In this document: positions 1-64,000 of the stretch, in pieces
Layout: each line of letters opens with the position of its first letter
How positions within the stretch are numbered: position 1 is the stretch's first letter
Assembly (NCBI RefSeq): GCF_058153355.1
Contig: NZ_CM177019.1
DNA: 64,000 nucleotides
Direction: 5' to 3' (one strand)
The notes under the pieces: generated by a model
Seen by the model: the letters and a program-made list of their open reading frames with translations, nothing else
The model's database searches: none
Told to the model about the DNA's origin: nothing
Program-made: the position numbers and the translations under genes

Positions 1-311
1 AAGCGTAGCTCCGCCATTCCACTACTGCCGAGAAGGACGGCGTGGCGCGAATAATCGACCATCTCGCCCTGATACTCTGTTGTTGCCGTCACATCGCTGC
101 CATCATCATGGTAGCGATAATAGAAGTTGCTTTTGAGAACATGCAGTTCAATAAGTTGTACCGGGCTGAACGGCGGCGGCAGCGGGATGAAGGCGCGTAA
201 TAAAGACGCCTTGCCGTGTTTCTGCGCTAACCGCTCCGCGAGCATTCCGTTTACCGCTTCAATTGTTATTCCTTGTGGCGGGGCAAACATCGCCTCGTCT
301 GACATAGCCAT
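1..311 (-). CDS. hyfR: Hydrogenase-4 transcriptional activator HyfR, N-terminal part (gene continues beyond window start)
   Basis: Reverse-strand translation from ATG at 309-311 gives MAMSDEAMFAPPQGITIEAVNGMLAERLAQ..., recalled HyfR N-terminus; lies immediately downstream of hyfJ as in the hyf operon. Confidence 0.8.
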   Translation of the reverse strand, partial: MAMSDEAMFAPPQGITIEAVNGMLAERLAQKHGKASLLRAFIPLPPPFSPVQLIELHVLKSNFYYRYHDDGSDVTATTEYQGEMVDYSRHAVLLGSSGMAELR

Positions 312-340
312 CAACAGTCCTTATTAATGAGAAATCCTTC

Positions 341-754
341 TCACGCAATTTTTCTGGCCATCAGATAGATGGCCGGTTCCTGCATAATTTCATCCAACAG
401 ATGAATGAATTGAATGCTACGCGCCTGCCACACAGACGTCGCGTCATCTGCCAGTGGCGCGAATGCCCGGATCAACAGGGCGGTGTGGCTGGCGTCAATA
501 ACAATCTCACCAAAGGTCATCACCCCCAGCATCTTACGTCGGGCTTGCTCCTCTTCGACCTGTGCAAGCCAATCTTCGTATTCCGTCTGTGGGCAGCGGA
601 AGGCGACATTCAGACAATCAATCACGCCAACGTGATGACCGATAGCCAACGAGTAATACATTACCTGGGAGCTGTGTTCCGGCATCTCGTCGCTACTGGC
701 GATAAATTTTTTTCGCAGCGTCCAGAAAACAATTTCCCCGCACTCCTCAGCCAT
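341..754 (-). CDS. hyfJ: Hydrogenase-4 component J (HycH-like maturation factor)
   Basis: 137-aa ORF; sequence and operon position match HyfJ. Confidence 0.9.
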
Positions 755-1505
755 GTAACCCCCGGAGAACGCGAAAGAGTTGCTGAACGATACTATTGAG
801 ACGCGGATCGTCGGCTTCGCGCAACCAGGTGTTAACCCGATTTCCTGTAGGATCGTCGCTTAAATGGCGCAGGAGCCGATCGCAAATTTCTCGCCCCTGA
901 CGATAGCCCGCCAGCCGCCTCGCTTCTCGCTCAATGGCGATACGCTGTGATGGCGGGATCTGCGGCCACAGCGGTTGCATGGTCACCCCGGTGGGATCGC
1001 GATAATCCACCGCGTGAATCTTCTGTTGTAGCAAACCGAGCGCCACGGCGAAACCGTGAATGGTGGCGGCCGGTGTTGGCGGACAGCCGGGGATCCAAAC
1101 ATCAATGGGGACAATGGTGTCGCTGCCGCCCCAGACGCTGTAGAGATCGTGGAAAATACCGCCGCCGACACCGCACGCGCCGTAGGAAACACAGATTTTA
1201 TGATCGGGGGCAGACTCATATGCCCGAAGTGCAGGCATACGCATCGCCCGGGTGACTGCGCCAGTAAATAACAAAATATCGGCGTGACGAGGTGATGAAA
1301 CAACCTTAATGCCAAAGCGTTCTGCGTCGAACACTGGCGTGATGGCGGCAAAAATTTCGATTTCACAGGCGTTGCAGCCGCCACAATCCACGCGATAAAC
1401 GTAGGCCGAACGACGGATATCCTGTAGCAAATGCTGCTTCATCTTTTGCGTTTGTTCGTCCAGCGTGATGGGCTGGCTGACATGTTGCGTAAGCACTGGA
1501 CTCAT
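747..1505 (-). CDS. hyfI: Hydrogenase-4 small subunit (NuoB-like, Fe-S)
   Basis: 252-aa ORF with NuoB/HycG-like cysteine motifs (CGGCN...GCPP). Confidence 0.9.
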
Positions 1506-2047
1506 AGCTGCTCCTTAGCCACCAGCGGTTCATCTGTGTCGTCGTTGATCAGCGTCGCGCGTTGTTTGCATTCCGGGCAGACGCTCGCTTGCGCCCACAA
1601 CATTTCGCGGTTTTGTGGTGCATTTTGTTGCTGTGCCAACAGTTCTGCAGCCAGTGCGACGGTTTTTTGCGGGGCAAACGGGCGTTCGCAACGGCTGCAA
1701 CGTTGTAGATGGAACGTCGCGCGGGTATAGAGATCGGCTTTATTGGTGACGGTCAGTTCAAAGTTATTGGTAAGCTGAATGGCTCTGGTCGGGCACACTT
1801 CTTCACAACGTCCGCAGTAAATACAACGCCCCAGATAGAGCTGCCAGGTGCGCGTATTTTGCTGGTCGTCGGTCTGGATAGTCAGCGCATTTGCCGGACA
1901 AGCACAGGCGCAGGCACCGCAGGCAATACATTGGCTGGGCATCAGGTCCGGTTTCCCGCGAAAGCCTGGGCTGACCTCCAGTGGCGCGAAGGGATATTTC
2001 ACCGTCGCGGTTTCGGCGCGCATAATAGTTTTCAGTAACTTCAGCAT
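1502..2047 (-). CDS. hyfH: Hydrogenase-4 ferredoxin-type 4Fe-4S subunit
   Basis: 181-aa ORF with two CxxCxxCxxxCP ferredoxin motifs; operon position. Confidence 0.9.
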
Positions 2048-2056
2048 TTTCTGTCC

Positions 2057-3772
2057 TTACTTCAGCGGCGAACGGTTACGATCAATGCCGTAGCGTTCGA
2101 TCTCTTTATACGGCACGGTTTTTGACTGGCGCTTGCGCACATCAACCAGCGTCACACGGTCGGTACAGGTGTAGCAGGGATCAAGGCTACCGATAATCAG
2201 CGGTGCGTCAGAAACGGTATTGCCGCGCAGCATGTAACGCAGCACTGGCCAGTTGGCGTAGGTGGCGGCACGACAGCGCCAGCGGAACAATTTTTGGTTA
2301 TCACCGAGCATGCTCCAGTGCACGTCTTCACCGCGTGGCGCTTCAACAAAGCCCAGCGCGAATGCGTGAGGTTTATAGCTAAAGCCTTCGGTCAGCAGTG
2401 GGGTATCCGGCATGTTGTCGAGGGCAAATTCCAGCATTGTCAGCGAATCAAACGTCTCTTTGACACGGACCATCACGCGGGAGAAGACATCGCCGCCGGT
2501 AAAGGTAAACAGCGTTTTTGGAATATTGCCGTAGTCGGCGTAGGGGTGATCAAAGCGCAAATCACGGGCAAAACCACTGCCACGGATCAGCGGCCCTACG
2601 GGGCTATAATCACGGGCGATTTGTCGGTCGAGAATGCCAATGCCCTGAGTGCGTTGTTCCATATTCGGCGTGGCAAGCAGCATCTCTACCAGCTCCGACA
2701 CGTCGGCGCGCATCTCGCGCACCAGTTTCATCGTTTGCAGACGTTGCTCTTTGAGAATATCGCGGCGAACACCACCAATCAGATTCAGACCGTAGGTTTT
2801 ACGCGACCCGGTCAGCAATTCCGCCATCGTCATCGACTTTTCCCGCACGCGGAAAAATTGCATAAAACCGGTATCAAAACCAACAAAATGGCAGGAGAGA
2901 CCAAGGTTGAGCAAATGACTATGCAGCCGTTCGACTTCCAGCAGAATCGAGCGAATAGTATGCGCTCGTTGCGGCACCTCAATCCCCAGTGCATTTTCAA
3001 CCGAGTTGGTATAGGCCACACTGTGGGCAAAACCGCAAATCCCACACACGCGGTCCGACAAGAAGGTCACTTCGTTGTAGCCCATCCGCGTTTCTGCCAG
3101 TTTCTCCATGCCGCGATGGACATAAAACAGGCGGTAATCAGCATCGACAATTTGCTCGCCATCCACAAACAAGCGGAAGTGACCTGGTTCATCGGAGGTG
3201 ATATGCAGCGGGCCAACAGGGATCACCCGCGCATCGCTGTTGCCCTCGTTGATAAACGGATACGTTTCGGTATCAGTCGTCGGTTCAGGGCGCAGTCGAT
3301 AATCCATCGCGTCTTTGCGCAGCGGATGCATATCTTCCGGCCAGTCATCGGGCAACACCAGGCGACGCTGATCCGGCAGGCCAACCGGAATCAGCCCGTA
3401 CATATCGCGAATTTCTCGCTCGCCCCAGACCGCGGCAGGGACGCGCGGTGTGACTGACGGAAACTCCCGACTGTCGGCATCGACCAGTGCCTTCACCACG
3501 ATCCAGCATTTTTCGGCCCCTTCCATTGAAAGGGCATAATAAACCGCGTAATGACCGTTAAGTGTCCGCTCGTCGTTGCCAAACAGGACCGGAAGCCAGC
3601 CATCATGTTGATAATAAAGATAATGTACAACGTCAGGCAGCAGATTTATTTTCACCGTAATGGTGACCTGTTCAGGCGTTTGTCGCTCTTCATCCAGCAC
3701 CGCGCCGGGGAACTGCGTTTTCAGGGCGGCGAGAATCGCTTCGCCACGATTTGACGATGAATTAACGTTCAC
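2057..3772 (-). CDS. hyfG: Hydrogenase-4 large catalytic subunit (NuoCD/HycE-like)
   Basis: Long ORF; start placed at a GTG ([14 protein letters not shown]...) preceded by GGAGA; C-terminal DPCYTCTDR Ni-Fe ligand motif. Confidence 0.85.
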
Positions 3773-5342
3773 TGTGTTTCTCCGAAACAGATGCGGTGCC
3801 TGAAGGCAAAAAATCATGCCAGGTGCTACGTTGTGCAGGCAGGTCGTGCGTCCCTGAGAGGACTATAGTGGAAGCGCCCGCCAGGATCCTGATGACAGGT
3901 TGTGGAATATGCGTTCCCATCGCCAGCATCATGACCAGCAGAATCACCATTGGCGAGGTGGTCAACCAGCCAAGTTCACCCCGGTTAACGGCCTGCGGCG
4001 GTTTCGCCATTAACACCCGCGCAGCCATCCGTACCAGGCCCGCCAGCACCAGCGTTAACAGCAATAACAGCAGGACGATAATCAACAGGTGATTACGAGC
4101 CAGTCCGGCGGTAACGGTCATAAATTCGCTAAGAAAAATGTTGAAGGGCGGCATCCCGGCCAGCGCCAGCGCACCGCCGCCAAACAGCACGGCGGTAAAT
4201 GGCATGATTTTGAGCATTCCGCAGACGACGTTGAGATCGCGCGTGCCGTACTTGAGCAGTACATTGCCGGAACCGCAGAACAGCAGCGTTTTTGCCAGAC
4301 TGTGGTTTAAGGTGTGCAGCAGCGCAGCAAAAATTCCCAGCGGCCCGCCAATGCCTAGCGCCACCGCGACCAGTCCCATGTTCTCCACGCTGGAGTACGC
4401 CAGCAGACGCTTAATGTCCCGCTGTACCAGAATGAAAAATGCCGCCACGGCAACCGACAACATGCCGAAGATGAGCAACAACCGGTTGGGGAAATCGCTG
4501 CCGATGGCCTGGCAAATAATGATGTAATAGCGAATCAGCACCAACAACGCGCAGTTCAGCAATACGGCGGAGAGCAGGGCGCTGACCGGACTCGGCGCTT
4601 CACTGTGAGCATCCGGCAGCCAGGCGTGCATGGGAAATAGCCCGGTTTTGGTGCCAAAGCCAATTAGCACAAACACAAAGGCCAACAGCATTAATGTTGG
4701 GTCAAGCAAGGACGATTGCTTAAGAACCTCGCTCCAGAATATCGCCATTTCTGCCTGCGGCATAACGCTGGCGGCGTTGGCGTATACCAGCACGGTACCG
4801 AACAGACCAAAAGCGACACCAACAGTACAAATAATGATGTACTTCCATGCAGCTTCCAGAGATGAACGCTGACCGTAAATGCCTACCAGAAACGCCGAGC
4901 TTAAGGTGGTGGCTTCGATTGCCGCCCACATCACAATCAGGTTATTGCTGGTAACAACCAGCAGCATGGTGAACAAAAACAGATGGAAGAAACCGTAGTA
5001 ATCGCACAGCGTAACGGGTGAAAGCTCGCCGTGAGCCACTTCATGACGCATGTAGCCAATCGAGTAAACACCGGTGAGAAAGCCAATCACACCAAGAATG
5101 GCGAGGAACAAACCGCCCAGACCATCAATATGAAGCCACAGTCCCGCAGCGAATATTTCTCCCGCATCAGCGGCAGTTTGGACCACCCACAGTGCCAGAA
5201 TCAGCAGCAGTGTGATCCCTAAGCTATGTAGTACTGTCACCGTGCGAGTCGCAGAGTGTTCCCGTTTCCGGCAGGCAAAACAGAGCAGCGAAAAAAGTAG
5301 CGGCGTGAGCAGGAGTAAAGCGAACATCACAGAATAACTCAT
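3762..5342 (-). CDS. hyfF: Hydrogenase-4 membrane subunit F (NuoL/M/N antiporter-like)
   Basis: 526-aa polytopic membrane ORF; operon position. Confidence 0.9.
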
Positions 5343-5346
5343 CTCA

Positions 5347-5997
5347 TTATCCCTTCAGCGCGGTCAAGTTGTTCACGTCCAGCGTGCCGTGGGTACGCCA
5401 TATTTTTCTTGCCAGTAACACCATCACAATGACGGCGAAGATGGCGTCGGTAGCGATACCAATTTCCACCAGTTCCGGTGCACGCCAGGCAAGAAGCGCC
5501 AGCACCAGATGGGAGCCGTTTTCCATCAGGCAGTAACCAAAAATTTGCCGCAGGATATTGCGCTGGCTGACAATGCACAGCAGGCCAAGTAGAAAATGAC
5601 CTAACGCCACCGCCAGCGCCGGTTTCAGCCCGGTAGCCATCGGTAGCTTCACGGGCTGAACGACAAATGCGCAAAGCAGGACAATTAATGCCGCGAGCAA
5701 TGCCATCATTGCCGGACCGAATAACGCTTTTTCCGGGAGGTTCTGGGGAATATTTCGTGCAGCGTAAATCATGATTAACGGTACCATCAGTACTTTGGTG
5801 ATAAAGGCGCTGGCGGACCAGATCAGCAGTTGCTCTGCGGCGAACAGGCACGAGAGGGTGGCGAAAATAGACACCAGCACCAGCGACTGGCAGGCGTAAA
5901 ATCCGCATGACAGGCGATAGCTTTTGACACTAATCACAAACAGCGATGTCAGCATCATCAGTCCCGCCAGATTATTTACGATCATAGAACCGGTCAT
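5347..5997 (-). CDS. hyfE: Hydrogenase-4 membrane subunit E
   Basis: 216-aa hydrophobic ORF; operon position. Confidence 0.85.
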
Positions 5998-6008
5998 TCA
6001 TCATCTCC

Positions 6009-7448
6009 TTACTGCAACCAGGTCGCGGCGAATACGCTGGAAATCAGCGACATCACAATCAGTACAATCAACACCAGGCGCATTGATCCTGGCAGCGGTG
6101 CGGCATCGGCGACGGCTTCGCTCGGTTTGCCAGGCACGATGCGACCAAACCAGCGAATAAACCAGGCGAAACTGGCGACCGATTCAATCATCAGCAGAAT
6201 CATGGCGGGCAGCAGGATCCAGTACTCCTCTGACAACGAAAAACCGGCAGCAAACAGTGGGAATTTACTGAAGAAGCCGTTGAACGGCGGCACGCCAGTA
6301 ATCGCCAGCGCGGCCACGCAGAAACCCACGCCAGGCAACGGCAGGGTGTGCAATACGCCACGCAGACGCGGCAACAAGCGCGTGCCGCAGCTGTAACTCA
6401 GCGCACCTGCTACAAGGAAAAACAGGCTTTTAGCGAACGCGTGGTTGACGATGTAGGCGATGCTGCCCTCCAGTGCCAGCCGCGAGCCGAAGATGGAGAG
6501 CGACAAGCCGAAGAACATCCAGCCAAGTTGAGTGATGGTCGACCAGGCCAGCAACCGCTTCATATCCTGCTGCGGCAAATACATCAGGAGGCCGTAAAGA
6601 ATGGTGACCAGTGCCATGACCATGCCAATGCCGCCAATCACATGCGGGATATTGCCGCCGTCGATAATGGCGCGGGCAAAAATGTAAACGCCCACTTTCA
6701 CCATCGATGCGGCGTGGAGATAGGCGCTGATCGGTGTTGGCGCTTCCATTGCATCCGGTAGCCACGCTTGCATCGGTAGCTGGGCCGATTTTCCCCACGC
6801 GGCAAACAGGATGCCGCCATAAACCAGATAACGTGCGTCGCCGTGTAACTCGCTCATCGCGCTAAGCGCAAACGTTCCGGTCTGCAAAAACAGCGTGGCG
6901 GCGGCAAGATACAACCCCAGCGAACCGATATGAGTGATAAGTAACGCTTTTAGTGCTGAACGTTGCGCTTTATCGCTCTGGTAATAACTGATCAACGCCC
7001 AGGAGCAGCCGCCCGTAATTTCAAAAAACAACAACTGACCGAGCAGCGTCGAGGAGAGTACCAGTCCCGCCATCGCGCCGATAAAAACCAGCAAAAATGC
7101 GTAATAACGATTCGTGCCGTTATGCGGGTGTTCGCGATTTTTATCCGTCAGATAACCCGTGGAGTAGATCGTGACCAGCAAACCGAGGAACACCACCACA
7201 AACAGAATCAGCGTACTCACGCGATCAATGACCAGGCCAAACAACGCCACATCCCCCACGTTGACCAACGTCAACGTGACGGCAACTTTATCGGCCTGAT
7301 AAAACGCGGAGATCAGCGACAACATGCACAGCGTGGTCAGCGCGGCGAACAAAATCCCCCATTCGGCGGCCCGACGTTGTGGCGAAAACGAAACGACCAG
7401 TGCGCCGATAAAAGGCAGCAATAACGTCGTCAGAGCAAGATTTTCCAT
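6009..7448 (-). CDS. hyfD: Hydrogenase-4 membrane subunit D (NuoL/M/N-like)
   Basis: 479-aa polytopic ORF; operon position. Confidence 0.9.
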   Translation of the reverse strand: MENLALTTLLLPFIGALVVSFSPQRRAAEWGILFAALTTLCMLSLISAFYQADKVAVTLTLVNVGDVALFGLVIDRVSTLILFVVVFLGLLVTIYSTGYLTDKNREHPHNGTNRYYAFLLVFIGAMAGLVLSSTLLGQLLFFEITGGCSWALISYYQSDKAQRSALKALLITHIGSLGLYLAAATLFLQTGTFALSAMSELHGDARYLVYGGILFAAWGKSAQLPMQAWLPDAMEAPTPISAYLHAASMVKVGVYIFARAIIDGGNIPHVIGGIGMVMALVTILYGLLMYLPQQDMKRLLAWSTITQLGWMFFGLSLSIFGSRLALEGSIAYIVNHAFAKSLFFLVAGALSYSCGTRLLPRLRGVLHTLPLPGVGFCVAALAITGVPPFNGFFSKFPLFAAGFSLSEEYWILLPAMILLMIESVASFAWFIRWFGRIVPGKPSEAVADAAPLPGSMRLVLIVLIVMSLISSVFAATWLQ

Positions 7449-7464
7449 ATTCCGTCAGTGCTCC

Positions 7465-8412
7465 TTACAGACCGGTTAACCAGAAGACCCAGGCAAGCGC
7501 AGCAAGGCTGAAGCCAAGCCAGGTCACATGGTGAATGAGTAAAAAACGCCCGCGTGCCAGCGTGTTTTCTGCGATAGAGGCCAGAACAAAAATCAGCAAA
7601 ACCTTGAGCAGCGTAACGACAAGTGAAGTCAGCAGGCAGGTGAGAGAAAGCTCTTGCGCGCGCCCAAAGGGCAGAAACAGGGCCACAAACAGTGCTGCCA
7701 TCACGACCTGTTTCAGCCCCAGCCCCAACTTCGCCAGCGCCAGCCCGGCACCGGAATATTCGGTCAGCGGGCCTTCCTGTAATTCCTGTTCTGCTTCAGC
7801 AACATCAAAGGGAATTTTTCCCATCTCAATGAAGCAGGCAAAACCACAGGCCAGTAACGCCAGTACGGTGGTTAGCGGCGAGTTCCAGCCCGTCGCCAGC
7901 GTCTTGCTGATCATCTCGATATGCGTGGAATCCGCTATCAGCGCCAATACCAGCAGTGAGAGAATGAGCATTGGTTCGACCAGAATGCCGAGCGTCAACT
8001 CGCGACTGGCACCGACTCCCGCAAACGGGCTTCCGGTATCCAGCCCGGAAAGAGCAAAGAAAAAACGAAACAGGGCAAGAAGATAGATAAGGGTGATCAG
8101 ATCGCCGCCGCCCGCAAAAGGGGAAACAGTAATAAATAGTGGTAGGGCCATCGCCAGCACCAGCATGCTGCTGATTAATACCCACGGCATCAGGCGGAAC
8201 ATCAGACCTGAAGATGTCGGCGCAACTTCCTGGCGTTTAAACAGTTTGTGGATATCGCGATAATCCTGCCAGATCCCCGGTCCGCGACGGGAGTGCATAC
8301 GCGCGCGTATCTGCCGGGAAATCCCTGTAAACAGTGGGGTTAGCGCCAGCAGAATCACGGCCTGTGCTAACGCAAAAATGATCAGATATCCGTCGCAAAG
8401 AGTTTGTCTCAT
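7465..8412 (-). CDS. hyfC: Hydrogenase-4 membrane subunit C (NuoH-like)
   Basis: ORF 7465-8433; start trimmed to MRQTLCDGYL (315 aa) by recall; start uncertain by a few codons. Confidence 0.8.
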   Translation of the reverse strand: MRQTLCDGYLIIFALAQAVILLALTPLFTGISRQIRARMHSRRGPGIWQDYRDIHKLFKRQEVAPTSSGLMFRLMPWVLISSMLVLAMALPLFITVSPFAGGGDLITLIYLLALFRFFFALSGLDTGSPFAGVGASRELTLGILVEPMLILSLLVLALIADSTHIEMISKTLATGWNSPLTTVLALLACGFACFIEMGKIPFDVAEAEQELQEGPLTEYSGAGLALAKLGLGLKQVVMAALFVALFLPFGRAQELSLTCLLTSLVVTLLKVLLIFVLASIAENTLARGRFLLIHHVTWLGFSLAALAWVFWLTGL

Positions 8413-8422
8413 GGTGATTTCC

Positions 8423-10441
8423 TTAGACGGCAATAGCGATTAGCAGCACAACCAGTGCGGCGACCACATACAGGCAATAGAGACGAAAGTCGCCGCTTTG
8501 CAGATGCTGTATTTCTTTGGCCAGCCGTTGGGTGGCGCTCACGATGGGGCGGAGCACCCGCTCATCCCAAAAGGGTTCTGTGCTCTGAGCCCTGGCGGTG
8601 ATGTGCGCGAGACCTTTGTTCAGCCTCAGCGTAGGGTCGAGCTGTTGTCGTAGACGAAATAGCGCAGAAAAGACCACACGCAGCGGCTGCATCACGCCAT
8701 TGCCTGACGGGGCCATCGCATTTTCCCAGCCGTAGCCGCATGCCCAGGCATCTCCTGTGCGACGAAACGCTGCGCGGCGCGAACGACACCACAGCCAGTA
8801 AAGGCCAGGCAGCAAAGGCATCGCCAGTAGTAACAGCAACAGTAATGAGGGAGTGACCTGTGTATGAAACGTGCCGGGGACAAGTGCCATTCCGCTGGCG
8901 ACAGTGACGGCAGGGGTATTGGTAAACGCATGGGCAATGTGCATTATTTTCGGTGCCAGCCAACTGGCACTAAGCGCAATTAATACGCAGAAAGCCGCGA
9001 GCAGTAACATGGCGACGATCATCGTATTTGGCACGTCCTGTGCCTCTTCAGCGTGTGTACTGCGCGGCGCACCACAGAAAGTAATGCCGTACATTTTGAC
9101 GAAGCACATTACTGCCAGCCCACCAGTGACTGCCAGCATCACCATAGCAATAGGACCCGCAAGTTGTAGCGCTACGGCTTCCACACGACTTAGTGAGAAC
9201 AGTGACTGCCAGGTGTACCATTCGCTGATAAAACCATTCAGCGGAGGAATGGCTGATATCGCGAGGCAACCAATCAGGCATGCTGCGGCTGTCCACGGCA
9301 TCCGTTTTGCCAGTGCCCCCATTTTTTCCATGTCGTGGGTATGCAAACGCGAAATAATCGCACCCGCGCCGAGAAATAGCAGCCCTTTGAACAGCGCATG
9401 GTTGAGCAGATGAAACAGTGCGCCGAGCAGTCCAACCACGGTGAGCAGCGGGTCGTGCAGTGACAGACCGACCATGGACACACCGACCGCCAGCAAAATA
9501 ATGCCGACGTTTTCGACGGTACTCCAGGCCAGCAGCCGTTTGATATCCTGTTCCGCCAGCGCATACAGCACGCCCAGGAGCGCGGAGATTGCGCCGATCG
9601 CCATCACCAGAATGCCCCACCACAGCGGCAAACCCGTTTGCGCCAGCAGATCCATCGCCACTTTCAGGATGCCGAAAATACCGATTTTGACCATTACGCC
9701 AGACATCAACGCCGAAGCGTGCGATGGTGCGGCAGGGTGAGCGCGCGGCAACCAGCTGTGCAACGGCATCATCCCGGCTTTCGCGCCAAAACCGAAGAAG
9801 GCCAGCAGGAACACCGCCGACGCCAGCCCCGGAGAAAGTGAAAGCGTGCGGAAACTGGCAAAATCGAGGTTGCCGCTTTCGCGCCACATCAGCAAGAAGG
9901 CAATCATAATCAGCACCGATCCGGCGTGGGCGATAAAAAAGTAGAGCATGCCAGCGTTGATTGACGTTTTATCCTGCCTGGCAATGACCAGAAACCAGGA
10001 AGACAGCGACATCATTTCAAACAGCACGATGAACCAAAAAGCGTTGTCCATCACCAGCAGGGCAACCATCGAGGCGATGAAAAGATTCATAAAGAAGCCC
10101 ATCGCCGCCGCGCCTTTGCCCTCGTATTCGCGCATATAAGTCAATGAATAGAGCGAACAAACCACCACCAGCAAGGAGATAACCAGCACCATAAATGCCG
10201 AGAGGCTATCCATTCGCAGGGTTAAATCGGCAAAGTCAAAAGGCGTGGCAAAACGGGCGACTAAAGTTACGCCTGCATGTAATTGCGTAATTCCGCTGAT
10301 GATGCCAATCGCGCCGCCCACCAGCGATGTGATGCCGGAAAGCTTAATAGCCAGTCTGTCCAGACCGAGTAAAAACAGCGAAGCCAGACTGGCAAACAGA
10401 TAGAGGATCAGCGACCAGGTTAATAATTGCAGGGCATCCAT
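8423..10441 (-). CDS. hyfB: Hydrogenase-4 membrane subunit B (NuoL-like)
   Basis: 672-aa polytopic ORF; operon position. Confidence 0.9.
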   Translation of the reverse strand: MDALQLLTWSLILYLFASLASLFLLGLDRLAIKLSGITSLVGGAIGIISGITQLHAGVTLVARFATPFDFADLTLRMDSLSAFMVLVISLLVVVCSLYSLTYMREYEGKGAAAMGFFMNLFIASMVALLVMDNAFWFIVLFEMMSLSSWFLVIARQDKTSINAGMLYFFIAHAGSVLIMIAFLLMWRESGNLDFASFRTLSLSPGLASAVFLLAFFGFGAKAGMMPLHSWLPRAHPAAPSHASALMSGVMVKIGIFGILKVAMDLLAQTGLPLWWGILVMAIGAISALLGVLYALAEQDIKRLLAWSTVENVGIILLAVGVSMVGLSLHDPLLTVVGLLGALFHLLNHALFKGLLFLGAGAIISRLHTHDMEKMGALAKRMPWTAAACLIGCLAISAIPPLNGFISEWYTWQSLFSLSRVEAVALQLAGPIAMVMLAVTGGLAVMCFVKMYGITFCGAPRSTHAEEAQDVPNTMIVAMLLLAAFCVLIALSASWLAPKIMHIAHAFTNTPAVTVASGMALVPGTFHTQVTPSLLLLLLLAMPLLPGLYWLWCRSRRAAFRRTGDAWACGYGWENAMAPSGNGVMQPLRVVFSALFRLRQQLDPTLRLNKGLAHITARAQSTEPFWDERVLRPIVSATQRLAKEIQHLQSGDFRLYCLYVVAALVVLLIAIAV

Positions 10442-11058
10442 TAGCGTTGCTCCTGAGTGAGGGAAAGGGGATCCTCCCCGCCATTGGCAAACCAGCTTGC
10501 GGCAAGGCGCTGTTTTTCTTTCATCTGACGTTGCAGGCTATCGTCGGTGATCAGCCGTAACGCATGATTCGGGCAAGCGCGAACGCAGGCCGGACCTTCT
10601 GGCAAGAAATCACACAGGTCGCATTTCACCGCGACGGTCTGGACACCCGGTTCCCAGCGCAGCAAAGCATGTTGGGTCGGCGCGTTTTCTTCGCCGTCTT
10701 TGAGTGAGCCGTCAGCCTGAAAAACATATTGCGCAGGGGCATTCACCGGACGGCTTCCTGAAGCGCTGATTGCGCCAAATGGGCAGACCACGGCGCAAAG
10801 CTTGCAGCCAATACAGAGGCTTTCGTTGAGTTGGATCGCATCATCTCTCTGGGAGATGGCATTGACCGGGCAGACCTGCAGGCAAGGGGCTTCCTCACAG
10901 TGATGACACACGACAGGGGCAGTGAGTGTTGACGTCTTCGCCAGGGCCAGGCGCGGGTGTTGCTGTAAACCTTGCGTTTTATGCACGTCCGAACAGGCAG
11001 CGAGACAGGTATTACATCCTGTACACCACAGTGGTTCGGCCACCACAAAGCGGTTCAT
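10441..11058 (-). CDS. hyfA: Hydrogenase-4 4Fe-4S ferredoxin subunit A
   Basis: ORF with multiple CxxCxxC clusters; start placed at MNRFVVAEPLWCTGCNTC (205 aa). Confidence 0.85.
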   Translation of the reverse strand: MNRFVVAEPLWCTGCNTCLAACSDVHKTQGLQQHPRLALAKTSTLTAPVVCHHCEEAPCLQVCPVNAISQRDDAIQLNESLCIGCKLCAVVCPFGAISASGSRPVNAPAQYVFQADGSLKDGEENAPTQHALLRWEPGVQTVAVKCDLCDFLPEGPACVRACPNHALRLITDDSLQRQMKEKQRLAASWFANGGEDPLSLTQEQR

Positions 11059-11099
11059 GTCGGCTCCTTGAAAATGATATGAAACATTGCATTTCATAT

Positions 11100-11117
11100 T
11101 GCATAAAGGATGCCAGT
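11100..11117 (-). promoter_or_regulatory. Candidate sigma54 (-24/-12) promoter of the hyf operon
   Basis: Minus strand reads ACTGGCATCCTTTATGCA: GG and GC elements 10 nt apart, about 40 bp upstream of hyfA start; hyf is known to be sigma54/HyfR dependent. Confidence 0.55.
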
Positions 11118-11310
11118 CTGATTAATTTAATATATTCAATAAGTTATGTGTTAACTGGATTCTGAGCGGTACAAAAATGATGGTCATTAACGTTCAGCAA
11201 TAAATGGATTCGACACCCGTGTCGCAGGGGAAAGCGAGAATGTGATCTTGATCACGAGAAGTGAGATGTGCTGACCGCAAGCGCAGCCAGCACGGAATGG
11301 AGTAAAGTAA

Positions 11311-11781
11311 TCAGGCGTGTTCTTTCAGCCAGTTCAGCACAACGTCGTGGTGATTGCTGGTTTTGAAATCGTCAAAGACATGTTCGATTTTGCCATCAGC
11401 GTCAATCAGGAAGCTGATGCGATGAATACCATCGTAGGTTTTGCCCATGAAGGACTTTTCACCCCAGACGCCGAATTGTTCGCACACCTGGTGGTCCTCA
11501 TCAGACAGGAGCGTAAAGTTAAGCAGCTCTTTTTCCGCAAAACGGGAGAGTTTTTCGGGTTTATCGGTGCTGATACCCAGCACATCAACGCCCGCTTTTT
11601 TCAATTCATCCATGTTATCGCGTAAGCTGCAGGCCTGTACGGTACAGCCGGGAGTCATGGCTTTTGGGTAAAAATAAACCAGAACACGCTGTCCCTGGAA
11701 GTCGGTCAAATTAACTTGTTCTCCGTCTTGATCCGGCAAGCTAAATTTCGGTGCGATATCACCGGCTTTCAGTGGATTCAT
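11311..11781 (-). CDS. bcp: Thiol peroxidase / peroxiredoxin Bcp
   Basis: 156-aa ORF MNPLKAGDIAPKFSLPDQDGE... with peroxiredoxin TPGCT active-site motif. Confidence 0.92.
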   Translation of the reverse strand: MNPLKAGDIAPKFSLPDQDGEQVNLTDFQGQRVLVYFYPKAMTPGCTVQACSLRDNMDELKKAGVDVLGISTDKPEKLSRFAEKELLNFTLLSDEDHQVCEQFGVWGEKSFMGKTYDGIHRISFLIDADGKIEHVFDDFKTSNHHDVVLNWLKEHA

Positions 11782-12353
11782 TACTTAACTCCATCCTGTT
11801 CATCATGTGGGGAATAATTGACGACGTTTATACTGCCTTGTGCATTGAGTTCTGTACATAGGGCTTTAAACGCTTGCTCAATATTTGCTGCATCCGCAGA
11901 GGCGGGACTGTGGGCGGTTATCTGAATATGCAACTGTACAGCCCGTTCATTTTCAGCAGGTTGCGTGCGCGACACCAGCTCCGCAATGTTCATATGGTGC
12001 GCGTCGAAAAGTGCCGTGAAGCGTTCAATTAAATGCGGGGAGTCTGCCACATCGACCTGAACCCAGACAGATGCTGGCATTGGCGGACGCGGACGCGCCG
12101 TCGTGCGCTTCATCACGATTAAAAGATCCAGTTCGGCACCTTTCAACGGTAACGTTGATTCAATCAGAGTGATGGCATTCCATGAACCGGAAAGCAGCAT
12201 GATAAACGTGAACTCTTCTCCCAGCATTGCCAGGCGACTGTCTTCGATATTACAGCCGCAACTACTGACATGACGGGTGATGGTGTTCACAATTCCAGGG
12301 CGATCGGCACCCAACGCAGTGATCACCAGATAATGTTGCGATGACAGTGTCAA
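11781..12353 (-). CDS. gcvR: Glycine cleavage system transcriptional repressor GcvR
   Basis: TTG start at 12351-12353 with AAGGA Shine-Dalgarno; product ...TLSSQHYLVITALGADRPG (190 aa, ACT domains); stop overlaps bcp start. Confidence 0.85.
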   Translation of the reverse strand: MTLSSQHYLVITALGADRPGIVNTITRHVSSCGCNIEDSRLAMLGEEFTFIMLLSGSWNAITLIESTLPLKGAELDLLIVMKRTTARPRPPMPASVWVQVDVADSPHLIERFTALFDAHHMNIAELVSRTQPAENERAVQLHIQITAHSPASADAANIEQAFKALCTELNAQGSINVVNYSPHDEQDGVK

Positions 12354-12498
12354 ACTGGTTATTCCTTTAAGGGGTGAGTTGTTCTTAAGGAAAGCATAAA
12401 AAAAACATGCATACAACAATCAGAACGGTTCTGTCTGCTTGCTTTTAATGCCTTACCAAACGTACCATTGAGACACTTGTTTGCACAGAGGATGGCCC

Positions 12499-13377
12499 AT
12501 GTTCACGGGAAGTATTGTCGCGATTGTTACTCCGATGGATGAAAAAGGTAATGTCTGTCGGGCTAGCTTGAAAAAACTGATTGATTATCATGTCGCCAGC
12601 GGTACTTCGGCGATCGTTTCTGTTGGCACCACTGGCGAGTCCGCTACCTTAAATCATGACGAACATGCTGATGTGGTGATGATGACGCTGGAGCTGGCTG
12701 ACGGGCGCATTCCGGTAATTGCAGGGACCGGCGCTAATGCCACTACGGAAGCCATTAGCCTGACGCAGCGTTTCAATGACAGTGGTATCGTCGGCTGTCT
12801 GACGGTAACCCCTTACTATAATCGTCCGTCGCAAGAAGGTTTGTATCAGCATTTCAAAGCCATCGCTGAACATACTGACCTGCCGCAAATTCTGTATAAT
12901 GTGCCGTCCCGTACTGGTTGCGATCTGCTCCCGGAAACGGTGGGCCGTCTGGCGAAAGTAAAAAATATTATCGGAATCAAAGAGGCTACAGGGAACTTAA
13001 CGCGTGTAAACCAGATCAAAGAGCTGGTTTCAGATGATTTTGTTCTGCTGAGCGGCGATGATGCGAGCGCGCTGGACTTCATGCAATTAGGCGGTCATGG
13101 GGTTATTTCCGTTACGGCTAACGTCGCAGCGCGTGATATGGCCCAGATGTGCAAACTGGCGGCAGAAGGGCATTTTGCCGAGGCACGCGTTATTAATCAG
13201 CGTCTGATGCCATTACACAACAAACTATTTGTCGAACCCAATCCAATCCCGGTGAAATGGGCATGTAAGGAATTGGGTCTTGTGGCGACCGATACGCTGC
13301 GCCTGCCAATGACTCCAATCACCGACAGTGGTCGTGAGACGGTCAGAGCGGCGCTTAAGCATGCCGGTTTGCTGTAA
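12499..13377 (+). CDS. dapA: 4-hydroxy-tetrahydrodipicolinate synthase
   Basis: [19 protein letters not shown]..., 292 aa; recalled DapA. Confidence 0.93.
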
Positions 13378-13393
13378 AGTTTAGGGAGATTTG

Positions 13394-14428
13394 ATGGCTT
13401 ACTCTGTTCAAAAGTCGCGCCTGGCAAAGGTTGCGGGTGTTTCGCTTGTTTTATTACTCGCAGCCTGTAGTTCTGACTCACGCTATAAGCGCCAGGTCAG
13501 TGGTGATGAATCCTACCTGGAAGCAGCACCGCTTGCGGAGCTTCATGCCCCGGCTGGAATGATTTTGCCGGTGACCTCCGGTGATTACGCAATCCCGGTG
13601 ACCAACGGTAGTGGTGCTGTCGGTAAGGCGCTGGACATTCGTCCGCCAGCCCAGCCGCTGGCACTGGTTTCTGGCGCGCGTACCCAGTTCACGGGCGATA
13701 CCGCTTCATTGCTGGTGGAAAATGGTCGTGGCAATACTCTGTGGCCGCAGGTAGTTAGCGTGCTGCAGGCGAAAAACTACACCATCACCCAACGTGATGA
13801 TGCGGGTCAGACGCTGACCACCGATTGGGTACAATGGAACCGTCTGGACGAAGACGAGCAGTATCGTGGTCGTTATCAAATCTCTGTTAAACCGCAAGGT
13901 TATCAGCAGGCGGTTACGGTTAAACTGCTGAACCTGGAACAGGCGGGCAAACCGGTTGCAGACGCGGCTTCCATGCAGCGTTACAGCACGGAGATGATGA
14001 ACGTTATTTCCGCCGGTCTGGATAAATCTGCCACTGACGCCGCGAACGCTGCGCAAAATCGTGCCTCCACCACTATGGACGTACAAAGTGCAGCTGATGA
14101 CACCGGTTTACCGATGCTGGTCGTACGCGGGCCGTTCAATGTGGTTTGGCAACGTCTGCCAGCGGCGCTGGAAAAAGTGGGCATGAAAGTGACCGACAGC
14201 ACCCGTTCGCAGGGCAACATGGCCGTAACTTACAAGCCGCTATCTGACAGCGACTGGCAGGAACTGGGCGCGAGCGATCCAGGCCTGGCATCCGGTGACT
14301 ATAAACTGCAGGTTGGCGATTTAGATAACCGCAGCAGCCTACAGTTCATCGATCCGAAAGGTCATACTCTGACTCAGAGTCAGAACGACGCGCTGGTAGC
14401 TGTCTTCCAGGCTGCGTTTAGCAAGTAA
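13394..14428 (+). CDS. bamC: Outer-membrane assembly lipoprotein BamC (NlpB)
   Basis: [27 protein letters not shown] lipoprotein signal with lipobox; 14 bp downstream of dapA. Confidence 0.9.
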
Positions 14429-14435
14429 AAATACA

Positions 14436-14467
14436 GGGCTGGAGTCATCCGGCCCTTTTTTCTGATA
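14436..14467 (+). terminator. Rho-independent terminator after dapA-bamC
   Basis: GGGCTGGA-gtca-TCCGGCCC stem (one G-U pair) followed by TTTTTTTC. Confidence 0.7.
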
Positions 14468-14471
14468 TGAT

Positions 14472-14487
14472 ACGCAAACGTGTGCGT
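14472..14487 (+). promoter_or_regulatory. PurR operator (PUR box) upstream of purC
   Basis: ACGCAAACGTGTGCGT matches the PurR box consensus; located in the purC upstream region. Confidence 0.7.
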
Positions 14488-14639
14488 CGGCAGAAAAATG
14501 CGATTTTAGCGGTAATTCGCACGAAATTTGTTTGTCGGACGCAGGTCGGATAAGGCGTTCACGCCGCATTCGACAAACATCTGGCACATCAGACAGCAAA
14601 AGATTTTAAAACGTTAATTCACACCCAGGAGTGATAAAG

Positions 14640-15353
14640 ATGCAAAAGCAAGCTGAGTTGTATCGTGGTAAAGCGAAAACCGTATACAGCACGGAAAACC
14701 CGGACCTGTTGGTGCTCGAATTCCGCAATGATACGTCAGCAGGGGATGGCGCGCGCATTGAGCAGTTTGATCGCAAAGGTATGGTGAACAACAAGTTCAA
14801 CTACTTCATTATGAGCAAACTGGCTGAAGCGGGTATCCCGACTCAAATGGAGCGTCTGCTCTCCGATACCGAGTGTCTGGTGAAAAAGCTGGATATGGTG
14901 CCGGTTGAGTGTGTCGTGCGTAACCGTGCTGCTGGCTCTCTGGTGAAACGTCTTGGAATCGAAGAAGGTATTGAGCTGAACCCGCCGCTGTTCGATCTGT
15001 TCCTGAAAAACGACGCCATGCACGATCCGATGGTCAACGAATCTTACTGCGAAACCTTTGGCTGGGTAAGTAAAGAGAACCTGGCGCGTATGAAAGAGCT
15101 GACCTACAAAGCGAACGACGTGCTGAAAAAACTGTTCGATGATGCTGGTCTGATTCTGGTCGACTTCAAGCTGGAGTTTGGCCTGTACAAAGGCGAAGTG
15201 GTTCTGGGCGATGAGTTCTCCCCGGACGGCAGCCGCCTGTGGGACAAAGAAACGCTGGAGAAAATGGATAAAGACCGTTTCCGCCAGAGCCTCGGTGGCC
15301 TGATCGAAGCCTATGAAGCCGTTGCCCGCCGCCTGGGTGTACAGCTGGACTGA
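14640..15353 (+). CDS. purC: Phosphoribosylaminoimidazole-succinocarboxamide synthase (SAICAR synthetase)
   Basis: [28 protein letters not shown]..., 237 aa; recalled PurC. Confidence 0.93.
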
Positions 15354-15369
15354 TTTTTCTATTCATCAT

Positions 15370-15394
15370 CTTGCCGTGCTGCTGGCACGGCAAG
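15370..15394 (+). terminator. Perfect 10-bp hairpin downstream of purC (possible terminator)
   Basis: CTTGCCGTGC-tgctg-GCACGGCAAG; no clear T-tract follows, so function uncertain. Confidence 0.4.
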
Positions 15395-15520
15395 ACAACC
15401 GCTCTCATAAGATGTGCATTGAACGCTCATTCCTCCGCCATTTCATCCCGCTTTCCTGTGGTAATCTTCCTCTGAACCACCTACGATCATTTCTATAATG
15501 AATATATTGTTGAGGTATCT

Positions 15521-16384
15521 ATGCGTTGGCAAGGGCGACGTGAAAGTGACAATGTTGAAGACAGGCGCAATAGCTCCGGTGGTCCGTCAATGGGCGGTCC
15601 CGGTTTCCGTCTGCCAAGCGGTAAAGGCGGGCTGATTTTACTGATAGTCGTGCTGGTTGCAGGCTACTATGGCGTTGATTTAACCGGATTGATGACCGGA
15701 CAGCCGGTTTCCCAACAACAATCAACGCGGTCAATTAGCCCTAATGAAGACGAAGCCGCAAAATTCACCTCGGTGATTCTGGCAACCACCGAAGACACCT
15801 GGGGACAGCAGTTCGAGAAGATGGGTAAGACCTATCAGCAACCGAAGCTGGTCATGTACCGTGGAATGACGCGCACCGGCTGCGGGGCGGGCCAGTCCAT
15901 TATGGGACCGTTCTATTGCCCGGCGGATGGCACGGTTTATATCGATCTCTCCTTCTATGATGACATGAAAGACAAACTTGGCGCGGATGGCGATTTTGCC
16001 CAGGGGTACGTTATCGCCCATGAAGTCGGTCATCATGTGCAGAAACTGTTAGGCATCGAGCCGAAAGTTCGTCAACTGCAACAAAACGCGACGCAGGCGG
16101 AAGTAAACCGCTTATCTGTGCGTATGGAACTCCAGGCCGACTGTTTTGCCGGTGTCTGGGGGCATAGCATGCAGCAGCAAGGCGTTCTGGAAACCGGCGA
16201 TCTGGAAGAAGCGCTGAACGCGGCGCAGGCCATCGGCGATGACCGTTTACAGCAGCAAAGTCAGGGGCGAGTCGTACCAGACAGTTTCACTCATGGCACT
16301 TCTCAGCAACGCTACAGCTGGTTTAAACGTGGTTTCGACAGCGGCGATCCGGCACAATGCAATACTTTTGGTAAAAGCATTTAA
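15521..16384 (+). CDS. ypfJ: Putative neutral zinc metallopeptidase YpfJ
   Basis: 287-aa ORF with N-terminal TM segment and HEVGHH zinc motif. Confidence 0.88.
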
Positions 16385-16398
16385 CTTTCGGGGCAGGG

Positions 16399-18414
16399 AT
16401 GGCTGAACTGACTGCGCTTCACCCATTAACAGCGCAAATGAAACGTGAAGGGATCCGCCGCTTGCTGGTGTTGAGCGGGGAAGAACGTTGGTGCTTTAAC
16501 CTTGCGCTTAAGTTGAGTGATGCCTTACCTGGCGACTGGTTGTGGGTTTCGCCGCAGCCAGTCGCTGAAAACTACTGTACTCCCTCGACGCTACAAACTT
16601 TACTTGGACGCGAGTTCCGGCATGCGGTATTCGACGCCCGCCAGGGCTTTGATGCCGCTGCCTTTGCGGCACTTAGCGGAACGTTGAAAGCGGGAAGCTG
16701 GCTGGTGTTGTTACTCCCTGTATGGGAAGAGTGGGAGAACCAACCTGATGCCGACTCGCTGCGCTGGAGTGATTGCCCTGACCCTATTGCGACGCCGCAT
16801 TTTATCCGGCACCTCAAACGCGTACTTACGGCGGATCACGACGCTATCCTCTGGCGGCAAAACCAGCCGTTCACGTTGACGCATTTTATTCCCCGTACTG
16901 ACTGGCAACCCGCGACTGGCGCACCACAACCAGAACAACAGCAACTCTTACAGCAGCTACTCACCATGCCGCCGGGCGTGTCAGCGGTAACTGCTGCGCG
17001 TGGGCGCGGTAAGTCGGCGCTGGCAGGGCAACTCATTTCTCGTATTGCGGGTAGTGCGATTGTCACCGCGCCTGCAAAAGCGGCAACGGATGTACTGGCA
17101 CAATTTGCGGGCGAAAAGTTTCGCTTTATTGCGCCGGATGCGTTGTTAGCCAGCAATGAGCAAGCCGACTGGCTGGTGGTTGACGAAGCCGCGGCCATAC
17201 CTGCGCCGTTGTTGCATCAACTGGTATCGCGTTTTCCTCGAACGTTGTTAACCACTACGGTGCAGGGCTACGAAGGTACCGGACGTGGTTTTTTGCTGAA
17301 ATTTTGTGCGCGTTTCCCGCATTTACACCGTTTCGAATTGCAACAGCCGATCCGCTGGGCGCAGGGATGCCCGCTGGAAAAAGTGGTCAGCGAGGCACTG
17401 GTTTTTGACGATGAAAACTTCACTCACGAACCACAAGGTGACATCGTCATTTCCGCTTTTGAACAGACCTTATGGCGAAGCGATCCGGATACACCGTTAA
17501 AGGTATATCAGCTATTGTCTGGCGCGCACTACCGGACCTCGCCGCTGGATTTACGCCGCATGATGGATGTACCTGGGCAACATTTTTTCCAGGCGGCTTG
17601 TGAAAACGAGATCGCCGGGGCGCTGTGGCTGGTCGAGGAGGGCGGATTATCTCAAGAACTCAGCCAGGCGGTATGGGCAGGTTTTCGTCGCCCGCGGGGT
17701 AATCTGGTAGCCCAGTCGCTGGCGGCGCACGGCAGCAATCCACTGGCAGCGACATTGCGCGGACGGCGGGTCAGCAGGATAGCAGTTCATCCAGCTCGTC
17801 AGCGTGAAGGCATTGGGCAACAGCTTATTGCCCGTGCTTTAAACTATACGCATGACCTCGACTATCTTTCGGTGAGTTTTGGCTACACCGCGGAGTTATG
17901 GCGTTTCTGGCAACGCTGCGGTTTTGTGCTGGTGCGAATGGGTAATCATCGTGAAGCCAGCAGCGGTTGCTATACGGCGATGGCACTGTTACCGATGAGT
18001 GATGAGGGTAAACAGCTGGCTGAACGTGAGCATTACCGTTTACGTCGCGATGTGCATGCTCTCACGCAGTGGAATGGCGAAACGCTCCCCGTCGATCCAC
18101 GAAATGATGCCGTCCTTTCTGAGGACGACTGGCTTGAACTGGCCGGTTTTGCTTTCGCTCATCGTCCGCTATTAACGTCGTTAGGTTGCTTAACGCGTCT
18201 GCTACAAACCAGTGAACTGGCATTACCGGCGCTGCGTGGTCGTTTACAGAAAAACGCCAGTGACGCGCAGTTATGTACCACACTTAAACTTTCAGGCCGC
18301 AAGATGTTACTGGCCCGTCAGCGAGAAGAGGCCGCGCAGGCGCTGTTCGCACTTGATAATGTTCGCACTGAGCGTCTGCGCGATCGCATAACGCAATGGC
18401 AATTTTTTCACTGA
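16399..18414 (+). CDS. tmcA: tRNA(Met) cytidine acetyltransferase TmcA
   Basis: 671-aa ORF with helicase-like ATPase region and C-terminal GNAT domain. Confidence 0.88.
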   Translation: MAELTALHPLTAQMKREGIRRLLVLSGEERWCFNLALKLSDALPGDWLWVSPQPVAENYCTPSTLQTLLGREFRHAVFDARQGFDAAAFAALSGTLKAGSWLVLLLPVWEEWENQPDADSLRWSDCPDPIATPHFIRHLKRVLTADHDAILWRQNQPFTLTHFIPRTDWQPATGAPQPEQQQLLQQLLTMPPGVSAVTAARGRGKSALAGQLISRIAGSAIVTAPAKAATDVLAQFAGEKFRFIAPDALLASNEQADWLVVDEAAAIPAPLLHQLVSRFPRTLLTTTVQGYEGTGRGFLLKFCARFPHLHRFELQQPIRWAQGCPLEKVVSEALVFDDENFTHEPQGDIVISAFEQTLWRSDPDTPLKVYQLLSGAHYRTSPLDLRRMMDVPGQHFFQAACENEIAGALWLVEEGGLSQELSQAVWAGFRRPRGNLVAQSLAAHGSNPLAATLRGRRVSRIAVHPARQREGIGQQLIARALNYTHDLDYLSVSFGYTAELWRFWQRCGFVLVRMGNHREASSGCYTAMALLPMSDEGKQLAEREHYRLRRDVHALTQWNGETLPVDPRNDAVLSEDDWLELAGFAFAHRPLLTSLGCLTRLLQTSELALPALRGRLQKNASDAQLCTTLKLSGRKMLLARQREEAAQALFALDNVRTERLRDRITQWQFFH

Positions 18415-18487
18415 CTCCTTCAATTTTCTCCCATGGTCATTGTGAGTCAGCGGCGTAAAATTAATGACATCAGTTAAGGAGTTCGCC

Positions 18488-19189
18488 ATGAAACATGACC
18501 ATTTTGTTGTTCAAAGCCCGGATAAACCTGCACAACAGTTGTTACTGCTTTTCCACGGTGTCGGGGATAACCCGGTAGCGATGGGTGAGATCGGCAGCTG
18601 GTTTGCGCCGCTGTTTCCTGATGCACTGGTGGTGAGCGTCGGTGGCGCGGAGCCGAGCGGTAATCCGGCGGGGCGTCAGTGGTTTTCGGTGCAGGGTATT
18701 ACGGAAGATAATCGCTAGGCGCGTGTGGATGCCATCATGCCGACGTTTATTGAGACGGTGCGCTACTGGCAGAAACAGAGCGGAGTAGGGGCAAACGCCA
18801 CGGCGCTAATCGGTTTCTCACAAGGCGCGATTATGGCGCTGGAGAGCATTAAAGCCGAACCGGGTCTTGCTTCGCGCGTCATTGCCTTTAACGGACGTTA
18901 TGCCAGCTTGCCGGAAACCGCGTCTACAGCCACGACAATTCACTTGATTCATGGCGGTGAAGATCCGGTTATCGATCTGGCGCATGCGGTTGCGGCGCAG
19001 GAAGCGTTAATCAGTGCAGGTGGTGATGTGACGCTGGATATTGTGGAGGATTTAGGCCATGCAATCGACAATCGCAGTATGCAATTTGCCCTGGATCACT
19101 TGCGTTATACCATTCCGAAACATTATTTCGACGAAGCGCTAAGTGGTGGCAAACCTGGCGATGATGATGTAATTGAAATGATGCAATAA
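18488..19189 (+). pseudogene. ypfH: Esterase YpfH interrupted by an in-frame amber codon (TAG at 18716-18718)
   Basis: Two same-frame ORFs (18464-18718 and 18725-19189) separated only by TAG; combined read-through gives ...GITEDNR*ARVDAIMPT..., about 233 codons, the size recalled for YpfH. Confidence 0.75.
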
Positions 19190-19256
19190 TAGCCTGGTAG
19201 ATACTGTTATGGCCTGCAAGTTTTTTTCTACCCCGGTTTCCCAGATTGCAGGCATG

Positions 19257-20560
<1,304 letters not shown>

Positions 20561-20563
20561 AGC

Positions 20564-20764
20564 TTACTTCTTCGGTTGATCCTTTTTCGGCCAGTCATCG
20601 TCATCGTCCCACTTATCGTTGAAATCACGATGCGGGGGAAGCTCCGGTTTGTTGGCGAGAAATTTCTTATGGTCGACGCGCTTGAGATCTTTAATCACGT
20701 TCAGCAGGACGCCTACCAAAAAGACAATCACCAGAATCCACCAATATTTAGCCAGCCAGTCCAT
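20564..20764 (-). CDS. ypfN: Small inner-membrane protein YpfN (UPF0370)
   Basis: [35 protein letters not shown]...; 66 aa from the internal ATG. Confidence 0.8.
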
Positions 20765-20791
20765 GCTTATTTCCTCTTGCAGAACCACTCA

Positions 20792-21919
20792 TCAGGCGAC
20801 GAGCTGTTCCATGATACGTTGATACATACGGGCAAGTAGCTGCAGGTCGGCAGCGTTCACACATTCATTAATTTTATGAATAGTGGCATTGACCGGCCCG
20901 AGTTCCACCACCTGCGCCCCCATGCGGGCAATAAAGCGCCCGTCAGACGTTCCGCCTGTGGTCAGTAGCTGCGGTTTAATTTCATTATAGTGCTCAACCG
21001 CGTTAACGACCGCATCCACCAGTTTGCCGCGCGCGGTCAAAAATGGCTGCCCGGAAAGCCACCAATCCACCGTATAACGCAGTTGATGTTTTTCAAGCAG
21101 GGCAAGCACCTGCGCTTTGATCATCTCATCCGTCAGTTCGGTGCTAAAGCGGAAGTTAAACTGCACAAACAGTTCACCCGGAATAACGTTGTTACTGCCC
21201 GTTCCCGCCTGAATATTGGCAATCTGCATACTGGTCGCCGGGAAGAATTCATTACCCTGATCCCACTCAATAGCCACTAATTCATTAAGGAAAGGTGCTG
21301 CGCGATGTACCGGGTTGTCAGCCAGATGCGGGTAGGCTACATGCCCCTGCACGCCATGAATGGTGAGGTTGCAGGTTAACGATCCGCGACGACCATTTTT
21401 CACCACGTCACCAACCACTTCGATGCTCGATGGTTCGCCGACCAGGCAGTAATCGAGACGCTCATTACGCGCCATTAACGCTTCGACGACTTTTACCGTA
21501 CCGTTGTGGGCACTGGCTTCTTCATCAGAAGTGATCAGAAATGCCAGTCGGCCTGTATGGTTGGGATGTTGCGCGACAAAACGTTCTGCTGCTACCACCA
21601 TCGCCGCCAGTGAGCCTTTCATATCTGCCGCACCACGCCCGAACAACATGCCGTCACGAATGGTTGGTTCAAACGGCGGATTAATCCAACGGTCGGCGTC
21701 GCCAGGCGGTACCACGTCGGTATGTCCGGCAAAGGCTAACGTTTCGCCCTGCCCACGCCACGCCCAAAAGTTTTGCGTATCGGCAAAGTCCATGCGTTCA
21801 ACGGTAAAACCGATCGCCTGCAGACGTTCGATCATGATTGCCTGACATCCCGCATCATCAGGGCTTAAGGATGGGCGGCGAATAAGCTGCTGGGTCAGCT
21901 CAATAACCGGGCACGACAT
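20792..21919 (-). CDS. dapE: Succinyl-diaminopimelate desuccinylase
   Basis: 375-aa M20-family peptidase [29 protein letters not shown]... Confidence 0.93.
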
Positions 21920-21922
21920 AGA

Positions 21923-22297
<375 letters not shown>

Positions 22298-22659
22298 TTA
22301 TGAGAATAAATACTCATTTAAGGGTGAAAACATTTTGCCTGCAAATGATTATCAAGAAATATAACATTATCGAAGTATTCAAATTAACAACTATTAAATA
22401 ATATTAAACATTTTTAACGTAAACATTAAGAATATTCATCTTGTTATCTGTCTGTATTTTAACCAGAATTAAATAAGTATTAGATGCCGTATGAATATCT
22501 CGAAATGTTGCTGTGTATCACATACAAATCATCACCGCAGGACCATAGTATTTACATAAGGTTTGTCCCCCGGAGGTAGTCATCGCAGCAATCGAGTAAA
22601 TTAGCTTCACCACGGTATATTGTTTCCGTAGAATACCCATAATTATAAGAGAGGTTGTT

Positions 22660-22719
22660 ATGATTGAACGTGAACTGGGGAACTGGAAAGACTTTATCGA
22701 AGTTATGCTTCGTAAGTAA
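22660..22719 (+). CDS. ypfM: 19-aa micro-protein YpfM
   Basis: ATG-initiated MIERELGNWKDFIEVMLRK with GAGAGG Shine-Dalgarno; recalled as the annotated K-12 small protein. Confidence 0.6.
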   Translation: MIERELGNWKDFIEVMLRK

Positions 22720-22780
22720 TTCCTGAGACAAAGTACAAACAGAAAGTACCTGCTGAACAGGTTCTTTATCGGAAAGTTGA

Positions 22781-22812
22781 AAAAGGCGACACATTGGTAT
22801 GTCGCCTTTTTA
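22781..22812. terminator. Bidirectional rho-independent terminator between ypfM and acrD
   Basis: AAAA-GGCGACA-cattggta-TGTCGCC-TTTTT: A-tract and T-tract flank the hairpin. Confidence 0.75.
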
Positions 22813-22817
22813 ATTGC

Positions 22818-25800
22818 TTATTCCGGGCGTGGCTTCAGCGGAAAGCGGCGGCGCACCAGCACAAAGAACAGCGGCACGAAGTAAATAGCCAGAATCGTGG
22901 CCGAAATCATCCCGCCCATTACGCCAGTACCCACCGCATGCTGGCCACCGGAACCGGCCCCTGTGCTGGTTGCCATTGGCAATACGTCGAAGATAAAGGC
23001 CAGAGAGGTCATCAGAATCGGACGTAAACGCTGACGGCAGGCGTGGAGCGTCGCTTCAAACAGGTCGTGACCTTTTTGGTTCATCTCGTTAGCAAATTCG
23101 ACGATCAGGATGGCGTTTTTCGCCGATAAACCAATCACCGTTAACAGGCCTACCTGAAAGTAAACGTCGTTTTCCAGCCCGCGAAGCCAGGTTGCCAGCA
23201 GCGCGCCGATAACGCCCAGCGGCACGACCAGCATTACCGAGAACGGCACCGACCAGCTTTCATACAGCGCCGCCAGACACAGGAATACCACCAGCAATGA
23301 AATGGCATACAGCGCCGGAGCCTGCGCGCCGGAGAGTCGCTCCTGATACGACATCGCCGTCCATTCCAGACCAAAGCCGCTTGGCAACTGCTTCACTAAC
23401 GATTCCATAATATCCATCGCCGTACCGGTGCTGACCCCCGGCGCGGCTTCCCCGACAATCTCTACCGCTGAATAACCGTTATAGCGTTCCAGACGCGGCG
23501 AGCCTGTTTCCCAGCGTGAGGTCGCGAAAGCAGAGAAGGGGACCATGCCACCATCTTTATTTCGTACATACCAGAGATTGATGTCATCTGGCAGCATGCG
23601 ATATGGCGCAGCGGCCTGCACATAGACTTTCTTCACGCGACCGCGATCCATAAAGTCATTCACATAGCTCGAACCCCACGCGGTTTGCAGCGTGTCGTTA
23701 ATATCGTCGATAGCAACGCCCAGCGCCTGAGCTTTACGCTGATCGATATCAATCTGCAACTGCGGACTGTCGTCGAGGCCGTTATGGCGTACACGGGTTA
23801 ACTCCGGATTTTCCGCCGCCAGAGCCAGCAACTGGTTACGTGCTGCCATCAGCGCATCGTGACCCGCACCAGCGTGGTCCTGCAACTCCATATCAAAACC
23901 CGCAGAACTGCCAAGGCCACTAATTGCTGGCGGGCTGCTGGCGATAACGCGAGCTTCTTTAATCTTATTAAATTCCTTCGTTGCACGTTCGATAATGGCA
24001 AACGAGGTGCCGGTCTTACTGTCGCGTTCGCTCCAGTCTTTCAGGCGGATAAACATTCGCGCCACGTTTTGCCCGTTACCCCCAGGGCCAGAACCAACGG
24101 TGGCAAACACCGACATGATGTTGTCTTTTTCATGGGTGAAGTAATATTTCTCGATTTGCTCAACGACTTTCAGGGTCTGTTGTTGGGTTGAACCGCTGGG
24201 CAACTGTACCGAGGTAGTAAACATGCCACGGTCTTCCAGTGGCAAGAACGACGTCGGCAAACGCAGGAACAGGAACACCATGCCGCCAAGCAGCAGGACA
24301 TAAATCACAATCCAGCGCAGGCTACGGTGGAGAATTTTTGCTACCCCTTTTTCGTAGCGTTCGGCGTTACGATTAAACATCTGGTTAAACCAGGCAAAAA
24401 AGCCTTTTTGTCCGTGATGCTCACCTTTTTTCAGCGGCTTAAGTAGCGTGGCACACAGAGCCGGAGTGAGGATCATTGCTACCAGTACTGACAGCACCAT
24501 CGCCGCAACAATGGTAATAGAAAACTGGCGATAGATAGCTCCGGTGGTGCCACCGAAGAAGGCCATTGGCACAAATACCGCCGACAGCACCATCGCAATC
24601 CCGACCAGTGCCCCCTGGATCTGCCCCATCGATTTACGTGTGGCTTCGCGAGGAGTGAGTCCTTCCTCACTCATAATACGTTCGACGTTTTCCACCACCA
24701 CGATGGCGTCATCCACCAGCAGACCGATCGCCAGCACCATCGCGAACATGGTTAAGGTGTTGACGCTGTAACCGAAGGCGTAAAGTACGGAGAAGGTTCC
24801 CATCAACACCACCGGCACGGCGATAGTTGGTATCAGCGTGGCACGGAAGTTTTGCAAGAACAGATACATAACGAGGAAAACCAGGGCGATAGCTTCCAGC
24901 AGCGTTTTCACCACGTCTTCAATGGAGGCTTTAACAAATGAGGTGGTTTCATATGCCACCTTGTATTCCAGTCCGTGTGGGAAGTACTGCGCCAGTTCGT
25001 CGAGACGATTGAGTACCAGCTCCGCTGTTGCCATTTCGTTCGCGCCGGAGGCCAGTTTTACCCCCAGCCCGGAGGCTGGCTTACCGTTGAAGCGGCTGAG
25101 ATAATCGTATTTCTCTGCCCCCATTTCCACGGTGGCGACATCGCCCAGCCTTACTTCTGAGCCGTCCTGATTCACCCGTAAGGTGATATCGCGGAACTGT
25201 TCTGGTGTTTGCAGCAGTGACTGGGCGTTAATGGTGGCGTTGAGCGCCTGCTTATCGACGGAAGGCGTACCACCAAGTTGCCCAACCGCAATCTGCGCGT
25301 TCTGTGACTCAATGGCATCAGTGACATCTTTAGCCGTCATCTGAAAACTGTTGAGTTTCGCCGGGTCCAGCCAGATACGCATTGAATATTGCGAACCATA
25401 GGCATCGATATCCCCGACGCCATTCACGCGGCTTAATGGGTCCTGAATATTACTGGCAACGTAATCGGCAATATCCTGCTTATCCATCGAACCATCGGTA
25501 GAGACGAAGGCAATGGTAAGAATGTTGGTATCGCCGGTTTTACGCACCGTCACGCCCTGATTTTGCACCGCCTGCGGCAACTTTCGCATGGCTGATTGCA
25601 GCTGGTTTTGTACTTGCTGCACTGCTTCGTCCGGATCGGTGCCCGCTTTAAAACTTAAGGTGACAGATGCCTGACCGGTGCCACTGCTTTGAGACGACAT
25701 ATACATGAGATTATCGAGGCCGGTCATATTTTGCTCGATAACCTGGGTCACGGTGTTTTCCAGCGTCTGAGCCGATGCGCCGGGGTAGTTAGCGGTTACT

Positions 25801-25931
25801 CGCACGTTAGGCGGTGCAAGATCCGGGTATTGTTCAACGGGCAATGAGAAAATCGCCAGGGTTCCTGTCAGACACAACAGGATTGCCAGCACCCAAGCAA
25901 AAATGGGGCGATCAATAAAGAAATTCGCCAT
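22818..25931 (-). CDS. acrD: RND aminoglycoside/multidrug efflux pump AcrD
   Basis: 1037-aa [26 protein letters not shown]..., RND transporter. Confidence 0.92.
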
Positions 25932-26094
25932 TAAAAGAGGACCTCGTGTTTCTGCGTATTGTTGTTGGCATGCCTTGCTTCACTGTAGCGGCAAGGTACG
26001 GACCAATCGTGGAGAAAAAAAGGAGTTAATGTAAATTATCATGCCCTTTTATACTGAACCTTAAGTGCAAGTATTCTTTGGTCAGTAGGTGGCA

Positions 26095-27795
26095 TTACAT
26101 TAGCTGGCTTTCCTCACCCTCCGCAGAGCGAAAGCTAATACTCACTAACGTGCCGCCACCGGAAGGTTGTGAAAAAGTCAGCGTTCCACCCAGTCGTTCC
26201 GCGCGTTCGCGCATAATATTCAGACCATAGTGACCTTCGGGTTCTTTCGGTTCTCCGATGCCAATCCCGTTATCACGGATATAGACTGTGTGATTGCCGT
26301 CCGGCGCGGTGACGCAACTAACGGCTATTTCGCTGGCGTTGGCGTGCTTCATCGCATTGAGTACCGCTTCGCGAATAATTTGCAACAAATGCACCTGCAT
26401 TTGCGCATCCAGCGCCAGTGTTGGCAGACGGCAGTCGAGAGTCAGTTTTGCGCTGGTTTGATTTTGTAACGTATCCAGCATTTCCCGCAACGCGGAGGGA
26501 AGATCCGCTTGCTGCAGCGTCAGGCGGAACGTGGTCAACAGCTCGCGTAACTGTCGATAAGCATCATTCAATGCCTGGGAGAAATCGGCCATGATATTTT
26601 GTGCGGTGGCGTTATCTTCCGGTATCGAACGTTTAAGTAACGTCAACTGGATACGTAAGTAAGAAAGCACCTGGGCCAGCGAATCATGTAATTCCCGTGC
26701 GATGGTGGCACGTTCTTCCATCAACAGTAACTGCTGAAAATGCTTCTGCGCCTGATTAAAGTACAAACCGCGCCCCAGCATCGACGAAACGCTGTTAAGC
26801 AGCGGTTCTGATGATGACACGTGGCTATTTTGCCAGTGCAGTTCGCCGTAAACCGTCTCTTGCATCGTTACCGGTAAAATCTGCATCGGCAATTCGGGGT
26901 TTGGTTTCCCTTCACTAATCCGCCAGTTTTCACCGACATTCAATTCCAGATATTCAGCCGCTTCATTGTCGCGAACAATCTGCAAAATATGGCGGAAACA
27001 ATGCACATCTATCTGGCTGGTGTTCAGCGCCTGCGAACACTGATACAACACCTCCAGGCGACGCTTGGCCTCGTGGAGATCACGGGTTTTTTCTTCTACT
27101 GACGCTTCCAGCGAACGATACAATTTATGCAGCTCGCTCGACATCTGGTTAAAGGTTTTGGCCAACAGTCCCAGCTCATTGGGCAGACTGGTATCCAGCG
27201 GCGGCGAATCGAACTGGCCGTGTTCAATACGCTGACTGGCGGTAACCAGCTGATTCAGCGGGGCAACCACCTGATGGCGTATGCGGCGCAGAGTAAAAAA
27301 GACCAGCGTGAAAATACCGATGCCGCCAGTCAGGGAGATCGCCACCACCAGCAGCATTTTGCGTTCGGCGTAGTGCTGTAAAGCCAGCACGAACAGGTCT
27401 ATCTGATTAACATAATTATTAATATTGGCCTGATACCACGGCAAATCGCCCTTGCTGAGCCGATTATTCATCTCCAGCCAGTTGGCATTCAGATGCGCAT
27501 AGCGGGTTTTTACTGCCTCTGGCACATACCAGACGTTGAGATTGGTTAACACCGGTGAGTGCAGTGCCTGTTGGAACAGCTGGCGATGCGCATTGAGTTG
27601 TGGACTGCCGCTTTGCAAGTCGTAGCCTAGGCGGTAACTCTGCATACGCAACGATCCGGCAATATTGATAGCCTCAGCGTCGCGCAAACTGCTCGCCAGA
27701 GTTAGCAGTGCGATACCCGTGGAAAGAATCGACAGCAGCACAATGTAAAAAAAGGCCCGGGCCAAACTGGCCGAGACGGGGCGTTTAACAATCAC
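26095..27795 (-). CDS. narQ: Nitrate/nitrite sensor histidine kinase NarQ
   Basis: ORF with two TM segments, HAMP and HisKA_3/HATPase regions; start set at GTG (MIVKRPVSASLARAFFYIV, 566 aa), could be 5 codons longer. Confidence 0.88.
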   Translation of the reverse strand: MIVKRPVSASLARAFFYIVLLSILSTGIALLTLASSLRDAEAINIAGSLRMQSYRLGYDLQSGSPQLNAHRQLFQQALHSPVLTNLNVWYVPEAVKTRYAHLNANWLEMNNRLSKGDLPWYQANINNYVNQIDLFVLALQHYAERKMLLVVAISLTGGIGIFTLVFFTLRRIRHQVVAPLNQLVTASQRIEHGQFDSPPLDTSLPNELGLLAKTFNQMSSELHKLYRSLEASVEEKTRDLHEAKRRLEVLYQCSQALNTSQIDVHCFRHILQIVRDNEAAEYLELNVGENWRISEGKPNPELPMQILPVTMQETVYGELHWQNSHVSSSEPLLNSVSSMLGRGLYFNQAQKHFQQLLLMEERATIARELHDSLAQVLSYLRIQLTLLKRSIPEDNATAQNIMADFSQALNDAYRQLRELLTTFRLTLQQADLPSALREMLDTLQNQTSAKLTLDCRLPTLALDAQMQVHLLQIIREAVLNAMKHANASEIAVSCVTAPDGNHTVYIRDNGIGIGEPKEPEGHYGLNIMRERAERLGGTLTFSQPSGGGTLVSISFRSAEGEESQLM

Positions 27796-28000
27796 ACGCG
27801 TCTTCTCCACATAAAATCATTAATGTTCCAGTTTGCTGAAATGCAATTTAATCAGTGATGGGATTATTTGATCTGCCACAGTTTATAGCGAAATAGTGAC
27901 TTATTCTGGGCACATGAACATTGCCGATTCCCCTGTAAGTCGGGTAATAACAACACTCATATAAAGAATAAGGTTTTTACAACCAAAAAAGAAGGTCGTT

Positions 28001-29980
28001 ATGAATCGTTTTATTATGGCCAACAGTCAGCAATGTCTGGGTTGTCATGCTTGTGAAATCGCCTGTGTCATGGCTCACAATGATGAGCAACATGTCCTGA
28101 GCCAACACCATTTTCATCCCCGAATTACGGTTATCAAACATCAGCAGCAACGTAGTGCGGTGACCTGTCACCATTGCGAAGATGCGCCCTGCGCCCGTAG
28201 TTGCCCTAATGGCGCGATCAGCCATGTTGATGACAGCATTCAGGTCAATCAGCAAAAGTGTATTGGCTGTAAATCCTGCGTGGTAGCTTGTCCATTTGGT
28301 ACGATGCAAATCGTCCTGACACCCGTCGCGGCAGGCAAAGTTAAAGCCACGGCGCATAAATGCGACCTTTGTGCAGGTCGCGAAAGTGGTCCTGCCTGTG
28401 TCGAGAATTGTCCGGCGGACGCTCTGCAACTGGTCACTGACGCCGCACTCTCCGGCATAGCGAAATCTCGCCGCCTGCGCACCGCACGTCAGGAGCATCA
28501 ACCGTGGCATGCCAGTACTGGGGCACCAGAAATGCCGGCGATGAGTAAAGTCGAGCAAATGCAGGCAACCCCCGCGCGAGGCGAGCCGGATAAACTGGCG
28601 ATTGAAGCGCGCAAAACTGGTTTTGATGAAATTTATCTGCCATTTCGCGCCGACCAGGCACAACGGGAAGCCTCGCGTTGCCTGAAGTGCGGCGAGCACA
28701 GCGTTTGTGAATGGACCTGCCCTCTGCATAACCACATTCCGCAGTGGATAGAGCTGGTGAAAGCCGGAAATATCGACGCCGCCGTCGAGCTTTCTCACCA
28801 GACCAACACCCTGCCAGAAATTACCGGACGCGTTTGCCCGCAAGACCGTCTGTGCGAAGGAGCCTGCACCATTCGCGATGAGCACGGAGCGGTAACTATC
28901 GGCAACATCGAACGCTACATTTCGGATCAGGCGTTGGCGAAAGGTTGGCGTCCTGACTTAAGCCATGTCACCAAAGTGGATAAGCGGGTGGCGATTATCG
29001 GTGCAGGTCCGGCAGGGCTAGCCTGTGCGGATGTTCTGATCCGCAATGGCGTGGAGGTGACGGTGTACGATCGCCATCCAGAAATCGGTGGCCTGCTCAC
29101 CTTCGGCATTCCTTCTTTCAAACTGGATAAGTCCCTGCTGGCGCGTCGCCGGGAAATCTTCAGCGCGATGGGGATTCACTTCGAACTCAATTGTGAAGTG
29201 GGTAAAGATGTCTCTTTGGATTCGCTTTTGGAACAATACGACGCGGTCTTCGTTGGCGTAGGCACTTACCGTTCCATGAAAGCGGGTTTACCTAATGAAG
29301 ATGCGCCGGGCGTTTATGACGCGCTGCCATTCCTCATCGCCAACACTAAACAGGTGATGGGACTTGAAGAGTTACCTGAAGAGCCGTTTATCAATACCGC
29401 CGGACTCAATGTCGTGGTACTGGGCGGTGGCGACACCGCGATGGACTGTGTGCGTACCGCGCTGCGCCATGGCGCGAGTAACGTCACCTGTGCCTATCGT
29501 CGTGATGAAGCTAACATGCCTGGCTCGAAGAAGGAGGTGAAGAACGCCCGCGAAGAGGGGGCAAACTTCGAATTTAACGTCCAGCCGGTGGCGCTTGAGC
29601 TGAATGAGCAAGGTCATGTTTGCGGAATTCGTTTCCTGCGTACGCGTCTTGGCGAGCCGGATGCCCAGGGGCGTCGGCGTCCGGTGCCGGTGGAAGGCAG
29701 TGAGTTTGTGATGCCAGCCGATGCGGTGATCATGGCATTTGGTTTTAATCCTCATGGTATGCCGTGGCTGGAGTCGCACGGTGTAACGGTGGATAAATGG
29801 GGCCGCATCATCGCGGATGTGGAAAGCCAGTACCGTTACCAGACCACGAATCCGAAAATCTTCGCAGGTGGCGATGCCGTGCGTGGTGCGGATCTGGTGG
29901 TTACCGCAATGGCAGAAGGACGTCATGCGGCACAGGGGATCATTGACTGGCTGGGGATAAAATCAGTCAAATCTCACTAA
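28001..29980 (+). CDS. aegA: Putative oxidoreductase AegA (Fe-S cluster and FAD/NAD-binding, GltD-like)
   Basis: 659-aa ORF with N-terminal ferredoxin Cys clusters and C-terminal GltD-like dinucleotide-binding domain. Confidence 0.88.
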   Translation: MNRFIMANSQQCLGCHACEIACVMAHNDEQHVLSQHHFHPRITVIKHQQQRSAVTCHHCEDAPCARSCPNGAISHVDDSIQVNQQKCIGCKSCVVACPFGTMQIVLTPVAAGKVKATAHKCDLCAGRESGPACVENCPADALQLVTDAALSGIAKSRRLRTARQEHQPWHASTGAPEMPAMSKVEQMQATPARGEPDKLAIEARKTGFDEIYLPFRADQAQREASRCLKCGEHSVCEWTCPLHNHIPQWIELVKAGNIDAAVELSHQTNTLPEITGRVCPQDRLCEGACTIRDEHGAVTIGNIERYISDQALAKGWRPDLSHVTKVDKRVAIIGAGPAGLACADVLIRNGVEVTVYDRHPEIGGLLTFGIPSFKLDKSLLARRREIFSAMGIHFELNCEVGKDVSLDSLLEQYDAVFVGVGTYRSMKAGLPNEDAPGVYDALPFLIANTKQVMGLEELPEEPFINTAGLNVVVLGGGDTAMDCVRTALRHGASNVTCAYRRDEANMPGSKKEVKNAREEGANFEFNVQPVALELNEQGHVCGIRFLRTRLGEPDAQGRRRPVPVEGSEFVMPADAVIMAFGFNPHGMPWLESHGVTVDKWGRIIADVESQYRYQTTNPKIFAGGDAVRGADLVVTAMAEGRHAAQGIIDWLGIKSVKSH

Positions 29981-30047
29981 TAGCCTGCGCAGACAAATCC
30001 GGCTTCACAGCGTAAGATAATTGTTCATTTCGCGCTGTGGAGTCGGT

Positions 30048-30623
30048 ATGACGCAACAAATCACCCTCATCAAAGACAAAATTCTCTCCGATAACTATTT
30101 CACCCTGCACAACATAACTTACGATCTCACGCGAAAAGATGGCGAAGTTATCCGCCATAAACGTGAAGTTTACGATCGCGGTAATGGTGCAACGATCCTC
30201 CTGTACAACGCGAAGAAAAAGACCGTGGTTCTGATTCGTCAGTTCCGCGTCGCTACCTGGGTTAATGGCAATGAAAGCGGGCAGCTGATTGAAACCTGCG
30301 CCGGGCTGCTGGATAACGACGAACCGGAAGTGTGTATTCGTAAAGAAGCGATTGAAGAGACGGGGTATGAAGTTGGCGAAGTGCGCAAATTATTTGAACT
30401 GTATATGTCGCCAGGCGGTGTGACTGAGCTAATCCACTTTTTTATCGCCGAATACAGTGACAGCCAGCGCGCTAATGCGGGCGGTGGTGTCGAAGATGAA
30501 GATATTGAAGTGCTCGAGCTGCCGTTCAGCCAGGCGCTGGAGATGATCAAAACCGGCGAGATACGTGACGGTAAGACGATGTTATTGCTTAACTATTTGC
30601 AAACATCACATTTAATGGACTGA
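30048..30623 (+). CDS. nudK: GDP-mannose pyrophosphatase NudK (Nudix hydrolase)
   Basis: [27 protein letters not shown]... with Nudix box ([24 protein letters not shown]). Confidence 0.88.
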
Positions 30624-30748
30624 AAAATAACAATAATATTTCGTTGTTTATTATTGGCTCAATCCGATAAATCCGATTGAGCCGCGCTACCTGCGCAACG
30701 AAGATACGACTTGTGCTGTTTGTTTGAACTTCTGGGGTCGTACCGTCC

Positions 30749-31792
30749 ATGCGCTATCGCATTTTCCTTCTCTTTTTTTTCGCTTTGTTGCCGACGTCTT
30801 TGGTGTGGGCGGCACCAGCGCAACGGGCATTTTCCGACTGGCAGGTCACCTGTAATAATCAAAATTTCTGTGTGGCGCGCAATACGGGCAATCATAATGG
30901 ACTGGTGATGACCCTGAGCCGCAGCGCCGGGGCGCATACCGATGCCGTTTTACGTATTGAGCGCGGCGGGTTGAAGTCGCCGGATGCGTCAGAAGGGGAG
31001 ATAGCGCCACGGCTGCTGTTAGATGGCGAGCCGTTGGCGTTAAGTGGTGACAAGTGGCGGATTTCACCATGGTTATTAGTAACCGATGATACGACAACCA
31101 TCACCGCGTTTTTGCAGATGATTCAGGAAGGGAAAGCGATCACCTTACGCGACGGCGATCAGACCATTTCACTGAGTGGCTTAAAAGCAGCGTTGTTGTT
31201 TATTGATGCCCAGCAAAAGCGCCTCGGCAGTGAAACTGCGTGGATCAAGAAAGGGGACGAACCGCCGCTCAGTGTACCGCCAGCGCCTGCGCTAAAAGAG
31301 GTCGCGGTAGTGAACCCGACGCCGACCCCACTTTCTCGTGAAGAACGTAACGATTTGCTGGATTACGGTAACTGGCGGATGAATGGTCTGCGCTGTTCGC
31401 TTGATCCGTTGCGTCGTGAAGTGAATGTGACTGCGCTGACCGACGATAAAGCATTAATGATGATTAGCTGTGAAGCAGGCGCGTATAACACCATTGATCT
31501 TGCGTGGATTGTGTCGCGTAAAAAGCCACTGGCCTCGCGCCCGGTACGGTTGCGTTTACCGTTCAACAACGGTCAGGAGACCAATGAACTGGAACTGATG
31601 AACGCAACATTCGATGAAAAATCGCGTGAACTGGTGACCTTAGCGAAAGGGCGCGGATTAAGCGATTGTGGCATTCAGGCGCGCTGGCGCTTTGACGGTC
31701 AGCGTTTTCGCCTGGTGCGTTACGCCGCAGAACCCACCTGCGATAACTGGCATGGGCCAGACGCCTGGCCCACGTTGTGGATCACCCGTTAA
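30749..31792 (+). CDS. ypfG: DUF1176 periplasmic protein YpfG
   Basis: 347-aa ORF with signal peptide MRYRIFLLFFFALLPTSLVWA. Confidence 0.85.
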   Translation: MRYRIFLLFFFALLPTSLVWAAPAQRAFSDWQVTCNNQNFCVARNTGNHNGLVMTLSRSAGAHTDAVLRIERGGLKSPDASEGEIAPRLLLDGEPLALSGDKWRISPWLLVTDDTTTITAFLQMIQEGKAITLRDGDQTISLSGLKAALLFIDAQQKRLGSETAWIKKGDEPPLSVPPAPALKEVAVVNPTPTPLSREERNDLLDYGNWRMNGLRCSLDPLRREVNVTALTDDKALMMISCEAGAYNTIDLAWIVSRKKPLASRPVRLRLPFNNGQETNELELMNATFDEKSRELVTLAKGRGLSDCGIQARWRFDGQRFRLVRYAAEPTCDNWHGPDAWPTLWITR

Positions 31793-31795
31793 ACA

Positions 31796-31852
31796 TAATA
31801 GCGGGAACATGTCAGCCTGATAAGACGCGTCAGGCCGGATAAGACGCGGTAG
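31796..31852. repeat. REP sequences (IS copy B insertion target)
   Basis: GCCTGATAAGACGCGTCAGGC and CGGATAAGACGCGGTAG units abutting the IS end. Confidence 0.75.
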
Positions 31853-31908
31853 ATACTGTTATGGCCTGCAAGTTTTTTTCTACCCCGGTTTCCCAGATTG
31901 CAGGCATG

Positions 31909-33186
<1,278 letters not shown>

Positions 33187-35190
33187 TCAGGCACCTTTCA
33201 CTCCCAGTACCTTATGCGCTTTTGCCACAATATTCTCGGCGGTAAAGCCAAAGAACGGGAACAGCTTATCCGCAGGAGCAGATTCCCCATAACCCGTCAT
33301 CCCGACAATTGCCCCTTTCAGACCAACATATTTGTACCAGTAATCGGCGATGCCTGCTTCCACCGCCACGCGAGCCGCAACGTTAGAAGGCAACACCGAC
33401 TCCCGATATTCCTCATCCTGGGCGTCGAAAATATCGGTCGAGGGCAGGGAAACTACGCGTACATTGCGACCTTCTCCCGCTAATTTCTCCGCTGCTTGCA
33501 AGGTGATTTCCATCTCTGAACCAGTGGCAATCAAAATAATATCCGGCTTGCCGCCGCTGTCTTTCAACACATAACCACCGCGGGCAATCTCTTTTACCTG
33601 ATCTGGCGTACGTTCCACCTGGGCCAGATTCTGTCTTGAGAGGATCAGCGCCGTCGGCCCGTTGTGACGCTCGACCGCCAGCTTCCAGCCCACCGCAGCT
33701 TCCACCTGATCACACGGTCGCCAGGTGCTGAAATTCGGCGTTAAGCGCAGACTTGCAAGTTGTTCAACCGCCTGGTGCGTCGGACCATCCTCCCCCAGAC
33801 CAATTGAGTCGTGGGTATAAACCATAATTTGCCGCGCTTTCATCAGTGCCGCCATCCGCGCGGCGTTACGAGCGTATTCAACAAACATCAGGAACGTCGC
33901 GGTATACGGCACAAAGCCGCCGTGGTGCGCGATGCCGTTGGCGATGGCGGTCATGCCAAATTCACGTACCCCGTAGTGAATATAATTCCCCGCTGGATCT
34001 TCCTTCAGCGACACAGAACCTTTCCAGATGGTGAGGTTACTGGGAGCCAGATCCGCCGAACCGCCAAGCAGTTCAGGCAGCATTGGCCCGTAAGCGTTAA
34101 GCGTATTTTGCGAAGCCTTACGGGTAGCGATCTTCGCAGGATTCGCCTGCAACTCATTGATATATTTCTGCGTCGTTTTCTCCCAGTCTTTCGGTAAACC
34201 ACCGCTCATCCGGCGAGTAAACTCTTCTGCCAGTTGCGGATGAGCCTTTTTATACGCGGCAAACTTCTCATTCCATCTCTGCTGCGCTTTTTCGCCTTTT
34301 TCGCGGGCATCCCAGGCGTGATAAATCTCTTTGGGGATCTCAAATGGCGGATGGTGCCAGCCCAGTTTCTGTCGAGCCAGCGCCACCTCTTCTTCACCCA
34401 GCGGTGCGCCGTGCGCCTCTTCTTTACCTGCTTTATTCGGTGAACCAAAGCCAATCACCGTACGGCAGATAATCAGCGATGGCTTATCTTTTACGCTTTG
34501 CGCTTCAAGAATCGCTTCCTTCACCGCCTGCGGATCGTGACCGTCGATTTCATGGATCACATGCCAGTGATAGGCTTCAAAACGTTTTGCCGTATCGTCG
34601 GTAAACCAGCCTTCGGTTTCACCGTCGATGGAAATACCATTGTGATCGTAAAAACCAATCAGCTTGCCCAGCCCCAGCGTGCCCGCCAGCGAACAGACTT
34701 CGTGAGAAATACCTTCCATCAGGCAGCCGTCACCCATAAACACATAGGTGAAGTGATCGACAATTTCATGATCCGGCTGGTTAAACTGCGCCGCCAGTGT
34801 ACGTTCTGCTATCGCCAGTCCGACCGCGTTCGCCAAACCTTGTCCAAGTGGACCGGTGGTGGTTTCAACACCAGGCGTATAGCCAATCTCCGGGTGACCA
34901 GGGGTTTTCGAATGCAACTGACGGAAGTTCTTCAGCTCTTCCAGCGGCAGGTCGTAACCGGTCAGATGAAGCAAACTGTAGAGCAGCATCGACGCGTGAC
35001 CGTTAGAGAGAATAAAGCGGTCGCGATCATACCAGGTTGGATCGGTGGGGTTATGTTTAAGAAAATCGTTCCACAGCACTTCGGCAATATCAGCCATGCC
35101 CATCGGCGCGCCGGGATGACCAGAATTGGCTTTTTGTACCGCATCCATACTGAGCGCGCGAATCGCATTGGCAAGGTCTTTTCGGGACAT
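33187..35190 (-). CDS. tktB: Transketolase 2
   Basis: ORF 33187-35253; start set at [27 protein letters not shown] (667 aa); TPP-binding motifs. Confidence 0.92.
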
Positions 35191-35209
35191 ATAACACTCC
35201 GTGGCTGGT

Positions 35210-36160
35210 TTATAGTTTGACGGCAAGAAGATCTTCCAGTTTGCGTTGATCAACGGCGAACAGGCGGATGCCTTCAGAGAGTTTTTCTACCGCCATTGCA
35301 TCCTGATTGTGCTCCCAACGGAACTCCGCTTCGCTCATCGGGGCTGGGCGTGGGAACGTCTGAGAAGGCGGGATTAATTTACGCACTACTGGAGAAACTT
35401 TTTCCTGCAGCTCCTTCAGCAAATTCGGCGCAATAGTCAGTCGATCACAGCCGGTTAAGGCGAGGATTTGTTCGGTGCGACGGAAGCTCGCGCCCATTAC
35501 AATGGTTTCGTAGTGGTGTTGCTTATAGTAGTCGTAGATATTGCGCACTGACTTAACGCCCGGATCTTCTTCCACCACATACGGGTCCATCGGCTTACGC
35601 GCCTGATACCAGTCATAAATACGCCCGACAAACGGCGAAATCAGAAAAACGCCTGCTTCTGCACAGGCCCGCGCCTGAGCAAAAGAAAACAGTAGCGTCA
35701 GGTTGCAGTTAATACCTTCTTTTTCCAGTTCTTCTGCCGCGCGAATTCCTTCCCAGGTTGAAGCCAGCTTGATCAGAATACGTGATTTCTCAACGCCTTG
35801 TTGCTGATACAAGTCCACCAAATGGCGCGCCTTCTCAATACTTTTTTCTTTATCAAAAGAGAGGCGTGCATCAACTTCTGTTGACACGCGACCGGGTACG
35901 ATTTTGAGAATTTCAGTACCGAAATTGACCGCCAGTTTGTCACATGCAGCGACCACCTGTTGTTCCTGGGTCTTGCCATTTTTTTTACCCCAGGCGATAG
36001 CATCGTCTATTAAATGCTCATATTGTGATAATCCGGCAGCCTTGAGTAACAGCGAAGGATTGGTGGTGGCATCCTGGGGATGATAATGGCGAATGGACTC
36101 AATATCGCCACTGTCTGCCACGACAGTGGTGAACTGTTTGATGCCGTCTAACTCGTTCAT
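35210..36160 (-). CDS. talA: Transaldolase A
   Basis: 316-aa [26 protein letters not shown]... Confidence 0.92.
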
Positions 36161-36447
36161 AGGAAATACTCCTTGAAAAGTAAAGTGTTAGATGAGTGCG
36201 TTAATTCACACTTCTGAGAAATTTCGCTAAACGCATCAAAAAAGCATAGCAGACAGGCATGGTATTGCTGGATTAAGCAGGTAACATCAGTGTTATAGGA
36301 TTATTACCAAAACATTATGTTAATGGTGAGAGTTTGGACTTGCTCAAAGTCTGTAGGCTCCGGCAAGGTAATAATGTGCGCCACGTTGTGGGCAAGGCTG
36401 TTGCTCACACACTTTATTTGTGAACGTTACGTGAAAGGAACAACCAA

Positions 36448-38727
36448 ATGGATGACCAGTTAAAACAAAGTGCACTTGATTTCCATGAATTTCCAGTTCC
36501 AGGGAAAATCCAGGTTTCTCCAACCAAGCCTCTGGCAACGCAGCGCGATCTGGCGCTGGCCTACTCACCAGGCGTTGCCGCACCTTGTCTAGAAATCGAA
36601 AAAGACCCGTTAAAAGCCTACAAATATACCGCTCGTGGTAACCTGGTGGCGGTGATCTCTAACGGTACGGCGGTGCTGGGGTTAGGCAACATTGGCGCGC
36701 TGGCAGGCAAACCGGTGATGGAAGGCAAGGGCGTTCTGTTTAAGAAATTCGCCGGGATTGATGTATTTGACATTGAAGTTGATGAACTTGACCCGGACAA
36801 ATTTATTGAAGTCGTCGCTGCGCTCGAACCGACCTTCGGCGGCATCAACCTCGAAGACATTAAAGCGCCAGAATGTTTCTATATTGAACAGAAACTGCGC
36901 GAGCGGATGAATATTCCAGTATTCCACGACGATCAGCACGGCACGGCAATTATCAGCACTGCAGCCATCCTCAACGGATTGCGCGTGGTGGAGAAAAACA
37001 TCTCCGACGTGCGAATGGTGGTTTCCGGCGCGGGTGCAGCAGCAATTGCCTGTATGAACCTGCTGGTAGCGCTGGGGCTGCAAAAACATAACATCGTGGT
37101 TTGTGATTCAAAAGGCGTTATCTATCAGGGCCGTGAGCCAAATATGGCGGAAACCAAAGCCGCATATGCGGTGGTGGATGACGGCAAACGTACCCTCGAT
37201 GATGTAATTGAAGGCGCGGATATTTTCCTGGGCTGTTCCGGCCCGAAAGTGCTGACCCAGGAAATGGTTAAGAAAATGGCTCGTGCGCCGATGATCCTGG
37301 CGCTTGCAAACCCGGAACCAGAAATTCTGCCGCCGCTGGCGAAAGAAGTGCGTCCGGATGCCATCATCTGTACCGGCCGTTCCGACTACCCGAACCAGGT
37401 TAATAACGTGCTTTGCTTCCCGTTCATCTTCCGTGGCGCGTTGGACGTTGGTGCAACTGCCATCAACGAGGAAATGAAACTGGCGGCGGTACGCGCGATT
37501 GCAGAACTGGCCCATGCGGAACAGAGCGAAGTCGTTGCTTCGGCGTATGGCGATCAAGATTTGAGCTTCGGTCCGGAATACATCATTCCAAAACCGTTTG
37601 ATCCGCGTTTGATCGTTAAGATCGCTCCTGCGGTCGCTAAAGCGGCGATGGAGTCGGGCGTGGCGACGCGTCCGATTGCTGATTTCGACGTCTACATCGA
37701 CAAGCTGACTGAGTTCGTTTACAAAACCAACCTGTTTATGAAGCCGATTTTCTCCCAGGCCCGCAAAGCGCCGAAGCGCGTTGTTTTGCCGGAAGGGGAA
37801 GAGGCTCGCGTTCTGCATGCTACTCAGGAACTGGTGACGCTGGGACTGGCGAAACCGATCCTTATCGGTCGTCCGAACGTGATCGAAATGCGCATTCAAA
37901 AACTGGGCTTGCAGATCAAAGCGGGCGTTGATTTTGAGATCGTCAATAACGAATCCGATCCGCGTTTTAAAGAATACTGGACCGAATACTTCCAGATCAT
38001 GAAGCGCCGTGGTGTAACTCAGGAGCAGGCACAGCGGGCGCTGATCAGTAACCCGACAGTGATCGGCGCGATCATGGTTCAGCGTGGCGAAGCCGATGCA
38101 ATGATTTGCGGTACGGTGGGTGATTATCATGAACACTTCAGCGTGGTGAAAAATGTCTTTGGTTATCGCGATGGCGTTCACACCGCAGGTGCAATGAACG
38201 CGCTGCTATTGCCGAGTGGTAACACTTTTATTGCCGATACCTACGTCAATGACGAGCCAGACGCAGAAGAGCTGGCGGAGATCACCTTGATGGCGGCAGA
38301 AACTGTTCGTCGTTTTGGTATTGAGCCGCGTGTGGCTCTGTTGTCGCACTCCAACTTTGGTTCTTCTGACTGCCCGTCGTCGAGCAAAATGCGTCAAGCG
38401 CTGGAACTGGTCAGAGAGCGTGCGCCAGAACTGATGATTGATGGTGAAATGCACGGCGATGCAGCGCTGGTGGAAGCGATTCGCAGCGATCGTATGCCGG
38501 ACAGCCCTTTGAAAGGTTCCGCCAATATTCTGGTGATGCCGAACATGGAAGCTGCCCGTATTAGTTACAACTTACTGCGCGTTTCCAGCTCGGAAGGTGT
38601 GACTGTCGGTCCGGTGCTGATGGGTGTGGCGAAACCGGTTCACGTGTTAACACCAATCGCATCCGTACGTCGTATCGTCAACATGGTGGCGCTGGCCGTG
38701 GTTGAAGCGCAAACCCAACCGCTGTAA
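36448..38727 (+). CDS. maeB: NADP-dependent malic enzyme (malic enzyme plus PTA-like domain)
   Basis: 759-aa [26 protein letters not shown]... Confidence 0.93.
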
Positions 38728-38744
38728 TTCATTCTTAACTCTCA

Positions 38745-38777
38745 CGCTTACCCTGAATATTCAGGGTAAGCGGTTTT
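38745..38777 (+). terminator. Rho-independent terminator after maeB
   Basis: CGCTTACCCTGAA-tat-TCAGGGTAAGCG perfect 13-bp stem followed by GTTTT. Confidence 0.8.
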
Positions 38778-39019
38778 ACTGTAATATATTAGTAAAGCTT
38801 ATTACTAAGTTTTCGAATAATAAAAAAAGCAGCATATAAACTATCTCGATATCATTTTATTTATATTCATGCGTTGCATATGAAAGTTTATGCATCACAG
38901 TAAATATCTCTCCATTCTTAGTGATCTACCTCACCTTTTAAACGCGCTTGCCGAATTTTGTTATTTACTCTGACGAAAAATTGTCACGATACACGAAAGT
39001 TTTTCACAGGCGGCGACTC

Positions 39020-39355
39020 ATGGATAAAGAACGCATCATTCAGGAATTTGTGCCCGGCAAACAGGTCACACTGGCGCATCTCATCGCGCATCCCGGCGAG
39101 GAACTGGCGAAGAAAATCGGCGTTCCTGATGCGGGCGCAATCGGCATTATGACGCTAACTCCCGGCGAAACGGCGATGATCGCCGGTGATTTAGCACTAA
39201 AAGCCGCCGATGTGCATATCGGTTTTCTCGACCGTTTTAGCGGCGCGCTGGTGATTTATGGCTCGGTGGGTGCAGTAGAAGAAGCGTTATCACAAACCGT
39301 CAGTGGTTTAGGTCGCTTATTAAATTATACGCTTTGTGAAATGACCAAAAGTTAA
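39020..39355 (+). CDS. eutS: Ethanolamine microcompartment shell protein EutS
   Basis: [26 protein letters not shown]..., 111 aa, BMC domain. Confidence 0.88.
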
Positions 39356-39367
39356 TACGAGGCATTC

Positions 39368-39847
39368 ATGGAACGAATTGCGTTTGTGGGTACCGTCGGG
39401 GCAGGAAAAACAACGTTATTTAATGCGTTGCAGGGGAATTATACCCTCGCCAGAAAAACACAGGCCGTGGAATTTAATGATAAGGGCGATATTGATACGC
39501 CGGGTGAATATTTTAGCCATCCCCGCTGGTATCACGCCTTAATTACCACGCTACAGGATGTGGACATGCTGATTTATGTCCACGGCGCGAATGACCCGGA
39601 AAGCCGATTGCCTGCCGGGTTGCTGGATATTGGTGCCAGCAAACGGCAAATCGCCGTCATCAGTAAAACGGACATGCCGGATGCTGACGTCGCAGCAACG
39701 CGAAAGTTATTGCTTGAAACTGGTTTTGAAGAGCCGATTTTCGAGCTAAACAGCCACGACCCGCAAAGCGTGCAGCAACTGGTGAATTATCTGGCATCTC
39801 TCACCGAACAGGAGGAAGCAGGTGAAAAAACTCATCACAGCGAATGA
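39368..39847 (+). CDS. eutP: Ethanolamine utilisation GTPase/acetate-kinase-like EutP
   Basis: 159-aa ORF with P-loop GTVGAGKTT. Confidence 0.88.
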   Translation: MERIAFVGTVGAGKTTLFNALQGNYTLARKTQAVEFNDKGDIDTPGEYFSHPRWYHALITTLQDVDMLIYVHGANDPESRLPAGLLDIGASKRQIAVISKTDMPDADVAATRKLLLETGFEEPIFELNSHDPQSVQQLVNYLASLTEQEEAGEKTHHSE

Positions 39848-40523
39848 TATTCGTGAAGCACATGCGCGCGGCGAACAGGCAATGTCTGTGGTTCTGCGCG
39901 CCAGCATTATTACCCCGGAAGCCCGCGAAGTGGCGGACTTGCTGGGGTTTACCATCACCGAATGCACTGAATCGACGCCAGTAGCGGCATCTGTTCCCGT
40001 CAGCGTGCCTGCCGATAAAACTGAAAGCCAGCGTATCCGCGAAACCATCATCGCCCAGCTGCCGGAAGGCCAGTTTACCGAAAGCCTGGTCGCGCAGCTG
40101 ATGGAAAAAGTGATGAAGGAAAAACAGTCGCTGGAGCAGGGGGCAATGCAGCCGAGTTTTAAATCGGTGACCGGCAAAGGCGGCATCAAAGTTATTGATG
40201 GCAGCAGCGTGAAGTTTGGTCGTTTCGATGGCGCGGAACCGCACTGCGTAGGCTTGACTGATCTCGTGACCGGAGACGACGGCAGCAGCATGGCCGCCGG
40301 TTTTATGCAGTGGGAGAACGCCTTCTTCCCGTGGACCCTGAACTACGACGAAATCGACATGGTACTGGAAGGGGAGCTTCATGTTCGCCATGAAGGCGAA
40401 ACCATGATCGCTAAAGCAGGCGACGTGATGTTTATCCCGAAAGGTTCCAGCATCGAATTTGGTACGACATCCAGTGTGAAATTCCTGTATGTCGCCTGGC
40501 CGGCTAACTGGCAATCCCTATGA
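39822..40523 (+). CDS. eutQ: Ethanolamine utilisation cupin protein EutQ
   Basis: 233-aa ORF; operon position. Confidence 0.88.
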   Translation: MKKLITANDIREAHARGEQAMSVVLRASIITPEAREVADLLGFTITECTESTPVAASVPVSVPADKTESQRIRETIIAQLPEGQFTESLVAQLMEKVMKEKQSLEQGAMQPSFKSVTGKGGIKVIDGSSVKFGRFDGAEPHCVGLTDLVTGDDGSSMAAGFMQWENAFFPWTLNYDEIDMVLEGELHVRHEGETMIAKAGDVMFIPKGSSIEFGTTSSVKFLYVAWPANWQSL

Positions 40524-41323
40524 AAGATTTCATCACCGAAGCATGGCTAAGAGCGAACCATACGCTCAGCGAAGGCGCAGAGATCCATCTCCCTGCGGAC
40601 AGTCGCCTGACGCCCTCTGCCCGGGAGTTACTGGAAAGCCGCCATCTGCGCATCAAGTTTATTGACGAGCAGGGCCGCCTGTTTGTTGACGATGAACAGC
40701 AGCAGCTACAGCCCGTTCACGTGCTGACCAGTAGTGATGAACATCCGCAGGCGTGCTGCGAACTGTGTCACCAGCCAGTGGCGAAAAAGCCGGACACGCT
40801 GACTCACCTGTCGGCGGAAAAAATGGTCGCCAAAAGCGATCCGCGCCTGGGTTTTCGCGCTGTTCTCGACAGCACCATTGCGCTGGTAGTGTGGCTGCAA
40901 ATTGAACTGACAGAACCGTGGCAGCCGTGGCTGGCAGATATCCGTTCGCGTCTTGGCAACATTATGCGTGCCGATGTGTTGGGCGAACCGCTGGCCTGCC
41001 AGGCGATTGTCGGGCTTTCTGACGAAGATCTGCATCGGCTTTCTCACCAGCCGCTGCGCTATCTTGGTCACGATCATCTGGTGCCGGAAGCCAGCCACGG
41101 ACGCGATGCGGCGTTGCTGAATCTGCTACGCACCAAAGTGCGGGAAACCGAAACCGTCGCGGCGCAGGTGTTTATTACCCGTAGTTTTGAAGTATTACGC
41201 CCGGACATCTTGCAGGCGCTGAACCGCCTTTCCAGCACGGTTTACGTGATGATGATTTTGAGCGTAACGAAGCAGCCGCTAACGGTGAAGCAGATCCAAC
41301 AACGACTGGGGGAAACGCAATGA
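40520..41323 (+). CDS. eutT: Ethanolamine corrinoid adenosyltransferase EutT
   Basis: 267-aa ORF; overlapping stop/start with eutQ and eutD. Confidence 0.88.
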
Positions 41324-42336
41324 TTATTGAACGTTGTCGTGAACTGGCGTTGCGAGCGCCCGCCACAGTGGTATTTCCGGATGCGTTAGATCAACGTGTG
41401 CTGAAAGCTGCGCAATATTTACATCAACAAGGTCTGGCAACGCCCATTCTGGTCGCCAATCCGTTTGAACTTCGTCAGTTTGCGCTCAGTCACGGCGTGG
41501 CGATGGACGGGCTACAGGTGATAGATCCGCATGGCAACCTCGCAATGCGGGAAGAATTTGCTCTCCGCTGGCTGGCCCGTGCGGGCGAAAAAACGCCGCC
41601 GGATGCGCTGGAAAAACTCACCGATCCGCTGATGTTCGCTGCCGCAATGGTCAGCGCCGGGACAGCGGATGTCTGTATCGCGGGCAATCTCTCTTCCACG
41701 GCAAATGTGCTGCGTGCCGGATTACGCATTATTGGCTTACAGCCAGGCTGTAAAACGCTCTCCTCCATTTTCCTGATGCTGCCACAGTACAGTGGCCCCG
41801 CATTGGGCTTTGCCGATTGCAGCGTAGTGCCACAGCCGACGGCGGCACAACTGGCGGATATCGCGCTTGCCAGCGCCGAAACCTGGCGCGCCATCACCGG
41901 AGAAGAGCCGCGCGTGGCGATGTTGTCGTTTTCCAGTAACGGCAGCGCCCGTCACCCCTGCGTTGCCAACGTCCAGCAGGCGACAGAAATCGTCCGTGAG
42001 CGCGCACCGCAGCTGGTCGTCGATGGCGAGTTGCAGTTTGACGCCGCCTTTGTGCCGGAAGTGGCGGCGCAAAAAGCGCCAGCCAGCCTGCTACAGGGCA
42101 AAGCCAATGTGATGGTTTTTCCGTCGCTGGAGGCGGGAAATATTGGCTACAAAATCGCACAACGACTTGGCGGATATCGTGCCGTCGGGCCATTGATACA
42201 AGGACTTGCCGCGCCGATGCACGATCTCTCTCGTGGTTGTAGCGTGCAGGAAATTATCGAGCTGGCGCTGGTGGCAGCTGTGCCGCGTCAGACAAAAGTG
42301 AACCGCGAAAGCAGTTTACAAACACTGGTTGAATGA
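41320..42336 (+). CDS. eutD: Phosphotransacetylase EutD
   Basis: 338-aa PTA-family ORF. Confidence 0.9.
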
Positions 42337-42374
42337 ACGGTCCCGTTCTGGACCCCTATAAAGAGGAAAACACA

Positions 42375-42668
42375 ATGGAAGCATTAGGAATGATCGAAAC
42401 CCGGGGCCTGGTTGCACTGATTGAGGCTTCTGATGCGATGGTGAAAGCTGCGCGCGTCAAACTGGTTGGTGTTAAGCAGATTGGCGGCGGCCTGTGTACT
42501 GCCATGGTTCGCGGTGATGTTGCAGCCTGTAAAGCCGCGACCGATGCCGGTGCCGCAGCGGCACAGCGTATCGGTGAACTGGTATCCGTACATGTTATTC
42601 CGCGTCCGCACGGCGACCTGGAAGAAGTTTTCCCGATCGGCCTGAAAGGCGATAGCAGCAACCTGTAA
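42375..42668 (+). CDS. eutM: Ethanolamine microcompartment major shell protein EutM
   Basis: [32 protein letters not shown]..., 97 aa, canonical BMC-H. Confidence 0.9.
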
Positions 42669-42773
42669 TCACCCTGTGTGACGTCGATTCGGGCGTCACG
42701 CTCTCTCCTTTTTCAGTTTACCTTCCGCGGAGGGTAGGGGAGCTTTTACCTGAAATACGCCACGGAGGCGGGT
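42669..42773 (+). promoter_or_regulatory. Structured eutM-eutN intergenic spacer (intra-operon hairpin)
   Basis: 105-nt gap in an otherwise tightly packed operon; contains GTGACG-tcgattcggg-CGTCAC stem-loop about 10 nt after the eutM stop. Confidence 0.4.
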
Positions 42774-43061
42774 ATGAAACTGGCAGTCGTCACAGGACAA
42801 ATTGTTTGTACCGTACGCCATCACGGACTGGCGCATGACAAATTGCTGATGGTGGAAATGATTGATCCACAAGGTAATCCTGATGGGCAATGTGCTGTCG
42901 CCATCGACAATATTGGCGCGGGAACCGGGGAGTGGGTGTTGCTGGTGAGTGGCAGTTCCGCCCGCCAGGCGCATAAAAGCGAAACGTCACCGGTCGATCT
43001 GTGCGTAATTGGCATTGTCGATGAGGTGGTCTCTGGCGGTCAGGTAATTTTCCACAAATAA
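42774..43061 (+). CDS. eutN: Ethanolamine microcompartment vertex protein EutN
   Basis: 95-aa ORF MKLAVVTGQIVCTVRHHGL..., EutN/CcmL family. Confidence 0.9.
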   Translation: MKLAVVTGQIVCTVRHHGLAHDKLLMVEMIDPQGNPDGQCAVAIDNIGAGTGEWVLLVSGSSARQAHKSETSPVDLCVIGIVDEVVSGGQVIFHK

Positions 43062-43072
43062 GGCAGAACATC

Positions 43073-44476
43073 ATGAATCAACAGGATATTGAACAGGTGG
43101 TGAAAGCGGTACTGCTGAAAATGCAAAGCAGTGACACGTCGCCCGCCGCCGTTCATGAGATGGGCGTTTTTGCTTCCCTGGATGACGCCGTTGCGGCGGC
43201 CAAAATTGCCCAGCAAGGGTTAAAAAGCGTGGCAATGCGCCAGTTAGCCATTGCTGCCATTCGTGAAGCAGGCGAAAAACACGCCAGAGATTTAGCGGAA
43301 CTTGCCGTCAGTGAAACGGGTATGGGCCGCGTAGAAGATAAATTTGCCAAAAACGTCGCTCAGGCACGCGGTACGCCAGGCGTTGAGTGCCTCTCTCCAC
43401 AGGTGCTGACCGGTGACAACGGCCTGACTTTAATTGAAAACGCGCCCTGGGGCGTGGTGGCTTCGGTGACGCCTTCCACTAACCCGGCGGCAACCGTAAT
43501 TAATAACGCCATCAGCCTGATTGCCGCGGGCAACAGCGTCATTTTTGCCCCGCATCCGGCGGCGAAAAAAGTCTCTCAACGGGCTATTACGTTGCTCAAC
43601 CAGGCGATTGTTGCCGCAGGCGGGCCGGAAAACTTACTGGTTACTGTGGCAAATCCAGATATCGAAACCGCGCAACGCTTATTCAAGTTTCCGGGCATCG
43701 GTCTGTTGGTGGTGACCGGCGGCGAAGCGGTAGTGGAAGCGGCGCGCAAACACACCAATAAACGTCTGATTGCCGCAGGTGCTGGCAACCCGCCGGTGGT
43801 GGTGGATGAAACCGCCGACCTCGCCCGTGCCGCTCAGTCCATCGTCAAAGGCGCTTCTTTCGATAACAACATCATTTGTGCCGATGAAAAGGTACTGATT
43901 GTTGTTGATAGCGTAGCCGATGAACTAATGCGTCTGATGGAAGGCCAGCACGCGGTGAAACTGACCGCAGAACAGGCGCAGCAGCTACAACCGGTGTTGC
44001 TGAAAAATATCGATGAGTGCGGAAAAGGCACCGTCAGCCGTGACTGGGTGGGTCGCGATGCGGCGAAAATCGCGGCGGCAATCGGCCTGAACGTGCCGCA
44101 AGAAACGCGCTTGCTGTTTATAGAAACCCCCGCAGAACATCCGTTTGCCGTGACCGAACTGATGATGCCAGTGCTGCCGGTCGTGCGCGTCGCCAACGTG
44201 GCGGATGCCATTGCGCTGGCGGTGAAACTGGAAGGCGGTTGCCACCACACGGCGGCAATGCACTCGCGCAATATCGAGAACATGAACCAAATGGCGAACG
44301 CCATTGAAACCAGTATTTTCGTTAAGAACGGACCGTGCATTGCCGGGCTGGGGCTGGGCGGGGAAGGCTGGACCACGATGACCATCACTACGCCAACCGG
44401 TGAAGGGGTAACCAGCGCGCGTACGTTTGTCCGTCTGCGTCGCTGTGTATTAGTCGATGCGTTTCGCATTGTTTAA
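43073..44476 (+). CDS. eutE: CoA-acylating acetaldehyde dehydrogenase EutE
   Basis: 467-aa aldehyde dehydrogenase ORF. Confidence 0.9.
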   Translation: MNQQDIEQVVKAVLLKMQSSDTSPAAVHEMGVFASLDDAVAAAKIAQQGLKSVAMRQLAIAAIREAGEKHARDLAELAVSETGMGRVEDKFAKNVAQARGTPGVECLSPQVLTGDNGLTLIENAPWGVVASVTPSTNPAATVINNAISLIAAGNSVIFAPHPAAKKVSQRAITLLNQAIVAAGGPENLLVTVANPDIETAQRLFKFPGIGLLVVTGGEAVVEAARKHTNKRLIAAGAGNPPVVVDETADLARAAQSIVKGASFDNNIICADEKVLIVVDSVADELMRLMEGQHAVKLTAEQAQQLQPVLLKNIDECGKGTVSRDWVGRDAAKIAAAIGLNVPQETRLLFIETPAEHPFAVTELMMPVLPVVRVANVADAIALAVKLEGGCHHTAAMHSRNIENMNQMANAIETSIFVKNGPCIAGLGLGGEGWTTMTITTPTGEGVTSARTFVRLRRCVLVDAFRIV

Positions 44477-44486
44477 GGAGTAACCG

Positions 44487-45323
44487 ATGGCGCATGACGA
44501 ACAATGGCTTACCCCGCGGCTGCAAACGGCGGCAACGCTGTGTAACCAGACGCCCGCCGCGTCGGAATCTCCGCTGTGGTTGGGGGTGGATCTGGGCACC
44601 TGCGATGTGGTGTCGATGGTTGTCGACGGCGACGGTCAGCCGGTGGCGGTATGCCTCGACTGGGCCGATGTGGTACGCGACGGCATCGTCTGGGATTTCT
44701 TCGGTGCAGTTACGATTGTTCGTCGCCATCTCGATACCCTCGAGCAGCAATTTGGTCGCCGTTTTAGCCGTGCGGCGACTTCATTTCCACCAGGTACGGA
44801 TCCGCGTATTTCCATCAATGTGCTGGAGTCTGCCGGGCTGGAAGTGAGCCATGTGCTGGATGAGCCAACCGCAGTCGCGGATCTGCTGCAACTGGACAAC
44901 GCCGGTGTAGTGGATATTGGCGGCGGCACTACCGGAATTGCCATCGTGAAAAAGGGCAAGGTGACTTATTCAGCGGATGAAGCGACCGGCGGACATCACA
45001 TTTCTCTGACTCTCGCCGGAAATCGCCGTATTTCGCTGGAAGAGGCAGAGCAGTACAAGCGCGGTCACGGTGACGAGATTTGGCCTGCGGTGAAGCCGGT
45101 GTACGAAAAAATGGCGGACATTGTTGCCCGACATATTGAAGGGCAGGGCATTACTGATTTATGGCTGGCGGGCGGTTCCTGTATGCAACCGGGCGTGGCG
45201 GAGCTGTTTCGCAAACAATTCCCGGCGTTACAGGTGTATTTACCGCAGCACAGTTTGTTTATGACCCCACTGGCGATCGCCAGTAGCGGGCGAGAGAAAG
45301 CGGAGGGGCTATATGCAAAATGA
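44487..45323 (+). CDS. eutJ: Ethanolamine utilisation chaperone-like EutJ
   Basis: 278-aa actin/Hsp70-fold ORF. Confidence 0.88.
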   Translation: MAHDEQWLTPRLQTAATLCNQTPAASESPLWLGVDLGTCDVVSMVVDGDGQPVAVCLDWADVVRDGIVWDFFGAVTIVRRHLDTLEQQFGRRFSRAATSFPPGTDPRISINVLESAGLEVSHVLDEPTAVADLLQLDNAGVVDIGGGTTGIAIVKKGKVTYSADEATGGHHISLTLAGNRRISLEEAEQYKRGHGDEIWPAVKPVYEKMADIVARHIEGQGITDLWLAGGSCMQPGVAELFRKQFPALQVYLPQHSLFMTPLAIASSGREKAEGLYAK

Positions 45324-46500
45324 ATTGCAGACCGCGCTCTTTCAGGCGTTCGATACCCTGAATCTGCAACGGGTAAAAACATTTAGCGTTCCACCGGTGA
45401 CGCTTTGCGGTCCGGGCGCGGTGAGCAGTTGCGGACAGCAAGCGCAAACGCGTGGGCTGAAACATCTGTTCGTGATGGCAGACAGCTTTTTGCATCAGGC
45501 AGGGATGACCGCCGGGCTGACGCGTAGCCTGGCCGTTAAAGGTATCGCCATGACGCTCTGGCCATGTCCGGTGGGCGAACCGTGCATCACTGACGTGTGT
45601 GCAGCCGTGGCGCAGTTGCGTGAATCAGGCTGTGATGGGGTGATCGCGTTTGGCGGTGGCTCGGTGCTGGATGCGGCAAAAGCCGTGGCGTTGCTGGTAA
45701 CGAATCCCGATAGCACGCTGGCAGAAATGTCAGAAACCAGCGTTCTGCAACCGCGCCTGCCGTTGATTGCCATTCCAACTACCGCCGGAACCGGCTCTGA
45801 AACCACCAATGTAACGGTGATTATCGACGCGGTGAGCGGGCGCAAGCAGGTGTTAGCACATGCCTCGTTGATGCCGGATGTGGCGATTCTCGACGCCGCG
45901 CTGACCGAAGGTGTGCCGTCGCATGTCACGGCAATGACCGGTATCGACGCGTTAACCCATGCTATTGAAGCGTACAGCGCGCTGTACGCTACACCGTTTA
46001 CCGACAGCCTAGCGATTGGTGCCATTGCGATGATTGGCAAATCGCTGCCGAAAGCGGTGGGCTACGGTCATGACCTTGCCGCGCGCGAGAGCATGTTACT
46101 GGCTTCATGTATGGCGGGAATGGCATTTTCCAGTGCCGGACTTGGGTTATGTCACGCGATGGCGCATCAGCCGGGGGCGGCGCTGCATATTCCGCACGGA
46201 CTGGCGAACGCCATGCTGCTGCCCACGGTGATGGAGTTTAACCGGATGGTCTGTCGCGAACGGTTTAGTCAGATTGGTCGGGCGCTGCGAACTAAAAAAT
46301 CAGACGATCGTGACGCTATTAACGCGGTAAGTGAGCTGATTGCGGAAGTCGGGATTGGTAAACGACTGGGCGATGTTGGTGCGGCATCTGCGCATTACGG
46401 CGCATGGGCGCAGGCCGCGCTGGAAGATATTTGTCTGCGCAGCAACCCGCGTACCGCCAGCCTGGAGCAGATTGTCGGCTTGTACGCAGCGGCGCAATAA
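45313..46500 (+). CDS. eutG: Iron-containing alcohol dehydrogenase EutG
   Basis: 395-aa Fe-ADH ORF. Confidence 0.9.
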   Translation: MQNELQTALFQAFDTLNLQRVKTFSVPPVTLCGPGAVSSCGQQAQTRGLKHLFVMADSFLHQAGMTAGLTRSLAVKGIAMTLWPCPVGEPCITDVCAAVAQLRESGCDGVIAFGGGSVLDAAKAVALLVTNPDSTLAEMSETSVLQPRLPLIAIPTTAGTGSETTNVTVIIDAVSGRKQVLAHASLMPDVAILDAALTEGVPSHVTAMTGIDALTHAIEAYSALYATPFTDSLAIGAIAMIGKSLPKAVGYGHDLAARESMLLASCMAGMAFSSAGLGLCHAMAHQPGAALHIPHGLANAMLLPTVMEFNRMVCRERFSQIGRALRTKKSDDRDAINAVSELIAEVGIGKRLGDVGAASAHYGAWAQAALEDICLRSNPRTASLEQIVGLYAAAQ

Positions 46501-46595
<95 letters not shown>

Positions 46596-46616
46596 AACTA
46601 ACAGGGAGTAAAGGCG

Positions 46617-47843
46617 ATGGGAATTAACGAAATCATCATGTACATCATGATGTTCTTTATGCTGATAGCTGCCGTGGACAGGATCCTGTCGCAGTTCGGC
46701 GGTTCTGCTCGTTTCCTCGGTAAGTTCGGTAAAAGTATCGAAGGATCAGGCGGTCAGTTCGAAGAAGGCTTTATGGCAATGGGCGCTCTGGGCCTGGCGA
46801 TGGTCGGTATGACCGCGCTGGCACCGGTACTGGCTCACGTACTCGGGCCGGTAATTATCCCGGTTTACGAAATGCTCGGCGCAAACCCGTCAATGTTCGC
46901 CGGAACGCTGCTGGCGTGCGATATGGGCGGCTTCTTCCTCGCCAAAGAGCTGGCGGGCGGCGACGTAGCAGCGTGGCTATACTCTGGGTTAATTCTCGGG
47001 TCGATGATGGGGCCAACGATTGTGTTTTCCATTCCGGTGGCGCTCGGCATTATCGAACCTTCTGACCGTCGTTATCTGGCGCTCGGCGTGCTGGCGGGCA
47101 TTGTGACCATTCCGATTGGCTGTATTGCTGGTGGTCTGGTGGCTATGTACTCCGGTGTGCAGATCAACGGTCAGCCGGTGGAATTCACCTTTGCCCTGAT
47201 CCTGATGAACATGATCCCGGTACTTATCGTTGCGGTGCTGGTGGCGCTGGGGCTGAAATTCATCCCGGAAAAAATGATCAACGGCTTCCAGATCTTCGCC
47301 AAATTCCTCGTTGCATTGATCACCCTCGGTCTTGCTGCCGCGGTAGTGAAATTCCTGCTCGGTTGGGAACTGATCCCCGGTCTGGATCCGATCTTCATGG
47401 CCCCTGGCGATAAACCCGGTGAAGTGATGCGCGCCATTGAAGTTATCGGTTCTATCTCCTGCGTGCTGTTAGGGGCGTATCCGATGGTGCTGCTGCTGAC
47501 CCGCTGGTTTGAAAAACCGCTGATGAGCGTCGGTAAAGTGCTGAATATGAACAACATCGCGGCAGCCGGCATGGTGGCAACGCTTGCCAACAACATCCCG
47601 ATGTTTGGCATGATGAAGCAGATGGATACCCGCGGCAAAGTCATCAACTGTGCCTTCGCCGTTTCCGCTGCTTTCGCCCTGGGTGACCACTTAGGCTTCG
47701 CCGCTGCCAACATGAACGCCATGATCTTCCCGATGATTGTCGGCAAGTTGATCGGCGGCGTAACGGCGATTGGCGTGGCGATGATGCTGGTGCCAAAAGA
47801 AGACGCGACCGCGGCTAAAACCGAAGCGGAGGCACAATCGTGA
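46617..47843 (+). CDS. eutH: Ethanolamine permease EutH
   Basis: 408-aa polytopic membrane ORF. Confidence 0.9.
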   Translation: MGINEIIMYIMMFFMLIAAVDRILSQFGGSARFLGKFGKSIEGSGGQFEEGFMAMGALGLAMVGMTALAPVLAHVLGPVIIPVYEMLGANPSMFAGTLLACDMGGFFLAKELAGGDVAAWLYSGLILGSMMGPTIVFSIPVALGIIEPSDRRYLALGVLAGIVTIPIGCIAGGLVAMYSGVQINGQPVEFTFALILMNMIPVLIVAVLVALGLKFIPEKMINGFQIFAKFLVALITLGLAAAVVKFLLGWELIPGLDPIFMAPGDKPGEVMRAIEVIGSISCVLLGAYPMVLLLTRWFEKPLMSVGKVLNMNNIAAAGMVATLANNIPMFGMMKQMDTRGKVINCAFAVSAAFALGDHLGFAAANMNAMIFPMIVGKLIGGVTAIGVAMMLVPKEDATAAKTEAEAQS

Positions 47844-49243
47844 ACACTCGCCAGCTACTGAGCGTCGGTATCGATATCGGCACTACCACCACCCAGGTGA
47901 TCTTCTCCCACCTGGAGCTGGTTAACCGTGCGGCGGTGTCGCAGGTGCCGCGCTACGAATTCATCAAACGCGAAATTAGCTGGCAAAGCCCGGTGTTCTT
48001 TACCCCTGTCGATAAACTGGGCGGTTTAAAAGAAGCGGAACTGAAAACCTTAATCCTCGAGCAATATCAGGCTGCGGGCATTGCGCCGGAAAGCGTTGAT
48101 TCTGGTGCCATCATCATCACCGGTGAAAGCGCGAAAACCCGCAATGCTCGCCCGGCGGTGATGACGCTCTCTCAGTCGCTGGGCGATTTTGTCGTTGCCA
48201 GCGCTGGGCCGCATCTCGAATCCGTGATCGCCGGTCACGGTGCTGGGGCGCAAACCCTTTCTGAACAACGGTTATGTCGGGTACTGAATATTGACATCGG
48301 CGGTGGCACCGCGAACTACGCTTTGTTCGATGCCGGAAAAATCAGCGGCACTGCCTGCCTTAACGTCGGCGGTCGCCTGCTGGAAACCGACAGCCAGGGG
48401 CGCGTGGTTTACGCTCATAAACCGGGGCAGATGATAGTGGATGAGTGCTTTGGTGCAGGCACTGACGCCCGTTCACTGACCGGCGCGCAGCTGGTGCAGG
48501 TTACCCGGCGGATGGCGGAACTGATTGTCGAAGTGATTGACGGAACGCTCTCGCCGCTCGCGCAGGCATTGATGCAAACCGGTTTGCTGCCCGCAGGTGT
48601 TACGCCCGAAATCATTACGCTTTCTGGCGGCGTGGGCGAATGTTATCGCCACCAGCCCGCTGACCCGTTCTGTTTTGCCGATATTGGCCCGCTTCTGGCA
48701 ACGGCGCTGCATGAGCATCCTCGTCTGCGTGAGATGAACGTGCAGTTTCCAGCGCAAACCGTGCGCGCCACGGTGATTGGCGCGGGCGCACATACTCTTT
48801 CGCTCTCTGGCAGCACAATCTGGCTGGAGGGGGTACAACTGCCGCTGCGCAATTTGCCGGTGGCGATCCCAATTGATGAAACGGATCTGGTGAGTGCCTG
48901 GCAACAGGCGCTGATTCAGCTGGATCTTGATCCCAAAACTGACGCGTACGTGCTGGCGCTTCCCGCCTCGCTGCCTGTGCGTTACGCCGCGGTACTGACG
49001 GTCATCAACGCGCTGGTCGATTTCGTCGCGCGTTTTCCGAATCCGCATCCCCTGCTGGTGGTGGCCGGGCAGGACTTTGGTAAAGCTCTGGGCATGTTGT
49101 TGCGCCCACAGCTACAACAACTCCCGTTGGCAGTCATTGACGAAGTGATTGTCCGCGCGGGGGACTATATCGACATTGGTACGCCTCTTTTTGGCGGATC
49201 GGTTGTGCCGGTGACGGTGAAATCACTCGCATTTCCTTCCTGA
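47840..49243 (+). CDS. eutA: Ethanolamine ammonia-lyase reactivase EutA
   Basis: 467-aa ORF; stop is 12 bp before eutB start. Confidence 0.9.
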   Translation: MNTRQLLSVGIDIGTTTTQVIFSHLELVNRAAVSQVPRYEFIKREISWQSPVFFTPVDKLGGLKEAELKTLILEQYQAAGIAPESVDSGAIIITGESAKTRNARPAVMTLSQSLGDFVVASAGPHLESVIAGHGAGAQTLSEQRLCRVLNIDIGGGTANYALFDAGKISGTACLNVGGRLLETDSQGRVVYAHKPGQMIVDECFGAGTDARSLTGAQLVQVTRRMAELIVEVIDGTLSPLAQALMQTGLLPAGVTPEIITLSGGVGECYRHQPADPFCFADIGPLLATALHEHPRLREMNVQFPAQTVRATVIGAGAHTLSLSGSTIWLEGVQLPLRNLPVAIPIDETDLVSAWQQALIQLDLDPKTDAYVLALPASLPVRYAAVLTVINALVDFVARFPNPHPLLVVAGQDFGKALGMLLRPQLQQLPLAVIDEVIVRAGDYIDIGTPLFGGSVVPVTVKSLAFPS

Positions 49244-49254
49244 GGGAACGACTT

Positions 49255-50616
49255 ATGAAACTAAAGACCACATTGTTCGGCAATGTATATCAGTTTAAGG
49301 ATGTAAAAGAGGTGCTGGCTAAAGCCAACGAACTTCGTTCGGGGGATGTGCTGGCGGGCGTTGCAGCGGCAAGCTCACAGGAGCGCGTGGCGGCAAAGCA
49401 GGTGTTGTCGGAAATGACTGTAGCGGATATCCGCAATAATCCGGTGATTGCCTATGAAGATGACTGCGTGACGCGACTGATTCAGGACGACGTTAACGAA
49501 ACGGCCTACAACCAGATTAAAAACTGGAGCATCAGCGAACTGCGTGAGTATGTGCTGAGTGATGAAACCAGCGTTGGCGACATTGCTTTTACCCGCAAAG
49601 GGCTGACCTCGGAAGTGGTCGCGGCGGTAGCGAAGATTTGCTCTAACGCGGACCTGATCTACGGCGCGAAGAAAATGCCGGTAATCAAAAAGGCCAATAC
49701 AACTATTGGTATTCCGGGCACCTTCAGCGCCCGTTTGCAGCCAAACGATACCCGCGACGACGTGCAAAGTATCGCCGCGCAAATCTACGAAGGGCTTTCT
49801 TTCGGGGTGGGCGATGCGGTGATCGGCGTTAACCCGGTGACTGACGACGTGGAAAACTTAAGCCGCGTGCTGGATACCATCTATGGCGTGATCGACAAAT
49901 TCAACATTCCGACCCAGGGCTGCGTGCTGGCGCACGTTACTACCCAGATTGAAGCGATCCGTCGCGGCGCGCCGGGCGGGCTGATTTTCCAGAGCATCTG
50001 CGGCAGCGAAAAAGGGCTGAAAGAGTTTGGCGTAGAGCTGGCGATGCTCGACGAAGCGCGCGCAGTGGGCGCGGAGTTCAACCGTATCGCCGGGGAAAAC
50101 TGCCTCTACTTCGAAACCGGGCAAGGCTCGGCGCTATCCGCTGGCGCTAACTTCGGCGCTGACCAGGTGACGATGGAAGCACGTAACTATGGGCTGGCGC
50201 GTCATTATGATCCGTTTATCGTCAACACCGTGGTCGGTTTTATTGGGCCGGAGTATCTCTACAACGACCGCCAGATTATCCGTGCTGGCTTAGAAGATCA
50301 CTTTATGGGCAAGCTGAGCGGCATCTCTATGGGCTGTGACTGCTGCTACACCAACCACGCTGACGCTGACCAGAACCTCAACGAAAACCTGATGATCCTG
50401 CTCGCCACCGCAGGCTGCAACTACATCATGGGGATGCCGCTGGGTGATGACATCATGCTCAACTACCAGACCACCGCATTCCACGATACCGCCACTGTGC
50501 GTCAGTTACTCAACCTGCGCCCGTCACCGGAGTTTGAACGCTGGCTGGAAAGCATGGGCATTATGGCAAACGGTCGCCTGACCAAACGGGCGGGCGATCC
50601 GTCACTGTTCTTCTGA
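49255..50616 (+). CDS. eutB: Ethanolamine ammonia-lyase large subunit EutB
   Basis: 453-aa ORF MKLKTTLFGNVYQFKDVKEVLAKANE... Confidence 0.92.
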   Translation: MKLKTTLFGNVYQFKDVKEVLAKANELRSGDVLAGVAAASSQERVAAKQVLSEMTVADIRNNPVIAYEDDCVTRLIQDDVNETAYNQIKNWSISELREYVLSDETSVGDIAFTRKGLTSEVVAAVAKICSNADLIYGAKKMPVIKKANTTIGIPGTFSARLQPNDTRDDVQSIAAQIYEGLSFGVGDAVIGVNPVTDDVENLSRVLDTIYGVIDKFNIPTQGCVLAHVTTQIEAIRRGAPGGLIFQSICGSEKGLKEFGVELAMLDEARAVGAEFNRIAGENCLYFETGQGSALSAGANFGADQVTMEARNYGLARHYDPFIVNTVVGFIGPEYLYNDRQIIRAGLEDHFMGKLSGISMGCDCCYTNHADADQNLNENLMILLATAGCNYIMGMPLGDDIMLNYQTTAFHDTATVRQLLNLRPSPEFERWLESMGIMANGRLTKRAGDPSLFF

Positions 50617-50636
50617 TGACGCGGAGATAACACATC

Positions 50637-51524
50637 ATGGATCAAAAACAGATTGAAGAAATTGTACGCAGCGTGATGGCGTCAATGGGACAAGCGGCCC
50701 CCGCGCCGTCAGAAGCAAAATGCGCCACTACCACCTGTGCAGCACCGGTGACCTCGGAAAGCTGCGCGCTGGATTTAGGTTCCGCGGAAGCAAAAGCGTG
50801 GATTGGCATTGAAAACCCGCATCGCGCAGACGTATTAACAGAACTGCGCCGCAGCACCGTGGCTCGCGTCTGTACCGGTCGTGCTGGTCCGCGTCCGCGT
50901 ACCCAGGCGTTGTTGCGTTTCCTGGCCGATCACTCTCGTTCGAAAGACACCGTACTGAAAGAAGTGCCGGAAGAGTGGGTGAAAGCGCAGGGCTTGCTGG
51001 AGGTCCGCTCTGAAATTAGCGACAAAAATCTCTATCTGACTCGCCCGGATATGGGCCGCCGCTTGTGTGCAGAGGCTGTTGAAGCGCTGAAAGCGCAGTG
51101 TGTTGCTAATCCGGACGTACAGGTGGTTATTTCCGATGGTCTATCTACTGATGCGATCACCGTGAACTATGAAGAGATTCTGCCACCGCTGATGGCGGGC
51201 CTGAAACAGGCCGGGTTGAAAGTCGGCACACCGTTCTTTGTGCGTTACGGTCGCGTGAAGATTGAAGATCAGATTGGCGAACTTCTTGGCGCGAAAGTGG
51301 TGATCCTGCTGGTGGGTGAACGTCCGGGGTTGGGGCAGTCAGAAAGTCTCTCCTGCTACGCCGTTTACTCGCCGCGTATGGTAACCACCGTTGAGGCCGA
51401 TCGCACCTGTATCTCTAACATTCACCAGGGCGGCACGCCGCCGGTTGAAGCCGCAGCCGTCATTGTGGATTTGGCGAAACGTATGCTGGAGCAGAAAGCA
51501 TCCGGCATCAACATGACCCGATAA
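50637..51524 (+). CDS. eutC: Ethanolamine ammonia-lyase small subunit EutC
   Basis: 295-aa ORF. Confidence 0.92.
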
Positions 51525-51533
51525 GGAGGCATC

Positions 51534-52193
51534 ATGCCAGCTTTAGATTTGATTCGACCGTCGGTAACCGCCATGCGGGTGATAGCCTCTGTTAACGCCG
51601 AATTTGCGCGTGAACTGAAATTGCCGCCGCATATTCGTAGCCTCGGGCTGATTTCTGCTGATTCCGATGACGTCACCTACATTGCGGCTGACGAAGCGAC
51701 CAAGCAGGCGATGGTTGAAGTCGTGTATGGTCGCTCGCTGTATGCGGGAGCTGCACACGGGCCGTCACCGACTGCCGGTGAAGTGCTGATTATGCTCGGG
51801 GGGCCAAACCCGGCGGAAGTGCGTGCCGGTCTGGATGCGATGGTTGCGCATATTGAAAATGGCGCTGCTTTCCAGTGGGCTAATGATGCAGAAAACACAG
51901 CCTTCCTGGCGCATGTCGTTTCGCGTACCGGCTCTTATCTCTCATCAACCGCCGGGATCACGCTTGGCGATCCGCTGGCGTATCTGGTGGCACCGCCGCT
52001 GGAAGCGACTTACGGCATTGATGCAGCGTTGAAATCTGCCGACGTGCAACTGGTGACCTATGTACCGCCACCGTCTGAAACCAACTACTCGGCAGCATTT
52101 TTAACCGGTAGCCAGGCCGCGTGTAAAGCAGCCTGTAACGCCTTTACCGATGCAGTGCTGGAAATCGCGCGTAATCCAATCCAGCGTGCGTAA
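51534..52193 (+). CDS. eutL: Ethanolamine microcompartment shell protein EutL (tandem BMC)
   Basis: 219-aa ORF. Confidence 0.9.
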
Positions 52194-52205
52194 CGGAGGT
52201 TGCCG

Positions 52206-52706
52206 ATGATCAATGCACTGGGATTGCTGGAAGTGGACGGCATGGTCGCCGCGATAGATGCAGCTGATGCCATGCTCAAAGCAGCTAACGTTCGTCTGCT
52301 CAGTCACGAAGTGCTTGACCCTGGTCGCCTAACGCTGGTGGTGGAAGGCGATCTGGCGGCGTGTCGTGCGGCGCTGGACGCAGGTTGTGCTGCCGCGATG
52401 CGTACCGGGCGTGTCATCAGCCGTAAGGAGATCGGTCGGCCAGACGATGACACCCAGTGGCTGGTTACTGGCTTTAACCGCCAGCCGAAGCAACCCGTAA
52501 AGGAACCCGACGCGCCAGTTATCGTCGCGGAATCTGCTGACGAGTTGTTGGCGCTGTTAACATCAGTACGTCAGGGAATGACGGCAGGAGAAGTGGCTGC
52601 CCACTTTGGCTGGCCGCTGGAAAAAGCCAGAAATGCGCTCGAACAGCTCTTTTCTGCCGGGACGTTACGTAAACGCAGTAGTCGTTATCGTCTCAAGCCC
52701 CATTAA
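52206..52706 (+). CDS. eutK: Ethanolamine microcompartment shell protein EutK
   Basis: BMC domain plus C-terminal helix-turn-helix-like tail; start may be 2 codons upstream (52200). Confidence 0.88.
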   Translation: MINALGLLEVDGMVAAIDAADAMLKAANVRLLSHEVLDPGRLTLVVEGDLAACRAALDAGCAAAMRTGRVISRKEIGRPDDDTQWLVTGFNRQPKQPVKEPDAPVIVAESADELLALLTSVRQGMTAGEVAAHFGWPLEKARNALEQLFSAGTLRKRSSRYRLKPH

Positions 52707-52751
52707 CCTGTCGGAGGTGCCGGGTGTCCTACAACACCCGGCATTAACATC

Positions 52752-53804
52752 ATGAAAAAGACCCGTACAGCTAATTTGCACCATCTTTATCATGAACCCT
52801 TACCCGAAAACCTGAAGCTAACGCCGAAGGTCGAAGTGGATAATGTTCATCAACGGCAAACAACGGATGTCTATGAACATGCTTTGACGATTACCGCCTG
52901 GCAGCAGATTTACGATCAGCTGCATCCGGGCAAATTTCATGGTGAATTTACGGAAATTCTGCTCGATGATATTCAGGTTTTCCGTGAATACACGGGGCTG
53001 GCGCTGCGTCAGTCGTGCCTGGTCTGGCCGAATTCGTTCTGGTTTGGCATTCCGGCGACGCGCGGTGAGCAGGGATTTATCGGTTCGCAATGTCTGGGAA
53101 GCGCAGAAATAGCGACGCGCCCTGGTGGAACCGAGTTTGAATTAAGTACGCCGGACGATTACACGATCCTTGGCGTGGTGCTTTCTGAAGATGTCATCAC
53201 CCGGCAGGCTAACTTTTTGCATAACCCGGAAAGGGTGCTGCATATGTTACGTAACCAGTCGGCGCTGGAAGTGAAAGAGCAGCATAAAGCCGCGCTGTGG
53301 GGCTTTGTCCAACAGGCTCTGGCGACATTTTGCGAGAACCCGGAAAATCTCCATCAGCCTGCAGTGCGAAAAGTGCTGGGGGATAATTTGCTAATGGCGA
53401 TGGGGGCGATGCTGGAAGAAGCGCAGCCAATGGTGACGGTGGAAAGCATCAGTCATCAGAGTTACCGTCGGTTGCTTTCCCGCGCCCGTGAATATGTGCT
53501 GGAAAACATGTCCGAACCGGTGACGGTGCTGGACTTGTGTAATCAACTGCACGTCAGTCGCCGCACCTTGCAAAACGCATTTCACGCTATTTTGGGCATT
53601 GGCCCGAATGCGTGGCTGAAACGCATTCGCCTGAACGCCGTGCGCCGTGAACTGATTAGCCCGTGGTCGCAAAGTATGACGGTAAAAGACGCCGCCATGC
53701 AGTGGGGATTCTGGCATCTTGGGCAGTTTGCCACGGATTATCAGCAATTGTTTGCAGAAAAGCCTTCACTGACGCTGCATCAGCGGATGCAGGAACTGGA
53801 GTGA
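52752..53804 (+). CDS. eutR: AraC-family transcriptional activator EutR
   Basis: 350-aa ORF with C-terminal AraC helix-turn-helix. Confidence 0.9.
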
Positions 53805-53880
53805 GGGTGAGGGCCGGATGAGGATGGTGTTTGATCCGGTCCATAGTGAAGTTACAAATTACGTTGAATTGCTATGTATT

Positions 53881-54198
53881 TTATTGCCCAACGGGATAGG
53901 CGATAAACAAACCGACAATTGTCAAAATACACGCCAGCAGGAATACCAACATACAATTTACGCGCTTTCGCGAAATTTTAAATAAATAGCAAAATAGTGT
54001 TGTTACCACGATCACTACCGGGATAGTCATAAAATTAATAACGATGAGTGCTATCAATCCAAAACTTGCTCCTCCACCGTGGGGAATAAAAATGTGTTCT
54101 TCAAAATAAACTTCTATAGCAAATGCCAGCACACATCCCAGAAAACTCATATCCAGATGAGGGTGCCATTTACTTTCTTTATGTGATGTGTCTGACAT
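53881..54198 (-). CDS. Small hydrophobic membrane protein (accessory islet gene 2)
   Basis: 105-aa ORF with about 3 predicted TM segments; locally very AT-rich; 40 bp downstream of the 54239-55501 gene on the same strand. Confidence 0.55.
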   Translation of the reverse strand: MSDTSHKESKWHPHLDMSFLGCVLAFAIEVYFEEHIFIPHGGGASFGLIALIVINFMTIPVVIVVTTLFCYLFKISRKRVNCMLVFLLACILTIVGLFIAYPVGQ

Positions 54199-54238
54199 TC
54201 TTAAATGCTCCCGTGAGCAAACTGGCGCAAAATAATTT

Positions 54239-55501
54239 CTAAGATTGCTGATAAGACGTCGCTGTTGTCCGGCACTCCGGGCAGATAAACGCGTAAATTA
54301 TCCCTTCGCCGTATTGTTCAATATCGGCATAATCCAGTTGCGCAAGAAACATCATTGTGTGGGAACATTGCGGACAGAGAGGATATTCCGCGTCCTGAAT
54401 CCAGGTTGGATGCCCGCCAAGTTGCGAGAAAGAGACAGGTAAAAATGGGTCTGCGGCAAATAACGGTGACCTAAGGTTTCCCTGTCTCATGCTGTTTACA
54501 GGGAGTCGACGCCATTCCGATACATCATCCGGCAGCCAGGCAGGCGGGATATTTTTTGCAGACAAATGAGCGTTACCCTTTGAGTCCATGTAGCCGAAAA
54601 TGGTGCTGTAGGCGGTGCAACATTCGCAAGTCACGACGCGAAAACTGCCGTTATCGCTAAGACCCGTTGCCTTCAGGTCAACGTCGAAAAGATTTGTTAG
54701 TGGCAATGCGCAATTTGGACAGGTATCGTTGCGTTCATCAACAACACGCAAAGCTTCGCAAGACCCGGTGCTTTTCATCTCCAGATGAAAACATTGAGGA
54801 AAATAGAGATTACGCCTTTGATCTTCAGCGGTTAACTCCCAACCGGCCTCATGCGCATATTCTTCAGGCTCGATGTAAAGGGAGCTGCGCCACGGCGGTG
54901 GGCTATTGCGCCAGTGGGCAAAACGTTCAACGACAACGTCATCCCCAATCCATGCCAGACATTGCAGAATACAATTTCTGTTTTCTGCATCATCCTCAAC
55001 CCGTTCTAACAGCCTGTCGCGTACATCTGTGGGGGCGCGGTGGAAAGGCATATAAGAATCATTGTCCAAATCATCGTAAGAGATCCATTCTCTGAAATAG
55101 GCATTCAGATTCGCCTGGGTAAATGCCGCCAGACAAAGGCAAATCTCCTGAGCGAGCTTATATTCACCAGATGCAAAGCGTTCTGTGGCGTAATCAGCCA
55201 TCAGCTGCGCTTGATCGGTGGTCAGTTGTTGATACAGGGCATCTGTGGGAACGGGGCAGGGAGTCCAGTCGATTAACGCATCGAATTTCCGCGGTTGGTG
55301 AATTAATTTCAGCATGACAACCGGATCGCTTAACCCTGCAAACGCATTCACGATCTTTTTGTTTTTCTTGATATATTCGTCGTGCTCACGTTGCTGTTGG
55401 GCCTGCTCGCAGGGCATGCAGTATCCGTTAGTACGCGCTGCGGTTTCCGGAAGAATGGTTGATATACAAGCGGGGCTTTTACAGGGAATACGGTGAGTCA
55501 T
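54239..55501 (-). CDS. Hypothetical protein with N- and C-terminal CxxC zinc-ribbon motifs; C-terminus resembles DUF1963/YwqG family
   Basis: 420-aa ORF with GGAG Shine-Dalgarno 8 nt upstream; motifs CKSPAC...CMPC and LCPQCSHTMMFLAQLDY...FICPECR; C-terminal GGHPTWIQD...P.C..C...M.F.AQL recalled as a DUF1963 signature. Not in the K-12 eutR-hemF interval as I recall it. Confidence 0.6.
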   Translation of the reverse strand: MTHRIPCKSPACISTILPETAARTNGYCMPCEQAQQQREHDEYIKKNKKIVNAFAGLSDPVVMLKLIHQPRKFDALIDWTPCPVPTDALYQQLTTDQAQLMADYATERFASGEYKLAQEICLCLAAFTQANLNAYFREWISYDDLDNDSYMPFHRAPTDVRDRLLERVEDDAENRNCILQCLAWIGDDVVVERFAHWRNSPPPWRSSLYIEPEEYAHEAGWELTAEDQRRNLYFPQCFHLEMKSTGSCEALRVVDERNDTCPNCALPLTNLFDVDLKATGLSDNGSFRVVTCECCTAYSTIFGYMDSKGNAHLSAKNIPPAWLPDDVSEWRRLPVNSMRQGNLRSPLFAADPFLPVSFSQLGGHPTWIQDAEYPLCPQCSHTMMFLAQLDYADIEQYGEGIIYAFICPECRTTATSYQQS

Positions 55502-55639
55502 AGAGGCGCTCCTTGCCTGAGGATATTAAGTCGAAAGAGATTATTATTAGATATTAGGGTGTCACTATGGCACACAAATTAAAACAGCATTAATTTTATG
55601 CCACCAACCGAGGGTTATTTTTCTTTTATTTTCATGATA

Positions 55640-56542
<903 letters not shown>

Positions 56543-57412
56543 TTACCGCTTTCTCGAGTGTGCTTTCTGGTTGTCAAACCAGTGAAAATAACTGATCACG
56601 CCTTCGGCAATCGCTGTGGCGATTTTCTGGCGAAATGCCGCCGTGCCTAACAGCCGCTCTTCTTCCGGGTTGGTGATAAATGAGGTTTCCACCAGCACCG
56701 AAGGAACCGACGGCGATTTCAACACCACAAACGCGGCTTGTTCGGTGTTGCGGCTGTGCAGTTTATGCACCGGCTTAATCTTCTTCAGAATATGCGAGCC
56801 GAGCGTCAGGCTGTTTTTAATAGTATCGGTTTGCACCAGATCAAACAGCACTTGCTGCAATAGGTGATCCTTGTCAGTCGCCTTTTTACCGGCAACTTCA
56901 TCGGCGCGGTTTTCGCGTTCAGACAGGTATTTCGCCATTGCGCTACTTGCCCCACGGTTAGAGAGAGCAAATACCGAAGCACCGGCAGCTTTCGGGTTGG
57001 TAAAGCCATCGGCATGAATTGACATAAACAGATCTGCGCCATGTTTATGGGCGATTTCAACGCGATCGTACAGCGGGATAAACGTATCGCCAGAACGCGT
57101 TAAACGCGCATCAATGCCATGATTACGCAAAATGGAACGGACGTTTTTGGCAATCGCCAGCACCACATGTTTTTCTTTCGATCCATTGCGACCAATCGCT
57201 CCGGTATCAATTCCGCCGTGGCCTGGATCGAGAACAACGACACGTTTGCCGCCGCTTTTTTTGGCTTTCGGCTTACTGTGTCCGTTACTGGTTTTTAAAG
57301 GTTCTTCTTTGGCGATGGCTTGCGACATTCCTGACAACGTCAGGGCAGCCAATCCGGCTTTCAGCACCTGGCGGCGCGAAGTGAGTGTTTTTAGTGGTTT
57401 AAAAGTGCTCAT
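56543..57412 (-). CDS. amiA: N-acetylmuramoyl-L-alanine amidase AmiA
   Basis: 289-aa ORF with Tat-type signal (SRRQVLKAGLAALTL); directly upstream of hemF. Confidence 0.92.
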   Translation of the reverse strand: MSTFKPLKTLTSRRQVLKAGLAALTLSGMSQAIAKEEPLKTSNGHSKPKAKKSGGKRVVVLDPGHGGIDTGAIGRNGSKEKHVVLAIAKNVRSILRNHGIDARLTRSGDTFIPLYDRVEIAHKHGADLFMSIHADGFTNPKAAGASVFALSNRGASSAMAKYLSERENRADEVAGKKATDKDHLLQQVLFDLVQTDTIKNSLTLGSHILKKIKPVHKLHSRNTEQAAFVVLKSPSVPSVLVETSFITNPEEERLLGTAAFRQKIATAIAEGVISYFHWFDNQKAHSRKR

Positions 57413-57625
57413 ACGGCCTGAGTTGTAATAATAAAGTTCCAGATGTTATATCGTATCGCGTAATCCGTTACGACCGTTTGCTGTTGAGAATTGTTTTACT
57501 TTTCATTTCAATAGTTGACAACTCCCCATTATGCCACTTTTTCAACCGATTTTCGTCAGATATTGGCTAATTCGACCGTTCACGCCATAATCAGCCTTTT
57601 AACCCGCAAAAAGGTAACGAATACC

Positions 57626-58051
57626 ATGGAGATACGCGTATTTCGCCAGGAAGATTTCGAAGAGGTCATCACCCTTTGGGAGCGTTGCGACTTGCTGCGT
57701 CCGTGGAACGATCCGGAAATGGACATCGAGCGCAAAATGAACCATGACGTCAGTCTGTTTCTGGTCGCTGAGGTAAACGGTGAAGTGGTCGGAACGGTGA
57801 TGGGCGGTTATGACGGGCATCGCGGGTCTGCTTATTATCTTGGCGTGCATCCAGAGTTTCGTGGGCGTGGGATTGCTAATGCGTTGCTTAATCGGCTGGA
57901 GAAAAAGCTGATTGCTCGCGGCTGCCCGAAAATTCAGATCAATGTGCCGGAAGATAACGACATGGTGCTCGGAATGTATGAACGCCTTGGATATGAACAC
58001 GCCGACGTGCTGAGTCTGGGCAAGCGTTTGATTGAAGATGAAGAGTACTGA
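57626..58051 (+). CDS. ypeA: GNAT acetyltransferase YpeA
   Basis: [29 protein letters not shown]..., 141 aa. Confidence 0.88.
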
Positions 58052-58487
58052 GTTTCATCCTGCCCATTATGATGCGCACGGACGCCTGCGTTTACCTTTT
58101 CTCTTCTGGCTTGTGCTGTTGCTTCAGGCGCGAACCTGGGTGCTGTTTGTCATTGCCGGTGCGTCGCGCGAGCAGGGTACTGCGCTGCTAAATCTGTTTT
58201 ATCCCGATCACGATAATTTCTGGCTGGGGTTGATTCCCGGTATTCCGGCGGTGCTGGCGTTTTTGCTGAGTGGTCGGCGGGCTTCATTTCCCCGTATCTG
58301 GCATGTGCTCTATTTTCTGTTGCTGTTGGCGCAGGTGGTTTTACTTTGCTGGCAACCGTGGCTGTGGCTGAACGGTGAATCCGTTAGCGGTATCGGTCTG
58401 GCGCTGGTAGTGGCGGATATTGTGGCGTTAATCTGGCTGCTGACCAATCGACGTTTACGCGCTTGTTTTAATGAAGAAAAAGAATAA
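58038..58487 (+). CDS. yfeZ: Inner-membrane protein YfeZ
   Basis: ~149-aa hydrophobic ORF overlapping the ypeA 3' end. Confidence 0.85.
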
Positions 58488-58547
58488 CGGCACTTTTTGG
58501 TGAATTTGCACTCCAAGCAACGTTATTGAATAACCAAAGGAAGTGAC

Positions 58548-59123
58548 ATGAAATCGCTGCGTTTAATGTTATGCGCTATGCCGTTGATGCTGACCGGCTG
58601 TTCAACGATGTCGTCAGTTAACTGGTCTGCCGCTAATCCGTGGAACTGGTTTGGGTCGTCCACCAAAGTGAGCGAGCAGGGCGTGGGTGAATTAACGGCG
58701 TCCACACCACTGCAAGAACAAGCTATTGCCGATGCGCTTGATGGTGATTATCGCCTGCGCAGCGGAATGAAAACCGCGAACGGCAACGTGGTGCGCTTTT
58801 TTGAATTGATGAAAGGCGACAACGTGGCGATGGTAATTAACGGCGATCAGGGCACGATCAGCCGCATTGATGTGCTGGATAGCGATATTCCTGCTGACAC
58901 CGGTGTTAAAATCGGTACACCGTTTAGCGACCTTTACAGCAAAGCATTTGGCAATTGCCAAAAAGCTGATGGTGATGATAATCGTGCCGTCGAATGTAAA
59001 GCTGAAGGCAGTCAACATATTAGCTACCAGTTCAGCGGGGAATGGAGTGGTCCTGAAGGGTTAATGCCTTCGGACGATACCTTGAAAAACTGGAAAGTCA
59101 GTAAAATTATCTGGCGGCGTTAA
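58548..59123 (+). CDS. yfeY: Lipoprotein YfeY
   Basis: 191-aa ORF with lipoprotein signal MKSLRLMLCAMPLMLTGC. Confidence 0.88.
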   Translation: MKSLRLMLCAMPLMLTGCSTMSSVNWSAANPWNWFGSSTKVSEQGVGELTASTPLQEQAIADALDGDYRLRSGMKTANGNVVRFFELMKGDNVAMVINGDQGTISRIDVLDSDIPADTGVKIGTPFSDLYSKAFGNCQKADGDDNRAVECKAEGSQHISYQFSGEWSGPEGLMPSDDTLKNWKVSKIIWRR

Positions 59124-59134
59124 TTTGCGTCTGA

Positions 59135-60118
<984 letters not shown>

Positions 60119-60138
60119 GCGCTTCTGATTCAATGATT

Positions 60139-60175
60139 AAAGGCCAGCCAGTAACACAACTGGCTGGCCTTTTTA
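60139..60175. terminator. Bidirectional terminator between yfeX and yfeW
   Basis: AAAGGCCAGCCAG-taacacaa-CTGGCTGGCCTTTTT perfect hairpin with flanking A and T tracts. Confidence 0.8.
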
Positions 60176-61480
60176 TTACTTCTGCTTTAACGCCGCATAC
60201 ACCTGATCCACCACCCAACCATAAGTTGCAATCGGTAACTGACCGCTTTCGAACATATTGGGATTCTTTTGTGGATCGGCAACTGGCGAATGTGGCTTGT
60301 TGCTTAACATCACAATCGCCATATGATTGACCGGATCGATAACGGTCACCGTCCCGGTCCAGCCCGTGTGACCGTAGGTTTGCGGGCTTGCCAGCGTGCC
60401 AAACGTCGGTGTCATGGTGGCATTACCATTCACGCGCCAGCCAAGGCCAAAAGTGGCGTCTTCCTTAGAGCTGGTGGTGAACATCTTCACCGTTTCCGCA
60501 CTGAACAGCTGCACATCGCCATAGCCGCCGCCGTTCAGCATCGTTTGCATTAACACCGCAATATCGCCGGTATTGGAAAACAAACCTGCGTGCCCGGAAA
60601 CGCCGCCCATCGAATAGAATGCTTTTTCATCGTGCACCTGACCCCAGAGAGTGGAGGTGCGGATATTCGGGAAGTGAATCACGCCATCGCGGGTATTGCC
60701 GTTCAGTTCCGTGGCGGCAATTTGCTGTGGTTTAAAGCCTTTCAGCAGCGGATTAAACACCGTATGCGTCAGGCCGAGCGGGCGATAAATCGACTCTTCA
60801 ACATAGCGGTCAAGCGGCTGACCAGTAACTGACTCGACGATAAATCCAAGCAGCATATAATCGACATCGCTGTAGATATGTTTGCTGCCGGGCTGATATT
60901 CCAGCGGCGTGCGCTTGATCATTTCCAGCGTCTGGCCTTTATCCTGGGAATATAACGCGCCCGCGACGGCTTTATTTGGGTATTGCGGGTCCGCCGGGAA
61001 ACCGCCGCTGTGATGCAGCAGATCAGAAATCCGCAACGTGTTTTTGCCTTTGATGGTGTCATTTGGACTGTCGGCAAATCCCGGAATATATTTCGCAATC
61101 CGATCGTCAGGATGTAGTTTGCCTTCGCTCATTAGCTTTTGTAGGGCGAAGTTAGTGGCGTACATTTTTGTGTTTGAGGCCAGGTCATACAGCGTCTCGG
61201 TGGTTGCTTTTACTGGCTGCTTCATTAACACGCTGCCATCGTACTTTTTCGCCGCGCCCCAGGCTTTGCGATACACAATCTGATTATCTTTAATGATCAG
61301 CAGGTTAACGCCGGGATAACCGGCATCAACTTGCTGGCTAATCCAGCGATCCATCTGGTTAAGCCGTTCCACATTGAACCCTGCTTTCTCTGGCGAACTT
61401 TCTGTCAGAACAGGGTATTCTGCGGCGCTGACGCTACAGCTGACAGCCAGCAGAGAAAAATAGAGCATTGTCCGTTTCAT
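60176..61480 (-). CDS. yfeW: Penicillin-binding protein 4B (beta-lactamase-fold) YfeW
   Basis: 434-aa ORF with signal peptide and SxxK-type serine hydrolase region. Confidence 0.88.
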   Translation of the reverse strand: MKRTMLYFSLLAVSCSVSAAEYPVLTESSPEKAGFNVERLNQMDRWISQQVDAGYPGVNLLIIKDNQIVYRKAWGAAKKYDGSVLMKQPVKATTETLYDLASNTKMYATNFALQKLMSEGKLHPDDRIAKYIPGFADSPNDTIKGKNTLRISDLLHHSGGFPADPQYPNKAVAGALYSQDKGQTLEMIKRTPLEYQPGSKHIYSDVDYMLLGFIVESVTGQPLDRYVEESIYRPLGLTHTVFNPLLKGFKPQQIAATELNGNTRDGVIHFPNIRTSTLWGQVHDEKAFYSMGGVSGHAGLFSNTGDIAVLMQTMLNGGGYGDVQLFSAETVKMFTTSSKEDATFGLGWRVNGNATMTPTFGTLASPQTYGHTGWTGTVTVIDPVNHMAIVMLSNKPHSPVADPQKNPNMFESGQLPIATYGWVVDQVYAALKQK

Positions 61481-61482
61481 AA

Positions 61483-62907
<1,425 letters not shown>

Positions 62908-62910
62908 GGG

Positions 62911-63807
62911 TTATTCCTTGTCTAAAACCTGACGAATAAAGCCGCCGTGTTGATCCAGGCGTTTTTTTGCTTCTGCGGCATCGAGATTTTTCAGCACCAT
63001 CACAATGGCCGTTTTGCAGTTGCGCTCGCAAGCAATTAACGCCGCTTCCGCTTGTTCGGCGTTACATCCGGTGGCGTTTTTAACGATATTGACCTGGCGC
63101 ACATGCAATTTTTCGTTGGTGGCGACCACATCGACCATCAGGTTGCCGAACACTTTGCCGGATTTAATCATCAGCCCAGTAGAAAGCATATTGAGCACCA
63201 GTTTCTGCGCTGTGCCTGCTTTCATTCGCGAAGAACCGGTAACCACTTCGGCACCAACCACCGGAGTAATAGCAAACTCAGCGGTGGTTGAAACGGCGCT
63301 CCCCGGATTACAGGAAATGCCCACTGTGCGGCAACCGAGTTGGCGTGCGTATTCCAGCCCGGCAATCACATACGGTGTGCGACCGCTGGCAGCAATACCA
63401 ACCACTACATCCTGTGTGGTTAAGCCGATATTTTTTAGATCGTTAACGCCACCTTCCCGGCTATCTTCTGCGCCTTCCACCGCGTGCTGAATGGCATATT
63501 CACCGCCAGCAATCAAACCAACCACCAGGCCCGGTTTGACGCCGTAGGTCGGCGGACATTCGCTGGCATCAAGAATACCCAGACGACCGGAAGTCCCCGC
63601 ACCGATGTAAATCAGTCGACCGCCGCCGCTTACCTGGGCGTGGATAACATCGATCGCTGCGGCGATATCCGGCAGTACACGCTCAACGGCAAGTGGTACG
63701 GTTTTATCTTCATCGTTGATAATCCGGCACATTTCCAGCGTTGATACGCGGTCAATTTCAGCCGAAGCGGCATTCGAGCCTTCGGTAATCATCTTTTCAA
63801 GTTGCAT
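62911..63807 (-). CDS. murQ: N-acetylmuramic acid 6-phosphate etherase
   Basis: 298-aa SIS-domain ORF. Confidence 0.9.
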
Positions 63808-63970
63808 CGGTGGTGACCTTACTATTTACGATCAAATAATTGCAGATGGATGGAATCATATATCCCGAATTGACAGACTTAAAGGAATCATTGAGTCTAC
63901 ACTCGCAGAGTGTGAAGAGCGTCATAAGAACTTAAGCGGAATTTTTGCTGCCAGCCCAGGAGAGTGGAAG

Positions 63971-64000
63971 ATGTTGTACCTGACGAAAATACGCAATGCA
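63971..64000 (+). CDS. murR: MurR transcriptional regulator, first 10 codons (continues beyond window end)
   Basis: ATG at 63971 gives MLYLTKIRNA, divergent from murQ; too short to be certain. Confidence 0.5.
   Translation, partial: MLYLTKIRNA

Follow-up and report, generated by a model that had tools for sequence, protein, structure and literature searches.

The window analyzed here is a single stretch of 64,000 nucleotides (64 kb) which, judged by its sequence, belongs to an E. coli chromosome. A query of 601 nt taken across the region of interest was 99.8% identical to RefSeq E. coli chromosomes in which bcp and hyfA are annotated, the latter as a subunit of hydrogenase 4. We focused on the spacer between these two genes and on the sites that it contains (Table 1). 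Downstream of hyfA, the genes hyfB to hyfJ follow as far as about position 341, and hyfR runs past the start of the window. The start of hyfA is the ATG at 11058 (MNRFVVAEP...), and the annotated RefSeq start agrees with it. The Shine-Dalgarno sequence before this ATG is kept in an alignment with Citrobacter and Kosakonia. We rejected a longer hyfA open reading frame beginning at 11097, whose ATG falls after the -12 element but ahead of the expected transcription start and is not the annotated one.

Table 1. Features of the bcp-hyfA region, listed along the minus strand with their positions in the window
Feature	Position	Strand	Remarks
bcp (thiol peroxidase)	11311..11781	-	Upstream gene, same strand as hyfA
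bcp-hyfA spacer	11059-11310		252 bp; flanked by the stop of bcp (11311) and the start of hyfA (11058)
bcp 3' hairpin	11268..11293	-	11-bp stem, tetraloop; -20.2 kcal/mol, z = -5.3 (RNA fold)
CRP site CGTGATCAAGATCACA	11241..11256	.	Centre about -160; one mismatch to TGTGA-N6-TCACA
Palindrome GCGACACGGGTGTCGA, candidate FhlA/HyfR upstream activating sequence	11210..11225	.	TCGNCA-N4-TGNCGA type
Invariant block TGACCATCATTTTTGT	11171..11186	-	About -98..-83
IHF-like element TAACTTATTGAAT	11134..11146	-	About -58..-46; one mismatch to the reverse-orientation consensus YAANNNNTTGATW
Sigma-54 -24/-12 promoter element TGGCATCCTTTATGCA	11115..11100	-	GG at 11114-11113, GC at 11102-11101
Expected transcription start	11088..11089	-	Predicted; 30-31 nt upstream of the hyfA ATG
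hyfA Shine-Dalgarno sequence AAGGAG	11064..11069	-	5 nt before the ATG at 11058
hyfA	10441..11058	-	Opens the hyf operon; annotated in near-identical RefSeq genomes

The base composition of the spacer is uneven. The AT content is 70.5% between 11116 and 11210 and 46.0% between 11211 and 11310, with a window average of 46.8%. The original prediction had described the remaining ~190 bp upstream of the promoter as AT-rich; this holds for the promoter-proximal ~95 bp but not for the distal part, and the distal half of the spacer also contains the bcp 3' hairpin and the CRP site. Compared with K-12, the spacer is 96% identical. This is the same locus as the K-12 hyfA promoter (Skibinski et al. 2002; EcoCyc; OS23), with all motifs, the Shine-Dalgarno sequence and the start codon identical, and the two differ only by 10 single-base changes, all outside the motif cores, which amount to strain variation. 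The locus is not intact in every E. coli genome. The bcp part of the 601-nt query alone was matched in approximately 1,100 (about 1127) of 5424 complete genomes, which indicates that roughly one complete genome in five lacks both hyfA and the hyf promoter at this locus. Elsewhere in the window, pairs of identical 15-mers are spaced by a constant 12,652 bp (19359/32011 and 19962/32614, within 19359-19976 and 32011-32628 on the minus strand); this recurrence points to a direct duplication or a repeated element.

The -24/-12 element upstream of hyfA

A GG-N10-GC element had been predicted about 40 bp upstream of hyfA. We found that it is real: 10 bases separate the GG from the GC, and 42 nt separate the GC from the hyfA ATG. 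The element lies on the minus strand, which the prediction had left unstated. It has the invariant GG and GC, 10 nt apart, in the context TGGCAC-N5-TTGCW by which we defined a sigma-54 site. A sigma-54 matrix scan, the check that the original prediction had named, gave a suggestive answer. With the RpoN count matrix from 186 promoters (Barrios et al.), as reproduced in PMC7658346, TGGCATCCTTTATGCA scored 12.2 bits and ranked 6th among the ~128,000 positions of the window, but of 3000 versions of the spacer shuffled with dinucleotides preserved, 57 reached the same score. The five matches that equal or exceed it all lie within coding sequence of the same window. Taken by itself, the matrix score is suggestive and gives the promoter modest, not decisive, support. 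Two of the other matches are TGGCATGGTCATGGCA (6612..6627, minus strand, 13.6 bits), in the sense orientation inside hyfD, and AGGCGCGGGTGTTGCT (10949..10964, plus strand, 12.95 bits), antisense inside hyfA; the high-stringency sigma-54 ChIP-seq set of Bonocora et al. contains neither of them.

The stronger support comes from published binding studies on the same sequence. The 16-mer TGGCATCCTTTATGCA is identical in K-12 MG1655, where only the base just 5' of the TGG differs (C here, A in K-12), and 3742 complete E. coli genomes share, without change, a 36-mer that spans the promoter and the start site. Bonocora et al. 2015 report a sigma-54 ChIP-seq site at hyfA, OS23, with the flag "C" for experimentally confirmed in EcoCyc, and their predicted start is 19 bp past the centre of the motif and 31 nt ahead of hyfA. 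In the study of Shimada et al. 2021, the bcp/hyfA spacer is among the strongest RpoN-holoenzyme SELEX peaks (92-100%); its peak is at 92%, and it is the top peak when NtrC is present. Together with the identity of the 16-mer, the ChIP-seq site, its EcoCyc status and the SELEX peak support the reading of TGGCATCCTTTATGCA as the known hyfA sigma-54 promoter, as had been predicted. The same prediction also named dependence on FhlA or HyfR, and this, to go by its title and by the papers that cite it, is what Skibinski et al. 2002 deals with. Earlier work has mapped the hyf sigma-54 promoter, EcoCyc lists it, and genome-wide studies of sigma-54 and CRP binding have recovered it. It is the hyfA promoter of K-12 in a different strain and was already known.

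With a start predicted at 11089, the GC falls at about -14/-13 and the GG at about -26/-25. The hyf start is reportedly "30 bases upstream" of hyfA. One strain, E. coli GF4-3, carries a 5-bp tandem duplication (AATGC) at the equivalent of ~11090-11094, just downstream of the -12 element and around the expected start.

We then looked at the same position in other species. From 45 other genomes we took hyfA-like loci, 43 of which were usable. In 33 of the 43, the 400 nt upstream contain an RpoN site that scores 10 bits or more, against a background of 0.13 such sites per 400 nt on the same strand elsewhere in those loci. The sites in these 33 loci mostly lie 39-84 nt from the start codon, and the loci range from Citrobacter to Providencia, Dickeya, Photobacterium and the Burkholderiaceae. 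The position of the -24/-12 element is kept across many genera whose flanks are otherwise unalignable. With the shuffles and these orthologous loci taken together, the match exceeds chance for its setting.

Within E. coli, the element itself varies in one group of strains. The O55:H7/O157:H7 variant of the promoter is carried by 324 genomes. In 139 of these, all complete E. coli genomes, we found TGACATCCTTTATGCA, in which the GG at -24 of the hyf promoter is changed to GA (TGACA, not TGGCA); the carriers that we sampled were O157:H7 or O157-type strains. One of them is O157:H7 ATCC 43890, which has the GA allele (TGACATCC...) at positions 366-381 of locus L050, equivalent to 11115..11100 of the window. 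The GG is kept in O55:H7 CB9615, in O157:H7 FRIK2533 and in other members of the same promoter type. Loss of a GG base should abolish sigma-54 binding and inactivate the promoter, and the TGACA allele is likely to be a natural promoter-null allele. A literature search on this O157 -24 variant returned no description of it, only an unrelated report of a hyfA frameshift.

Sites upstream of the promoter

To see which parts of the spacer are conserved, we aligned the E. coli sequence with six loci that share its bcp-hyfA synteny, four from Citrobacter and two from Kosakonia. The alignment showed discrete conserved blocks within an otherwise diverged spacer. The Citrobacter and Kosakonia promoters share with E. 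coli the order and spacing of hairpin, CRP site, palindrome, invariant block, IHF-like element, -24/-12 element and Shine-Dalgarno sequence. They differ from it in having clear T-runs after their bcp hairpins and A/T-rich centres in their palindromes, and in three of the four Citrobacter loci the IHF-like element is exact to the consensus, unlike that of E. coli.

The block farthest from hyfA is the hairpin, which is likely to serve as a terminator or stabilizer of the bcp transcript. In E. coli it is not followed by a U-tract: the tail, AUCUCACUUCUCG, has no U-run, so the structure falls short of a Rho-independent terminator, and a simple scan of 10950-11450 found no terminators. Citrobacter and Kosakonia have hairpins of other sequence at the same place, and T-runs follow them.

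Next to the hairpin is the CRP site. One-mismatch matches to TGTGA-N6-TCACA occur six times in the window, against 2.2 expected. In Citrobacter and Kosakonia the arms of this site are conserved and its centre is variable, which is the signature of CRP. The identical 16-mer CGTGATCAAGATCACA is a high-confidence CRP site assigned to hyfA in ChIP-seq of ETEC H10407, and hyfA is a known cAMP-CRP target that was recovered by genomic SELEX.

Between the CRP site and the promoter lies the palindrome GCGACACGGGTGTCGA. The original prediction had placed activator sites somewhere in the upstream region, and this conserved TCGNCA-N4-TGNCGA palindrome supports that guess: its centre is ~104 bp upstream of the GG, at roughly -129. 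The core CGNCA-N4-TGNCG occurs four times in the 64-kb window (2.2 expected). TCGNCA-N4-TGNCGA was present in 29 of the 33 loci in the 250 nt that precede the -24 element (background, 0.034 per 250 nt). In Escherichia, Citrobacter, Kosakonia and Atlantibacter, the distance from the palindrome centre to the GG is 102-104 bp.

We built a position weight matrix from the sites at hyfA loci outside Escherichia (consensus TCGACATTAATGACGA, maximum 25.5 bits) and scored the K-12 promoters with it. The hydN promoter scored 25.0 bits (TCGACACTAGTGACGA), fdhF 12.5, hyf 6.0 and the hyc-hyp spacer 5.9, and nine positions in the window scored at least 6. The hyf palindrome has intact CGACA and TGTCG arms, a centre of CGGG that is not A/T-rich, and one outer T replaced by G. 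Its low score (6.0 of 25.5 bits) is due mainly to the G/C-rich centre, which also sets it apart from the hydN palindrome.

The comparison places hyf among the promoters of the formate regulon. The FhlA-dependent promoters hydN-hypF, fdhF, hycA and hypA are like hyf in having a -24/-12 element, an upstream enhancer of CGNCA/TGNCG half-sites about 80-105 bp from the GG and an AT-rich stretch between the two. In the hyc-hyp region the half-sites are arranged otherwise, and there is no match to the 16-bp palindrome. The hyf promoter, unlike these formate-regulon promoters, has an additional, far-upstream CRP site. From its sequence alone, the hyf palindrome is a weak copy of the enhancer type common to the formate regulon. 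On the basis of this co-occurrence, FhlA or HyfR would bind GCGACACGGGTGTCGA. HyfR is said to bind the hyf promoter region.

The search for FhlA or HyfR activating sequences, also named in the original prediction, succeeded with the palindrome motif, which hyf shares with hydN and fdhF, but not with the published consensus. That consensus, CATTTCGTACGAAATG, is from Leonhartsberger 2000 in the form quoted in PMC4987338. Its best match at hyf has 6 mismatches, and its matches at hyc-hyp, fdhF and hydN have at least 7. Since it fits known FhlA targets no better than it fits hyf, the consensus has no discriminating value here.

A second source, the FhlA matrix of a Proteus mirabilis study (PMC7658346), leads to another candidate, in which the activator site is the palindrome TGATCAAGATCACA at 11254..11241 and GCGACACGGGTGTCGA serves another purpose. 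TGATCAAGATCACA is the best match of that matrix in the spacer, at 10.3 bits. However, it coincides with the CRP site, whose 16-mer is the high-confidence ChIP-seq site described above, and the conservation there is CRP-like, with fixed TGTGA/TCACA arms and a free 6-bp centre. The matrix also finds 27 sites of at least 10 bits in the window, and we rejected it as a locator of activating sequences. The GCGACACGGGTGTCGA type, by contrast, is the one common to hydN, fdhF and 29 of 33 orthologous promoters. We therefore consider it quite improbable that TGATCAAGATCACA is the activator site, and we retain GCGACACGGGTGTCGA as the candidate.

The stretch between the palindrome and the promoter contains an IHF-like element. 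The IHF core WATCAANNNNTTR is matched at 12 of 13 positions in E. coli. Loci from Citrobacter, Morganella and Providencia match YAANNNNTTGATW exactly at an equal offset, -30/-31 when counted from the T of TGG, and the corresponding block of columns is conserved in the Citrobacter/Kosakonia alignment. IHF may bind at 11146..11134.

The invariant block and other routes to hyf expression

The remaining conserved block, read from 11186 to 11171, is TGACCATCAYTTTTGT, and it is invariant in E. coli, the four Citrobacter loci and the two Kosakonia loci. It resembles GATGACATCGTTTTT, a flank of the hydN enhancer. The block also overlaps TTAATGACCATCAT, an FNR-like match with 2 mismatches, and hyfA has been listed as a "silent" predicted FNR site. 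We kept the FNR reading of TTAATGACCATCAT only as a lead: matches with 2 mismatches are common (40 in the window against 30 expected), and neither Kosakonia nor Citrobacter sp. keeps the left arm. TGACCATCAYTTTTGT may be read as another contact for the activator, as the -35 region of a weak sigma-70 promoter or as a half site of FNR type. None of the sites assigned in the spacer explains it, and it could be a determinant for action specific to HyfR rather than FhlA, or the site of an unrecognized regulator.

The second of these readings bears on the question of which promoter is used. Shimada et al. 2014 located a SELEX peak of the RpoD holoenzyme in the spacer between bcp and hyfA, from which they proposed the hexamers ATGACC-17-CAGAAT (11187..11182 and 11164..11159), the -35 of which overlaps the invariant TGACCATCAYTTTTGT. 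It could be argued that hyf is transcribed mainly from this weak sigma-70 promoter, or by read-through from bcp, with sigma-54 in a secondary role; some read-through is plausible because the bcp hairpin of E. coli has no U-tract. However, the hexamers match the consensus at only 8 of 12 positions, which is under our scan threshold, and a simple scan of 10950-11450 found no sigma-70-type promoters of at least 9/12. The -10, unlike the block, is not conserved in Citrobacter or Kosakonia, and the literature, as far as its titles and citations go, points to dependence on sigma-54, FhlA and HyfR. We regard such a main role for sigma-70 or read-through as very improbable. The sigma-70 promoter may operate beside the sigma-54 promoter and supply a minor basal level of transcription.

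The idea that the GG-N10-GC is a chance match, with hyf expressed from elsewhere or not at all, could draw on its rank of only 6th behind five better-scoring sites inside genes, on a shuffle probability (~0.02) that is not overwhelming and on reports, among them the title of Self et al. 2004, that hyf is poorly expressed or "silent" in E. coli, but it is effectively refuted, and to us extremely improbable, given the sigma-54 ChIP-seq, EcoCyc status and RpoN-holoenzyme SELEX, all on the identical sequence, and the conserved position of the element over many genera with otherwise unalignable flanks.

A model of the hyf control region

The reading that we prefer is that the spacer is the control region of hyf, working on the minus strand, with a sigma-54 promoter, a palindrome that FhlA or HyfR would bind, an AT-rich stretch with an IHF-like element that would bend, a CRP site and the bcp hairpin. 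We give this reading a probability of about 0.93. On sequences from K-12 and ETEC that are identical to those here, previous work has demonstrated occupancy by sigma-54 and CRP, binding of the RpoN holoenzyme and the promoter entered in EcoCyc. Each of the blocks also stands out in our own data by its motif statistics and its conservation across genera.

In this model, sigma-54 RNA polymerase would sit on TGGCATCCTTTATGCA as a closed complex. It would start transcription ~30 nt before hyfA only upon the action of an enhancer-binding ATPase, either formate-activated FhlA or HyfR; both are named as hyf activators by Skibinski et al. 2002 in their title and by papers that cite that study. The activator, bound to the palindrome ~104 bp upstream, would remodel the closed complex. 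The 70%-AT stretch with its IHF-like element would bend so that the activator reaches the polymerase, a looping geometry that we infer from the layout of the sites. The CRP site would add cAMP or catabolite control, and the hairpin would end the bcp transcript.

The outcome mainly validates the spotting by eye of a genuine -24/-12 promoter. In mapping the palindrome and the invariant block by comparison, we may have gone a little past the literature that we found, and we claim no novelty for this map. Two things here are perhaps undescribed, namely TGACCATCAYTTTTGT as a HyfR determinant or the site of a new regulator and the decay of the promoter in the TGACA allele of O157; we put this reading forward tentatively and think it rather unlikely. 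What the analysis offers is a compact and testable map, from CRP site through activator palindrome, invariant block and IHF-like element to the -24/-12 element. If the TGACA allele acts as we propose, hyf would be genuinely silent in the genomes that carry it. In E. coli more generally, the weak palindrome may be one reason for the low native expression of hyf, and the map of the control region could help explain it, for example through the weak, G/C-centred activator site of hyf compared with that of hydN.

Follow-up and report, generated by a model that had tools for sequence, protein, structure and literature searches.

The esterase gene ypfH of a natural Escherichia coli isolate as a pseudogene made, most probably, at a Dcm methylation hotspot

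The amber hotspots of lacI, linked with Coulondre and Miller (1978), are said to be the classic case of deamination at Dcm sites. The two dominant spontaneous amber hotspots of that gene are CCAGG sites, at which such mutations are ~10-fold over-represented (PMC12606429), and the T:G mismatch in CTWGG/CCWGG is normally corrected by Vsr very-short-patch repair (PMC2715241). Like these hotspots, codon 77 of ypfH in the DNA described here has gone from CCAGG to CTAGG, with the inner C replaced by T and a glutamine codon by an amber one; unlike them, the ypfH allele lies in the chromosome of a natural isolate and not in a selected lacI collection. YpfH itself is an esterase/thioesterase, the physiological role of which is unclear (PMC11367265). 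A nonsense change at a Dcm site and an IS621 insertion, the two phenomena met at this locus, are both textbook ones, and another genome already carries this very allele with a pseudogene annotation.

Within the window, the whole 64,000-nt stretch of DNA that was analysed, the ypfH frame runs from an ATG at 18488 to a TAA at 19187-19189 over 233 codons, 76 sense codons preceding an internal TAG. The features of the locus are as follows.

18488-19189, + strand: full frame of ypfH, 702 nt, interrupted by TAG
18488-18715, + strand: ypfH codons 1-76, the sole part translated ahead of the stop, with the HGVG oxyanion-hole motif at residues 23-26
18716-18718, + strand: amber codon TAG, ypfH codon 77; ancestral CAG (Gln)
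18715-18719, + strand: CTAGG, the mutated Dcm site, CCAGG in all relatives; the inner C, which Dcm methylates, is the base that changed
18719-19189, + strand: ypfH codons 78-233 and TAA, undamaged and in frame
18725 (GTG) and 18737 (ATG), + strand: candidate restart codons within the segment of codons 78-233
18818-18820, + strand: codon of Ser111 (GFSQG)
18962-18964, + strand: codon of Asp159
19058-19060, + strand: codon of His191
19190-19200, + strand: 11-bp spacer TAGCCTGGTAG from the ypfH stop to the insertion sequence (IS)
19201-20480, − strand: IS621 copy in the REP target ATCAGGCCTAC; 1280 bp with the core dinucleotide counted once
19306-20286, − strand: IS621 recombinase gene, 326 aa, with DEDD_Tnp_IS110 and Transposase_20 domains
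20480-20556, − strand: REP element beyond the IS as seen from ypfH, naRNA4 (RF02564, Rfam)

The read-through translation, which begins MKHDHFVVQ, matched the Pfam family Abhydrolase_2 (PF02230) over residues 3-209 with 201.7 bits against a cut-off of 23, identifying the product as the YpfH esterase, with b2473 as its E. coli orthologue, and the gene order, tmcA-ypfH followed by the convergent ypfN-dapE, is that of K-12. Around codon 77 the + strand reads GAT AAT CGC TAG GCG CGT GTG, where K-12 MG1655 has GAT AAT CGC CAG GCG CGT GTG (DNRQARV), in agreement with the preliminary description, which gave CAG (Gln) in an NRQARV context for K-12. That description had also stated that a lone in-frame TAG splits ypfH and that reading through it restores a contiguous esterase of the expected length. 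The split and the contiguous esterase were borne out; the length departs slightly from that of K-12 YpfH, with 233 codons here versus 232 residues, because the TAA stop of K-12 reads CAA on the window haplotype.

The catalytic residues were assigned by motif alignment to the solved relatives 5dwd and 4fhz and by family knowledge, with GFSQG occupying residues 109-113. With the stop at codon 77, the locus has no uninterrupted frame that carries the Ser-Asp-His triad on one polypeptide. The 76-residue product is reduced to N-terminal strands plus the HGVG motif and lacks Ser111 of GFSQG, Asp159 and His191, all of which lie beyond codon 77, so that the truncation does remove the catalytic region, as had been claimed from the first inspection. 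As translation ends ahead of all three residues of this alpha/beta-hydrolase, ypfH is to be read as a pseudogene. A restart at the GTG or ATG listed above would yield a fragment in which the fold lacks its N-terminal part. A polar effect of the stop on genes downstream is not expected, as no other gene follows ypfH before the convergent ypfN-dapE pair.

Three origins had been considered for the TAG in the preliminary description, namely a true nonsense allele, a suppressor-dependent gene and a sequencing error. The last, in which the genome truly carries CAG and the T stems from sequencing or assembly, for example from nanopore-only miscalling of Dcm-methylated CCWGG, is very improbable. Nanopore consensus errors concentrate at Dcm motifs, the codon 77 site is such a motif, and support for the T was seen at the level of assembled contigs rather than of a read pile-up, all of which would suit an error. 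However, a Logan contig, a de Bruijn-graph build from the public reads of SRR28786219, which may or may not share the read set of the window assembly, carries the same T: across 10,488 bp, TAG and IS junction among them, it shows 0 mismatches to window positions 8737-19224, and it breaks off 24 bp into the IS, where a repeat would be expected to end a contig. Other strains, too, show the identical allele, in assemblies made with SPAdes and in short-read assemblies from around 2015. When the annotation of R32_14_1F was mapped onto the window, 58 of the 58 other genes were intact and free of frameshifts, leaving ypfH alone with an internal stop, and just 2 of 142 comparable Dcm positions differed from those of relatives, which argues against motif-wide miscalling. 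With this evidence against an error and for a true allele, we consider it very likely that a real nonsense allele makes ypfH a pseudogene. The sole other length difference among the 59 genes concerns pbp4b (60176-61480, − strand), which exceeds its R32_14_1F counterpart by 3 nt, in frame.

Comparison with related genomes, a check that had been proposed along with these readings, placed the change within the lineage of the window. The closest complete genomes, 2017-02-2CC and R32_14_1F, have CAG at codon 77, and the in-frame stop is not conserved among relatives. Beyond codon 77, the ypfH of 2017-02-2CC differs from that of the window at just two of 702 nt, both synonymous, and the read-through protein is, Q77 excepted, identical to the YpfH of the closest genomes (WP_000679813.1 type). 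Decay is absent from the remainder of ypfH, and the allele is therefore young. A 41-mer query, for which a megablast match is possible only with the central T, revealed T at codon 77 in one of 5,426 complete E. coli genomes, that of E200139 (NZ_CM128604.1) from Mali, in which PGAP labels ypfH a pseudogene on account of an 'internal stop'; the other 5,425 have C at that base. None of the 5,426 perfectly matched a 71-mer with the TAG site at its centre. Identity of at least 99% to the window haplotype was found in only 14-18 of these genomes (for ypfH alone and for window positions 1-19200), and the 150-aa C-terminal ORF, in exactly the form it has on this haplotype, occurred in two contigs only of the public collection; the one retrieved, the Logan contig of SRR28786219, is identical to the window. 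On the window haplotype, Q77amber is recent and private to the strain. In the annotation of this strain, ypfH should appear as an internal-stop pseudogene, with no blame for the disruption falling on the flanking IS621. The haplotype of window positions 15488-23469 is unusual, with ~94% identity to most E. coli on tmcA-dapE (16399-21919, IS removed); this and its rarity would suit either a deep lineage or the import of a segment.

Could YpfH still be made at full length, by a natural amber-suppressor tRNA encoded elsewhere in the genome or by efficient read-through? Amber suppressors are reported in some environmental coliforms, and the 156 codons downstream of the TAG are wholly undamaged, a state equally expected of a very recent mutation. 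By contrast, the nearest relatives all have CAG, so the TAG is no conserved feature; no tRNA gene lies within the 64-kb window; strong amber suppression would extend to hundreds of other genes, those that normally end in TAG; and Q77amber behaves like the other sporadic ypfH nonsense alleles described below. Suppression is very improbable, the least likely of the explanations weighed here, and we infer that the strain has no suppressor. An Rfam scan of 18300-20900 returned REP-derived naRNA4 only and no recoding or regulatory RNA.

Given that the nonsense allele is real, deamination of 5-methylcytosine is its probable cause. The Dcm context of the codon had gone unmentioned in the preliminary description, as had the identity of the IS as IS621 in its canonical REP target. 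K-12, Nissle, R32_14_1F, 2017-02-2CC, 14EC033 and M8 all have CCAGG at the site where the window has CTAGG, that is, a CCWGG ancestor with a C-to-T change at the inner C, and of the three Dcm sites in ypfH only that at codon 77 gives a stop upon deamination. In the proposed route, Dcm would methylate the inner C of CCAGG, deamination of the 5-methylcytosine would give thymine directly, and the resulting T:G mismatch, if missed by Vsr repair, would convert CCAGG to CTAGG, the single C-to-T transition by which the Gln77 codon CAG became amber TAG. Both dcm and vsr lie outside the window; the dcm-vsr pair is found in 5,358 of the 5,426 complete E. coli genomes, which makes its presence in the window's strain likely. 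We infer that Dcm is active in the strain and that deamination rather than a replication error was the cause.

A true nonsense allele in which methylation played no part, made by a replication error or by deamination of an unmethylated cytosine at CAG in a dispensable gene, differs on the cause only, the pseudogene conclusion being common to both, and it is a possible but distinctly less probable origin. The derived changes of the window lineage are biased from GC to AT (93 of 149), as such an origin would allow, and their enrichment at Dcm positions is not significant: window-specific substitutions, polarised against three references, fell on 2 of 142 Dcm positions versus 91 of 19,362 other G/C positions, a 3-fold difference (Fisher p=0.15) that is underpowered, with small numbers, and that we left out as support. 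All tested transition-type nonsense alleles of ypfH, moreover, occur in public data, in several backgrounds each. Against this stand the mutated base, which is exactly the methylated C of CCAGG, the near-universality of dcm in E. coli, and the rank of Q77amber among the nonsense alleles compared below.

Over 11262-52211, comparison with three reference genomes gave 149 window-specific derived substitutions in 36.3 kb, including 93 GC-to-AT transitions. On the + strand of this region, C-to-T changes outnumber G-to-A changes two-fold (62 vs 31), a surplus that could be due to strand-biased mutation or to imported recombinant tracts. A second lineage-specific C-to-T change at the inner C of a Dcm site, again CCAGG to CTAGG, is located at 27628, in the third position of narQ codon 56, and is synonymous.

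The same truncation recurs in public data. The exact 76-aa fragment was found in 240 blocks of a 15-billion-protein collection, to which the K-12-like N37 variant adds 71, and 76-aa fragments are on record as 'esterase YpfH' (e.g. CTR70007.1 and GHO15101.1). All 15 of the Q77amber loci that were retrieved read CGC-TAG-GCG, and they represent at least 10 distinct haplotypes with 0-183 differences per 2.8 kb. Several have near-identical wild-type twins: locus L006 differs from wild-type Nissle 1917 by the codon-77 C-to-T change as the sole difference in 2,802 bp, locus L009 from wild-type 14EC033 by that change alone in 2.8 kb, and locus L003 from wild-type M8 by that change and one tmcA SNP in 2.8 kb. 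Distinct haplotypes and such twins together argue that Q77amber arose independently many times. E200139 and the public 76-aa fragments carry a mutation identical to that of the window, CGC-TAG-GCG at codon 77; unlike the window, they have no IS621 insertion downstream of ypfH, and as the haplotypes differ (180 differences per 2.8 kb from the window), they are regarded as independent events.

As controls, the products of other transition-type nonsense mutations on the same haplotype were looked up, and all exist. The counts below are blocks of the collection in total, followed by blocks with a longest contig of at least 20 kb.

Q64stop: 55 in total, 2 long-contig
W65stop: 72 in total, 0 long-contig
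Q69stop: 74 in total, 3 long-contig
Q77amber: 240 in total, 41 long-contig
W94stop: 176 in total, 34 long-contig
Q95stop: 63 in total, 5 long-contig
Q97stop: 110 in total, 7 long-contig

Q77amber was the most frequent of the seven alleles tested and thus the commonest nonsense allele of ypfH among those looked up in public data. W94stop, which does not lie at a Dcm site, was nearly as common, mostly through one clonal TGA lineage; with it set aside, the five controls, none dominated by one clone, ranged over 55-110 blocks in total and 0-7 long-contig blocks, so that Q77amber exceeds them ~3-fold overall and at least 6-fold in long contigs, a cruder and smaller excess than the ~10-fold of lacI. 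This excess speaks against a methylation-free cause; as blocks are not independent events, owing to clonality, it is consistent with a Dcm hotspot and is no proof of one. Retrieved loci of the control alleles have real internal stops, in several backgrounds each.

Two simpler uses of these data were given up. Recurrence across backgrounds had been considered as proof of a hotspot and was downgraded to a modest excess, as Q64, W65, Q69, W94, Q95 and Q97 recur too; in very large collections almost any tolerated nonsense allele recurs, and recurrence alone is no sign of a hotspot or of selection. Raw tallies of contigs with a truncated protein suffer from genes cut off where a contig ends, and contig-length classes and inspection of loci were used instead. 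Q77amber in ypfH would be a neat instance, in nature, of the Dcm amber hotspot known from textbooks, and is of little import beyond annotation.

Other ypfH truncations came to light during inspection. An abundant 88-aa 'YpfH' fragment (348 contigs) comes mostly from N-filled scaffold gaps inside ypfH (L020-L022) and is not a real truncation; alone among the 88-aa loci inspected, L023 has a genuine GAA-to-TAA change at codon 89. In L025 (Logan SRR15731681 contig 333), Q77amber lies on a K-12-like haplotype and the 3′ end of ypfH is replaced by phage-type integrase sequence, by all appearances an island or prophage inserted in the gene.

Nonsense alleles at every tested position in nature indicate that loss of ypfH is tolerated. 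Selection for knock-outs would go further and make the loss adaptive, with Q77amber recurring for that reason; the repeated finding of nonsense alleles at every position tested would fit, as would the degradation of ypfH in Shigella dysenteriae. All such alleles are rare, however, with Q77amber in one of 5,426 complete genomes, nearly every genome has an intact ypfH with a conserved protein, and the pattern is one that neutral or slightly deleterious tip mutations would leave in so large a sample, all of which makes adaptive loss highly unlikely. We likewise give little credence to Q77amber as a recurrent switch-off allele maintained at low frequency by a balance of Dcm-driven mutation and selection, or as one rescued by a suppressor with conditional expression of YpfH.

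IS621 is an element of the IS110 family with a bridge-RNA-guided recombinase. Its natural target is ATCAGGCCTAC, with a CT core, in REP elements (PMC11208160). The copy beside ypfH resembles published IS621 in having the same recombinase and the same REP target, and nothing notable sets it apart: the recombinase carries the domains PF01548 and PF02371 and aligns with PDB 8wt6, 'IS621 transposase', over residues 1-326 (E=4.5e-218), and the insertion lies at ATCAGGCCTAC, with its CT core, in a REP element. The element starts at 19201, 11 bp beyond the ypfH stop as first described, and the last four bases of the spacer, GTAG, are part of the IS621 target, with one copy of the CT/AG core. Read along the element's strand, the empty site of R32_14_1F is CTTATCAGGCCTACCAGG, and both ends of the IS are flanked by the AG/CT core. 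The REP is split by the IS, and its naRNA4 portion (RF02564, nucleoid-associated REP-derived RNA), which adjoins the right end of IS621, is a full-length match with 89 bits.

A link between this IS and the stop codon was considered and rejected. Eight complete genomes have an IS621-family element at the same site, their ypfH being listed as 'esterase' and T at codon 77 occurring in 0 of 8, and the other Q77amber loci have no IS at the site; IS621 and the nonsense mutation are therefore unrelated. The IS beside ypfH represents a separate event, an RNA-guided insertion into the element's usual REP target.

The window contains a second IS621 copy at 31853-33132, 100% identical to the first over 1280 bp, with the recombinases of both copies on the minus strand, and both copies are missing from the nearest complete genomes. 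The second copy lies in a REP between ypfG and tkt, in the target ATCCGGCCTAC, which has a mismatch at position 4; IS621 tolerates a target mismatch at this position, as in the example ATCGGGCCTAC (PMC11208160).

Follow-up and report, generated by a model that had tools for sequence, protein, structure and literature searches.

The convergent genes eutR and hemF in the stretch of DNA analysed here (64,000 nucleotides of contig NZ_CM177019.1, the window) enclose two genes that are very probably ancestral, vertically inherited accessory genes of the Enterobacteriaceae, retained in the lineage of the window and cleanly deleted from nearly all other E. coli. On this reading the first gene encodes a 420-aa member of the TYPP (TSR4/YwqG/PDCD2L/PDCD2) superfamily and the second a 105-aa membrane protein, YpfK. 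Both proteins are already catalogued, under TYPP/DUF1963 and PF26378 respectively. The pair is taken to be ancestral, and the K-12 state to be a deletion, because of synteny across genera, synonymous divergence (dS) on a par with that of hemF and amiA, and a lack of mobility marks. In the corrected annotation, the apparent islet between core genes would be a long-standing part of the genome since lost by the reference strain, and that K-12 lacks it does not show that it was acquired.

Table 1. Features of the eutR-hemF interval and its flanks in the window
Feature	Position	Strand	Basis or remark
eutR, convergent context gene	52752..53804	+	ORF
eutR-ypfK stop-to-stop spacer, 76 bp	53805..53880	.	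imperfect inverted repeat about 53811-53842, not a canonical terminator
ypfK, 105-aa predicted inner-membrane protein, three predicted helices, PF26378	53881..54198	-	ORF, homologue tags
TYPP-ypfK spacer, 40 bp	54199..54238	-	GGGAG Shine-Dalgarno-like motif 5' of the ypfK ATG
TYPP/DUF1963-superfamily protein gene, 420 aa, predicted cytoplasmic	54239..55501	-	ORF
hemF stop-TYPP start spacer, 138 bp, GC 0.348	55502..55639	-	AAGGAG 7 nt before the ATG
hemF, context gene	55640-56542	-	ORF; start annotated in relatives gives 299 aa
amiA-hemF, same-strand anchor of the pair in all enterobacteria examined	55640..57412	-	ORFs, synteny

The interval is 1,835 bp long, and the ORF positions agree with a sequence-only reading of the window, which had described two minus-strand genes of 420 and 105 aa, 40 bp apart, in about 1.8 kb. 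The TYPP gene and ypfK are likely co-transcribed, and read-through from amiA-hemF into the TYPP gene is possible since the hemF-TYPP spacer has no canonical terminator. In the three spacers, neither the scans for promoters and terminators nor RNA folding gave a signal above shuffled controls. The terminator scan found no terminator-like site in any of the three, the folding z-scores were 0.24 for the hemF-TYPP spacer and -0.89 (not significant) for the eutR-ypfK spacer, folding gave no significant structure in the 40-bp spacer, and an Rfam scan found no known RNA. The GC content of the islet is 0.460 vs a window mean of 0.532, and no other span of 1,835 bp in the 64 kb is lower (0.08% quantile). 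This low value is due to ypfK (GC 0.384, 1.1% quantile) and the spacers (0.35-0.45), as had been noticed earlier from the AT-richness of the downstream gene and the intergenic DNA; the 420-aa gene, with a GC of 0.495, is unremarkable (13% quantile).

The distribution of the islet was surveyed at the eutR-hemF junction of complete E. coli genomes, a check that the sequence-only reading had proposed. Islet DNA was found in 28 of 5,426 genomes, leaving more than 99% without it, and in the carriers examined it always lies at this junction. The pair is missing in K-12, and the adjacency of eutR and hemF that the sequence-only reading had given for that strain was recovered in the K-12-type J53, where no more than the 5 bp 'gggag' separate the TGA of eutR from the stop of hemF. 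The span is identical (1,570-1,571 bp) in the 27 empty-site entries listed from a spread sample. The lineage of the window, defined as the 18 complete genomes closest to it at tmcA-purC (98.2-98.9% identity, all others at most 96.0%), carries the TYPP gene in 18 of 18, all counted among the 28 carriers, and both ORFs are intact in all of these genomes as well as in many genera. Mainstream E. coli carriers are few, E2348/69 and GF130 among them, and carriers of the E2348/69 type may either have kept the pair throughout or have recovered it through recombination. Import of the segment, as could be signalled by raised local divergence, was also considered and was rejected because the lineage is divergent genome-wide, with the whole 25 kb compared about 95-96% identical to K-12.

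Beyond E. coli, at least eight enterobacterial genera or species have the pair or the TYPP gene directly after amiA-hemF and on the strand of those genes. The order amiA-hemF-TYPP(-YpfK) was found in Yokenella, Kluyvera, E. albertii, E. fergusonii, Citrobacter, Superficieibacter and the metagenome-assembled genome UBA3516, while Salmonella has a swapped order, hemF-YpfK-TYPP. In genera without the eut operon, maeB replaces eutR as the neighbour. Between the window and E. albertii, dS is 0.62 and 0.47 for the pair, 0.55 for hemF and 0.62 for amiA; against E2348/69 it is 0.22 and 0.12 for the pair and 0.31 for hemF; and against 2017-02-2CC it is 0.05 for the pair and 0.03-0.10 for flanking genes. 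Scans for repeats and tRNA showed neither direct nor inverted repeats at the flanks of the islet, and no tRNA or integrase there. The sequence-only reading had taken the pair for a horizontally acquired cassette, a claim contradicted by the cross-genus synteny, the dS parity with hemF and amiA, the missing repeats, tRNA and integrase, and the confinement of AT-richness to ypfK and the spacers. The GC3 of ypfK in Escherichia is low (0.34-0.37), a value uncommon in a gene of long residence and one that counts against the ancestral reading.

Both ORFs are real genes, since they are intact in the relatives compared with dN/dS values of 0.12-0.33 (0.12-0.30 for ypfK), and the ratio is 0.25 even inside the lineage (window vs 2017-02-2CC). 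The constraint is weak, because the dN/dS of the pair is 3-10 times the values of hemF or amiA. The pair can be dispensed with and is readily lost, as seen from a 75-kb IS15DI island inserted in the DUF1963 gene of five Salmonella Agona isolates (PMC12054066), from one E. fergusonii in which the TYPP gene is split, and from one Salmonella strain in which TYPP is reduced to a remnant with YpfK still present.

The 420-aa protein consists of a C4 zinc ribbon (residues ~1-31), a HEAT-like helical repeat (~29-219) and a beta domain of two repeats (221-420) that holds another two Cys4 sites. Its predicted structure has a pLDDT of 93.8, and the best fold match is B. subtilis YwqG (1PV5, DUF1963), with which the model shares the two-repeat all-beta fold. 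A search for DUF1963, suggested in the sequence-only reading, did find a domain of this type, through a weak and partial Pfam match (E 5.8e-5) that covers only residues 359-406 and positions 1-51 of the 216 in the model. Among 40 family members, the same HMM matches 21 at E≤1e-3 and all 40 at E≤0.1. Alignment of 40 homologues shows that the GGxP motif and conserved Gln of the superfamily are present, with G362, G363, P365, Q369 and Q388 invariant. The first repeat has a degenerate AGWE instead of GGxP, with G220 and W221 invariant. The paired CxxC motifs are likewise kept (C261/C264/C292/C295 and C376/C379/C407 invariant, C410 in at least 90%), as is the N-terminal C4 site (C7, C12, C28 and C31, all invariant). 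In total, 33 of 33 family-invariant residues are present in the protein.

The TYPP superfamily and its 'family two' architecture were defined by Burroughs and Aravind (2014; PMC4275035), who described an uncharacterised alpha-helical domain before TYPP and, in several members, an N-terminal DksA/TraR-type C4 zinc finger. The 420-aa protein has an N-terminal alpha-helical domain fused to its TYPP domain, and its domain order, GGxP, conserved Gln and paired CxxC all match; judged on domain order in the sequence and the model, it would have the 'family two' layout. It differs in that the DksA/TraR zinc-finger family is absent from the Pfam families reported at E≤0.1 for its relatives (0 of 40 members), and in the AGWE of its first repeat. 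The likeness to YwqG lies in the fold: identity is only 12% and there is no sequence-level match even by family profile, and a profile search of solved-structure sequences gave no significant match and did not recover 1PV5. Neither the zinc ribbon nor the helical-repeat domain is present in YwqG, and the 420-aa protein differs further in its compact second repeat (~62 aa) and in the Cys4 sites of both repeats.

Outside the enterics, the gene of this family stands alone at about 70 loci, including those of 57 Paenibacillus species. The 318 neighbours at these loci fall into 189 clusters with no conserved partner, and in 80 genomes no conserved neighbour of the TYPP gene was found beyond within-genus synteny. 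Pfam annotation of 59 neighbour representatives gave a mixture (GNAT, SUFU, Macro, TIR, DUF6138, DUF2625) with no dominant family. Homologues from E. coli and Firmicutes are 34-42% identical over their full length with few indels, which argues for a conserved binding partner. With the same identity between the E. coli relatives and Paenibacillus and a confident model, the family offers a tractable entry point to bacterial TYPP proteins. Eukaryotic relatives are essential ribosomal-protein chaperones; in contrast, no experiment on any bacterial TYPP/DUF1963 protein was found in the literature searched.

The 105-aa protein is assigned to PF26378 through the precomputed tags of its close homologues. 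It is 55-98% identical to these tagged members, the exception being one untagged 67-aa fragment, and in the alignment it shares their invariant motifs. Hydrophobic stretches occupy residues 14-33, 40-76 and 78-105, a loop at 73-83 is positively charged, and AlphaFold2 places helices at 13-32, 44-73 and 77-100 in a model of low confidence (pLDDT 56), of which the helix positions alone were used. The N-terminal tail is disordered and carries a conserved KWHPHL motif. Among 1.84 billion proteins, YpfK forms 8 clusters at 50% identity, all from enterobacteria. It adjoins a TYPP gene or a TYPP remnant in every context read, always at this locus, whereas Yokenella, Citrobacter, Superficieibacter and all non-enterics have TYPP but no YpfK, and three Escherichia genomes have an unrelated 221-aa gene at the position of YpfK. 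TYPP and YpfK may be coupled, as their adjacency suggests. Literature searches found no paper on the YpfK/PF26378 family, and nothing relevant on the hemF/eutR hotspot, STM2452/STM2453, the E2348C locus tags, DUF2625 or DUF6138.

The explanation that best accommodates identity and mechanism together, and that we consider somewhat probable, is an ancestral pair made of a TYPP escort protein with YpfK as an add-on. The mechanism by itself, in which an escort protein binds a peptide without enzymatic action and can have a partner in the membrane, is drawn by analogy and put forward tentatively, because the 420-aa protein has no catalytic signature and the only characterised TYPP proteins, PDCD2 and Tsr4, are dedicated chaperones. 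These chaperones grip a disordered segment of one client, the ribosomal protein uS5 (PMC7736825), and the binding of a single client's disordered peptide by a TYPP domain is the model adopted here. The 420-aa protein would accordingly be pictured as binding and escorting without catalysis, its conserved GGxP/Gln pocket holding an extended peptide of the client. The client would probably be a widely conserved cellular protein, since it is not encoded beside the TYPP gene in most taxa. YpfK would be a lineage-specific add-on, serving as a membrane anchor or as a client, perhaps via its disordered N-terminal KWHPHL tail.

The analogy has its limits. The N-terminal extension of uS5, which is the client segment in eukaryotes, is eukaryote-specific and absent from bacteria (PMC7736825), and this counts against it. 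PDCD2 has a MYND insert, and neither the Pfam matches reported nor the structure model has one in the 420-aa protein; the proteins are related at the superfamily level and are not orthologues, with no evidence of a ribosomal link here. A more specific version, in which 'family two' TYPP is the dedicated escort or chaperone of one widely conserved bacterial protein (e.g. a ribosomal or RNA-polymerase component), as a prokaryotic counterpart of PDCD2/Tsr4-uS5, and YpfK tethers or regulates it at the inner membrane via the KWHPHL tail, is doubtful. It is based on the fold, the cross-phylum conservation without a co-encoded partner, and adjacency.

Among the rival explanations, the one that survives best, though still rather doubtful, is that the TYPP protein is an orphan immunity protein that binds and neutralises an incoming interbacterial toxin (T6SS or polymorphic), making the locus a small immunity-gene islet. 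Immunity-type neighbours occur at the locus in relatives (Tli3-family and SEL1/TPR proteins and, in Citrobacter, an ankyrin-repeat protein), the Firmicute neighbours include SUFU-family proteins, and ankyrin-like ORFs were seen by eye 3' of the gene at several Firmicute loci. B. subtilis ywqG presumably adjoins the ywqH-L LXG toxin locus, which would count in the same direction. The pair also evolves faster than core genes, and tandem arrays of YwqG-like genes were noted in the paper defining TYPP (PMC4275035). However, a toxin gene is linked in none of the roughly 100 loci read, dN/dS is well below 1, and length and motifs are very well conserved from Proteobacteria to Firmicutes, unlike those of typical fast-diversifying immunity families. 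In many Paenibacillus species, the synteny around the gene is stable and made up of ordinary genes for metabolism and transport, and the literature searched held no support for an immunity role.

It is unlikely that the pair is a decaying relic, its genes open in the window lineage and doing nothing visible to selection. The dN/dS above that of neighbouring genes would suit a relic, as would repeated independent loss or damage: the mainstream E. coli deletion, the Salmonella remnant, the split E. fergusonii gene and the S. Agona IS island (PMC12054066). Against it stand the intact ORFs throughout the lineage and in many genera, the within-lineage dN/dS and the full set of family-invariant residues, all given above.

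A functional extension of the amiA-hemF operon, for instance one in which the 420-aa protein helps to assemble or escort HemF (oxygen-dependent coproporphyrinogen oxidase) or AmiA and YpfK is a membrane component, is quite unlikely. It draws on the position of the TYPP gene directly 3' of hemF on the same strand, with spacers of 40-140 bp, in the enterobacteria examined (the order being swapped in Salmonella), and on a spacer devoid of terminator-like sites. Yet outside the enterics tblastn and the neighbour survey never placed the TYPP gene beside hemF or amiA homologues, most E. coli retain amiA-hemF without the pair, and some strains have other cargo lodged between hemF and the TYPP gene.

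That the pair is a cassette gained recently by horizontal transfer, encoding an anti-phage defence system or a toxin-antitoxin (TA) or toxin-immunity pair, is highly unlikely: its rarity (over 99% of E. coli lack it), the AT-rich ypfK and spacers and the conflict-type genes sharing the junction in relatives are set against synteny and dS that largely refute acquisition, and against the tolerated IS-mediated disruption of the large gene in Salmonella Agona (PMC12054066). With defence or toxin-immunity islets of two genes, the pair shares its small size, its place at a core-gene junction and its presence/absence polymorphism; it differs in being old, syntenic across genera, unmatched by defence models and separable. 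PADLOC-DB 2.0 gave no family for either protein at E≤1, PHROG no match better than E 0.15 and NCBIfam no match. The obligate co-occurrence expected of TA or toxin-immunity pairs is not seen, as TYPP occurs without YpfK, alone at some 70 non-enteric loci, and YpfK sits beside a TYPP remnant in one Salmonella. These results speak against the earlier suggestion of a defence or toxin-immunity pair.

The accompanying idea that such cargo sits at this kind of location holds in part. Although the TYPP-YpfK pair itself is not of this kind, some relatives carry at the junction a TacA/TacT-like TA pair, an SNF2 helicase with a ZorD/DpdE-like core, or a Tli3-family T6SS immunity gene. Among the few Escherichia strains that have the pair, conflict-type cargo has been taken up repeatedly in the two short spacers around it, making this a small but real variable site.

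Two minus-strand genes, encoding proteins of 105 and 420 aa and separated by 40 bp, were found in the 1,835 bp between eutR and hemF. ORF coordinates agree with the two-gene islet described in the sequence-only reading, and the observation is real. eutR and hemF are also adjacent in K-12, as it states: in a K-12-type genome, five bases lie between the stop codons of the two genes (TGA for eutR). The AT-richness it noticed was confirmed: the islet is the most AT-rich 1.8-kb span in the window (GC 0.460 vs. a window mean of 0.532), which is due to the 105-aa gene (0.384) and the spacers, the 420-aa gene being ordinary at 0.495. Among 318-bp spans of the window, the one richest in AT (GC 0.28) lies within annotated yffB-ypfM-acrD and is ordinary, as that stretch is kept in essentially all E. 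coli. The eut operon is uninterrupted in the window; its eutA/eutB junction is without the ~6.8 kb seen in K-12 (intZ, yffL-yffS; the CPZ-55 prophage).

Positions of the features discussed, in the window or (L prefix) on contigs of other genomes
Feature	Position	Strand	Basis
eutR	52752-53804	+	ORF reading of window
105-aa ORF (ypfK)	53881-54198	-	ORF reading of window
420-aa ORF (TYPP)	54239-55501	-	ORF reading of window
hemF	55640-56542	-	ORF reading of window
Most AT-rich 318 bp	22251-22568		
eutA/eutB junction	~49236-49243		
Salmonella Paratyphi A, hemF-YpfK-TYPP	L094:137-1872		
Another S. enterica, YpfK and TYPP remnant	L093:5001-5576		
E. fergusonii-type contig, split TYPP gene	L102:2698-3960		
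E2348/69, helicase and 223-aa genes	L002:7795-11912		
223-aa protein (E2348/69)	L002:11241-11912	-	
GF130, helicase and 223-aa genes	L105:6796-10913		
E7-1N7, TacA/GNAT genes	L106:5793-6585		
2017-02-2CC, cargo	L003:2647-4940		
221-aa protein (2017-02-2CC)	L003:4275-4940	-	
WL297, cargo	L107:2646-4940		
Paenibacillus DUF6138 gene (example)	L062:7431-9098		

The large gene comes directly after amiA-hemF, in the same orientation, in each enterobacterial relative recovered, including Yokenella, Kluyvera, E. albertii, E. fergusonii, Superficieibacter and an uncultured enterobacterium. An ankyrin gene intervenes in Citrobacter, the order is swapped in Salmonella Paratyphi A, and another S. enterica retains YpfK with a TYPP remnant only (~240 bp). 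Because the species-representative Salmonella genome is not among the TYPP loci, the TYPP gene seems polymorphic in Salmonella. Genera without the eut operon have maeB as the next gene, which ties the pair to hemF rather than to eut. Between the window and E. albertii, dS was 0.62 and 0.47 for the pair and 0.55 and 0.62 for hemF/amiA; against E2348/69 it was 0.22 and 0.12 for the pair and 0.31 for hemF. Species pair by species pair, the dS of the pair matches that of hemF and amiA, the Salmonella comparison being saturated for all genes. At the islet, searches for flanking repeats, tRNA genes, an integrase and known RNA families found nothing. Conserved synteny, dS parity and the lack of mobility marks together show that the pair is ancestral and that the K-12 arrangement is a deletion; they do not support the horizontally acquired cassette proposed earlier. 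Purifying selection acts on both genes, less strongly than on their neighbours (dN/dS 0.12-0.33 vs. 0.02-0.05). Our confidence in the identity and evolutionary history of the pair is high.

In E. coli, a presence/absence search detected islet DNA in 28 of 5,426 complete genomes, and all matches inspected in detail lie at the eutR-hemF junction. The empty junction is uniform, spanning 1,570-1,571 bp in all 27 empty-site rows displayed from the 'spread' sample. The window is ~95-96% identical to K-12 over the 25 kb compared; its lineage is a divergent one that is recorded as E. coli. At tmcA-purC, 38 kb off, the 18 closest genomes stand at 98.2-98.9% and the remaining genomes at 96.0% or less; since all 18 carry the large gene, the pair is read as a trait of this lineage. 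Beyond it, ten mainstream E. coli records have the islet, four of them E2348/69.

By published description, the 420-aa protein is assigned to the TYPP superfamily of Burroughs and Aravind and has the architecture that they term 'family two', in which an alpha-helical domain is present and some members also have a C4 finger at the N-terminus (PMC4275035). The Pfam DUF1963 match is weak and partial (residues 359-406, E 5.8e-5), with 21 of 40 homologues matching at E<=1e-3, and the Pfam DksA/TraR model does not match the N-terminal finger. The homologue alignment reveals three Cys4 sites (C7/C12/C28/C31; C261/C264/C292/C295; and C376/C379/C407, invariant, with C410, conserved in at least 90%), an invariant GGxPxWxQ motif at 362-369, an invariant Q388 and a conserved C-terminal YQQ(S/T). 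Length is nearly constant, about 420-435 aa, and identity is 34-42% to homologues from Paenibacillus, Clostridium and other Firmicutes, and 36-52% to those from Chitinimonas, Verrucomicrobia, Planctomycetes and Shewanella. The family assignment is sound.

Close homologues of the 105-aa protein bear a precomputed Pfam tag, PF26378 'YpfK'. Three hydrophobic helices and a second loop with positive charge fit an N-in topology for this protein, and among its invariant motifs are FLGC..A...E, IFIP.GGG and LLAC.LTI.GLFIAYPVG. The family is tiny (1.84 billion proteins yield eight clusters at 50% identity) and adjoins the TYPP gene or a TYPP remnant in all contexts read; the TYPP gene often occurs without it. 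The YpfK encoded next to the S. enterica remnant has a 12-aa in-frame deletion within helix 2. GC3 of ypfK is 0.34-0.37 in Escherichia, much below Salmonella (0.45-0.47) and Kluyvera (0.53), which contrasts with its apparent vertical inheritance. Both protein families (TYPP/DUF1963 and YpfK) are already catalogued.

The sole characterised TYPP proteins, eukaryotic PDCD2 and Tsr4, are chaperones of ribosomal protein uS5 (PMC7736825); they grip its disordered N-terminus, a segment missing from bacteria (PMC7736825). No experimental work on bacterial members was found in the literature searched. The lack of a catalytic signature, the peptide-binding fold, three structural zinc sites, the repeat scaffold and the absence of a co-encoded partner in most taxa make a non-enzymatic escort or adaptor the most likely, if tentative, role. 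Such a protein would grip a widely conserved client by an extended segment; in enterobacteria, YpfK would be an added component, serving as anchor or as client.

In ~70 non-enteric genomes the large gene stands alone. Its 318 immediate neighbours there fall into 189 clusters, conserved only as within-genus synteny, and their representatives have mixed Pfam domains (GNAT, SUFU, Macro, TIR domain, DUF6138, DUF2625), which hints at variable regions and singles out no partner. In nine Paenibacillus genomes (loci L025, L052, L062 and six others), the next gene after TYPP, in the same orientation, encodes a DUF6138 protein of ~550 aa, and the 667-aa Paenibacillus protein P0104 is a TYPP family-two protein fused to DUF2625; no papers on DUF6138 or DUF2625 were found in the literature searched.

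Of the alternatives, an orphan immunity gene is rather unlikely, a decaying relic is improbable, and a factor accessory to the amiA-hemF operon is less probable still. A 75-kb resistance island lies inside the large gene in five Salmonella Agona isolates (PMC12054066), and in the E. fergusonii-type contig it is split, probably by a frameshift, into ORFs of 128 and 289 aa upstream of an intact ypfK; together with the Salmonella remnant, these cases show that it tolerates disruption.

An acquired defence or toxin-antitoxin cassette is very improbable. Neither protein matched PADLOC, PHROGs or NCBIfam models, the genes are separable, and the large gene tolerates disruption; as regards acquisition and defence, the earlier interpretation is largely wrong. 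In relatives, however, the junction does attract cargo of this type. E2348/69 and GF130 carry, between TYPP and hemF, a gene for an SNF2-family helicase of 1,149 aa and, convergent with it, one for a 223-aa protein. The top NCBIfam match of the helicase, the SCO1167/SCO6262 family, does not reach the cut-off, and PADLOC shows a ZorD/DpdE-like core; the two genes are a possible defence candidate. The hemF-TYPP spacer of E7-1N7 holds TacA-family antitoxin and GNAT acetyltransferase genes, annotated as a TacT-like type II pair. In 2017-02-2CC and WL297, both within the lineage of the window, ypfK has given way to TPR/SEL1-repeat proteins, a 'T6SS immunity protein Tli3 family' gene and a 221-aa gene that directly follows TYPP. 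NCBIfam and PADLOC gave no match for the 221-aa or 223-aa protein, nor did a Pfam scan of the former. When the translations were compared by eye, the two were clearly homologous despite different positions in the locus, with common motifs including FREYWG.QQIN, GC.IYPYKEE.NGGWDYNV.SLFIYECDF and a C-terminal IMIEGNL.

What the first reader, a model, noticed from the sequence alone, without database searches (positions are those of the whole stretch)
54239..55501. 420-aa protein with zinc-ribbon motifs at both termini and a DUF1963/YwqG-like C-terminal domain
Seen in sequence: N-terminal CKSPAC...CMPC and C-terminal LCPQCSHTMMFLAQLDY...FICPECR motifs; the C-terminal GGHPTWIQD block resembles the DUF1963 signature as I remember it. 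The central region has no motif I recognise. It is followed by a small polytopic membrane protein, a pairing compatible with an effector plus membrane partner or immunity protein.
Basis: partly seen in the sequence, partly recalled or inferred. Interest (0 to 1): 0.5.

Follow-up and report, generated by a model that had tools for sequence, protein, structure and literature searches.

The report
Three-zinc bacterial PDCD2/YwqG-like binding protein
This rare E. coli gene encodes a zinc-stabilised protein-binding protein from the same fold family as the eukaryotic ribosomal-protein chaperone PDCD2/Tsr4; it is not a toxin, its function is untested, and its small membrane-protein neighbour occurs only in enterobacteria.

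Summary

**What it is.**
- The TYPP domain covers residues ~212-420, not just the last 60. Each repeat carries its own zinc ribbon.
- The architecture fits "prokaryotic family 2" of the TYPP superfamily, described computationally in 2014. RefSeq already labels the gene "DUF1963 domain-containing".

**What it is not.** No toxin, enzyme, secretion or defence signature was found.

**The membrane partner.** The downstream protein is YpfK (PF26378). It is confined to Enterobacteriaceae and absent from all 76 non-enterobacterial homologue loci fetched and from two enterobacterial ones.

**Distribution.** The two-gene cassette sits between hemF and eutR in only 25 of 5,426 complete E. coli genomes.

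**Most likely function.** A non-enzymatic binder or chaperone of an unknown client.

**New lead.** In 17-20 Bacillales-dominated loci the gene lies in arrays with SUKH, SuFu, ankyrin and YwqG genes, which resemble polyimmunity loci.

Verdict: new member of a known kind, modest interest.

The parts
54239..55501 (-). CDS of the 420-aa TYPP family-2-like protein (about 47.9 kDa, pI 4.9, 20 Cys, no signal peptide)
   Evidence: ORF listing; full-length homologues; AF2 model with pLDDT 94.3 and pTM 0.88; RefSeq annotation 'DUF1963 domain-containing protein' WP_032303504.1; composition
55509..55514 (-). Shine-Dalgarno sequence AAGGAG, 7 nt before the ATG
   Evidence: Read directly from the sequence
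55403..55489 (-). N-terminal C4 zinc finger (residues ~5-33; C7, C12, C28, C31), running into a long helix
   Evidence: All four Cys are invariant in 45 sequences. AF2 gives short strands followed by helix 29-47. No DksA/TraR Pfam match in 40 members; only weak zf-A20 and zf-CGNR matches.
54869..55402 (-). Alpha-helical HEAT/ARM-like solenoid (residues ~34-211), including the conserved NRNxxLxALAWIGDxxVV repeat-like motif
54467..54868 (-). TYPP repeat 1 (residues ~212-345), with a degenerate GGxP (AGWE 219-222) and an inserted Cys4 zinc ribbon
54617..54721 (-).
   Evidence: All four Cys invariant; aligns in register with the C-terminal CxxC pair
54242..54466 (-). TYPP repeat 2 (residues ~346-420), carrying SQLGGHPTWIQD, the FLAQ glutamine Q388, the zinc ribbon and the conserved tail TTATxYQQS
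   Evidence: Pfam DUF1963 match to residues 359-406; hhalign to canonical YwqG, 94% probability, E 1.4e-7; invariant S359, G362, G363, P365, W367, Y373, M383, Q388 and G400
54272..54376 (-). C-terminal zinc ribbon C376/C379/C407/C410
53881..54198 (-). ypfK: 105-aa small membrane protein with 3-4 predicted TM helices, 40 bp downstream on the same strand
   Evidence: ORF; 50-65% identical to the Salmonella and Klebsiella 109-aa proteins; precomputed Pfam PF26378 YpfK on its 98%-identical cluster and on orthologues; hydropathy
53805..55639 (.). Two-gene cassette between the converging stop codons of eutR (ends 53804) and hemF (ends 55640). It is absent from K-12, where those stops are 5 bp apart.
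   Evidence: Only 25 of 5,426 complete E. coli genomes cover at least 80% of the query spanning the cassette.

Best explanation
**What it is.** The gene encodes a soluble, acidic, cytoplasmic protein built from three protein-interaction modules held together by three structural zinc sites:
- an N-terminal C4 zinc finger;
- a HEAT-like alpha-solenoid;
- a complete two-repeat TYPP (TSR4/YwqG/PDCD2L/PDCD2) beta-domain, in which each repeat carries its own Cys4 ribbon.

It best fits the computationally defined 'prokaryotic family 2' of the TYPP superfamily.

**How it most likely works.** It has no catalytic signature and most likely acts as a non-enzymatic binder. The TYPP cleft and pocket (invariant GGHP-x-W and Q388) would grip an extended or disordered segment of a client protein, as PDCD2/Tsr4 does with ribosomal protein uS5. 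The HEAT surface would add a second contact.

**The client.** It is unknown. My preferred guess is a foreign or toxic protein, which would make this a stand-alone, immunity-type neutraliser. The reason is that in a subset of Bacillales the gene sits inside arrays of SUKH, SuFu, ankyrin and YwqG genes.

**YpfK.** It is an enterobacterium-specific neighbour, not an obligate partner.

**Shown:** the anatomy, the fold, the conservation, the distribution and the gene contexts.

**Inferred:** zinc binding, peptide binding, absence of enzymatic activity, and the immunity-type role.
For: Fold:
- AF2 model with pLDDT 94.3.

Sequence:
- Pfam DUF1963 at 25.1 bits, above the cutoff of 23.
- hhalign to canonical YwqG proteins gives 94% probability, E 1.4e-7, with GGxP, FLAQ and G-x-hydrophobic-F in register.
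- The internal duplication aligns with the CxxC pairs in register, E 1.4e-4.
- 30 invariant residues, including 11 Cys, G362, G363, P365 and Q388.

Literature:
- TYPP is defined by two repeats with GGxP, a conserved Q and sporadic CxxC pairs. [quoted passage not shown]
- The GGxP and CxxC residues of PDCD2 are needed to bind uS5 co-translationally. Those authors expect bacterial TYPP proteins to have other clients (PMC7736825).

No enzyme, toxin or defence model matches.

Context:
- 17 of 87 loci carry at least one clustered SUKH, SUFU, ankyrin or YwqG neighbour. 20 of 87 carry any of the seven recurrent neighbour clusters.
- These arrays run on the same strand with short gaps.
- A further 9 SUKH-1 proteins plus DMP19-like proteins occur in those loci.
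- No toxin family appears among the 25 families that one search lists for those loci, i.e. those matched by two or more ORFs.
- One protein is a fusion of SUKH-like DUF2625 to the full-length family-2 protein.
- These features match the published criteria for heterogeneous polyimmunity loci, and HEAT and ankyrin repeats are listed there as immunity-protein types (PMC3482391).
- The distribution is patchy, with presence/absence polymorphism within E. coli (25 of 5,426 genomes) and one pseudogenised copy.
Against: - No binding partner is shown.
- The immunity-like context is limited to about one fifth of loci, all but one from related Bacillales genera, so shared ancestry could inflate it. About 65 loci, including the E. 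coli window, show unrelated housekeeping neighbours.
- No toxin gene lies next to the E. coli, Salmonella or Klebsiella copies.
- Immunity proteins usually diverge fast. This family is unusually conserved (35-60% identity across phyla), which fits a conserved housekeeping client better.
- The family is not on plasmids or phages and matches no PADLOC model.
- Assignment to 'family 2' could not be checked against the paper's member list because the supplement was cut when stored.
- The N-terminal finger does not match the DksA/TraR Pfam model.
Confidence: 0.5

Rival explanations
1. It is a dedicated chaperone or assembly factor for a conserved housekeeping client. Like PDCD2/Tsr4 with uS5, it would bind a nascent or aggregation-prone cellular protein and escort it to its complex.
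For: - The only experimentally characterised TYPP proteins are dedicated chaperones (PMC7736825; predicted in PMC4275035).
- The sequence is very strongly conserved along its full length across phyla, with 30 invariant residues, which suggests a conserved client.
- The gene is chromosomal, not on plasmids or phages.
- Most loci have ordinary housekeeping neighbours.
Against: - A housekeeping chaperone should not be missing from 99.5% of E. coli genomes, nor be pseudogenised in a close relative.
- No client gene is conserved next to it in any lineage.
- The uS5 N-terminal extension bound by Tsr4 is specific to eukaryotes (PMC7736825).
Confidence: 0.25
2. In enterobacteria it forms a lineage-specific two-component module with YpfK. 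The soluble TYPP protein would dock on, chaperone or regulate the small inner-membrane protein, or the reverse.
For: - Every YpfK locus examined has the TYPP gene adjacent and co-directional, in Escherichia, Kluyvera, Klebsiella and Salmonella.
- Adjacency survives a gene-order swap in Salmonella.
- The intergenic gap in the window is 40 bp, which is compatible with co-transcription.
Against: - YpfK is absent from all 76 non-enterobacterial loci and from Superficieibacter and Enterobacteriaceae UBA3516, which keep the TYPP gene next to hemF.
- The adjacency could be simple inherited synteny within one family.
- In L089 the TYPP gene is broken while ypfK is intact.
- No interaction has been tested. 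The structure tool returns no interface scores, so I did not attempt a co-fold.
Confidence: 0.15
3. This is the first reader's reading: a toxin or effector encoded with a membrane immunity or export partner.
For: - The arrangement is a two-gene cassette with a small membrane protein downstream.
- It is present or absent between strains.
- GC content dips to 48% across the cassette.
Against: - No toxin, nuclease, peptidase, ART, deaminase or pore-forming domain, and no PADLOC hit.
- There is no signal peptide or secretion-targeting domain. Three cytoplasmic-type zinc sites are present.
- The fold is a binding/chaperone fold.
- The partner is missing from nearly all homologues.
- In Bacillales the gene keeps company with immunity-type genes, not toxins.
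Confidence: 0.04
4. It is an enzyme or a transcription factor. Either it modifies peptides using the Q388 pocket (the 'radical' alternative raised in the 2014 paper), or it binds RNA polymerase through a DksA/TraR-type zinc finger.
For: - Burroughs & Aravind raise a catalytic role as a possibility, and they describe DksA/TraR-type fingers on some family-2 proteins.
- Q388, S359 and Y373 are invariant.
Against: - The same authors consider catalysis unlikely because only one conserved polar residue is available.
- None of 40 N-termini matches the DksA/TraR Pfam model, even at E<=10.
- The DksA coiled coil that enters the RNA polymerase secondary channel is absent; residues 1-47 form only a finger plus one helix.
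- Many relatives lack the finger entirely, with profile matches starting at positions 29-90.
Confidence: 0.06

Closest known systems
TYPP superfamily, 'prokaryotic family 2' (Burroughs & Aravind 2014, PMC4275035)
   Same: - The architecture matches the description: a TYPP domain preceded by an uncharacterised alpha-helical domain, and in some members by an N-terminal C4 zinc finger.
- Both TYPP repeats carry paired CxxC motifs, together with GGxP and the conserved Q of the second repeat.
- The distribution is narrow and patchy among bacteria.
   Different: - I could not confirm membership from the paper's list.
- The finger here does not match the DksA/TraR model the paper names.
- The paper does not mention the SUKH, SuFu or ankyrin neighbourhoods, YpfK, or the HEAT-like nature of the helical domain.
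B. subtilis YwqG (PDB 1PV5) and the canonical YwqG/DUF1963 family
   Same: - The GGxP, FLAQ and G-x-hydrophobic-F motifs are shared.
- Canonical YwqG genes lie in the same Bacillales arrays.
   Different: - Sequence identity is only 12%.
- The Pfam DUF1963 model covers 51 of its 216 positions here, against 216 of 216 at E 1e-50 for the canonical neighbours.
- Canonical YwqG (about 260 aa) has no zinc ribbons, no HEAT domain and no N-terminal finger.
Eukaryotic PDCD2 / PDCD2L / Tsr4 (dedicated chaperones of ribosomal protein uS5)
   Same: - The domain superfamily is the same, with two repeats carrying GGxP, CxxC-like motifs and Q.
- An extra zinc module is present (MYND in PDCD2, ribbons and a finger here).
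- Binding through the TYPP domain has been shown experimentally for PDCD2 (PMC7736825).
   Different: - The uS5 segment recognised is specific to eukaryotes, so the client must differ.
- No Pfam PDCD2_C match was found here.
- The gene is dispensable and rare in E. coli, whereas PDCD2 is essential.
Immunity proteins of polymorphic toxin systems in heterogeneous polyimmunity loci (SUKH, SuFu, Imm-ank, HEAT; Zhang et al. 2011/2012)
   Same: - In 17-20 loci the gene lies in same-strand, short-gap arrays of unrelated predicted immunity genes, with no toxin family among the 25 that one search lists.
- One protein is a fusion to a SUKH-like domain.
- The protein is built of repeat and binding modules.
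   Different: - Neither TYPP nor DUF1963 is listed as an immunity family in those papers (the search terms are absent).
- No cognate toxin is known.
- The E. coli locus has no such context.
- Sequence conservation is far higher than is typical for immunity proteins.

Membership tests
TYPP superfamily (TSR4/YwqG/PDCD2L/PDCD2) | Two stacked beta-sheet repeats with the fold of 1PV5 | tested here: met
   [not shown]
TYPP superfamily (TSR4/YwqG/PDCD2L/PDCD2) | GGxP motif | tested here: met
   GGHP at residues 362-365, with G362, G363 and P365 invariant in 45 sequences. It aligns with the GGxP of canonical YwqG. Repeat 1 has only a degenerate AGWE (219-222).
TYPP superfamily (TSR4/YwqG/PDCD2L/PDCD2) | Highly conserved glutamine, with the pocket residue coming from the second repeat | tested here: met
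   Q388 in FLAQ is invariant and aligns with the FLAQ of canonical YwqG.
TYPP superfamily (TSR4/YwqG/PDCD2L/PDCD2) | Internal duplication, with paired CxxC motifs in a subset of members | tested here: met
   hhalign of residues 212-345 against 346-420 gives E 1.4e-4 with the CxxC...CxxC pairs in register. Seven of the eight Cys (all but C410) are invariant.
Pfam DUF1963 (PF09234) | Whole-protein score at or above the gathering cutoff of 23 bits | tested here: met
   25.1 bits, E 2.7e-5, but the match covers only profile positions 1-51 of 216. Many orthologues fall below the cutoff or carry no precomputed hit.
Canonical YwqG family (sensu Burroughs & Aravind family 1) | Full-length match to the DUF1963/YwqG profile in a stand-alone domain of about 260 aa | tested here: not met
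   Only 51 of 216 profile positions match, whereas neighbouring canonical YwqG proteins match 1-216 at E 1e-50. A profile search of the PDB does not reach 1PV5. The NCBI name 'YwqG family protein' on the E. albertii orthologue is therefore loose.
TYPP prokaryotic family 2 | N-terminal uncharacterised alpha-helical domain fused to TYPP | tested here: met
   [not shown]
TYPP prokaryotic family 2 | [quoted passage not shown] | tested here: inconclusive
   A C4 finger is present and invariant. None of 40 N-termini hits the DksA/TraR Pfam model at E<=10; the only matches are weak ones to zf-A20 and zf-CGNR.
TYPP prokaryotic family 2 | Listed among the family's members in the paper's supplement | not testable with these tools
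   The stored supplement is cut before the TYPP lists. The identity of the Salmonella seed gi 555248518 could not be checked.
Polymorphic-toxin immunity protein / polyimmunity locus member | Tandem, same-orientation, short-gap arrays of diverse immunity genes without interspersed toxins | tested here: inconclusive
   The criterion is met in 17-20 of 87 loci: Sporosarcina, Lysinibacillus, Solibacillus, some Paenibacillus and one Shewanella. It is not met in the window or in the other ~65 loci.
Polymorphic-toxin immunity protein / polyimmunity locus member | Adjacent cognate toxin, or demonstrated neutralisation of a toxin | tested here: not met
   No toxin domain was found next to the gene in the window or in enterobacterial loci. 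There is only a weak WXG100-like 435-aa protein 4.3 kb away in one Paenibacillus locus. Neutralisation cannot be tested here.
Toxin/effector or known anti-phage defence protein | Recognisable toxin or enzymatic domain, secretion signal, or a match to a defence-system model | tested here: not met
   Pfam, NCBIfam and PADLOC give no such match. The N-terminus is a zinc finger, not a signal peptide.
YpfK (PF26378), for the downstream 105-aa protein | Match to the PF26378 model | tested here: inconclusive
   The local Pfam copy lacks the model; orthologues labelled PF26378 also get no hit. Precomputed annotation assigns PF26378 to the 98%-identical cluster and to 17 other clusters. Direct identity to the Salmonella and Klebsiella proteins is 50-65%.

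The most novel reading that the evidence does not exclude
TYPP family-2 proteins, and perhaps canonical YwqG proteins too, would be a previously unlisted class of immunity or anti-effector proteins. They would neutralise incoming polymorphic toxins by clamping a disordered toxin segment in the same pocket that PDCD2 uses for uS5. The rare E. coli/Salmonella copy would then be an orphan immunity gene, possibly working with YpfK at the inner membrane. This would tie the eukaryotic PDCD2/Tsr4 ribosomal chaperones to an origin in bacterial conflict systems, as was proposed earlier for SUKH and SuFu.
Probability: 0.2. Interest if true: 0.6.

Novelty: new member of a known kind. Interest (0 to 1): 0.3.

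Why it matters
On its own this is a correctly annotated "DUF1963 domain-containing" conserved hypothetical protein, so the finding is mostly ordinary.

Three points give it some value:
- It shows that the short Pfam hit understates the domain. The protein holds a full TYPP fold plus three zinc sites and a HEAT-like solenoid.
- It is a tractable bacterial relative of PDCD2/Tsr4, an essential and disease-linked eukaryotic chaperone. It occurs in Salmonella and in a few E. coli strains, where its client could be found by simple pull-downs.
- The recurring company of SUKH, SuFu, ankyrin and YwqG genes in Bacillales gives a testable hypothesis. Bacterial TYPP proteins may be toxin-neutralising binders, a role the literature I searched does not assign to this superfamily.

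Tried and rejected
**Searches that found nothing useful**
- Foldseek against the PDB: best E 0.05, TM about 0.06, antibody Fabs.
- afdb50 fold library: not available on the machine.
- Single-sequence and profile searches of PDB sequences: no YwqG match.
- NCBIfam and PADLOC: no family.
- Consensus promoter and terminator scans of 53700-55750: zero sites.
- Literature searches for 'YpfK' and for my guessed Salmonella locus tags STM2452/STM2453: only irrelevant papers.
- The supplement of PMC4275035 is cut before the TYPP member lists.
- tblastn against plasmids and phages: one partial 62-residue match on a Gemmatirosa megaplasmid and no phage match.
- DksA/TraR test of the N-terminal finger: negative.
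- Alternative N-terminal extensions in relatives of 500-627 aa have no Pfam domains. Only the 667-aa P0104 has one, DUF2625.

**Considered and rejected**
- A functional link to hemF, which is co-directional and 138 bp upstream. hemF is not a neighbour outside enterobacteria.
- Recent horizontal insertion as the explanation for rarity in E. coli. The same site is occupied in E. albertii, Klebsiella, Kluyvera, Superficieibacter and Salmonella. Alleles within E. coli differ by up to 4%. Ancestral presence followed by loss in most E. coli is more likely.

**Not attempted**
- A co-fold with YpfK, because the structure tool returns no interface metrics.
Full report
**Observation.** The window carries an ATG-initiated 420-codon ORF at 54239..55501 on the minus strand. 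A 105-codon hydrophobic ORF follows 40 bp downstream at 53881..54198 on the same strand. The large ORF has a strong Shine-Dalgarno sequence, AAGGAG, 7 nt before the ATG. In an alignment of 45 full-length homologues from several phyla, 30 positions are invariant:
- C7, C12, C28 and C31;
- C261, C264, C292 and C295;
- C376, C379 and C407 (C410 is mostly kept);
- S359, G362, G363, P365, W367, Y373, M383, Q388 and G400.

The protein therefore has three Cys4 clusters, not two. The ORF is certainly a gene. The word-indexed search found 147 near-full-length relatives at 37-100% identity. The exhaustive profile search found 2,795 cluster representatives at E<=1e-3, 537 of them at E<=1e-30.

**Genomic setting.**
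- The flanks are eutB-eutC-eutL-eutK-eutR on one side and hemF-amiA, ypeA, yfeZ, yfeY and yfeX on the other, so this is an Escherichia chromosome.
- In K-12 the converging stop codons of hemF and eutR are 5 bp apart. Here 1.8 kb holding the two genes lies between them.
- Only 25 of 5,426 complete E. coli genomes cover at least 80% of the 2-kb query. In those genomes RefSeq annotates "DUF1963 domain-containing protein" and "hypothetical protein".
- The same site next to hemF is occupied in E. albertii, Klebsiella, Kluyvera, Superficieibacter, an uncultured enterobacterium and Salmonella. E. coli alleles differ by up to about 4%. I read this as an ancestral enterobacterial gene lost from most E. 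coli, not a recent insertion (inference).
- One Escherichia contig has the gene broken into 128-aa and 289-aa ORFs.
- The family is essentially absent from 72,556 plasmids and 50,697 phage records.

**Anatomy.** AlphaFold2 on the 45-sequence alignment gives a confident model, with mean pLDDT 94.3 and pTM 0.88. It has three modules:
- short strands around the first Cys4 cluster, running into a helix (residues 29-47);
- an all-helical region extending to about residue 219;
- a beta-rich region from 221 to 418.

**Why Pfam sees so little of the domain.**
- Pfam DUF1963 matches only residues 359-406, to profile positions 1-51 of 216, at 25.1 bits against a cutoff of 23.
- The explanation is an internal duplication. 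Residues 212-345 and 346-420 align to each other at hhalign E 1.4e-4, with their CxxC...CxxC pairs in register.
- The second repeat of this protein resembles the first repeat of canonical YwqG proteins. hhalign gives 94% probability, E 1.4e-7, with GGxP, FLAQ and G-x-hydrophobic-F aligned.

**What is known about the fold.**
- Burroughs and Aravind (2014, PMC4275035) unified DUF1963/YwqG with eukaryotic TSR4, PDCD2 and PDCD2L as the TYPP superfamily.
- They define it as two strand-swapped five-stranded repeats, each with a GGxP motif and a conserved Q, with paired CxxC motifs in a subset of members.
- They describe a "family two" whose members are mostly fused to an uncharacterised N-terminal alpha-helical domain, several also carrying a C4 zinc finger they assign to the DksA/TraR type.
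- They argue for a chaperone-like protein-binding role, with catalysis as an unlikely alternative.
- Later experiments showed that PDCD2/Tsr4 is a dedicated, co-translational chaperone of ribosomal protein uS5. Mutating the GGxP or CxxC residues of either repeat abolishes binding. Those authors expect bacterial TYPP proteins to have different clients (PMC7736825).

**How this protein compares.** It meets every defining feature of TYPP that I could test, and its architecture matches family two. Two caveats apply. The paper's member list was not available, because the supplement was cut when stored. The N-terminal finger does not hit the DksA/TraR Pfam model in any of 40 members; only weak generic zinc-finger matches appear. 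It is not a member of the canonical YwqG family in the strict sense. Canonical proteins match the DUF1963 profile end to end at E 1e-50, while this one matches a quarter of it.

**The membrane partner.**
- The 105-aa protein has three hydrophobic segments, giving 3-4 predicted TM helices.
- It is 50-65% identical to 109-aa proteins next to the Salmonella and Klebsiella orthologues. Precomputed annotation assigns these to Pfam PF26378 (YpfK). The local Pfam copy lacks that model.
- The YpfK family is tiny: 19 clusters, all from Enterobacteriaceae.
- Every YpfK locus I examined has the TYPP gene adjacent. In Salmonella the order is reversed, hemF-ypfK-TYPP.
- The converse does not hold. tblastn finds no YpfK in any of the 76 non-enterobacterial loci, nor in Superficieibacter or the UBA3516 enterobacterium, which keep the TYPP gene next to hemF.
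A lineage-specific link in enterobacteria remains open.

**Neighbourhoods elsewhere.** I fetched 80 loci from GTDB species representatives. They come from Enterobacteriaceae, Chitinimonas, Shewanella, Steroidobacter, Planctomycetota, Verrucomicrobiota, Clostridium, Paenibacillus, Lysinibacillus, Sporosarcina, Solibacillus and others. I called ORFs in all of them and clustered the products.
- No neighbour is conserved family-wide. A Pfam scan of all neighbours within two genes in the 76 non-enterobacterial loci shows mostly unrelated housekeeping families.
- In 17 of 87 loci the gene has at least one clustered neighbour from SUKH-1+TPR, SUFU, ankyrin+DUF4274 or canonical YwqG/DUF1963. In 20 of 87 it has any of seven recurrent clusters, which add DUF6138 and two unannotated families of about 224 and 130 aa that sit immediately upstream.
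- These genes form same-strand runs with gaps of 0-130 bp, and the composition differs from locus to locus.
- The remaining genes of those 20 loci include nine more SUKH-1 proteins and DMP19-like proteins. No toxin family appears among the 25 families that one search lists, i.e. those matched by two or more ORFs.
- One metagenomic protein fuses SUKH-like DUF2625 to a full-length family-2 protein.
- These features correspond to the published description of heterogeneous polyimmunity loci, and HEAT and ankyrin repeats are listed there as immunity-protein types (PMC3482391; PMC3113570).
- Neither of those papers nor the 2014 TYPP paper links DUF1963, YwqG or TYPP to immunity.

The caveat is serious. 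These loci come from a few related Bacillales genera plus one Shewanella, so shared ancestry may account for much of the recurrence. The E. coli locus shows nothing of the kind.

**Mechanism.** What is shown:
- a cytoplasmic protein with no signal peptide, pI 4.9 and 20 cysteines, including the three Cys4 clusters (11 of those 12 positions invariant);
- three binding-type modules;
- no catalytic, toxin, secretion or defence signature.

What I infer:
- The three clusters bind structural zinc.
- The TYPP cleft and pocket, around GGHP-x-W and Q388, grip an extended peptide of a client, by analogy with PDCD2-uS5.
- The HEAT solenoid supplies a second surface.

For the client I weigh two readings. 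The Bacillales contexts, the fusion, the patchy distribution and the within-species presence/absence favour a toxin-neutralising, immunity-type binder. The exceptional sequence conservation (35-60% identity across phyla) and the chromosomal, non-mobile setting favour a conserved cellular client. My confidences are about 0.9 that this is a TYPP-fold, family-2-like protein, about 0.6 that it is a non-enzymatic binder, and about 0.3 that its client is a toxin or other foreign protein.

**Novelty and verdict.** The gene is already annotated as DUF1963-containing, and the family's architecture has been described computationally. This is a new member of a known kind with unknown function, not a new system. 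Its effector-plus-partner interpretation is not supported. The only lead beyond the literature is the polyimmunity-like company the gene keeps in some Bacillales. That lead is worth a proper controlled census and a pull-down experiment, but it does not by itself raise the finding above modest interest.

Noticed in passing
L089:2698-3960 (Escherichia contig SRR11949193_26): The TYPP gene is split into two ORFs (128 aa and 289 aa) while the adjacent ypfK is intact, so the gene is decaying in this strain. This contig, like the Kluyvera and Klebsiella ones, has hemF-TYPP-ypfK-maeB with no eut operon in between.
   Followed up: partly
L020, L022, L023, L029, L034, L036, L039, L043, L045, L046, L049, L064 (about 5,300-5,980 in most); L025, L032, L034, L043, L048, L049, L064 (about 5,560-5,970): Two unannotated protein families sit immediately upstream of the TYPP gene on the same strand, usually with gaps of about 0-65 bp. 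One is acidic and about 224 aa (12 loci); the other is about 130 aa (7 loci). Neither has a Pfam match. DUF6138 (about 555 aa) recurs in 10 of these loci, mostly just downstream.
   Followed up: partly
L002:11621-13239 (Paenibacillus contig): A 435-aa protein with a weak WXG100-like N-terminus (E 0.001, below the cutoff) is followed by a 96-aa ORF, 4.3 kb downstream of the TYPP gene. This may be an LXG-type toxin/immunity pair.
   Followed up: partly
P0104 (667 aa; locus L085, Paenibacillus MAG): DUF2625, which itself weakly matches SUKH models, is fused to a full-length family-2 TYPP protein. It resembles the 'polyimmunity proteins' described in the literature, but it could also be a gene-calling merger in a MAG.
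   Followed up: partly
L005:137-1872 (Salmonella Paratyphi A contig): Gene order is hemF-ypfK-TYPP in Salmonella but hemF-TYPP-ypfK in Escherichia, Klebsiella and Kluyvera. The pair stays adjacent and co-directional despite the swap.
   Followed up: partly
window 48000-60000: The flanks (eutB to eutR, and hemF to yfeY) are only 95.5-96.1% identical to K-12 over 3-4 kb on each side, so the host belongs to a divergent E. coli lineage. GC content dips to 48% over 54-56 kb, against 51-57% in the flanks.
   Followed up: partly
window 53881-54198; L005:137-463; L006:6365-6691: The Pfam copy used by the scanning tool does not contain PF26378 (YpfK), while the precomputed annotations do. A 'no Pfam hit' result for this small protein is a library-version artefact.
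   Followed up: yes
L080 (Shewanella electrica), whole locus: The TYPP gene is flanked on both sides by long runs of small genes (80-350 aa) on the opposite strand, including a canonical YwqG. This array-like organisation lies outside the Bacillales, and I did not annotate it further.
   Followed up: no
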